From Atractiella rhizophila (taxonomy: Eukaryota): a DNA stretch of 36,359 nucleotides. A program made the position numbers and the translations under genes. The notes beneath the pieces are model-generated. The model was not told the DNA's origin and did not search any database. It was given only the letters and a program-made list of their open reading frames with translations. Each line of letters begins with the position of its first letter. Position 1 is the stretch's first letter. Where the stretch lies: positions 1 through 36,359 of the forward strand of contig MU271640.1 of assembly GCA_021432655.1 (NCBI GenBank), given 5' to 3'. Positions 1 through 36,359 of this stretch are shown here, in pieces.

Positions 1-1884
1 AAGTACGACCACAACTTACCCAGTACATAGCTCCTGCAAGACCGTTGCTCTTTATGTAATTTGTCTTGGTGACTGCGGTAGCAGGGTCGTCGTAGGAAAC
101 GAGGACACGGTTGCTTCCATAAGAGTAAGCGCCGACTTTAGACGTGTCGTCGGTAACAGTTTGCCCAGAAAGGGGAAGCGCCTTGTAGTCCCAGATTCCG
201 TTTTCCCAAGCTACCCAAATCATAAGCTCCGCGCTAGGAGAAGAGGTTTCGACACACATCCAGCTCCTACACCATTGTACGCTTGATAGAGACCGTTCGT
301 GTCCTATGACAGTATTTCAGATACCCTGTCTAATGGCGAAAGGTGGACAAGGCTCACAGCGAAAGCACGGCCGTAAAGCGGGAGACCCATGATGATCTTT
401 GAAAGGGGCGCTCCATGGCTAGTGTAGTAGCTGAGTGCAGCCTCGGTGGAGAATCCTTCAACGGGGATGAGTAATTAGGAATGTCAATGGAAGAGGCGAG
501 AGCACATACCGCTGGGGGTTCCACCGTAGAGATTGGCCTGGTGGTCCGAAACGGTAGACCACGAACCAGACTATGATGGAGAAGTTAGTGCAAGCGCGAG
601 ATAGGACGGAAAGGCATACATAGTCGTACGCCATCAAGTTGATGAAATCCAGAGCTGTTGACATCTGGGCAATGTTAAGATAGGTGTAACCAGACGGCCC
701 AGCTCCGACAGCCTATTGTAGCATAATTAATGTTTTGTTTGACACAAACAAACAAACTTACAGCAGTGAGGAGATATGGGACGCTGTCCCCTTTAGCAGC
801 GGCGTGAGAGTTCAAGGCAGTTCGGAGCTCCGTCTGAGTGAGGATTTAGCTGCCTTTCCATCTACCAGCAAGAATACGCACAAGCAAATCAGCAAATCCT
901 TGTCCCTGAGCAGTAGAGGTCGGATATTCATAGTCGATATCAATTCTGTTGAAGATGATCAGATCTTACCACGCAAGAGAAGTAGGGAGCTCACCCATCG
1001 AAACCGCAGTCCTCCATCAGGGTGATTGCGGTTTGGATGAAAGTCGCCCTCTGTATCATCATGGGCACAAGTACAATAGAAGTATCAGGAGCTTACAGCT
1101 GAGGGATTCGTGACGAAGTTGAAATGCCCGGCCTGGCCGTACGTCCATCCTCCAACTGAAAGCAAGGTCTTGAGGCCACTGTAACAGTGATGAGCAGTTT
1201 TCGCGCATGATGACTACTACATACCGGTTGGCGAGCTTGAGCTTGAATAACTGCTTGATGTTTCCTGTTAATAACTGCTTAGTGCTGCTTACCGTTCGAT
1301 TTGAGGAGTGGGATCGTACCATATACATTCGTGCCCACATCATTCCAAGAATCGCCGTCGTCTACAATCAACGTGAGCAATAACCATGAAGCAGAATAAG
1401 GAAACTGACAGTGAAGATCGAAATCAGCGTAACTGTCGGCCGATTTCAATGCACCAGTTGTTCCGTCGCTGCAGACAATTGGATTCGTAAGAATCAACGT
1501 GGAAGCGATGGCTGGGCACAAACCAATCAAAGAAAGCGTAGAGAATGTGCGTCAATTGAGACGCCGGAATGCTTTGGGGCGGGAAGTTGCGTCCAGTCGT
1601 ATAGACCCCCCATTGGGCGAAGTACCCCATGTTTATTTTGCCATTTGCGCTGGCAGAAACCTCTTGTATGGTAGCGAAGCCTCCATCAAGTGTGTAGTTG
1701 AAGCTGAGTAGAACAAAATCAGCAAGACACTACGTAAAACACACAAAATCGCATACTGAGGATTGGGCTGGATAACTTCAACGGTGGTGTTCCTCGCGAA
1801 CCCTGCTGGCCTATCCATCGAAGGCGTCGCTTGAACAGCGATCAAAGCGCTGAGAAAGGTGATGAACGACGTGGTAGACAACAT
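1..1884 (-). CDS. Secreted GH18 chitinase, multi-exon; 3' end lies beyond the left edge of the window
   Basis: Signal peptide MLSTTSFITFLSALIAVQA at 1884. Spliced exons give GYFAQWGVY..RNFPPQSIPASQLTHILYAF, NIKQLFKLK, LLSVGGWTY, catalytic FDG|IDIDYEYP (DxxDxDxE), LDFINLMAYDY, MGLPLYGRAF, VSYDDP and GLAGAMYW. An intron is open at position 1. Confidence 0.95.
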
Positions 1885-1974
1885 GATTAAGGAAATTCGA
1901 TGTTGACAACGGGGGTCGGATCGTCAGGGATGATAGAACTAGCGAACCAGCTAGCGAACTCGAATCTCTTCGAC

Positions 1975-1986
1975 CTCTTTTATATC
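1975..1986 (-). promoter_or_regulatory. TATA-like box upstream of the chitinase
   Basis: Minus strand reads GATATAAAAGAG about 95 nt upstream of the ATG at 1884. Confidence 0.5.
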
Positions 1987-3104
1987 TCGCTCTGACGCCT
2001 GAGGCGGGTGTTGAACAGGCTTCCGCCTCCTGGTGGGGAGAAAAGCATGCAACGGCGGCGCAATACATCGAGCCAAGGTGAAAGCGACTGGATTGCCGTA
2101 CACCATTTTGTTGTGCATGAACTCTGGATATCTGGTAACTTGATCAGGGACCACACGGTTCATGTGCACTATCGTGGGGAGAGGGTCTTCCTTCGCGTTG
2201 AACTTGGAATCAAGAGTCCGTGATTATTGGACTAGTCTGTGAATAGGCAGGACTTCCATTTGACCATGAAGGAAGAGGGGTCAAAATGACGCTGTCGATA
2301 GTGGGGGACCAACAGTCCGTATCTGTCTTCAGTCCTCCTGCCATGGCCCTCTATCAAGGACAAGGTCGCTTGATAAAGATGCACGCGTCTCCTCCCTTTA
2401 AGCGGCTCGCCATCCGGACCGACGGGATTTATCCATGCACTATCACGATCAGCGTGATCATGGACTATCTTGTCAATTGTAGGAGAACAAAAGGATCCCA
2501 CACGGGAATGAGCGTTCTTAAGCCTTTGATGAAACAGCAACCGCAACTCTGCCCACTCTTCCTGCTCGCGAAATTCTTGACATGTTACACACGTCAAGCA
2601 AATTGTGGAGGCTGAATCGCTTCCCAACATTGCACACCGTTACACACTGTATACCATCAATGCAGACACAATTCGCACACACCGCACAGTAGTCTTCCTA
2701 CCTTGAAGGTCACCATAAGAAACAGCGGAAATGTCTGAGGCCACTCGCCAGCCCACCTGAACCTGAACAAACCACTGACGACTCTTGCTCTCAAACTCGA
2801 TGCAAAATAAAAGAGACATGCTCTCTTAAAGCAACACGGTGCAGTAGCATTACCTTCTCTGTTTAGTTCTTCATCAAACCGCTGGGGTCATCTATTTGCA
2901 CACAATGCTCCAGACACAGCTATACGGCAATTAATTCTTATGCGTCATGTCGAAAAGAGTTGGGCCAATTAACAGGGGTATAATGGGCAATCTAACAGTA
3001 CACGCCTGCCTAACCTCACGACAAAGGCAATGAAGACTCAATAACGAAACATATACACAATTTTGAGGACACAAATGGGCTCGAACCGACCCACCGAAAC
3101 AAGA

Positions 3105-4068
3105 TCATGAAGAAGATGAAGCCGAACCATGGTTATGGTTGATCGGCTTCTTAAACCTGTACGCCGCCCTCTCTCGGTCCTCCTTCTCCTCCTCCTCCCT
3201 AGCACTGCTCGCCGTGTTCAAAGTGGCGACCCCCGCACCAGCAAGGACGAGGATGACAGCTACCGCCTGCCCCCACGAACAAAACAGGACAAGTCAACAT
3301 CAATTTCCGGGCGATTGTTCTTTGAAGTGACAGAACAACAGGGAAGTCTAGCGCACCTGAGCGTATACTCTTGCTTGAACGATCTTCTGAGCGAAGGAGA
3401 GAGGGGAGCGATAGATGTGGAAAAACGATCCTCCCAACGAGGCAGCCCATATTCCAGTGATGAGTTTCATCTTGTTGTCTTTCACCCATTCGATCCTTCG
3501 ATCATATGGGCTCATTTGCGCCATTTCGTGTTCTCGAAGAGCTTCAGGTGACGTCAGACCTGCCTGAAATTCATCCCCCGTTAGAACATGGACAAGCAAT
3601 GTGGTGGCAGCAAAGCAAAGGGAGGGAAAAAGAGAAACAAACCTGTTGCTCCCACTGAACTTCTCGTGCACCTTCCTTCGCTTTCTCCCTCCCCGAAGGG
3701 TCAGTTAACATCCGCTTGATCTCGTACTGCCTCGATCCCTCCTCTCCACCAATGACCAAGGCCATCAACCCGACTGAGACAACAGTGACTGCACGAAGTG
3801 GGATCTATCCCCAAACCGTCGCGTTGGTTTCCCTTCTACCGAAAGAAAGATGAAGACTGCGCACGGTCAGTTGCGTCACTGCACGCCAGTTTCGTCGCAC
3901 TCCCATCGCTACAACTCCCATCGCACCCAGCGTGGCAGCTCCTCCATATCCTAAGCCATAGCGGACGGTGTAGCGGTAGTGTCTACCGAGTATTATATTA
4001 ATATCCCAGACTCCCACTCAGCAAAGCAAAACGCACTCATCAATCTCTTCTTTCGTGAGAATCTTCAT
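3105..4068 (-). CDS. RCF2: HIG1-domain mitochondrial inner-membrane protein, respiratory supercomplex factor 2-like
   Basis: ATG at 4068 gives MKILTKEEIDE|HYRYTVRYGLGYGG; later exons give WVKDNKMKLITGIWAASLGGSF..SPLSFAQKIVQARVYAQ|AVAVILVLAGAG; TGA at 3107-3105. QARVYAQ is the HIG1 type-2 motif. Confidence 0.85.
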
Positions 4069-4511
4069 ATTGCTGCTCTGGTTTGTTCTCTCGCTGTCCT
4101 GAGATGGGCGTGAAATATGACGAAACAGAAGTGCTCGAGCACCCTTTTATAGGACTTATTTAGTGTGTTGTCGTCGAATGATCGAATGAGGTGAGACTCG
4201 GCAGCACCCGTGTTGTTGTGGTGCAGATGACTGTTCCGCGGCAAGAAACAAGAAAAAATTTTCTGACAAACCAAGTTTGAGTATTAGCAGCGACGAACTT
4301 CCTGCTTCCTCCCTCCTGCAACTCACGGTCGTCCTTCCTTATACCCTCTCAAGACCGCGTCAAGACAAGGCCATCGGCGTGGCTTCACCGAGAACTCACA
4401 TTCCGACAGGCTTTCTTCACTGATTTTCGGCCGCCTGAACTGCCGATCACGAATCGAGCAGGGAAGAGGGAGCACTTCGCTTCAGATTTTTCGTAGGAAG
4501 ATAGGAGGAAG

Positions 4512-7355
4512 ATGGAGTTCCAAAAGACCCTTCCAAAGCGTCATGCCACTGGGCTATCACTCACTCAGCAACCGAAGGCGAAAGAATCGCATCAATGGAG
4601 GTTGTACCGCTCTCCAATCTACCTCAAGTTCCCCGTTCCGGTTTCCAGCTTCTCCCTCACCTCTTCGCCCTCTCCAACCAACCTGTTAGCCCTACCAGCG
4701 AACTTGAACCTCTACCTCCTCAACCCGAAAAATGGCAAGACCACAAAGACGATAACGAGGTTCAAGGACGTGCTCAAAAGTGTGGGGTTGAGGAAGGACG
4801 GAAAGCTCGTCGCTGTTGGGGATGAGAAAGGGGCGGTGGGAGTGTGGGAGACGGAGAGGGGAAAGAGGGAGATGTTACGCGGAGGAAAGGTTCATGACGG
4901 GTGAGTTTCCTCTCTTGAAAAGCTTGTGGACGATGCGGGTTGTTCAATTTCAGGACCTTTATGTGTTTTTGTGAGGTTTGGGCTTATGCTGTTGCGTTTA
5001 TTCTTTACTCTTTGCCCGAGACTTTGAATGTTTTGGTACAGTCAGCAAGTCGAGAATTAAACGACACTGTCTGCTCCAGAGAACCTCCTGTTGTACTTCC
5101 TCCTCTCGAAAGCTTTGGTATACCTGTCTTCAATTGCGAAAAGAATCTGCCAAGAACTTGCGATCTCTTTTTATTAATGAAGCCTTGTTCCGGCAGAGAC
5201 GGAACTCACTCTGTGACTGAAAGGCATATCGGAAGAGGACGGACAGGTCTGCCCGTCAACGTGCTAGAAACTGTTAAAGAAGGAAGGGTTTCCTTTTGTG
5301 CAAAGAATGAGATGACGCCCATTTTGCAAACAAGAGCACCTTGCTTTGTTACCTGTGTTAACGGTGGAGTTTCATGCCACTCGATAATATTCAACATGGT
5401 CGACTTTTCTCTGGAACCTGGTCTTTTTTTCTGAGTTTGACGAGATGAGGGTGAGGCAATTGAGAAGAAAGTTGCTTTCTGTTCGCTCAGTTTTATTACG
5501 GAGAGCCGTACTGTGCAACAGTTTTGCGTCGTCGCACCATTTGCCATGGGCCCCCAGACTCGCTGGACTCTACCTTGAGGACATCAAGGGCGGAGGCCTG
5601 TGTGTGCAGCGTTACGGCCGCCCAATCTGCGCCACTTTCTCGGCTTTGTATCATGTACGATGCAGAGGCAGGATGGTTTCCCAACAGAAAACGTTTCAAT
5701 ACCTCGAGAAAGCCATTTTCTTTAGGATATATCCTACTCTTCTATTTCCTCGTCTTGCCTCGCAATCCAGCTTGAAAACAACTGGATGCTTTCGCAACAT
5801 CCAACCTCTCTCGCTTGATTTCTACACCTGTCCCTTTTTCAGGTTAAGTATCGCACTCTTGACTAACAATACTCCGACTTTACTCACAGCCCGATCAACT
5901 CGATCTCCTTTTCTCCCGTTCCAACATCAACCACCATCCTAACCGCGTCATCTGACAACACTGCGGCCCTTTTCGACCTGCCTACTGCTGCAAAAATCGC
6001 CACCTTCAAAGGGCACACAGACTACGTCAAATCCGCCTGCTTCCTACCCACCGATCACAATCTTATTCTCACCGGCTCTTATGACGGGACTGCGCGTTTG
6101 TGGGATGCAAGGATTCAGCAAGGTCCCGAGGGAGAGCAGAAAAGCAATGAAGTCGCCGTTTTCAATCATGGACAACCCGTCGAAGCTGTCCTCGTCCATC
6201 CCAAAGGCACACTCGCTATAACAGCTGGTGGAGCTATGTTGAAGGTCTGGGACTTGATGAGCTTTGGCACGGAGGAAGGAAATGGAGAGGGAACGAGTGG
6301 TCCCAGGTGCATCAAAACGATGAGGAACCATCAAAAGACAGTTACTTGCCTTGTACGCTGCTCTTATGTTCTGTACAGAGCCCGTTCCCGCTAATGCGGC
6401 GACATAGACTTGGAATGGCGATGCCACGAGACTTCTTAGTGGTGGACTTGATGGATTGGTCAAAGTCTATGATGTGGAGGAGAATTGGAAAGTTCGTCAT
6501 ACCATCAGGTATGGGGGACAAATCTTGAGCTTGCAAATCGCCGTCAGTATTGTCTTTTCCCTGATCTAACTCGCTTGCTCATGGAATCTATTTTGCTCCT
6601 AAAGGAAGACGACTCTTGCTTGCTCTGCGGTAGTGCTGACGGATCTCTCTCAATCCGTCGCCGACTTATTACCCCGAAAGAGAAGGCAGAACGAGCGGCC
6701 AGGGCAGCGGCTATCAGTCGAGGAGATTACGACAGCTTTCTAAAAGGCCAATCGCAGACCGGTATTCATTCCGGTGCTTCACTCCAAGAACCGATAAAAG
6801 TGCATGCTGGCGTGGAGCGGACGGTCCGGAGGCAGAAGAAGCAAAAGCTGAAAGAATGGGATCGGTTCCTGAAAAGCTTCCGATACGGTGAGGCACTGAA
6901 TGCGGCGCTGCAGAAGGTATGTATTCTCCTCCTCTCCGTTTTCTGTTTCCTGTGTGCTCATCATGGAAGCGGATAGGGAGTGTTGCCTCCAACCACGTTT
7001 GCAGTACTGCTCGAACTCATCCATCGCGATGGACTTCATTCAGCGCTCGCGTCTAGAGATGATGTTTCCCTCGAGCCTATTCTTTCGTTCCTCCTGCGGC
7101 ATGTAACAGACCCTCGATATTGCGTTACGACTTGTGACGTCGCCACAGTTCTAATAGGTTAGTCCACTAAACCTTCCTTCTCGCTTCTCACTGATCCTGG
7201 CTGCAGAGATATACACCCCCGTTCTGGGACAGTCTCCAGTAATAGATGACCTCTTTCGACGACTGTGGAAGAAGGTAGCTGACGAGTTGCAAGTTCAGAA
7301 GGAGCTCACGCAAGTTAGAGGAGCCTTAGATATGATTCTCGCAAATACAGCCTAA
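4512..7355 (+). CDS. UTP15: U3 snoRNA-associated WD40 protein 15 (SSU processome t-UTP)
   Basis: TKTITRFKDV..LRKDGKLVAVGDEKG, FKGHTDYVKS, GSYDGTARLWD, HGQPVEAVL, RNHQKTVTCL, and C-terminal KLKEWDRFLKSFRYGEAL, ELIHRDGLHSALASRDDVSLEPIL. First intron 4901-5889; stop TAA at 7353-7355. Confidence 0.93.
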
Positions 7356-7565
7356 AAATCACATATCGATTTCATCTATCCAACTACCGAGACGTGACAG
7401 GAGAATCGAAAAGAAGATAGTTCATAAAATGCATAAGCCGTATACGGTTCCACTATTCAAGCGACATATGAGTGAGAATAAAGAGTAATGATACAACTGA
7501 AGCGACGATTAGGTGCTACACAAGCATCGATGAACATATCGTAATTTTGCAATGAAAACAACTCT

Positions 7566-9420
7566 TCAAAAGGCATCATCGTAAACGACCCAGCGGACTC
7601 CGTCAAGGACACGCACGCCCCCTTCATCGACTTCCACATCAGTCACTTCTGCACCCGAACGGCTGCTAGCTGACGCTCCAAGCGCCAACAGCGCAGCTAC
7701 CTGATCAGAATTGAGAGATCTAGAGCTAGCCTCCTGAGCACGCTCTGCCGAAGTGAGTCTTCTCGGTACATCGGACCTCGACGAGTTTCGCTCAGATCCT
7801 CTTCGTGGTTCGGAAGTGGACGTCGTCGTACGACGGAGGAATGGAACTCGATCTGGAGAGATGTCCCGTCCCAATCGAGGCGGTACCATAGTAGTATTCG
7901 GTTCTGGATGACTTGTCATAGAGTGACCAAAGTCGGTGTCCAACGACACATCAACAACGTCTCTATCTCTCCATCCCTCTCCCACTCGCCTTGCGCGATC
8001 TCGACTGCGGCGAATCGATGTGAATCGATCGAAATCATTCGAAACAGGAGGCACGGGCTCGCTGTCTGCCATCGCTCTCACCTCTCCAGAAAGATTGTGC
8101 GAGGTCCTTCGTCGTCGAATAGAATTTGTGCGTTGGAGCGATCTGGGCACAGTCCAGCTCAGTGGATCAGAAGCTCGCGAGCCGTTCTGACTCGAACTAG
8201 TGAGCCATAATCGGGAGGGAGAAAAGCTTTCCGAGCTACCACTTGCTTGTGAGATCGTACTGAGTGCTGGAAGAGTCATTGGACGCGTTGACGGTGGAGC
8301 GCCAGCCATCGAAGACGGATTAGCGGAGCTGCTGGTGGAGCTCGATTCCAACCGCAGAATACCCGGAATGGATCCTTCTGATAATCGATCCTCATTGCCA
8401 TGCCTCGACTGGTATTGACGGTAAGATGGGAACGGATAAAACCGAGTTGAAGGTTGGTCCCATTCTGGTGCAGGGTCGGTATAACTGGAGCGGTCCTCGC
8501 CAGAAGCTGGAGGGGTTGGGAGTTCAGGTATATCGGAATGCTGCCTCCAGGATGGGGGATATGACAAACGGCGACGTTCGTGAATGCCTGAATGAGACTG
8601 TAGGTCGCCATCGAGATTGGGAAGGTCCAAAGAGCTCAAGTTGTGAGGAATGCTGCTTCGACTGGTCTGAGCTGTCGTCGTTTCTTCCCGTGACGTTTCA
8701 GGGACAACAGTGACCGCGTCATCGTCCTGGATATTTCTTGTCCTAGAAATGCGCTCCTCCCAAACATTCCACGGTGGGGACCTCCGAGCACTTTCAATGT
8801 TTTCCCGCACGACGCTACCATGCAAAGGACCCCAATTACGGTCAACAACCCGAGGCGGAAGGTAAGGGTCAAAGAAGTCATCAATCGGAGGCAATTCAAT
8901 TTCTTCAAAGCTTGAGCCATCCTCTGCCGTTCGATGGCGCCTAAGCGCATTTCTAGTGTGAAGGAATTGGTGCATCCGTAACTGAGGCGGGGGAACGATC
9001 GGAGGTTGCGTGGTTGAGCGAACAGAGGATGTTGGAGGGGTGTTTAGCACAGACTGTGTGAGAAAATGATCAAATAAGGAAAACCCAAAAGGGAGAGGGA
9101 AAACAAAAAACCAACAAGCGGCCAAAAAACCAATGGAACCGAAAAACCGCCAAGGTTAAACTGGTAAAGAAAGCCTGAAAACTCCTTTGCCCCCCCGCCC
9201 CCCCCCCCCCCCTGGCAACCCCCCTCCCAACCCCCAAGCAACTCCAACCAAGGGGGAAAACACTTTCTCAATCCCAATTCTCTTAAACATAGCAGAGAAC
9301 ATACATAAGGCATCTCATTTTGTCGCTCATCTCCTGATCCCATCCCGCTAAAGATCTTCGAGCGTCTGGTTCAGCACGCGTCTGGCGTACTGAGTAGACA
9401 ACTCACTTTACGCCCATTCT
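7566..9420 (-). CDS. Hypothetical protein with a long Ser/Arg/Pro-rich disordered last exon; 5' structure uncertain
   Basis: Open frame of about 490 codons from ~9040 to 7566 with coding-like composition, ending VLDGVRWVVYDDAF*. Splice donors near 9305 and 9405 suggest upstream exons, but 9060-9290 is garbled. Confidence 0.6.
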
Positions 9421-9702
9421 TCACGATTCCAAAGCTGGTATAGCTTCCCTACCCACTCTTTCGCCAATCTCCAATGCCACACCGTTTCTAAGCTCAAAAG
9501 CAATGGAAATCGCTGTGGCAGTCACTTTGCTCACAACGAGTTCGTGGAAAAGGTTGGTTTGCACGAGGGCCGGGGACGGACACGCAGGTTTCGGTTCCGC
9601 TCCGACCTTACACGTGACCTTCGCCAATGGTCTCAGACATTTTGATCAGGCAAGGGACCTCGTCGTCGAAGGCTGTCGGTCCATATACCCAGCATGGAGA
9701 TC

Positions 9703-10846
9703 ATGAATTCACTCTTTTTGTTGTGTACTCTCTTTGCAACTCTGTCCAAAGCAAACGATGGCTTTCCCGACAACTACAACATGCCTCTGTCTGGAAGCGC
9801 CTCTGTGACCCATTACGACTTACCCTTGGACTTTGTTGCGTGAGTTTCCATGCTTATCAGGTTATGACATTTGATGAGTCTGGTTGGTTGTGCTCAGTGC
9901 TTGTGGTTGTACAAATGGAACTTATCTATATCCAGTCGCTGCTTTGAGCAGGATGGCATACGGGAGCTGCAAGTACTCTATCTGCTTGATGGGACCACTC
10001 TGACGTTTTATACAGCTAGCGGATACGGACCCGGATGTGGCAGGTGCTTTCGAGTAACACTCAAGCAACCCGTTGTAGCCGATCCCCCATTCATGTGTGC
10101 TTTTGTCTTGTCGTCTATCCCTCAGGCTCTCTAACTTTCGCTGTGGTACAGACTTCCTGAAAGCTCTCGTCCTTCTGCAGTGTTCAAGATCGTTGATGGT
10201 ATCCTTGCATCTCTATCTTGGAACAACAAGCTAACAGACCTCCCCAGCTTGCCCTTCTCCGGATCTGTGCTTGGCGACCGAGAAGAAGCAAAACTCAGTA
10301 CGCTGTTTCGTCTTTCTTGTCCCTTATTTCGAGCGCTGACTGCTGATTAAAACTACTACCGCTCTTTAGGTAGGAGAGACGACGCATTTCGACATCTTTT
10401 CTCCATCGCCAGCGATTCCCATCACTTGGTTTCCTTCTGACGAAGCAACATACCATTACACTGATTTTGGGACATGTTCGTTAATCCCTCTTCTCCCCGA
10501 GGAGTCAGCGCTAATATTCCACTTGAAGGGTATGCCGACTATGAATCTGTTTCTTGTACCGCATGGGGTGGTTATACCGACCCGGCAGCTCAAGGAACGT
10601 CGTCGACATTCCTCGACCCAAGCATAGGATGTTGCCCAGCCGATCCACTCACAGTACGCTCTCTCTACCTTCACATCCGAATCAGCATTGCTGACGTTCG
10701 GACAGGACAACCAAATTTGTCCTGTCCAAGCAACTGCTGAAGGAACGAGCGGAACCTCAGCCAACTTCCAGCTTACAGCGACATATTGGCTGTCAGGAAT
10801 CTCAGCTTTCATGGCCTTCTGTTTCCTTGCGCAAGATTGGATTTAA
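9703..10846 (+). CDS. Secreted GH45 subfamily C / endoglucanase V-like (double-psi beta-barrel) protein, possibly GPI-anchored
   Basis: Signal peptide MNSLFLLCTLFATLSKA; exons give ASVTHYDLPLDFVAACGC..PVAALSRMAYGS..YGPGCGRCFRVTL, THFDIFSPS..WFPSDE..YTDFG, YESVSCTAWGGY, GCCPADP; hydrophobic C-terminal tail; TAA at 10844-10846. Confidence 0.8.
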
Positions 10847-11266
10847 ATTATCTTCATTGTAATATTCGATACATTTTCACCAGGAAACTGCGACCAGTTT
10901 ATCCTCCAAGCTCCTCTGATAGCCCTTGTTCGCATTGTACTTGAATGCCTCTTTGGGTACTGGTTGTTATCGCGCCTATCGACAAGACAGTTCAGACCTG
11001 ACCCTAGTGAGCAGTCTCATTCCTGGTTTGAAGTTCACAACATCTATTCTCAACCCATGCTAGCATACATGTTCAGGATGCCAATGCTTCCATTGTCATC
11101 AAGGTTTGCCTTGGTCACTTTCCTGTCCTATTGGGGAAGTTAGGAGAAGCGACGAGACTTCATTTTAAACACATATGTTACAACCATTTTGAAGACGAAA
11201 CTATCGAAGGAATGGAACACCCAAAAACGAAACAAAGCAATTTACACCGCAGCAAACTCGACCAAC

Positions 11267-12382
11267 TTACTGTTTCTTTTCTTCTTTCGCATCCTCCTTT
11301 TGAACCTCTGCTTTCCTTTCGTTCCACTCCTTTTCCACCTCTTCCGCCCACTTCATACTCTCTTCCTCCGAAAAGGCCGCCTTCGACCCCTTAATATGAC
11401 CATCTGGCTCTTTCATTGCAAAGGGATTGAAAGTCGTTTGCCTCTTCAGATTAGCAAGAGTGTGGTTGACAAACTAAACCGCGGCCGCGTTCAGAATATC
11501 CAAGTTGGGAAAGGTCAAAGTGAAATGCTCACGCGATGAGTTGCTTCATCTGCTCGAATGACATAAAGCACATCGACCATTTTGGCGTCTGGTCCTAGCC
11601 TCCAATAGTCTTTCGCAATGTTCGGAGCATCAAGGTTGGTCCATTCGGGCACTCTTCCAGCTTCCAGCTCCTGTCAACCATCGTAACCGTAAGTTTCAAC
11701 GCTGAACGCCAAGAATTGCCCACATACCTCAATGGCGCATGAGTACGTGAAAACGGCTTCTTCTTCAAGTTTTCCCTATCATTCACATCAGCTTCAAAAC
11801 GAAAGCAAAAAGCAAGTTGGAGTGACTCACCACAAAGCGATGGGCGATTCGTGGGGACAACATATAGGAGAGAAAGAACAAGTTGAAAAATACGCTTTAG
11901 TCGATCGATTCATGAGTTCCCCTATCTCTTAAAACAAAAGAGGAGCAGACCCTTGGGCTCCAAGCACAACGAGACGCTGTTTCAGGTCGTTAAGCTTCGT
12001 TCCGGCACGGAGGAGCAAAGATGCGTACAAAGAACCAACCGGGCTCTGAGATCTTCATGAATGTCATCAAGTGCATTCTTTCATTTTCAGCCTCCTCAAG
12101 CAATTCTACACTCCCGGTCAGTTCCGTTCCTCTGGCATTTTCAACAGGAAACTCACTATGGATCCATCCTCCATCCCGACGCATCAGTCTCAGCGAGCGC
12201 AAGTGTCTCAACATTGCTGCTACGAATCCTGGGACGCCAGCGATGGACTCCAAGAATAGGAAACGCATCATCCATTGATCTGTGACCACGTCAACTTCAT
12301 CCTACATGTTGCGTCAAGGCTGCTCACCAGGAGTCATGATGATGCCTCTCTTTCGTAATTCTTCCACTGACATGTTCCTGCC
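11267..12382 (-). CDS. AOX1: Alternative oxidase: catalytic core intact, normal N-terminus missing (possible pseudogene or chimera)
   Basis: [96 protein letters not shown] at 11269-11267. The frame is closed upstream by a TGA four codons before the ATG at 12373. Confidence 0.9.
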
Positions 12383-12438
12383 TCACAGACGACTGCCAGC
12401 GCGCTCGAAGGAACGAAGCGAATGAGAAAGCAACTAAC

Positions 12439-12667
12439 CAGAAGTGCCAAAGAAAGGTGTCACCTCCAAATCCTTCGCCTCTTCCGCCTTCTCCGGATTC
12501 CCCAACGCCTTCTCAGTCAGACTGGGATGGAGCTCCCCAGCTTGGATAATCAAAGACTGTATAGACTGACAAAGCAAGCTTTTCTCCTCGCTGGTCATAA
12601 CTTCGTTGTTTTGGGCTGCAAGATGAGGGGGATTGGAAAATGGGTTTTCAAAATATCGATTGGCCAT
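12439..12667 (-). pseudogene. Orphan first exon of a LanC-like (LanCL) protein
   Basis: MANRYFENPFSNPPHL..EEKSLLCQSIQSLI..DLEVTPFFGTSG followed by a GTTAGT donor at 12438. Resembles the eukaryotic LanCL N-terminus (R-x-F-x-N-P-[FY]) and first GxxG motif from memory; paralogous to the ORF start at 18676. No further LanCL exons follow. Confidence 0.6.
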
Positions 12668-13888
12668 GATGATTGCTTCGTATGAAAGTAGGACGAGTAA
12701 CAGTGCCGACTGGTGCTGAAAGATTTTGTGTGTGGTAGGTGCTCTGAGCAAGTAAGGATTGCTGCCTCCTTTTAACCAGCCAAAAACCTGCACATTCCTG
12801 AGGAATAGCTGCGGATGCCAGGTTGCGCAGCCTTGTGTGACTGCGGTACTGCGACCGACTCACTAACAAGCAAGAGAGTGTTGCAAAGTTCGACCAGACG
12901 AATGTGAACATTCAAATACTCAGAACTTCCCACAGTGTATGCATCAACTTCACGCGAGCACAGGCTACAGTATTGTAGCCTGAAGCAAGTGAAGGTTAAT
13001 AGAATTCGTTGCAGTCCGATCGAAAGGTCTCTTCACTTTGCTAACGATGGCGAGCATAGGAAGGCTTTATTGCGCTTCGGTGACTAATCTCTGCTTTCAT
13101 GCAGTATCGCCTAGTTGTTCAGCTTGACAGGTCGGAAGAGTCGTCCTAGAGAGAATAAATCAGTACATAGTGCAGAATCAATACTAACAGGAGAGAATGG
13201 ATCAGAAAGGTTTTGATCTCATCGTCCAACACCGTAAAGGTGAAGGCTCTCGACGAGCTGGGTTATTAGATTTCAGGCGCATGGCGCCTTTTTTCATCAC
13301 ATCACCGCAGTAAAGCTTTGGAGGAAACAAAGTGCTCACTTATTCATTCAGTTTGACTCTTTCCACACTGTGATAAAGTTACTTCTTCTCATGTTCTTTT
13401 CGTCGCAACCATCATTCCCTTCACTTTCCTCCATTGCCGACATGCACGAAGAGCATGATTTTATCACTTTCACAATTTGTGGCGGCATTTTCCGAAAAGG
13501 CAATCACCGACCCAGCGCATTCCTTTGAGAAGCAACATGAACATCATGAGCGTATGAAGGTCCATGAACTATTGCCTCTACAGGTGGTAATATACATAAC
13601 AAATGGGGATGGGCTGAGAGTGTGGCCCTTTGTTATCTTCAATATTAGTAGTCGCAAGCGAAAGGAAATCCTATGAATTTTCCGTCCCCCCTCCCATCCT
13701 TTGATTCGAGCACAGTCAACAAATCACTCCACATCACCACAGCCTGTGGCATTACTTAGAGAGCTAGTTGAGGGTCTAGATCGAAAGGAAGACGTACACC
13801 AGAAACTCCGAAGAAGAGACTGGGGTATCCATACTTCAAATCATAACAAAGCAAGAAACTCTCTCTCGACCTCTCAGTGTTATCGTTC

Positions 13889-16666
13889 CTAGCCCTCACT
13901 CGGAGCGTGGTCAGGTCTAGAAGTAGTTCTTTGCCTCCTCAAACCAGAGGGAGGCAAGGTAGGAAGAGTTTTCGTCCTCGCGGGAATGGAACCGTGTCCC
14001 GAATCTGAAGCCGCACTTCTATTCGGAGAACCAAAGGGCGAATCGAGACTTCCGGAACCTCCGATCCTTCTCTCATCGTCGCTGAATCCCATCGCTTGCC
14101 TGTATTGCCACTCGTCCACTCCAAGAACTGTGTTCCTATGATTGTTCTCAGGACGTGGAGGGCCAAGGCGGCGGGAGAAGTAGTTAGTGCCGCTGTTGGG
14201 GTTTGCATTTGGAGGATAGTTCTGGTGGGTTGAATTGACCGTATTGATGGTTCGAGTTGAGTTGGAAGGAGAGACGGAGGGGATGACGGAGTCGGAGTTG
14301 GGGCTGCGGAGGGGAGTTTTCGATAAGAGGATTGTTGATCGACCAGCGTTTCTTGATACGATTTTCCTTCTTCTCGATAACTGCTGGGGCTGTGAGACGA
14401 TTGAAGAAATGTCATAACGTTGACATGGACATTTCGAGGTTGATTGAGGAGGGATGACACGGGCACAAACATAGAAGAGCACCAATCAGTCGATTTCCCC
14501 ACGTCTGATAAGAAATGATCTCTGACAAGAGTCAACAACCCAAGACACCGCGAAGAAGAATCGAAAGAAGAAGGCCGACATGATGAGGTGAATGAAATTG
14601 GCAAAGTGAAATAAGAGAGGACGAGGGAAGAAAGGAGAAATAACGGTACAGGTAGCTACGTAGCTAGAATATATGAACGGATCCACTCCCTCCAACGAGA
14701 CTGGGGTAGCATAAATTAAACAGGATGTTTTGGTATTCGTGTCGTTCGAGGGAGGAAGGGAAAAGTCGAATGCAACGGGACGAGGAAGAAGAAAAATGAA
14801 AGGGCTCGTCAAGGTTCTAATATATCCCAACAAGACGCTGAGGTTTTCTCTCTGGAACCCGCGCTTTGAGCCAATCCAGCAGCCATAAAAGCAAGAACGA
14901 ACGAGACCGTTGATCGCAAGTGAACTCACCCTCGGGATTGAGGTGAGGGACTCCTTTCTGTTGATTGCACCTTCGAAGCCATCTCCGCCATCTGGATGGC
15001 GATACTTCGTCAGCAATGGTGACAGGATAATTCAGAGGGTAAGGACTAACTGGCTGATCCTCCAGCGGGACTAAAGAGTTAGAAGTTGCCGTCGACGTCG
15101 TCTGGAGCTCGTTTGTGTATTTGCTCGAAGACTGGGCGTCCAGATTGAACCACGACTTGCGTTGCATCTTTGTGAAGTCGTAAAGATGGAAGCTGCAATT
15201 CAACAATTCATTAATGTCAGGAAACGAAAAAGACGCGGCACGGACTTTTGCTCCATTGATCGATAGTCAGCTGACAACTGATTGATGTCGAGGTTCGGGT
15301 TGCGCTTCTTAGCCTTGAGGGGATTATCTTCGAGCAAGAGTTCCTCAAGTTCGTGTGTTGCGTCAAAGTTAGCTTTCTTGGACTGTTGAATGGAAAAATC
15401 CGACCAAGTCCACCCGCTTAGCTACTCCGTTAAACGGCTATAGAAGAGGAGATACATACATCAGGTTCGAAAGGGGGAACTATCTCCTTTCGTTCTAATG
15501 CGACCCAGTCGACTCCCTTGAACCATGGATGGCGTTTGAGGTTTGCCAGTCCGCCAGTTTGCCTCGTCCCCAGTCGCTTGTTGATGTCCCGCTCCAGGAA
15601 CTGGGCGCAAACCCACACGCTCGGTCAACCGTCTCAACACATCGAGATGTAAAATGAGAAACGTACACCTCGAATACATGATGCAGATTCCGGTGTGATC
15701 ATCTCTCCGCCCGCCCCATCCCTTCCCACATCCTGTACATCTGCCATCTTCACTGACTCTTTAAGGATCGAGTGCGTCAGACTGCTGTTCGTCTTGCCCT
15801 TGAATGGTCGTTTGCCGTACATGAGCTCGTATGCGAGGACACCAAGAGACCACCAATCAATGGTAGAAAAGTATCCACGCTTTGCGAGAATCTCGGGAGC
15901 TAAGTTCGCAAACCGCCTCGGTTGTCAGAATTTTGATGCGTCAAGGGGAGGGTGAAGTGAAGGGAGGACTGACCCATGTATGCCATACTTCCTGCAATAG
16001 ATGTAAGCGGTTTTCGTTCGTTAAAATGAACAGCGATGTTGAAATCGGTCAAGTGGGCATGACCCCGTTCGTCAAGAAGAATGTTGTCCGGTTTGATATC
16101 CCTACACATTTCCCGTCAATTCTGGGTCTACAGCAGTAAAGGCGGTGCAGGGTGGGAGTGAACGAACCGGTGGACGATTCCCCGCTCGTGCAGGTAGTCC
16201 AAAGCCACGGCCAACTCCATGACATAGAACCTCACACGCTCCTGACTGAAGAGGCCCATCCTATCCAGATGAAACCTCAAATCTCCTCCCAACATTAAAT
16301 CCAAAACCATGAATAAATTCTCATCATCTTGAAAGGCATAACGCAAGTTGCAGACGAAAGGACAATCGATCTCTTCTAACAGTCGGCGTTCTTGAATGAT
16401 ATTTTGAACTGCGTGTTGCTTCGCTATTCGAGCTTTATTGATGTACTTGAGAGCGTAGAGCTGTTTTGTCTGTTTGTGCTGAACCACTCGAACCTAGCGA
16501 TCCATCCGGTACCCGTCACTCCACCGATCCCTTGGCTCCAAAAGCAAAAGAAGTGACATACCTTTCCGAAAGCACCTTTTCCTACTGACCGTAAGAGATA
16601 AAAGTGCCAAAGGTCGACGGGAGCGTCGAAATCGATTTCCTCCGGTCTACAACAGAGAGCACCCAT
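13889..16666 (-). CDS. AGC Ser/Thr protein kinase, YANK/STK32 family
   Basis: MGALCCRP lipidation-type N-terminus, [62 protein letters not shown] (DFN typical of YANK), [19 protein letters not shown]. The last exon 14389-13889 is inferred across a 540-nt intron and is less certain. Confidence 0.92.
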
Positions 16667-16864
16667 TCTTGATGAAGATTATCGGTATGCCTGGAGTGTG
16701 GGTATTGGGGTTGTTGGTGTCTCAAGGAAAAATAAAAAATAACGAAGAAGTGTAGATTACTGAAACTGGAAGGTAATAATGTAATAAGGAGGGAGGACTA
16801 CTTAGACGTTGGCGACGCTGCGTCGTGGTGGAAGAGCGAAGAAGTTCGGTTCGGAGGAGCGTTG

Positions 16865-16889
16865 NNNNNNNNNNNNNNNNNNNNNNNNN
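16865..16889. other. Assembly gap (25 N)
   Basis: Run of N. Confidence 1.
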
Positions 16890-17053
16890 TGCTACTTTAG
16901 TCATAACTACCATAGAATTCGACCGACCGACAACATTCTCGTTGACAATCCTAGCTGTTGTACGTATTCGGGCAGAGGCGCTATCTATAGTTTCGTAACT
17001 CTAAGTAAAGGTAGTGTTGGGGTCGAGGACTAGTACGTTTCTACTGCCGAGTG

Positions 17054-19342
17054 CCGTTACAAAGGTAAGTATAGTCTGCACTGTCGACGTTTCCGGAATG
17101 AAGGGTCTTCTAGATAGTAGGGTGTTTTATTTAGTCTTTTGTTCTCTCTACAATACCATCTTTCCATGGTTTCTCTCGTTGCTGAGGGAGGCAGCGGAGG
17201 TCCTTGACCCACCACAGGTGAGGTCCACACCAACTCTGTAGTCGCATCCTCGCGAACTACCATAGTTTCATAGGTCCACATCGGTAAAACTACGACTAAA
17301 ACACGACTAGACCCACCCTCTAAACCTCCTCCGGAAGCAAAATACGAAAATACGTTCAGTTAGCCCTACGCGAACTAGCTCTAACAAACGAGCATAAACT
17401 TAACACCACGTACTGATTTCTTCATGATGTTTTCATGGGTTGGTGGTGAAATCTGGAGAAAGACCGGTAAAGTGCTACTCGCACGCATAAAGAGGGAAAA
17501 ACATAGTGAATTAGAGTGCCTAGCCGACCTACAAGTCCATTAGTGGTTGGAAAAGTTCGCGTTAAGGCAGAAGCAGAGGTGGCAGCGGCACTGTCGGAAG
17601 CCGAAGAGGTAGCAAAAGCTCTTCCGGTGTTGGCGAAAGACCCTGTTGGTGTTGGCCCCACATTCGGAGAAGGAGACACATGAAAACACTCCTGTCTTCC
17701 TCGACTACTTCCCTACCCTTGTCTTTGTCACCTTCCTATAGTCTGTGTTCATACACCTCCGACTCCTCATCTCGTCTCGTCTCTTCGTTACCTTAAAAAA
17801 CTCGTAGCGACTAAACAAATTTGCACTCACCTACTACCAATGAACTGCACCACACACGAGGAAAGAGAGCAGAAGGAGGCCCACCTTTGTCTTCCACAAC
17901 AGCATTGGACGGAGCCCAGTAACAGAAGATACTCGCAAGATGGAGTGTGAGCATGCGGATCAAACGCGCTTCGTAGACGAAACCAGCCTTCTCGTCTACA
18001 AATACACTCGAGACTTGACAAAAAGAATCGAGAAAGCCGAAAAGACGGTAAGTCTGGCAATTCAAACGGGAGCTGTAATAACGCTACCGTACTTGCCTTT
18101 CTGACTCTCACTCTTCGACCGATCGTAAGTCATGAGAAATTTCGCTTCGGCACATCGGCACGGTTTGCCTCTATTGGTTTTTAGCCAAGCTCCAATGTAG
18201 TTGAGCAAACCTCAATTTTTGATACCTTTTTTCGACAGTTAGTATACATGTCGTGATGCCTAACTCTTTATACTAGTCGAGTCGGCCACGAAAGGGAGGG
18301 TTTCGCGACGTTCGAAGCCCATACCTTGCAACCGCACTCCCCGGTCGCAAGAGTCGAGTCGCAAGCCAAGGGGCCTACTTGGACTTGATTCGTGAGAACC
18401 CTCACCGAAGTTACCGTCGGCGAAGCCTGGGCGCGCCGCACTGATAACGAACTGTAAGCCACACTCGCAGCCACGCTCGCTTTTAAAACGTTCCTCTCCC
18501 ACTCCACTTTCCTCGGCAACCAGGCTCCGAAGTTATGCACGAGTCCAAGAACACCTGGGTGAGACAGTGTGGAAGTACAGTACAACACACTGAGTTGAGT
18601 TCCCTATATTTTATCACCCCGTAATACCGGAGAAGATCTGGAGAGTAAACAAAGACTCAATTCTTGCCTTTTTTTTACCCGCTAGCGATGAAGCTCTTAG
18701 GAAAGAACAGGGAAGGATTCCTACCTTGATATCGCCTACTTCTTCTCTTCTGCCAGGATTCCGTCCGTTAATACCTATTGTATGAGTACAGAAAATCAGA
18801 GCGCGTCAAGCCGCCGCACCAGCCGAGTCGGGAACTCTCGAATCGCTGGTCGAGAACGAGAAGGGGGAGAAGAAGCGAACTGCGACCGAAGGACTGATGT
18901 GGCTGCTTCGCGGACTGAGGTTCACACACGCTGCCATGGCTCGATCGCTGCAGAACAAGGGCGAAGAGCTCACGGAGAGCTTCACCAAGGCATATGAAGG
19001 AAGCTTGAAACAGTTCCACAACTTTGTCGTCAAGGGTGTCTTCACCGTATGTGTTCTCCCTTCTCTGCATTTCGTCTCCTCTTTTCGCTCGCGATATTGA
19101 TGCGATCGATGATGGAGTAGTTGGCCATGAAAGCCTGCCCATACCGCAAAGACTTCTACGCAAAGCTGGGCTCAGACCAGGCGAAGGTCGAAGAACAGCT
19201 CGGTGCCTGGCTCGACGCTTTGGGCAAGATCATCGACCACATGGAGAAATTCTAGTTCGTCCTTCCCACTCTCAGTCCTCTTCCCAAACAAATAAATGAC
19301 CCTGGTTCCAGCCAAGACGGAGGACACAACAAGGGTTTCTAG
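17054..19342 (+). CDS. Glycolipid transfer protein / HET-C2 homolog; exons 1-2 lie in the mirrored block
   Basis: Backward reading 17286->17169 and 17112->17054 gives MATPGYFDTIKRSYADVSTTPGVDTTQFLEATEGVVALF|DLLGSKAFAAVTSDMNGNIA. Normal plus strand from 18792 continues KIRARQAAAPAESGTLESLVENEKGEKKRTATEGLMWLLRGLRFT..AYEGSLKQFHNFVVKGVFT|LAMKACPYRKDFYAKLG..QDGGHNKGF*. Confidence 0.93.
17476..17771. CDS. QCR9: Cytochrome bc1 complex subunit 9; readable only as the plain complement left-to-right (minus strand once the block is corrected)
   Basis: Complement exons 17476-17481, 17538-17660 and 17724-17771 with GT..AG introns give MS|VITNLFKRNSVFVSTVAVTAFGFSIVFEKATTAFWDNHNRG|KQWKDIRHKYVEAEE* (58 aa). 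Confidence 0.93.
18676..18780. CDS. 5' fragment of a LanC-like protein gene in the mirrored block
   Basis: Complement left-to-right gives MGDRYFENPFLSLPKDGTIADEEEKTVLRQAIMDN, with TATAAAA at 18606-18612 in the same reading. It aligns by eye with the 12667 exon. Confidence 0.6.
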
Positions 19343-19782
19343 ATTCTCAGCCAGAAGAAACCAATCGCATTGTCATAGTCCAAATGATCAAGGTGTAGAT
19401 TGCATTTCCTCCTGATCTTCATGATCAGATTTCGTTCAGGGTTCAATGTGGATAGTGAGTGGGAGGTAAGGGTTGCAATTCATCATCAGTGAAGCAGTGT
19501 AACGATTTTCGATTCGATTGAGGATTGAGGATTGCATATTCACGATTAAAGAGCAATAAAGAGGTCGAACTACCTAGTTATTTTGAATGTTAACGATAAT
19601 AAGAGAAGGAATCTCGAGAGGCGAGGACGCGCCAAGAATCCAAAGCGAATGTCGCTCAAAGCCCAAAGGACAAATCCGAACCCAAAATCCCCATCGTCAA
19701 TCAGACCGAACAGACAACTCCACCTGCATCCTTCTTCTACCAACTTTCATCTGATGTCACAACCTTCTCCCACCATCTTCAT

Positions 19783-21081
19783 CTAATAGTCTTGCACCTC
19801 CGGTGCCACCCCTCTACCCTGAACCGGCCTTGGATAAACCGGTGAGCTCATGAGGTTATCTCTCATCCTCGGATCGTAGTCGTCCCTCGCCAAATCCGTC
19901 CTCACGAATCCATTGCCTCCGCCGACGGCACCATTGCTCAGTGGCGACGGGGAGAAAGCAGAGAAAGACTGGGACAGGGAGGTGGAATGTCCCCCTCCAT
20001 TTCCATAGCTAGAACCGTGACTGCTGGTCGAGAAGGGGGTCGTGGAAGGCATGGGAGGAGGGGAGGGGAGCATCCTCCTCGAACCCGTCGTAGAAGACGC
20101 TCGGGAGTGGGAATGGGAAAGTGACTGAGATTGGGAATGGGAGTGAGAGTGCTGATACTGTGACAGGAGGCTCGGCATCCTAGAAGGAGGTGAGGGGGCG
20201 TCGTCATGAGCGAGTGGATAAGGTTGAGAGGAGGAGGTGTGAGAGAAGGAGGAGATGGCCGGGGACAGAGCTCGCTCGTACACTTGCGCGGTTGAAGGGC
20301 CGTTTGGGTTCGGCAGTGCGCGCATGGGCGAGGGTTGGATTGGGGTCGAGACTTTGGAGGGAGCGTTTGGTTCGGGAGGAAGACGACGGATGGAGACGGA
20401 GGGAGAGATGGCTGATGCCGGGGCGGAGGCGGGGACAGGTAGGGCGGTCTGGAGCTTCGGGAGGGAAGTAGGGGAGGGAACGGTTGTGACATTGCCGTTG
20501 CTGTTCGTGGTGGGAAGGACGGGAGTGGGTTTGGTGGAGATGGGAAGGGGAACGGTCGCGCCTACAGCAGGCGAGGCATCGGGAGAAGTGAAAGCGGAAT
20601 GGTCGGTGTGGACCTCTTCCTCTCTCACCAACGCCTGCAGCGAATTCGGATTCGGATTCTCATTCTCGAACGAGAATCCATCGACGGCGTCTTGATCAAG
20701 CGCTTTCGCCTTGCCTTTGTCCTTCCTCGGAACGAACACCACCTCGCTCTCCTCACTAATGCTCTCCTCGGCTCCACTCTTTCCGCTCTTGCTCCTCCCT
20801 AGATCTGAACGCGGCATCGAGCCGTTCCTCCCCAAGCTAGTCTGACCGGCGTGCCCCTGGGCGCCGTGAGAGTCGCGGGAAGGAAGGCTTGAGTTCCTCC
20901 CCAAGATGGATCGTGGATTCGAATCGTTCCTTCCCAGACCAGCGCCGGGAACGAAACCAAAAGAATCCACGGATCTAGCCAAGGACCCTGTCCTGCTGAG
21001 GATCTGAGACTTATCAAATCCTCTCCCTCCGCTGTGTTCCCTTCCCATGTTCAAGTTGTTCTTCACACAGCTCCTCGACAT
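19783..21081 (-). CDS. Pro/Ser-rich low-complexity hypothetical protein; possibly the 3' part of a larger or truncated gene
   Basis: 432-codon ORF, GC-rich relative to its flanks, with LGRxxS repeats, Pro-rich tracts and an HS repeat. No recognisable domain. Confidence 0.65.
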   Translation of the reverse strand: MSRSCVKNNLNMGREHSGGRGFDKSQILSRTGSLARSVDSFGFVPGAGLGRNDSNPRSILGRNSSLPSRDSHGAQGHAGQTSLGRNGSMPRSDLGRSKSGKSGAEESISEESEVVFVPRKDKGKAKALDQDAVDGFSFENENPNPNSLQALVREEEVHTDHSAFTSPDASPAVGATVPLPISTKPTPVLPTTNSNGNVTTVPSPTSLPKLQTALPVPASAPASAISPSVSIRRLPPEPNAPSKVSTPIQPSPMRALPNPNGPSTAQVYERALSPAISSFSHTSSSQPYPLAHDDAPSPPSRMPSLLSQYQHSHSHSQSQSLSHSHSRASSTTGSRRMLPSPPPMPSTTPFSTSSHGSSYGNGGGHSTSLSQSFSAFSPSPLSNGAVGGGNGFVRTDLARDDYDPRMRDNLMSSPVYPRPVQGRGVAPEVQDY

Positions 21082-22077
21082 TTGGAGGGTGGGTTAGACT
21101 ATTTTCAGTTTCGGTGATGATCAAGGCGGGCCGTATCTCCCTCTGGTCGATCATGCATCAGTTGCACCTTCCAAAGAAAGTGGTTCTCGTGCTAGCCTCG
21201 ATAGCTGACTAAGGATCCATATTTTGATATCTTGTTCATCTTAAGCAAGTTCACCGAGGAGCGATAGGTAACTCCTTGAGGGGATGTCTTTTTATTCTCA
21301 GTCAAAGAGGACGCTTGTTCTGAAGCGTACGATAGATGGTAGACACCTTCAGGTCATCACCAAAAATTTTTCTGTCACAATCATCTCATCTGAGCTGTGA
21401 ATTCCTGAAGAGTACAAGATCGAACATACACTGCGCCGCGTGCAAACCAGAAAACCTGCCAGAAGAAAGTGAAAAAGTTCTGGCTACATCATGAACACGA
21501 ACCAGCTCCAAACTCAATGTTGAGCGAAAAGGACGTGAGAGAATCCTGGTAAGTTACTGTACAACCTTCTTTGATGAAAAGGATGAAGGAGACGTTGTAT
21601 CTCACCAAGAGGGGATCGTTCCATTCGAGGGATTGTTGCGAATAAAAATTGGCTCCCTGACAGAAGTTATCAGGATTATGACTGCTCAGTTCCGCAATTG
21701 GGATGGCGAGTCAGCATATTTCATTCTACCAGCTACTCTTGCAATTCATTATCACAAATGAGACGGTTATGATAGGAGAGGACCAGAATTAAAAGAAGGG
21801 ATTTTTGCGAGAAAACACGTGAAGGTAAAACACGTAAAACCGAGGCACAATTTGCAATCCATTCTTCAATCCTTTGTTGACTTCATCAATTTACTGACAC
21901 GACTGACTTGGTTTATCGTAATCAAAAAAGAAGAGGCGAAAGAAATAAGTTATGGATTGCAATGCCACATTTTGACGCTTTTCCTTCAACAAAACAGGTA
22001 ACCGTTACAGAAATCGACGACAAGTAAGTGGAGACACACGAAGGAACTAAAGAAAAGACATTAGGACGACGGCGTGC

Positions 22078-24979
22078 TCAGATTTCCAGTTCCGTTTTGA
22101 TGTCGCCATTACTCGGATTGGGAGGATGAGGGAAAGTGGCAGGGAGGAAAGCAGCAATTTCATCTTCTATTCTTGAAGGTCCAGAATGTCCGTTCGTCGA
22201 GGGAAGGAATACAGCAATGTCTGTCGAATTCTGATTCTGTTGGGCTGGCTGAGAGCTGGTTGATTGGGCATGGAGATCGGTATGATATCCGTTTTGAGGA
22301 GCTGTAGGCTTGATGTCAACATCCATACCATTCCGCCAAACTGTCTTCTCAACAGTTACCATAACCGTCCTCTTCTCCAGCACCGTATTCCCTTCTTCGT
22401 CTAGCCCGAACCTCTTCGTAACCGTGTTATTTGTGATGTTCGTTGTGACGGTTGCTTCTCTTGCACCAAGATCTTGCCTTCCTGGATCTACCCTCATCTC
22501 TACCCTCTCGGTATGTTGTACCGGTAAAGTCTCCCTCGATATTATCTCCCCTTCATGTGACGCTTTCTTTCCCTTTAGGGCCTTCTTCTTCGCTCTCCCT
22601 CCTTCCGCCGAATCTTCTATCACACTCAGGCGTCTCTTTTTCGACAGCGCTTCAGACACCACCGACCCTTGACGCTTCTGAGCGGAAACTGTAGAGGCGG
22701 AGCGACGCCGTTTATCAACTTCGAGATCATCTCCATCATCATCATCTCCCAACGCGTCCACGACAAGATCCTTGAAATGTTGGACGAAATCCGCAGGGCT
22801 CATCGTCTCCTCCTCCAGCTTATCGTGAGGCACAGACTCCCTCGCAATCCTTCTCTCGTTCGCACTCACGTCCGTCGCTTTCTTGCCATCCAAACGTCGG
22901 ACCTGTTCGAAGAGGAAACGAGCAAGGTGCTTCAAACCTTTGAGCACTCGAACGTTGATGTCGGCTGGGAGAGGGGCGAGAGGATCGGTCTCTTTGCATT
23001 TGCGGAGGCGTGCGGCGTACGACAGCGCTACATACCAACAAAGACGTTCGTATTGAGGGAAACGGAATTTCTTGGGCACCTTCGTGACCACCTCAATATC
23101 GTAGACTCGCATCTGCGTTCCGATGTTGAGACTAGCATAATTATCAGTGGCTGAGTTGTAGAGACAGCTTAGAAGTTACCTGTGAAGGAAGTTACCACCA
23201 ATGACGAGAGAATCGGTGGGCGTATACTATGAAGATCATGAGCGATTGGTTCCAAATTAATTGACTGAAGACAGACGACTGCATGAATCCATCCTGTAGG
23301 AATGATAGCTGTTGATCCTTGAGGCAGATCTAATCTGTAGACTTTGTCGACCTCACCACCTAGCCAGCTATTCTCTTGTTGTTCGGTGCTGGAGCTCCAC
23401 TTCTCGTACTTCTTCAAATTTTCTGGAGTCGGTCGGATGAAATAAAACACTTTTGACCCTCGAAGAATATGGTAGAACACCTGAATAAAGGTCAACGCGT
23501 ATCATGCAAGTAGATGAGCAGAATCGTACTGAGGATCCGGCGAGCTTTCCGTCCAGTTTCTGCGCTTCGGCGATTTTCGAGTCCGGTTCTTCCTACGACG
23601 AGTCTGACCCTTCCTACAAACCCAACTCACACTTTCCAGGCAGAGAAAATCCAAAACCCCCCATACCAACCAGCAGATTACCAAGTTCCCATACCCCTAC
23701 TGGGGGGAGGTTTAATTTCTCGAACGTCGCCGAATCTTTCTACACTTTCAGTGTGTAGACTACATAGGTCAATGAAAATACGATAGATGTAGCAAGTAAA
23801 AACAATAGCCCATCGGACGTGCAAAAAGAAATTGGACCAACCGTAAGTACCACTTTAAGTTTTACATAGGATTAGAAAAAACTAAAACACCGTCGACGTG
23901 TTGCACCATAGTAACCAGCACACAGTTACTCTTAGGATTTCTGAGGGAACTATGGCAGCTATTCCACGCTTTCAGAGAAGACTTCAGTATGACCTATAAT
24001 TGGTTGTTACCCTGTCACCATGACGAGCGGGACGAACCTGAGGTAGGGTCTGGAGTTTTAATGGAAGGCTCGTGGTGGTGCTTTCAGTCGTGCTTTACGC
24101 CCTTACGGAGTCTAGTTGATAAGGTTGAACTTAGTTCCTTAACTCAGGCTGGGTCCAGCGACCCAGTTCGACAACCTCTTGAGTTGCTTGCCTGCGTCTT
24201 TGCAACAATGGTGTCTAGTCGATGGAGTCTCAACCTTCACCCTCCTACCTCTTCCCGACCTCCTAACCTAAACCCCTGCTCCTAAGTCCCCTTTGTGGTT
24301 GCCACTATGTTTTTTCCACCTGTTCTTCCTTCCTTCGCTCTGGCTTTCGCTCCTACCTTTTCTACTGAAACTACTCCTACTTTCACCCTACTCGGTGGGT
24401 TAGCAATAGTCTGTTCCTTACTTCCCTCAGCCCTACCTCAACGGCGTCTTGAACTGTCACGCTCTCCAACGACTCTAACAACCATACGAAAATAGACCGT
24501 GTAAATAAACAGTTACTGACCAAGTGGCGTCCGGGACTGTGAGGCCATCTCCATTAATAGTAACGAACTACGATCTTTAATAAATTAACGAAAATCCAGT
24601 AACTACAACGTTCGGTCTGACCTGACTTTCTGACCTGCCAACCTGCGACCCGTGTTATGATGTTGCTAAGCGCTGGAGCTCTGTTTTAGGCTTTACATTA
24701 GTCAGATCTCCAATCACTCAGTTTCGATCCTCTCTTTTAACTTTACGGCCTTGGGCAGTCCAAGCAAGCAGGAACTTACGTCATCCTGTGGTATGACTTG
24801 GGATCAATCCTTTAACCTGACCCAGTGCTTGAAGACCGGACTTCTGGCTGCACCGGGTCCTGTCATGGGCTTCCAAGTTTTTATAACGGAATACTCGCAG
24901 TCGGTGACGACCTGTCATTCAATAGAAGGCGAGACGACTCAGGTAAGACTGTGAAGGCGTCCTAACCGTGTAACTGAAG
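22078..24979 (-). CDS. JHD1: PHD + JmjC histone demethylase (KDM2/Jhd1); 5' half in the mirrored block, start codon in the gap
   Basis: Complement of 23542-24979 gives WVECE|SCTTWYHWSCV..K|WYCSPC (PHD), LTVREVAEIVG|PDTPVE|VIDVASQ, IRNVISLEVS, LDWVTNFWP..YPKVQKYCLMSVSHCWT|DWHIDF. The normal minus strand from 23541 continues AGSS|VFYHILRGSKVFYFIRPT..IPTGWIHAV|YTPTDSLVIGGNFLH..VPKKFRFP. Confidence 0.95.
23542..24979. other. Mirror-reversed segment (reversed, not complemented); probable assembly artefact
   Basis: The plain complement encodes a run of spliced JHD1 exons. Its last codon (TTC, 24977-24979) joins exactly to GCC starting at 23541 on the minus strand. Confidence 0.97.
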
Positions 24980-25146
24980 NNNNNNNNNNNNNNNNNNNNN
25001 NNNNNNNNNNNNNNNNNNNNNNNNNNNNNNNNNNNNNNNNNNNNNNNNNNNNNNNNNNNNNNNNNNNNNNNNNNNNNNNNNNNNNNNNNNNNNNNNNNNN
25101 NNNNNNNNNNNNNNNNNNNNNNNNNNNNNNNNNNNNNNNNNNNNNN
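24980..25146. other. Assembly gap (167 N)
   Basis: Run of N. Confidence 1.
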
Positions 25147-27361
25147 GCTGAGAAGGATCTATTAGTCGCCCAAAGTGAAGATACATCTTTCAGTTCACTC
25201 TCAAACGCCTTTACCGCATTGCACCTCAAGTCTCCATCACCCCAAGACCAAAAGAGAGAAGATCCCACCATTGGATACAAGGAGCTTGGAGACAGAGAAA
25301 CGGCATCTGAGTCTTTAACACTCTCAAGCTTTGATCATGGCACGATTTTTAATGCAAACACAAGGGACGATGCAGCCGCACTTACCTTACCCACCAGCCC
25401 ACGCACCGCCGTGATCTTCCAGCCTTCTTGTCTCCTTCACAAGTTCTTGCGTTCTTCAGATCCCGGAGACGTGTCTATGTTTCCAGAAAGACCTGAGCGG
25501 TTACGTGCGATCAAGATTGGAACAGCCGCGATTGTAGGAAGATTGCTTGCTTCAGTTTCAGCGGTAGATTTTCAAGGTACCAAATGGTCGGAACACCAGG
25601 CAGGTGACACCATAGACAGCCTTTCTGCAGGATTGAAAAATCTTGACGTCGCTGAGGGAGCAAGCAAAAGCCGAAAACGGAAGTTTCTAGACATGATTGG
25701 AGTTCAACAACCGTTCGACATCCTTTCGTCTCCTCGCCTCACCTCTTTCCGCGATCCCGCTCTTCTCTACGTCCACCAAGGCCTAAGTACCGGCATCGAT
25801 ACTACAACTTCGAAGGAACACACGTCTTATCCATCTCAACTTGAATCTTGGTGCCTCAAAGCACCAGCCTCCGCCCCAACCTCCTCAACACCTCACGAGC
25901 TCGAAATTCCTCCTTATCTCCCTTCCGGAGATTTATATCTGGCTAGATCCTCCTCTCTTGCCATTCGCGGTTCGTTGGGGGCGATGGCAGACGCAAATGA
26001 TTTGGTTTTCTCACCTGAGTCCACGCATGATAAGAGCTTCGTTGCTGTAAGACCCCCTGGCCATCATTGTGGGGAGAGCAATCCCCAGGGATTCTGTTGG
26101 GTGAACACTGTCGCTTTTGGCATTGTGGATGCTTATATGCGACATGGAGTCAACAAAGCCATTATTTTTGATATTGACTTACACCGCGAGTCTTTTTTTC
26201 GGACAGAGCTAAGCAAACACGCTCATTTCATGATTATTTAGATGGAAATGGAACGCAAGAGGTTGCTTGGGAAATAAATCGACGATATACTCAAGCTGTT
26301 TCGACTGCAAAGAAAGGAACACCAAAGAAAGGGAAGGAAGACACTCCCAAAAGTGTTCTGCAGGTCTTTTACGGCAGCTTACATGACATCAATTCTTACC
26401 GTGAGTCTATTAGCGCTGCTCAATATCCTCCGTTAACAACGTTTATAGCGTGTGAAGCTGGGCTGGACGAATTTGTCATCCCTGCATCCACAAACATTTC
26501 TGGAGGGCCAACAAACCAGTACATATCCAACGTTCACCTTGAGCCGTACAAGGATGCGAACGATTTCTACGAGCGTCTTTATCCTACGTATTGGGCAGGT
26601 TTGGGCGGGAAAGCTTTGGAATTCTTACAGAAAACAAACACAACAGAGTTGGACAAAGTTGGAATTTGGATAAGCGCTGGTGCATTATCTCCTTATTTCA
26701 CTTTTATGATTGCTGACACTGATGTGTAGGCTTTGATGCTTCCGAATTTGAGATGGACACAATGTCTCGCCACAAAGTAAAGGTACCCACCTCTTTCTAC
26801 TCCAGGATCGCTAGAGATACGGTTATTCTTTCGCACACCATACCTACCATTTTCTCCTCTGCTGCGAACTTTAGCCAGGCATCTCTCAAGCGCAGCGCAC
26901 GACGGACCGCACCACCCTCTCAAGAAACAAAACCTTTTCGTCGTCCCTCAATCATATCTGTGCTAGAAGGTGGCTATTCTGATAGAGCGCTTACTAGCGG
27001 GGTTGCAAGCCTATTGCAGGGATTAGTCTGGGAGGAGGTTGGAGGGTCGATGGATGAAGAAAAGGAAGAATGGTGGGCTGCGAAAGAATGGCTGAAGCTC
27101 GAGAAGGCTTGTGCTCCTGCCCATGAGGAGAATGGAGACACGCCGAAGAGGAAAGCGAGGCAGGTGAAGAGGGATGATTGGGTTGAGTATGCGAAAGCTA
27201 TCTTCGCGGAATTGGAGAAGGAGGTTAGCGAGACGACGGGAATGATGAAGGATGAGCTTGAGAAGGAACGGCCAATACAAACACCTCAGACCGATAAACC
27301 AGTTGCGTTCCCCGTCAAGAAGATTCGATTGGTTCGAAAGCAAGACCAATCACAGTCATAG
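25147..27361 (+). CDS. HOS3: Fungal Hos3-type histone deacetylase; start codon in the gap
   Basis: Frame is open from the gap edge. ERPERLRAI, LPSGDLYL, VAVRPPGHHCGESNPQGFCWVN, DIDLH|HGNGTQ, YGSLHDINSYP|CE, ISAG|FDASEFE..MSRHKVKVPTSFY, SVLEGGYSDRAL. Confidence 0.92.
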
Positions 27362-27731
27362 ATTTGATGTGATTCAGTCTACCTTTCTTGTGTTTACCGT
27401 TGCCTTGTATATTTCACAGTCTGTTTTGAAATGACGTTCAACTTTGTATATTCGTTGGCACCGTAGTCGTGAACCTGGGTGAGACCTACTTTCAGCCAGT
27501 GTCCAAGAGTTTGTCGTTCTAATACTGCATTCCTCCTGCTGTAATTTCGCAGCGGATCTTCGATGAGATGCCCTGGAGATGCAGCGGACGGACCATCTAT
27601 CCCCTACCAAGTCACCTTTTCTGCGGACGGCCACCTTCACAGCCTTGCGTGTCACGAAGGTGGAGGTATAAGAACTACCGAATTTCTACAGAAGGAATTG
27701 CATCAACGCAAGTAAACCTGAGGTGGTGAAG

Positions 27732-28672
27732 ATGAGCATTCCAACGCCAAATCGAGCTAGCTATCTCCTTGTAAGCGCCCTTTAGACTCGGAGCTGAGGG
27801 AACTGATGAGAACGATACCTATGTACGTAGACTCCGGAATCACCACAAATTTTGTCTGCAGATGTTTTGAGGCCTAACGCAATCTTGCTCGTTCGAGACT
27901 TTGATGGAACGAAGGGACGTTCCTCATTTGAAGTCACGGCAGTCTGTGCCCGGATCTACATTTGTACGTTTCTACCACGAACTCGTGAGAGCTCGAGAGC
28001 AGCTTATTCACCACTACCTTAGATAAAGCAAGCAACTTGACACTGAACTTCAAACCCAACTTCCGGCTGCTCGCTTCCACGCTCGAGCTCCATGAATCCC
28101 ACAATGTTTCTCTCAACTTCTCTCCACTGTTCACCGAACCTCCCATATCGCTCTTCTCCTTCGATCATCCAGCTCATTCCATCAACGTTCACTTTGGCAA
28201 GAAGGAACTTCTGAAGGACGTCAGCATCGTTGTTTGTTTAAAGAAAGGATATGTCGAGAAGATGCAGGCTGGCCAAGGAGCAGAAGATGATGGATCAGGC
28301 TTCAAAGACTTCATGGTGTCTTATGATCCATCAGAAGCAGCTCCGTCGCCTTCAGTCAACGAACCGTGGCACTCGCCCTCGCTGAAACTCACTTCCCCGG
28401 ATGGCATGCTAACCGATGACGTGCTTCGGATCGTTTCCTATCCCTCAGTGCAACAGATGGGTGAAGGACAATATTCGCTGCGTTTGTTGGAAGAAAAGAG
28501 GTGGGAGTTTCGTTGGCTCAAAAGGGACAAGATGGAGTATTTTGAACTGCACCCCGAACAAAGAAAGGGTCTATTGAACGACAAAGTCAAGGACAGGATT
28601 GATAAGGGTGTTCAGCAGTATTCAGAGGGAAAGTCCTTTGAGGAAATTGCGAAAGACATGAAAAAGGAGTGA
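27732..28672 (+). CDS. Hypothetical protein (3 exons)
   Basis: ATG at 27732 (MSIPTPNRASYLL), introns with GTAAGC and GTACGT donors, and a last exon of over 210 codons ending EEIAKDMKKE*. Confidence 0.7.
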
Positions 28673-28996
28673 GTGTATGGCGATTCGTAGTGCAAGGGAG
28701 TTTTGGTGTGTTGAATCTCTGCTTGTATCATTGTCAATCCAAATTGTCATTGTTTTGCTGCAATCATTCTGACTGGATTACAACATGCCAAACATGCCCG
28801 CTCCAGATGCAGGATATGAAAAGGATGGTGAAGTATGGTGACCCTCGTAATGATAAAGTTATAGGAACAATATCTGCTTTCGCAGCTAACTAGAGCTCCC
28901 TCAATTGCCCTCAAGCGAGTTCACACGGGGGTCAGCAAAGTCTTCAGCGAAGAGAGTCCAGAAGTTTGAATCCAGAAATGCCGGTTCCTGACAGAC

Positions 28997-29042
28997 TGAC
29001 GTCGCGATATATGACGTCATTTTTGCCTGCCTGATATAAAAG
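28997..29042 (+). promoter_or_regulatory. Two CRE-like sites plus a TATA box
   Basis: TGACGTCG at 28997-29004, palindromic ATGACGTCAT at 29011-29020 and TATAAAAG at 29035-29042, about 100 nt before the ATG at 29141. Confidence 0.6.
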
Positions 29043-29140
29043 GGCACGACTTCCTCAGCTCACTCAACGACCAGCAACGATCAACTGAACAACCAAAGCA
29101 ACTTATACAAGTCCTCTCGCTTATTCACAATCATCACACC

Positions 29141-29745
29141 ATGTCCTACGCAGACGCCGCATCCAAAAATACTGGGGGAGACCACGGCGTCCAGCCCGTA
29201 AGTAACCTGTTCCCTTCCGTCCCACGTCTCAGGGCTCATGCAGACTGTAACTATCCAGGACCCTGTGTTCCTGGACGATAAAGACACCGATGCTCTACGT
29301 CGAAAAGCTCAAGACTTGAAGGCGGAAGGGAAGGCAGAGCTCGATGCGGCAGAAGCGAGAGCGGAGAAGGAACGGAAAGAGTTTTTGAAGCGAGAGAAGG
29401 AGCTGGAAAAGAAAGCGAGGGCCGAATATGAGAAGGGGAAGGCTAAGGCTAAGGAGTATGGAAGGGAGGGAAGGGAGGAGTTCAATAGGCATCCTGCTGT
29501 CTACACCACAGCTCTTAGCGCTCGTGAGTTCCTCTTCCTTGTCTATCAGCAAGGACTGGTTTTGATTGGCTGAATGTGACGTAGTGAACGTTGCGATCGT
29601 TGGCGGCGTTGCATATTGGAGCTATCAAAATTGGGACAGGACATGGGACAGGAAACTCGTTACGGCGAGCGCGATTGGTTTAGGAGCATGGTTTAGTCTT
29701 CAAGGCTGGCTGGTTGAGAAGCTGGGCATCGAGCAGAGGCAGTAA
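29141..29745 (+). CDS. Small coiled-coil protein with C-terminal membrane segments, OM14-like mitochondrial outer-membrane candidate
   Basis: MSYADAASKN start, Lys/Glu-rich helix, then NVAIVGGVAYWSYQNWDRTWDRKLVTASAIGLGAWFSLQGWL; 2 introns. The gene model is solid, the family call tentative. Confidence 0.65.
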
Positions 29746-30058
29746 ATCAATGGACCAAATTCGAGTTTTATTTGACGCATCAGTGTAAAGTTATAAACGT
29801 TTTTTGTAATCGATCTGCTCTCTCCATCCTCACCTTTCTCCCGACTCAGTTTTTTGAACGACAGCACAGTGAGTGTAATGGTGATGACGAGCAAAGATAC
29901 AGAAAGAGAGAGTTTTGATTGTCCGCGTATGTTAAACGAGTTCAAAAATAGGTTCAGGGTTCAACGAAGAACATCTCACCCTTCGTTGAACCCTCACGAA
30001 ATCCAAAGGGCACGAATTTTCCATGCAACAAGCACAGCTCTGTCCATCATCAAAGCAT

Positions 30059-32347
30059 TCAAAGCATCAAAGCAGCTGCAACAACCACACCTACGGCCCC
30101 AACAAGGCTCACTCCCACACGTCCAGCCGCAGCCTTCTCGTTATCCGATGTTGAGTTACCCTTCTTCGGCGACGAATTGCCGGTGGTGGTCGCATTGGTA
30201 GCTGTCGAAGCAGACGAAGAGGTGGTGGAAGTGGTAGAAGAGGAATCCGTGTCAGCTGTGTCGACAGCAGTGGCGGTGATGGCGAGGTTGAGTTTGGCGG
30301 CTGAGATCTTTGGGTTCTGCAAGACTCCTCCCGTCAATTTGCCCGCCGTGTACTCTTGGAAGGTCGGGTAGGAGAGAGAGACGTCCCGGTAGACCTGGGT
30401 GTTGTTGGTGCACGTAGCAATTGGGACGATGTGCTTGAAGTTCTTTTGGATGCTGGGATACCTGTGTTCGATTGTTAGATGCTTTGTCTTGGGGAGGATC
30501 GAAATAAAGACGCACTCGCCAATCCAAGTAGGCATATCTTCAGCTGGCATTTCGTGATCGAGAACGATGGTACCCGTTGTATCAAAGTTCTTTGCGAAGA
30601 TCCTAACATCTCGATATCAGCATTGATGCACAATGAGTCGAAGAAAACTGCGAAACAACGAACCCGTCAAAGTTCTTCTTAATCTCAGGAATGATCTTTG
30701 CGCCACCATCCTGAATCTTCCAATCGAAGGTATCTGCCACACCTTGATCAGCTACTTCCTCCTTGCTAAACCAACGGCAAGCGTACCATTGTCCCAAAGA
30801 TTGGTGCTCAAACCCAACGCTTCCGCAATGGCGCGCACTCGGTTGTCCACATCTCCGAAAGGAGGTCGCCTGTGAAAATGAGAGTCTTAGCTCTTCGGCG
30901 TTTCCGAAGTGAGGGAATAGCATACCAGCTGTCGCAGAAAGATTCCCGTCAGCCATGGATCAGTGAAATGAGGAGGTAGAGATGACGAACCAGGTCACTG
31001 TGACACCGACGACTTGCTTGATGGCTTTTATGGGATAGTAAAGTTCAGCAAAGAGCTGGTCATTGCTCAACGATGTCATGTACTGGATCGGTGCGTCTCA
31101 GTACCAATGCAGTCAAGGAGGAGGAAAGATGAGACAGACATTGTGACTAGATGACAGTACTGGTTTTAGTGATTGCGGATGAGAGAAGAAGAACAACGGA
31201 CCTCCAGGTGTGGTGGCAGATCTCGTGTCCATCAGTTGCTGCCCTTTGAGCTTGTTTGGGCAAGGTAAGAACATTCCCACCTAAACCATTCGATTCGGCT
31301 CAGCACTTCTGCAGAGTGTTCGAAGGTAGTACTAACCAATGAAGAACATGGTAGCAAGCTGGTTATTATCTGCCAAAAAGTCGTACAGCTTGTCGTGGGA
31401 GCAAGATGGTCCCTAGATACCGCATCCCAAAGTCCGTTCAGTCAACTATGAATAGACAATGACATCGACGGAGGAGGTAGACGAACATCATCAAAGGACA
31501 ATCCCTGTTACGGCGCAGTCGTCAGAATATCTATAAAAGGGCAAGGAAAGTGGAAAAGGGAGACATACCCAAGTTGAAGGCTCGGAACAGGTGTACACAT
31601 CTGGGCGGATATATTTCTCCTTGGGCACCTTGCACGTCGTATCTTTTCAAATCAACATAGAATAGAGAGTCCATCAGCGACCAGCTGGCCTCACAGGGGA
31701 AATTGAAGAAGAGGACGCACAGGTCCACCAACAATCCGGATCCGTAGTTCCGTCGTATTTGACCTTGGAGAAGTCACCGTAAAGCTCAGGACTGCCCTTC
31801 GGCTTGATAGCCAGCGCATCCTATCGGTCCATTCTTCCGTCAGAACAAGCTGCAGGATGAAAATCGCTAAGGAAAGATTCTACAAACCTTGTATGTCTCG
31901 TTGGCTTGAATTGCAGCCCAGACTTTGGCAGCTTCTGTGTCGCCCTTGGGGATGGTCGCGATTTGGAACGCTTTCTATATCCACAACTGCCATCAGCAAT
32001 CTGGTTACGAGATGACAAAGAAGGGAAGGAGATAAAAATAGAGAGAGAGAGAGAAGGGATACAAAGTGATAGAATAGGAAAAGAAGAAAAAGAAGGAAAG
32101 AAAGGGGAAGACATACAGGAAATCCGCCCACGATATCAGTTATCAAACTCGACTGATCCTCTGTGCAGGCATTATTATCCGACGTGGCACGTTTCAACCA
32201 CTCCTGATACTTTCCAGCCAAGTTGAGCGATGGGTCAGACCTTTTCAATGCGCGCTCGATACCTCCATGATGATGGCCGTGGCCGTGGGAGCCGTGAGCG
32301 TTGACAGTTGCACTGGAGACGGCGAAGAGAAGGAGAGGCAAGAACAT
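30059..32347 (-). CDS. CE4 chitin deacetylase (MP98/Cda-like), secreted with a GPI-type tail
   Basis: Signal peptide; [91 protein letters not shown]; Ser/Thr-rich stalk and hydrophobic C-terminus. Confidence 0.93.
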
Positions 32348-33206
32348 GATGGTATTGGTATTCGCGAGAATTGTTATTATTGCAAAGGAGCGAAGTGATT
32401 AGTTGGTTGTAGAAAGAGCGTAGATGGCGTCTAGCTGGTGATGAGGGATACTTGTTTAAGAAAAGTGGCGGCCTTCGTTCTTATCGAGCGAGAAACGGCG
32501 TCAGATTGAACTGAGAAAGGTTCCAGAAGAGTCGTGGGAAAGGAGGTCGCTGACTCCAACTCCAATGGACGATGGACGGGACAAGTCGAAGATATTACTG
32601 TAGCGGGAGAGGTCAACTGGAAAGGAAGGCAGACGATTTATGAGAAACAGCGGAAATGAAGGGGACAACGCAGCAAAAAAAGTGGGAAAAGCGAAAAACC
32701 TTTTCGGTGAATCTAACGCTTTCGCGCGGGATCGAGTAACATTGCATAAGGCGGGCTAACCAACGCACGCTTTGCGTGACAGCGCCGTTCCTTTGTCCTG
32801 CCGTTGTCAGGCAGCTAGAGACTGCCAAGCAGAAGAGCCAGCTTCCAGGAAAGTGCTCCTCGGGCTATATTTAGATCAGCGGGCGAGTAGTGCGTTGTGC
32901 ATTGTCTGTGCGCGTTTGACTTGACGTGACTAGCACGAACTGGAAAAACTAAGGGTCGTTCTCTCGCTTCTCCTGGCGTATATTACTAGCACTTAGCAAA
33001 TGATCAATGAAGCTATTGCTGAGCGAATGCAATCCATGATAGCAGGTTCTGACCTGAGTTTGACTACGAGAAATCTGCAAGGTATTTCATTCATTCCACA
33101 GAAAGAGTAGCAACACACACCAGATTTTTTCTCAGTCTTTCTGCACGACTTGACATACACAATCCGTTTCCCAACAGTCTAACATGTAGATAGTGACATC
33201 GATAGC

Positions 33207-35418
33207 TTAAAGGGCCAACATCTCCGCTACCTTTTTCTGATTCGTTTTCATCTGCTCCAATTGCAGCTCTGTCCTCCCAAAACGCATCAGTATCCTCTCA
33301 CACAGCTGTAAGAAAACAAAGTAGATGCGAGTGAGATGATAAGGAAAGGAGACAAACCCAAGTTCCTAATGAGGTGATCCCTCTCCGCCAACTCCTCCTT
33401 CAACCTCGCATTCTCATCCTCAAGCACCATAATCTTCCTCGTCGTCTCCTCATCCCTCACGCCTTCCATCTTCATCGGTTCCTCCCTCCTCTCTTCCACA
33501 AAAGTCGATTCCTTTTTCACTGGGGCAGGGATCGTCTGTTCACGCACGGGAGTAGGAGCGGGAGCGGCGGCTGGAGCGGGTGCAGCAGCCGGCGCAGGTG
33601 CTGGTGCAGTCTGGGTTGGAGTGGGGACGGGGATGGATTGTTGCTTGTGTTGTTGCACGGCGGGGGCGGAAGAAGCCTGTTGAGTCTCCAGGTCGAGCAT
33701 GATTGGAGCGGAGGTCTTCCCGGCGAAGAATTCGGAGGAGGTGAGCGCGGGTTTGGCGGAAGGGGCAGGGGGGAAGATGTCGGATTGGAAAGTCTCCGAC
33801 TGGTCGTCATCAGCATCAGCACATCAATAATTTTCGACCTGCAAGAAGAAAGGGAGGCAGCCAGAGACTGACTTTGCGCGGTACAATGAAGGAGATCGGC
33901 TCGATCAGCGTTCCTGAGCACTTGAAAGCTCGCGCGATCTCGCACTCTGAGACGTTGAGGCCGCGACGAGGCAGGAAAGTCATTCCTCGCTGAGGTTCTG
34001 AGGACTTATACTCCGAGCTGTCCATCGATAACATCAGTTTGCGCATAAGTGGATGGGAAGCCAACGACTCACAGGAAGAAGAGGTCATCGTTCTCGTACT
34101 CGTAGTATCGGATGTTACCATCACTAACACCATGATCAATATCTCCCCATTCCGCTGTGAGACGCGCCATACCCCTTTCCAGCCAGATAAAGGATATTAT
34201 TCCCCTCTCCCCAGAACGGCATCAGCGTTCCCGAGCTCGTATCCACCGTGATACTCTTGATTGGCCCCCTCTCAAGATTTTTCGAGTCCCAGAGCTTAAC
34301 CTCTCGATCCGACATCTTCGAGAAACCGGTGGTAGCAATCCTGTCTAAACTGCCCATCCAAGCCACGCGAGAGGCTTTGATGCCCGCGTGCCCATCAACG
34401 ATCTTGACTGGAGCTGCACCTGACCGGGGATCGAACAGGCGGAATTTCTTGTCCCTACAGGTACTACATATCGGCGAAAACGTGAGAACGTCCAATGGCA
34501 GCAGAGACAGAGAAGACCAACGTCGAGATCAGAGAGCCGGTCCAGTCCCAAGCCATGCTCTGGACCATGTCAGGTTGACTATGCAGTTCAATAGCAGCAG
34601 AGCCCTTCTCAACATCCCACAACTATACCAGAGCAGCAAACCAGTCCACTTCACTCATCCCTGACGGTAAAGCGAAAACGCACCTTGATCTCTGTGCTCG
34701 CGGTAGCGAGGACGTTGTTCGCCGTCGGGTGCCAGCTCACATGTCCCACCTTCCTCTGATGAGCTTGCATCTTCACAACAGGTTCCAAGTCCTTGATTTC
34801 ATGCCCTTTCCCTCCTTTAGCTGTGTCAGCGTGAGATAACCAGGCTTGTTCCAGCACGTCGGGGTCGATTCGTGTGAGAGCAACGCGGCAATCTTCACCG
34901 CAAGAAGCGATAAGATAATCATCGAAGGGAGACCAGGCAGTGTCCAGCCTGCCCATCACCAACACCAGTTAAGCCAACTCTTCCTTTAATTCCAATCAAG
35001 ATGAGACTTACACTGGCGCCGTGTGACCTCTACAAAGCGGATAGATATCAGGGAGCTTCCCGGTCCTCCCTAGAGAGGTGACGAGGAATGCTCCGCCACC
35101 AGACACCTGGTAGTTCACAGCGAGGAAGAGCGGGTTGGCGGATACGAGATCGGTATCGAAAGCATTGGCGGAGACTCTAACGTTGTCGTACGTCTTCTCC
35201 CTGCATCTCCCATCTCAACCCATGTTTCCACTCCTCAAAGGGACAAAGGAGACCTTTTCGCTGGCTATTTGGACACGTTTAAAGAAAATCCAAGCTGTAT
35301 TTTCAAGAAAGGCTCACCGATCCATACACATGCCTGTAGCTGGACGATCGAACAAAACGACTGTACAAGAGATGAGGGCTAGCGCCTGAACAGAGTAGAT
35401 GGGGGCACCGCACCTCAT
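33207..35418 (-). CDS. CRN1: Coronin (actin-binding WD40 protein with C-terminal coiled coil)
   Basis: MS|RFVRSSSYRHVYGS|PAKR|EKTYDNVRVSANAFD..GGGAFLV, LDTAWSPFDDYLIASCGED, HQRKVGHVSWHPTANNVLAT, GHAGIKASRVAWMG..TTGFSKMSDRE, IEPISFIVPRK, then a coiled coil; TAA at 33209-33207. Confidence 0.95.
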
Positions 35419-36359
35419 CTTGGATTGGAAGAAGAGATTCTGAGGCTCTGGCTGAGGAGACACGCGACAACGATGGTAAACTTAAACAATCTGACTATGA
35501 AACTACATAGCAAACCAACTAATGGAGGAGGCGACCATTCTGCGAGGATTCCCCCTTGAATTGATAGTCTACCTGAGTGTCTAGGTCCGACAGTGCATAG
35601 AACGGATCATGAAAGATCTACCCTGTCTAAAGAGTCAGCTAGAACCTCAAGAACAATCAGCTAGCTAGATAAAGACGCAAAGTCACATGACCAGCCTTTG
35701 AGACTTTCTTGTCTCTTCAACTTTCAAGTTTCTTCAGGTTAATCTTCAATAATATTTCTTAAGCTTAAAGATAGAAGCTGACAAACTTAATTACAGCGAT
35801 TGACAGCATAGGATCCGCTGCTTCCAATTAGTCCTCGAATGATTGCTATGCATTACTCTCAGGCTCTTGCTTCCTGCAGTCAGAACCATAAACCAATAAG
35901 AGTTTCCAGTTGTTTCTTTGATAATAGAGAAGACGCCATATTGGTGCATTGTCCCTACTTTGGTGATCCGAAGGAGCACAGCTGGGAGTACGCAGCTGTC
36001 ACAATCCAGATTTCGAGTTTGAGGCCCTTCGGAGCCCCGATGACAACTTGTTAAACAAATCCTACAATGGAAAGGAACTGCTGACAATGCCAAATAACAC
36101 TCCACGTGACCGTTATGTATTGTGCTCCTCTTGAAATGATCACAATAAGGGGCCTGTCATCGTTGCCATCGATCTCTTTTGCCTCCTTACATTCATTTTG
36201 TCGGGATATTTTGAGAGAGGTGTTGCGGGCGACCACACCCAGTAAATAACATCGACTGAAGTTGTAGGGTTGTTGCTTGACAGAGCAGGATCAGATGTGT
36301 CGCTCGCGTCGCGGGGACGTCAGCCATGCAGTTGAGGAACACTTAAAAGGGCTTGTATT

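Follow-up and report, generated by a model that had tools for sequence, protein, structure and literature searches.

The stretch of DNA analyzed here (the window, 36,359 nucleotides) corresponds to positions 1-36,359 of the forward strand of contig MU271640.1 of Atractiella rhizophila (assembly GCA_021432655.1, G000, which comprises 51.5 Mb in 1,998 contigs). On its minus strand, the 3' part of an alternative oxidase (AOX) gene is found directly next to the first exon of a LanC-like gene and the region upstream of that exon (Table 1). The window was compared with the rest of the assembly and with four of the 24 public runs listed (X1, X2, X3, and X7), all in the form of contigs and representing at most three samples. 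In agreement with the initial annotation, the di-iron motifs and splice sites of AOX were intact (eight exons, seven GT-AG introns of 48-59 nt, 242 aa from ATG 12373), the AOX frame was found to begin after TGA 12385-12383 with an ATG at 12373, and the AOX N-terminus was absent upstream of it. All seven AOX introns of the window are also present as splice joints in X3. The exon found in place of the N-terminus (12667-12439, 229 nt) ends in phase 1 at a GTTAGT donor at 12438, as had been described, and exhibits no similarity to full AOX (best E 8.3). The previously noticed TTAAAAG element was located at 12775-12769, and support for any role was not found; an X3 contig extends beyond it, to 13144 and further. 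The statement that exon and AOX are joined out of frame holds for the acceptor CAG 12378 only, since four of the nine AG sites between 12430 and 12340 are in frame. Among these, CAG 12367 would give a 72-nt intron and a predicted fusion of 316 aa, while GAG 12382 would give a 57-nt intron and 321 aa. The neighborhood also includes a plus-strand multi-exon gene at about 9700-10850 that converges on AOX and encodes a secreted, possibly expansin-like protein, as well as a protein kinase gene on the minus strand at about 14450-16680. Positions 8028-10082 are single-copy in the assembly, although each flank has a second allele, and probably represent collapsed haplotypes.

Table 1. Features, junctions and faulty blocks identified in the window.
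Feature	Position	Strand	Remarks
AOX 3' part, part of exon 4 to exon 11	11267..12383	-	Allele of the intact C380 gene; 97% to C380:5293-7589; PF01786 E 6e-31
First 56 nt of the 205-nt intron 1, LanC-like gene B	12383..12438	-	Matches C288:2387-2442; the C288 intron is 2387-2591
Exon 1, LanC-like gene B (76 codons + 1 base)	12439..12667	-	One residue differs from C288, two from C509; joined to exon 2 in X3
Upstream/intergenic region of the tandem LanC-like genes	12668..13644	-	98%/96% to C288/C509; covered by X3 contigs, one with intron 13145-13338
3' end of the upstream paralogue, LanC-like gene A	13645..13821	-	Left border approximate, by eye; 77% to gene B last exon; intron 13743-13796 in X3
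Junction J1: AOX exon 4 meets LanC-like intron 1	12383		One base common to both sides
Junction J2: AOX-side path resumes	13818..13821		Four bases common to both sides
Back-to-front block (reversed, not complemented), LanC-side path	16890..18785		Reversed window matches C509:27451-25548 at 95%; adjoins 25-N gap
Second foreign block, LanC-side path	18786..21006		97% to C509:25547-23353; joined to the AOX-side path by a single A (21007) fitting neither side
Second back-to-front block	23542..24978		Reversed window matches C380:15196-16623 at 98.5%; adjoins 167-N gap

AOX was found on two contigs of the assembly, and the tandem LanC-like genes on two others. The intact AOX gene, located on contig C380, consists of 11 exons encoding 395 aa and reads identical to the NCBI protein P0003, which is labelled 'alternative oxidase [Atractiella rhizophila]'; a cluster look-up of P0003 returned a single member and no further allele. 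P0003 aligns to the trypanosome AOX (PDB 3vv9, E 1.5e-53), and the di-iron motifs, which we take to carry the four Glu and two His ligands, are present in the window translation. The window AOX differs from C380 by 7 synonymous and 2 non-synonymous changes in 243 codons, with both non-synonymous ones in the last six, and is an undecayed allele. With respect to the family (PF01786), the window exons represent an allele of P0003 residues 155-395, catalytic motifs included, whereas about the first 151 codons are missing, including the profile positions 1-44 seen on C380. The missing N-terminal extension and first profile segment are present at C380:7687-7815.

The second parent, LanC-like gene B, is intact on contig C288 (6 exons, 483 aa) and starts with the exon seen in the window. 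The proposal that this is a LanC-like exon 1 was borne out, as X3 splices 12438 to exon 2 and later exons of the parent match PF05147 (C288:3419-3637, E 8.9e-6, over the cut-off). The 483-aa model contains FCHG and ICHG, presumably the Cys and Cys-His motifs of LanC-like proteins. A profile search with the exon, a check that the initial annotation had proposed, returned no Pfam family at E <= 1 for the 77-aa exon. The parent gene fits the family profile in its later exons and sits in a tandem pair, but it is divergent, in that exons 1 and 2 each match no Pfam family alone and PDB searches with them gave none or chance matches only. In a search of longer proteins for the exon none of 52 candidates scored, and it had no power, since the native LanC-like protein was equally missed. 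Divergent LanC-like genes with 63% identity at the DNA level form tandem pairs at C288:1-4019 and C509:27892-32111. The intron-bearing X3 contig spans the space between the two genes, which suggests a long 5' UTR or read-through.

Alignment to the parents revealed a replacement bounded by two junctions, the second of which (J2) was absent from the initial annotation. Positions 10083-12383 match C380:5293-7589 and positions 13818-16864 match C380:9152-12196, while the 1,439 bp between them (12383-13821) match C288:2442-1010 at 98% and C509 at 96%. In this way a LanC-like block of 1,439 bp, which contains exon 1 of gene B with its upstream region as well as the 3' end of gene A, takes the place of 1,562 bp of C380 comprising the AOX promoter, the first three exons and part of exon 4. 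The initial annotation had favored a deletion or rearrangement that fused the genes through a hybrid intron, with misassembly as a fallback. With a two-junction replacement, both parents intact elsewhere and only native run contigs, the former found no support and the fallback became the favored reading. A simple deletion, in which neighboring genes were fused to leave either an old pseudogene or a shortened AOX starting at ATG 12373, agrees with the letters of J1 in isolation; it is nevertheless refuted, because the AOX-side path returns at 13818 and the AOX and LanC-like genes are not adjacent on C380, C288, or C509. The absence of decay in the AOX part also speaks against an old pseudogene, and this reading has next to no probability. 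A search for the missing AOX and LanC-like parts located both intact parents elsewhere in the assembly. It revealed neither a reciprocal junction or product nor a third copy of the AOX 5' end or of the LanC-like remainder.

The alignment of the block contains 61 variable columns: the window alone differs in 16, C288 alone in 5 and C509 alone in 35, and in 5 all three differ. The block is therefore a third, true allele of the LanC-like locus and not a sequencing error. Allele depths near 1:2 were observed in X1 and X2 at positions 11253-11411 and 12957-13015, and the block exists in three distinct versions, which suggests that the fungus has about three haplotypes (triploid or three nuclear types), 1-4% apart. 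X1 and X2 are DNA runs from one sample, which need not equal the DNA assembled. The alleles of the window are found in at least two of the samples: record 9 of X2 exhibits zero differences to it (depth 102 of 310), and window-only letters occur at 13579 in X2 and at 12838, 12988, and 13184 in X3. These private letters indicate that the haplotype of the window is present in those samples. In X2 the summed depth is 310 over AOX vs. 303-316 over the block, and, contig depth being a rough measure of copy number, the equal sums indicate that the block is no extra copy.

In all four runs the contigs exit the window at both junctions into native sequence. According to the Logan preprint, contigs of assembled runs collapse variation. 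Such contigs demonstrate the presence of a sequence, not its absence. At J2, records 6 and 7 of X1 and records 14 and 15 of X2 extend natively for 473, 717, 473, and 1,279 letters beyond the junction, respectively, X3 is native on both paths and X7 is native on the AOX side. When the graph is simulated with the joins of the window included, the LanC-side path is interrupted precisely at 13821. Since the native contigs are unbroken there, these graphs do not contain J2 at haplotype depth, a conclusion that depends on the contig assembler removing only much weaker links. These observations bear on the view that J1 and J2 are both real, that is, that a 1.44-kb templated insertion or swap arose by microhomology-mediated repair in one nucleus or sub-culture. 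The one and four bases shared at the joins and the nature of the block, whose 16 private differences among 61 variable columns mark a true allele rather than error, are in its favor. However, the native contigs unbroken over J2 in four of four runs, some of them with the alleles of the window, and the lack of extra depth over the block render it very improbable.

Apart from the two junctions, the window carries further faults (Table 1). Its two back-to-front blocks were confirmed by alignment, and we know of no biological process that reverses kilobases of DNA without complementing them. A survey of 15 scaffolds or parts (522 kb), namely the window, four related and ten similar-sized ones picked by number, yielded 16 N gaps, none under 25 and four of exactly 25 N. 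The program PBJelly writes 25 N for overfilled gaps. Of the eight mirror-like runs in the survey, six are no more than 230 bases away from a gap and the remaining two are weak. Other back-to-front blocks beside N gaps, detected by word-direction score only, were seen at about C509:4250-5500, C460:14250-15000, C463:20000-21250, and C465:2250-5250. In addition, six of the 11 self-duplicates in the survey are head-to-tail with practically no spacer, all six with an A at the join that is foreign to both sides in four cases; a seventh has a spacer of 29 A. A foreign A or A-run at joins of allele copies was observed at window position 21007, C509:13496, C463:17037, C466:11882, C467:30967, and C458:14715-14743. 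It appears that short gaps were overwritten with A throughout the assembly, and tandem duplicates marked in this way are suspect.

Neither J1 nor J2 shows a visible N or a clear A mark. An A is absent from the plus strand at J1, so that the hidden-gap mark of this assembly is missing, and the chance of the four shared bases of J2 is about 0.3% under an A mark and 1.6% if blunt ends were joined at random. These two joins were thus probably made differently from the other joins of the scaffold. One and four shared bases are the typical residue of real end-joining. Polishing of an A to T at J1 was also considered and is disfavored, given that the A was retained at the C463 join, where C is predicted from either side.

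At J1, contigs of X1, X2, and X3 depart at 12377 and carry on into the native 5' end of AOX, while X7 keeps the letters of the window up to 12383 and then continues into the native AOX N-terminus. In each DNA run two contigs enter at 12383, with a median of 34 loose letters. For such loose ends two native haplotypes predict 86 and 86 letters and three predict 34 and 39, a model picked after the number was seen; 34 letters is also the exact distance to a site known to vary. No loose end is seen in X1 or X2 for the arm that carries the AOX letters of the window itself (12362-12383). This arm may have been lost in filtering (there is a hole at this place in X2), or there may be a short contig bridging J1 outside the listed pieces. 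In X2 such a contig at haplotype depth would need 16,800 and 13,666 is available, while the depth sums of X1 in the bin 12289-12409, rough and made by hand, fit both models. A record bridging J1 or J2 is not found among the records listed, with 35 further pieces outside the listing. In addition, none of 11 joints belongs to a transcript fusing the exon to AOX. Pattern scans of metagenome contigs gave no match for the window junction and none for the native AOX form, a control that thus failed, so that these scans carry no weight.

A different possibility is that J1 alone is real, as a translocation or inversion breakpoint in one haplotype, with read-pair links driving the interleaving and with J2 and the later switches as artefacts. 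The A mark missing at J1 and the window-allele arm devoid of a loose end in X1 and X2 are consistent with it. So is the register of the two paths over two scaffolds, as the coordinate sums of C380 and C509 remain constant (37.7-38.2 kb) over five switch points; this would be explained by a real breakpoint at J1 and equally by an early false join. Furthermore, C380 is joined to the LanC-side neighbor region across a 25-N gap. On the other hand, the loose ends of 34 letters agree with three native haplotypes within the LanC-like intron, X2 has no depth to spare for a bridging contig, and the assembly contains no reciprocal product. The fusion joint is missing in X3 and X7, both of which are native, a weak point as a rare transcript could be dropped, while J2 shows that gapless false joins occur in the same stretch. 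All in all, a breakpoint at J1 alone seems distinctly unlikely. The gap mentioned (C380:5268-5292) connects the LanC-like neighbor region with an intron belonging to the gene downstream of AOX, in the same register as the interleaving of the window. It may reflect a misjoin or point to a real heterozygous rearrangement close by. A hidden breakpoint near window position 10083 was also considered as the cause of the interleaving, and no junction sequence was visible there at contig ends.

Considering the origin of the block, the intact parents, the native contigs at both junctions and the other faults of the scaffold, we believe that the fusion of AOX with the LanC-like gene is very likely an assembly chimera, and we infer that J1 is missing from the DNA. 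The assembly would have broken into allele-specific pieces, and the unrelated paths of the AOX region and the LanC-like region would then have been interleaved in one scaffold. As a result, a third LanC-like 5' allele (1,439 bp) would have been set in place of the AOX 5' end of this haplotype (1,562 bp). In the cell, a full-length AOX including the N-terminal extension would be produced, and splicing would connect the LanC-like exon to its own exon 2. The program step behind two joins devoid of a gap mark is not explained by a chimera.

Similar artefacts have been described. Heterotype duplication yields false chimeric gene gains, such as three ALDH2 exons inside ACAD10 in an old zebra finch assembly (PMC9516828). 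In that study, such gains, like the present case, place an exon allele of one gene inside another gene in a heterozygous assembly with the parents intact elsewhere, but their inserts are usually bounded by gaps (PMC9516828). Here, J1 and J2 have no visible N. The block was likewise found to be a haplotype allele with no extra depth (three versions, equal summed depth), and of its borders, which have neither N nor a clear A mark, J2 is unsupported in four of four runs, and a contig bridging J1 may exist. Overfilled gaps and hidden scaffolding errors are known from short-read assemblies patched with long reads, and these reports describe kilobase extensions beside short gaps at mis-scaffolded joins, as observed here (PMC3504050; PMC9635638). 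Our literature searches returned no paper on back-to-front gap fills and none joining alternative oxidase, LanCL and fusion.

The locus may serve as a warning, as this assembly hides small gaps as A, reverses some gap extensions and interleaves unrelated regions. Due to such faults, any chimeric gene or tandem duplication called from this assembly requires support by reads. The presence of a foreign A where two pieces meet provides a quick flag, while the absence of an A proves nothing. For the biology of A. rhizophila the fusion most likely has no significance. A real rearrangement in one of about three haplotypes is unlikely; if it were true, it would be a young one, with a LanC-like promoter and exon 1 placed ahead of AOX exons 4-11 and sheltered by intact alleles elsewhere. 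Splicing to CAG 12367 would then yield an in-frame protein of 316 aa with a complete di-iron core and no mitochondrial N-terminus, a newborn in-frame chimera that would act as a mis-targeted oxidase under a foreign promoter. Should J1 be real, it would offer a natural test of AOX function without the N-terminus.

Follow-up and report, generated by a model that had tools for sequence, protein, structure and literature searches.

Two blocks of a scaffold from the fungus Atractiella rhizophila are stored as plain string reversals, that is, as genuine sequence written backwards and uncomplemented, each of them directly beside a run of Ns. The window, by which we mean the whole stretch of DNA that was analysed (36,359 nucleotides, positions 1 to 36,359 of contig MU271640.1 in assembly GCA_021432655.1), is eukaryotic, intron-bearing sequence with two such runs, gap 1 of 25 N at 16865-16889 and gap 2 of 167 N at 24980-25146. 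Block 1 lies to the right of gap 1 at 16890-18785, its right edge falling within 18781-18785, and block 2 (23542-24979; 1438 nt) lies to the left of gap 2. Both blocks are almost certainly true basidiomycete genomic sequence that was string-reversed in place, by scaffolding or gap filling, between the contig core and the remaining Ns. The phenomenon is a data artefact, not biology, and its biological novelty is nil. For block 1 the pattern is far beyond chance in three independent tests, based on proteins, composition and sequencing data. That this block runs backwards without complementing was the original prediction, made from the letters of the window, and glycolipid transfer protein (GLTP) homology, a k-mer reversal score (LLR) and the contigs of four sequencing runs all agree with it.

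When block 1 is read from right to left without complementing, it supplies the missing 5' part of a GLTP gene, all parts of which are assigned to the plus strand. Exon 1 (17169-17286) has its ATG at 17286 and is 100% identical (E 2e-26) to residues 1-39 of P0268, a full-length GLTP of 198 aa that is annotated on another contig (32111 bp) under the same species name and whose source names it as glycolipid transfer protein. Intron 1 (17113-17168) is 56 nt long with GT..AG ends in the reversed reading, and exon 2 (17054-17112), again read right to left and uncomplemented, is placed by a spliced contig of run X3 and by the gene model. The first 164 nt of intron 2 (16890-17053) follow in the same direction from a GTGAGC donor at 17053, and its last 6 nt are GTACAG at 18786-18791 in normal orientation, where contigs of runs X1 and X2 align from 18786 onward. 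The expectation that this intron starts at 17053 and runs to 16890 was borne out, while its completion, which had been put at about 18782-18791, is rather at 18786-18791. Exons 3-5 (18792-19046, 19121-19254 and 19312-19342, the last including the stop codon) are in normal orientation, with spliced joints from 19046 to 19121 and from 19254 to 19312. All four introns are GT..AG, with lengths of 56, 170, 74 and 57 nt. The five-exon model with exons 1 and 2 taken from the reversed text encodes 198 aa, identical at 198/198 positions to P0268, which upholds the right-to-left reading of the first two exons with their GT/AG sites. Exon 3 matches basidiomycete GLTPs (best E 6.7e-32), all homologues carry PF08718, and through its 198/198 identity to P0268 the hidden gene shows full-length similarity to the GLTP / HET-C2 family (PF08718), including the N-terminal helices. 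An exact 31-mer of exon 3 had 0 matches among metagenome contigs.

Homologues of GLTP distinguish clearly between the two readings. In the reversed-string reading only, 113 of the 120 listed homologues give an N-terminal HSP (E<1e-3) at 17301 to 17042. As written, an HSP starting in the first 45 residues is seen for 6 of the 120 listed homologues; these all fall at 18717-19064, on or just upstream of exon 3, and touch block 1 only in its last 69 nt. More generally, neither strand of block 1 as written matches the tested proteins by tblastn. A chromosomal inversion or a misoriented contig would likewise have two sharp edges and genes that are unreadable in line with their flanks, but an inversion gives the reverse complement and stays readable on one strand, whereas here neither written strand matches. 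A true inversion was therefore rejected: the opposite strand as written is unreadable, with matches for 0/47 homologues of the JmjC protein described below and N-terminal GLTP HSPs absent except in the last 69 nt. The tblastn searches of both strands as written thus agree with the earlier observation that neither strand gives sensible genes. Mirror repeats, which can form H-DNA, are short and have both arms present. They share with the blocks a symmetry of reversal without complement, but here the sequence is 1.4-1.9 kb of ordinary genic DNA, and a forward copy of block 1 or block 2 is absent elsewhere in the window.

Block 1 had been thought to hide parts of three genes. The GLTP gene can be verified, but it is the only one of the three that can. 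The remaining 1.5 kb, from 18785 to 17287 in the reversed reading, contains 3 further ORFs with a codon-usage score above 4, as against 0 in the text as written, which are weak coding signals, together with a tract that is rich in C and T and resembles a promoter, and what may be the first exon of a divergent gene that extends into the gap. No tRNA was found by aragorn in the written or the corrected text. A search of the window as written against Rfam returned a single borderline match, remote from the blocks, to the C/D-box snoRNA Afu_304 at 13198-13304 on the minus strand (35.4 bits; gathering score 35).

Block 2 was found at the next gap, as had been suspected when it was proposed that other gap flanks may be affected. 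The 3' part of a gene for a putative PHD/JmjC demethylase lies in normal orientation on the minus strand at 22081-23541 and corresponds to about residues 341-778 of P0121, a protein of 778 aa on a 44605-bp contig that is 99% identical to the query exon and for which precomputed domains PF00628, PF02373 and PF17811 are available. Most of the remainder is in block 2, which, read left to right and complemented but not reversed, accounts for residues 39-340 of P0121 and with them for its PHD finger. At the level of alignments, residues 39-334 were recovered on this complement-only reading by HSPs running from 23575 to 24915 (71-100% identity), and the minus strand as normally read gave residues 345-778. 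Block 2 would thus carry a PHD finger and the beginning of the JmjC region of a protein that resembles histone demethylases (JHD1/PHF8-like), an assignment made via the domains of P0121. Matches inside the block were obtained for 46 of 47 further homologues in a reversed-string database and for 0 of 47 in the text as written. Among possible starts of the block at 23541-23544, only 23542 restores P0121 residues 335-344 across the edge.

The reversal can also be seen in composition. The k-mer composition of a genome is preserved by reverse complementing but not by reversing, and this property is the basis of a reversal score, the log ratio of P(k-mer) to P(reversed k-mer), computed for k=5. Block 1 has an LLR of -167.9, compared with a mean of +163.6 (sd 33.7, minimum +74.1) for 272 controls of the same length (z = -9.8); turned round, it would score +167.9, near the control mean. 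Block 2, with its start taken at 23543, has an LLR of -115.2 against +124.7 (sd 30.1) for 287 controls (z -8.0). K-mers in both blocks follow the genome's reversed spectrum rather than its normal one. Long negative stretches of the k-mer profile occur at block 1 and at one other place only, left of gap 2, and the best-scoring segments in the window are block 1 (208.8), block 2 (136.0) and a third of 28.8 that lies on a normally read exon. The turning point of the profile at the right edge of block 1 is at 18790. Within block 1, the sub-stretch 17750-18250 has an LLR near 0 (-2.9), and there the reversal is supported by missing contig cover only. The score parts reversed from normal sequence by 8-10 sd at 1.4-1.9 kb, so that whole assemblies could be screened without reads.

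Two further dips of the profile were considered as candidates and rejected. A third reversed block at 1-250 was set aside because the dip falls on a normally read exon of a GH18 chitinase and is noise: in this exon, which is in normal orientation, the score dips to about -26, and the segment 3-189 scores 28.8, the noise level. The exon itself (2-316, minus strand) encodes the C terminus of a GH18-type chitinase, an identification made by eye on the basis of motifs. The left flank of gap 1, where the LLR falls from 16739, was rejected as reversed because X1/X2 contigs align up to 16864.

For an independent view of the region 15500-26500, the window was compared with four sequencing runs, X1 and X2 (one sample), X3 and X4, in the form of Logan contigs and not raw reads. 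The contigs show what sequence the organism carries, but the runs differ from the window by ~1%, may come from other strains and need not be the reads from which the assembly was made. The runs richest in 16890-24979 contain only 0.45, 0.43 and 0.31 of its sampled words, and runs X5-X24, each with <0.13 of the sampled words, were left out. Depth was zero in all four runs for the bins wholly inside block 1 (16968-18435) and normal on both sides, the two edge bins of the block also including normal flank. Depth was likewise zero in all four runs for the bins at 23574-25041, which comprise block 2 and gap 2. Data matching the text as written were accordingly not seen in these runs. The loose ends of contigs at 18786, 18792 and 23480 match the reverse-only reading and no other. 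The reversed text continues into its flank without a break, with single-base precision at 23542 and an uncertainty of 4 nt at 18781-18785.

It had been anticipated that reads or transcripts would span from the reversed version of block 1 into its right flank, and the contigs do so: those of X1/X2 cross from 18786, and in X3/X4 spliced contigs connect exon 3, from 18792, with the reversed exon 2. In X1/X2 the loose end that precedes 18786 is the reverse of 16919 to 16890 at 28/30 letters, with 2 substitutions, and the spliced contigs of X3 and X4 before 18792 are the reverse of 17083 to 17054 with 0 and 4 substitutions, respectively. Read-level letters cover only 30 + 30 positions of block 1. 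At the block 2 junction, an X3 contig with its loose end at 23480 gives the same reading as the protein alignment. Between 23543 and 25147 the X1/X2 contigs comprise 1714 letters, compared with 1603 in the window, and therefore about 276 letters of gap 2 are still missing. The other flank of each gap is normal up to the first N, X1/X2 contigs ending at 16864 and starting at 25147.

These contigs also bear on the edges of block 1, which had been placed at 16890 and 18781. The left edge at 16890 is sound, directly after the 25-N run that ends at 16889, whereas the right edge appears to be off by 4 nt. The X1/X2 contigs pass from 18786 directly to reversed 16890 and leave no space for 18782-18785. 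A right edge at 18785 is the more parsimonious and more likely one, because the X1/X2 junction then costs one substitution, as opposed to a 4-nt deletion under 18781. The four letters may nevertheless be a strain indel, with the true right edge at 18781.

Could the DNA of the organism truly carry the blocks as written? In support of such a biological reversal stand the text itself and the fact that the runs did not sample the window's own strain. However, strand polarity bars a pure reversal, and inverted DNA that is rejoined is the reverse complement. In addition, two genes that look essential would have been destroyed, each of them precisely at an N run, and the text as written has zero cover in four runs. 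The chance that the organism's DNA carries the blocks in this form is vanishingly small. In line with this, uncomplemented reverse repeats serve as a chance control in a preprint that treats them as having no known biology (10.1101/038380), and reversed, uncomplemented decoys are used as a null in benchmarks (Dfam, PMC3531169; 10.1101/038380). The blocks result from the same string operation as these decoys, and such text yields no homologues, as was the case for the blocks as written, but decoys are produced deliberately and are not submitted to databases as genomic sequence. A phrase-based literature search found no description of a fault such as the present one, but only deliberate decoys and unrelated uses of the terms.

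The segment between the two gaps has a further irregularity, a join without N at 21006-21008 that no run supports. Beyond 21006 all four runs leave the window and continue with identical letters that none of its readings contains, and one X1 and one X2 contig, from the same sample, connect 16864 to 21008-21171 via 429 other letters. The join cuts the 5' side of a gene for a Ser/Pro-rich protein (19783-21006, minus strand; ORF as written 19783-21093). Loose ends behind 21006 keep the Ser/Pro-rich frame open in all four runs. The model for this gene on the window's own contig, P0169 (344 aa), begins at an internal Met at 20817, and the first 105 residues of its relative P0170 were found in no reading of the window. 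P0170 and P0268 are together on the 32111-bp contig, and P0121 is on the 44605-bp contig. It looks as if 16890-21007 is a piece of another locus that was set between a kinase gene and the JmjC gene, but the break at 21006/21008 may instead be a real strain difference. Two other contigs under the same species name, of 32111 and 44605 bp, carry near-identical copies of the window genes, which suggests redundant or alternative-haplotype scaffolds in the assembly.

Such a misplacement raises the question of whether the blocks are merely pieces from elsewhere that were also reversed, in which case turning them in place would not give the true local sequence. The apparent misplacement of 16890-21007, with the X1 and X2 contigs that connect 16864 to 21008 through 429 letters, and the annotation of the GLTP and Ser/Pro-rich genes on a different contig (32111 bp) from the JmjC gene (44605 bp) would fit this account. 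Against it, contigs run from 18786 to reversed 16890 and from 23541 to reversed 24979, and both genes are restored without a frameshift, and so we regard it as highly improbable. Reversal in place remains the preferred reading: it restores two ordinary genes, the exon chains of which, GLTP and JmjC, cross the edges in frame.

A further account would leave the deposited scaffold correct and have the reversal introduced after the public record, by later data handling or as a planted control, and any string operation could give such a pattern. The annotation is at odds with this. On the window's own contig, recorded with the window's length of 36359 bp, the GLTP gene is represented by P0171, a 141-aa 'glycolipid transfer protein, partial', which starts at 18786 and is 100% identical to exon 3. 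It consists of two residues from the intron end at 18786 followed by the equivalent of P0268 residues 60-198, and is without the 59 N-terminal residues. Because P0171 starts at the edge of block 1, the fault was already present in the annotated sequence, which argues against later corruption. P0169, with its internal Met, is on the same contig, and the full 198-aa GLTP was called on another; as the partial P0171 sits on the window's own contig, the annotators could not read exons 1 and 2 either. Corruption after deposition is consequently very unlikely, although somewhat less so than the misplacement of reversed pieces. The comparison of P0171 with P0268 (141 aa versus 198 aa) also bears out the expectation that annotation of this assembly would be truncated here.

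We therefore return to a fault of assembly. A software error during extension of a contig into the adjacent gap had been proposed, and it is supported by three observations: both blocks abut N runs, the text as written is without cover, and the reversed text joins the flank. Flank extension would have partly filled each gap, leaving Ns in both, and the fill string would then have been written out in reversed order for either direction of extension. At gap 1 only the right flank is affected and at gap 2 only the left, and since these are opposite flanks, the fault is independent of the direction of extension. PBJelly, as described in the pertinent part of its publication, extends flanks into gaps, leaves residual Ns, counts runs of 25 or more N as gaps and associates 'overfilled' gaps with scaffolding errors (PMC3504050, English et al. 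2012). The window resembles such gap reduction in having a 25-N remnant beside a seemingly misplaced segment. It differs in that reversed output is not described in that part of the account, and the connection is no more than a lead.

The blocks amount to a concrete, correctable error in a public fungal genome record, and they are of practical use for the quality control of databases. The damage on this scaffold extends to at least three genes: GLTP (annotated at 141 aa and not 198), the Ser/Pro-rich gene and the PHD/JmjC gene, in which the N-terminal 340-odd residues are unreadable (about residues 39-344 being inside block 2). Truncated proteins spread into protein databases, and reversed text, because it is without homologues, looks like novel DNA in scans for unknown sequence. 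The fault is probably systematic, with partly filled gaps throughout the assembly, and perhaps in others from the same pipeline version, carrying a backwards flank. If so, many genes would be truncated or missing in annotation, kilobases of 'orphan' text would be held in databases, and a simple k-mer reversal score would find all such flanks.

Comparison of the four runs with the window over 15500-26500 also revealed many listed positions at which all four share a letter against the window. When all differences are counted, A>G is the commonest class in each run, with 31-40 cases per run. It is the window that stands apart, as a haplotype or strain that has diverged or through errors in its record. 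To the left of gap 1, a gene for a Ser/Thr protein kinase is located on the minus strand at 15430-16678, with its 5' end near 16732, and its three introns (15900-15973, 16101-16166 and 16492-16559) are confirmed by spliced contigs of X3/X4.

Follow-up and report, generated by a model that had tools for sequence, protein, structure and literature searches.

Background

Yeast Jhd1 (KDM2) is an Fe(II)/2-oxoglutarate histone demethylase that acts on H3K36me1/2, and T302/H305 are the residues cited for it (excerpts of PMC8329514). The gap filler PBJelly belongs to a very different literature. According to excerpts of its description (PMC3504050), it can extend the flank of a gap from one side, leave a reduced gap with leftover N, and overfill gaps that sit at scaffolding errors; excerpts of PMC8848313 describe the accuracy of fills as modest. 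A third strand is that of 'swinger' events, which have been claimed for mitochondrial sequences, including the 16S gene of a stonefly in a deposited mitogenome (excerpts of PMC4942731). All three bear on a single gene of the fungus Atractiella rhizophila, a demethylase of the Jhd1 kind, part of which is written backwards in the public assembly. The window we analyzed is the entire 36,359-bp scaffold C461, taken from an assembly of 51.5 Mb in 1998 contigs, and it holds two runs of N (Table 1).

A block written backwards

The original prediction was that the letters 23542-24979 had been reversed in order and that a JHD1/KDM2-type gene has its 5' half hidden there. Both C380, another scaffold from this assembly, and the contigs of public sequencing runs bear this out. 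On direct reading the coordinates, letters and edges are as had been claimed: the complement of the block, read from left to right, finishes with GAT TGG CAC ATT GAC TTC (DWHIDF) where it meets the 167-N gap. From 23541 the minus strand gives GCC GGA TCC TCA (AGSS), next to which comes a GT..AG intron.

C380 supplied an independent copy of the gene. Searched with 22500-24979, it matches at 99% identity up to 23541, where the match stops. As written, 23542-24979 has no match on C380 on either strand; reversed, it aligns with C380:15195-16623 at 98.5% identity over 1437 nt (E=0). The region is free of N, and C380 continues from the equivalent of 23541 directly into the reversed block with DWHIDFAGSS uninterrupted. 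Three homologues from other fungi (P0002-P0004) match the block in its complement reading only and match 22081-23480 as written only. Judged from these alignments, neither the match of the reversed block to C380 nor the homologue matches are due to chance. That the reversed string fits an independent copy and the written string does not is equally true of a second block in the window (block 1 in Table 1) and of C509:4148-5673 on another scaffold.

Two further readings of the letters agree. A word-order statistic trained on the remaining window goes negative over 23542-24979 and over 16890-18785. With our chosen exon coordinates, the introns are GT..AG in six of six cases in the complement reading and in none of six under any of the other three, a count to be taken as consistency and not as significance, since the exon coordinates had been picked on the complement reading.

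The same searches bear on an ordinary inversion or translocation, in which one JHD1 allele would have been broken by a reverse complement. The scaffold interleaves two loci, as described below, which is a possible trace of rearrangement between haplotypes and speaks for such an event. However, an inversion would give an other-strand match to C380 as written, and there is none; moreover, the window's own allele is intact in both DNA and RNA contigs. We regard its probability as negligible.

The corrected gene

When the six block exons (exons 2-7a in Table 1) are joined to the four normal exons, the result is one open frame of 719 residues that corresponds to residues 60-778 of P0001. P0001 is the 778-residue product of the C380 copy and carries the public source name 'Clavaminate synthase-like protein [Atractiella rhizophila]'. 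Over that span the corrected window copy differs from it by three substitutions (A176T, R473C and P479L), and T334, H337, D339, K354 and H410 are all kept. Residues 1 to ~28 fall in the gap and are missing from the window copy, whose exon 1 also carries two one-base insertions. Reversal puts the block in its right orientation, but because of these insertions it does not by itself recover the frame whole. Similarly, most of the PHD finger does lie in the block as predicted, but the ATG and the first CxxC do not; by comparison with C380, both are in the N-gap.

Table 1. Coordinates of the JHD1 gene, the mirrored blocks, the gaps and the false joins. Positions are those of the window unless another scaffold is named.
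Feature	Position	Strand or reading	Remarks
JHD1 exon 1, 3' part	23542..23636	complement reading	extra single bases at 23566, 23574
JHD1 exons 2-7a	23895-23964, 24017-24482, 24532-24551, 24597-24760, 24810-24915, 24962-24979	complement reading	P0001 residues 60-340, including T334, H337, D339
JHD1 3' part	22078..23541	-	exons 23541-23530, 23480-23277, 23226-23180, 23131-22078; K354, H410, JHD domain, tail; Pfam JmjC and JHD
167-N gap	24980..25146	.	true length 289 bases (C380:16624-16912), with the first CxxC and the start codon of JHD1
Mirrored block 2	23542..24979	.	1438 nt, order reversed without complementing; true neighbor of 23541 is its 24979 end
Mirrored block 1	16890..18785	.	1896 nt, reversed in place; 16890 end belongs beside 18786; complement corresponds to C509:25548-27451, 94.9%
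25-N gap	16865..16889	.	false scaffold join
Gap-free false join	21006..21008	.	C509-like to 21006, one unmatched A, C380-like from 21008
Further mirror segments at N-gaps	C330:2107-4135, C420:3972-5094, C530:10799-14194		called on the word statistic alone; outer ends approximate

What the correction yields is an ordinary spliced gene for a PHD-JmjC-JHD histone demethylase of the Jhd1/KDM2-KDM7 type. The PHD, JmjC and JHD matches of P0001 all exceed their Pfam cut-offs, and its Pfam results hold no JmjN, F-box, CXXC or LRR match. The Fe(II) triad of the JmjC domain, H-x-D...H, is H337, D339 and H410 in both P0001 and the corrected window copy; T334 and K354 we take to be the 2-oxoglutarate-binding threonine and lysine. 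By analogy, its substrate would be H3K36me1/2 and the gene would be the ortholog of yeast Jhd1.

The original prediction also warned that an uncorrected JHD1 would look catalytically dead. This is true of the window copy but not of the assembly's other copy, which is intact and annotated (P0001). For JHD1 itself nothing has been lost, and the relevance of the block is one of data quality only. A search of public proteins of 200-639 aa for a truncated product of this scaffold found four distant proteins, none of them from the scaffold.

A histone deacetylase gene, recognized by Pfam, lies head to head with JHD1 at 25147-27358; in C380 at most a few hundred bases separate its open frame from the JHD1 start.

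Sequencing runs

We aligned four of the 24 listed public runs to 16890-24979; the other 20, whose word shares are small, were left aside. All four came as run contigs and not as raw reads, with 30 loose letters displayed at each end. Runs X1 and X2 are DNA from a single sample, possibly the source of the assembly; X3 has spliced joints (two, plus one spliced loose end, within 22078-23541); and X4 stops short of the JHD1 junction. Depth over both mirrored blocks is zero in all four.

What the contigs do contain is the corrected junction, into reversed sequence, which appears in three of the four runs, from two samples and once in spliced form, with DWHIDF-AGSS restored. None of them supports the 23541/23542 junction as written, the observation that the original prediction had named as its refutation. 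The X1 and X2 contigs exit the window at 23543; their 30 displayed letters are those of the reversed block, and some 2,070 further letters follow. The X3 contig exits at 23480, with the intron spliced out and the DWHIDF-AGSS join present. The allele is also the right one: the TTC codon of the window, which is TTT in C380, is seen in normal orientation in X1, in X2 and in the spliced X3 transcript.

An excess of A>G differences in the aligned runs raised the thought of editing, which we rejected: at 29 of 35 examined sites (40 displayed, 129 listed) the run letter is the allele of the other scaffold.

These contigs weigh on a more exotic reading, in which the mirrored segment is real and was made in the cell by swinger polymerization (A<->T plus C<->G) in one nucleus or haplotype. 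The claimed mitochondrial events are a precedent of sorts; rare variants get dropped from contigs, and our run contigs cannot exclude rare molecules. Against this stand the absence of any depth over the block in the four runs, the normally oriented window allele in contigs of DNA as well as of spliced RNA, the placing of every mirror segment at an N-gap and a read-error signature within the block (the last two are taken up below). We know of no polymerase that makes a parallel copy. The probability we give to a swinger origin is close to negligible. That the mirrored block is an assembly artefact and not biology, and that in the organism the DNA past 23541 is the reversed block, we hold to be very nearly certain.

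Two loci in one scaffold

The first mirrored block has a history of its own. We had considered it complemented in place and joined at 18782, which is wrong; it is reversed in place, and X1 and X2 have loose ends at 18786. The block conceals a QCR9 gene (window ~17541), recognized by Pfam in the C509 copy at E 2.7e-14, as well as the 5' part of a GLTP gene. The start of a third gene lies at its far end.

That both mirrored blocks abut N-gaps was correctly predicted; that the first ends at 18781 was not, the actual end being 18785. Nor do the two blocks flank a single core at 18782-23541. The core begins at 18786 and is crossed by a false join at 21007, with 18786-21006 belonging to the C509 locus and 21008-23541 to the C380 locus; the mirrored blocks therefore extend two different contigs. 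The runs agree: all four break at 21006 and then follow C509, and X1 and X2 come into 21008 from C380 sequence. Across the window, the C380-like pieces are 10083-12383, 13818-16864, 21008-23541 and 25147-36359, and the C509-like pieces are 12383-13821 and 16890-21006. The genome search did not return C380 for 25147-36359, to which it is 97.8% identical, so our copy counts are lower bounds.

A number of oddities accompany this interleaving. An alternative oxidase gene (Pfam AOX at 11993-12301) has lost its 5' part to the stretch 12383-13821, which is like both C509 and C288 and has no N at its joins; the same scaffold interleaving is the probable cause. C380:7590-9151 carries a stretch matching the one replaced. 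The three copies of the piece (window:12383-13821, C288:1010-2442 and C509:28898-30327) differ pairwise by 19, 39 and 30 substitutions, with private alleles in each, and may stem from a duplication, from a third haplotype or from mixing in the consensus. A 25-N gap at C380:5268-5292 joins C288-like to window-like sequence. When projected, the C509-like pieces fall where they stand in the window, give or take a few hundred bases, as if two loci had been overlaid at a fixed offset, and a real rearrangement between haplotypes could lie behind the overlay.

Elsewhere, head-to-tail duplicates at C509:10363-16642 (96.7%) and C136:14556-18875 (99.0%), with no N between the copies, are probably two alleles written in tandem. 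For window:8028-10082 we found no second copy in the assembly, in a search that misses some copies, and a long minus-strand frame at 7569-9155 is without a Pfam match.

Mirror segments at gaps

Was the window unusual? We scanned 543,075 bases on 18 scaffolds and found six mirror segments, all six at N-gaps and none elsewhere. In a detection control, 40 of 40 planted reversals were recovered; eight of the scanned scaffolds doubled as training, and the planted test was run on the rest. Outside the window, a mirror block occurs at four of 20 gaps and none at the other 16, amounting to about 8 kb of the 507 kb sampled from mid-sized scaffolds. The blocks measure 1.1-3.4 kb, and each has a contig end on one side and, on the other, a gap that is shortened or 25 N long; seven of the 22 sampled gaps are exactly 25 N, which we take to be the PBJelly filler for overfilled gaps. 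The block at C509:4148-5673, compared with its copy on C147, has the geometry of both window blocks, being reversed in place with its contig-side end facing the gap. It is the mirrored part of a repeat, C509:4148-8000, whose family matches the assembly in at least 29 other places. We set aside two stretches of the window with weakly mirror-like scores, 1-500 and 32501-33000: in their written form they align to C136 and C380, and the segmenting scans did not call them.

The letters of the JHD1 block carry a signature of their own. Compared with C380, it has 13 substitutions and nine indels. Ten of the 13 substitutions are transitions, as would be expected of alleles. All nine indels are a single extra base in the window, each extending a run of the same base; all fall in 23566-23876, in the 335 nt at the end most distant from the true anchor. 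The flanking normal stretches, by the same comparison, have one indel in 1042 nt and two in 3854 nt. Allelic differences could account for some of these nine insertions. Because they cluster at the far tip, the pattern suggests that the fill reached into the gap on a consensus of few, error-prone reads.

The sequence of events we favor within the artefact reading would run as follows. After scaffolding, a gap-filling step would have added 1438 nt to the contig that ends at 23541, working into a gap of an estimated ~1605 nt and leaving 167 N (1438+167 = 1605 nt; the span is really 1718 nt). The order of the added letters would have come out wrong, as happens when a fill assembled from the opposite strand is complemented without also being reversed. 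The traces point to a gap-extension step that mis-orients its fill, for which long-read flank extension of the PBJelly type is the best-fitting class of tool, and probably the right one. One-sided extension into a gap, leftover N and overfilling at scaffold errors, as described for PBJelly, would fit what is seen in this assembly; fills reversed without complementing are absent from the excerpts of PMC3504050 and PMC8848313.

The error could instead have arisen at some other step: when files were converted between formats, during manual patching, in a gap closer that worked on short or 454 reads, or when the record was handled later on. In its favor, a literature search for a reversed-fill defect tied to a named tool found none, with nothing relevant in excerpts of PMC8081667. 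Overcalls in single-base runs occur in 454 reads too. Against it are the kilobase size of the blocks, their position between contig end and shortened or 25-N gap, and the frequency of gaps of exactly 25 N. Given an artefact, we think another step less likely than a long-read flank extension but quite possible.

Does it matter beyond one gene? Mirrored blocks escape both six-frame translation and BLAST, with false gene losses and truncations as the outcome, and they take up roughly 1-2% of what we sampled, a set biased to mid-sized scaffolds. It is possible, and we put it forward tentatively, that a gap-filler orientation defect writes kilobase fills backwards at about one in five gaps and is silently hiding genes in other assemblies made likewise. 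The same defect may account for some of the published 'swinger' DNA. A simple word-order test detects mirrored blocks.

Comparison with known demethylases

Saccharomyces cerevisiae Jhd1, like P0001, has an N-terminal PHD finger and a JmjC domain, P0001 being without JmjN in Pfam. The two differ in size, 778 aa for P0001 against 492 aa for Jhd1, and P0001 has a long tail without a Pfam match. Residues 203-476 of P0001 match the catalytic domains of human PHF8, KDM7A and KDM2A (PDB 3kv4, 3kv5 and 2yu1) with E values of 4e-82 to 4e-76, scores so nearly equal that sequence alone cannot choose between H3K36 and H3K9/H3K27/H4K20 as substrates. In PHF8 and KDM7A, the residues that align to H337, D339, H410, T334 and K354 of P0001 are identical.
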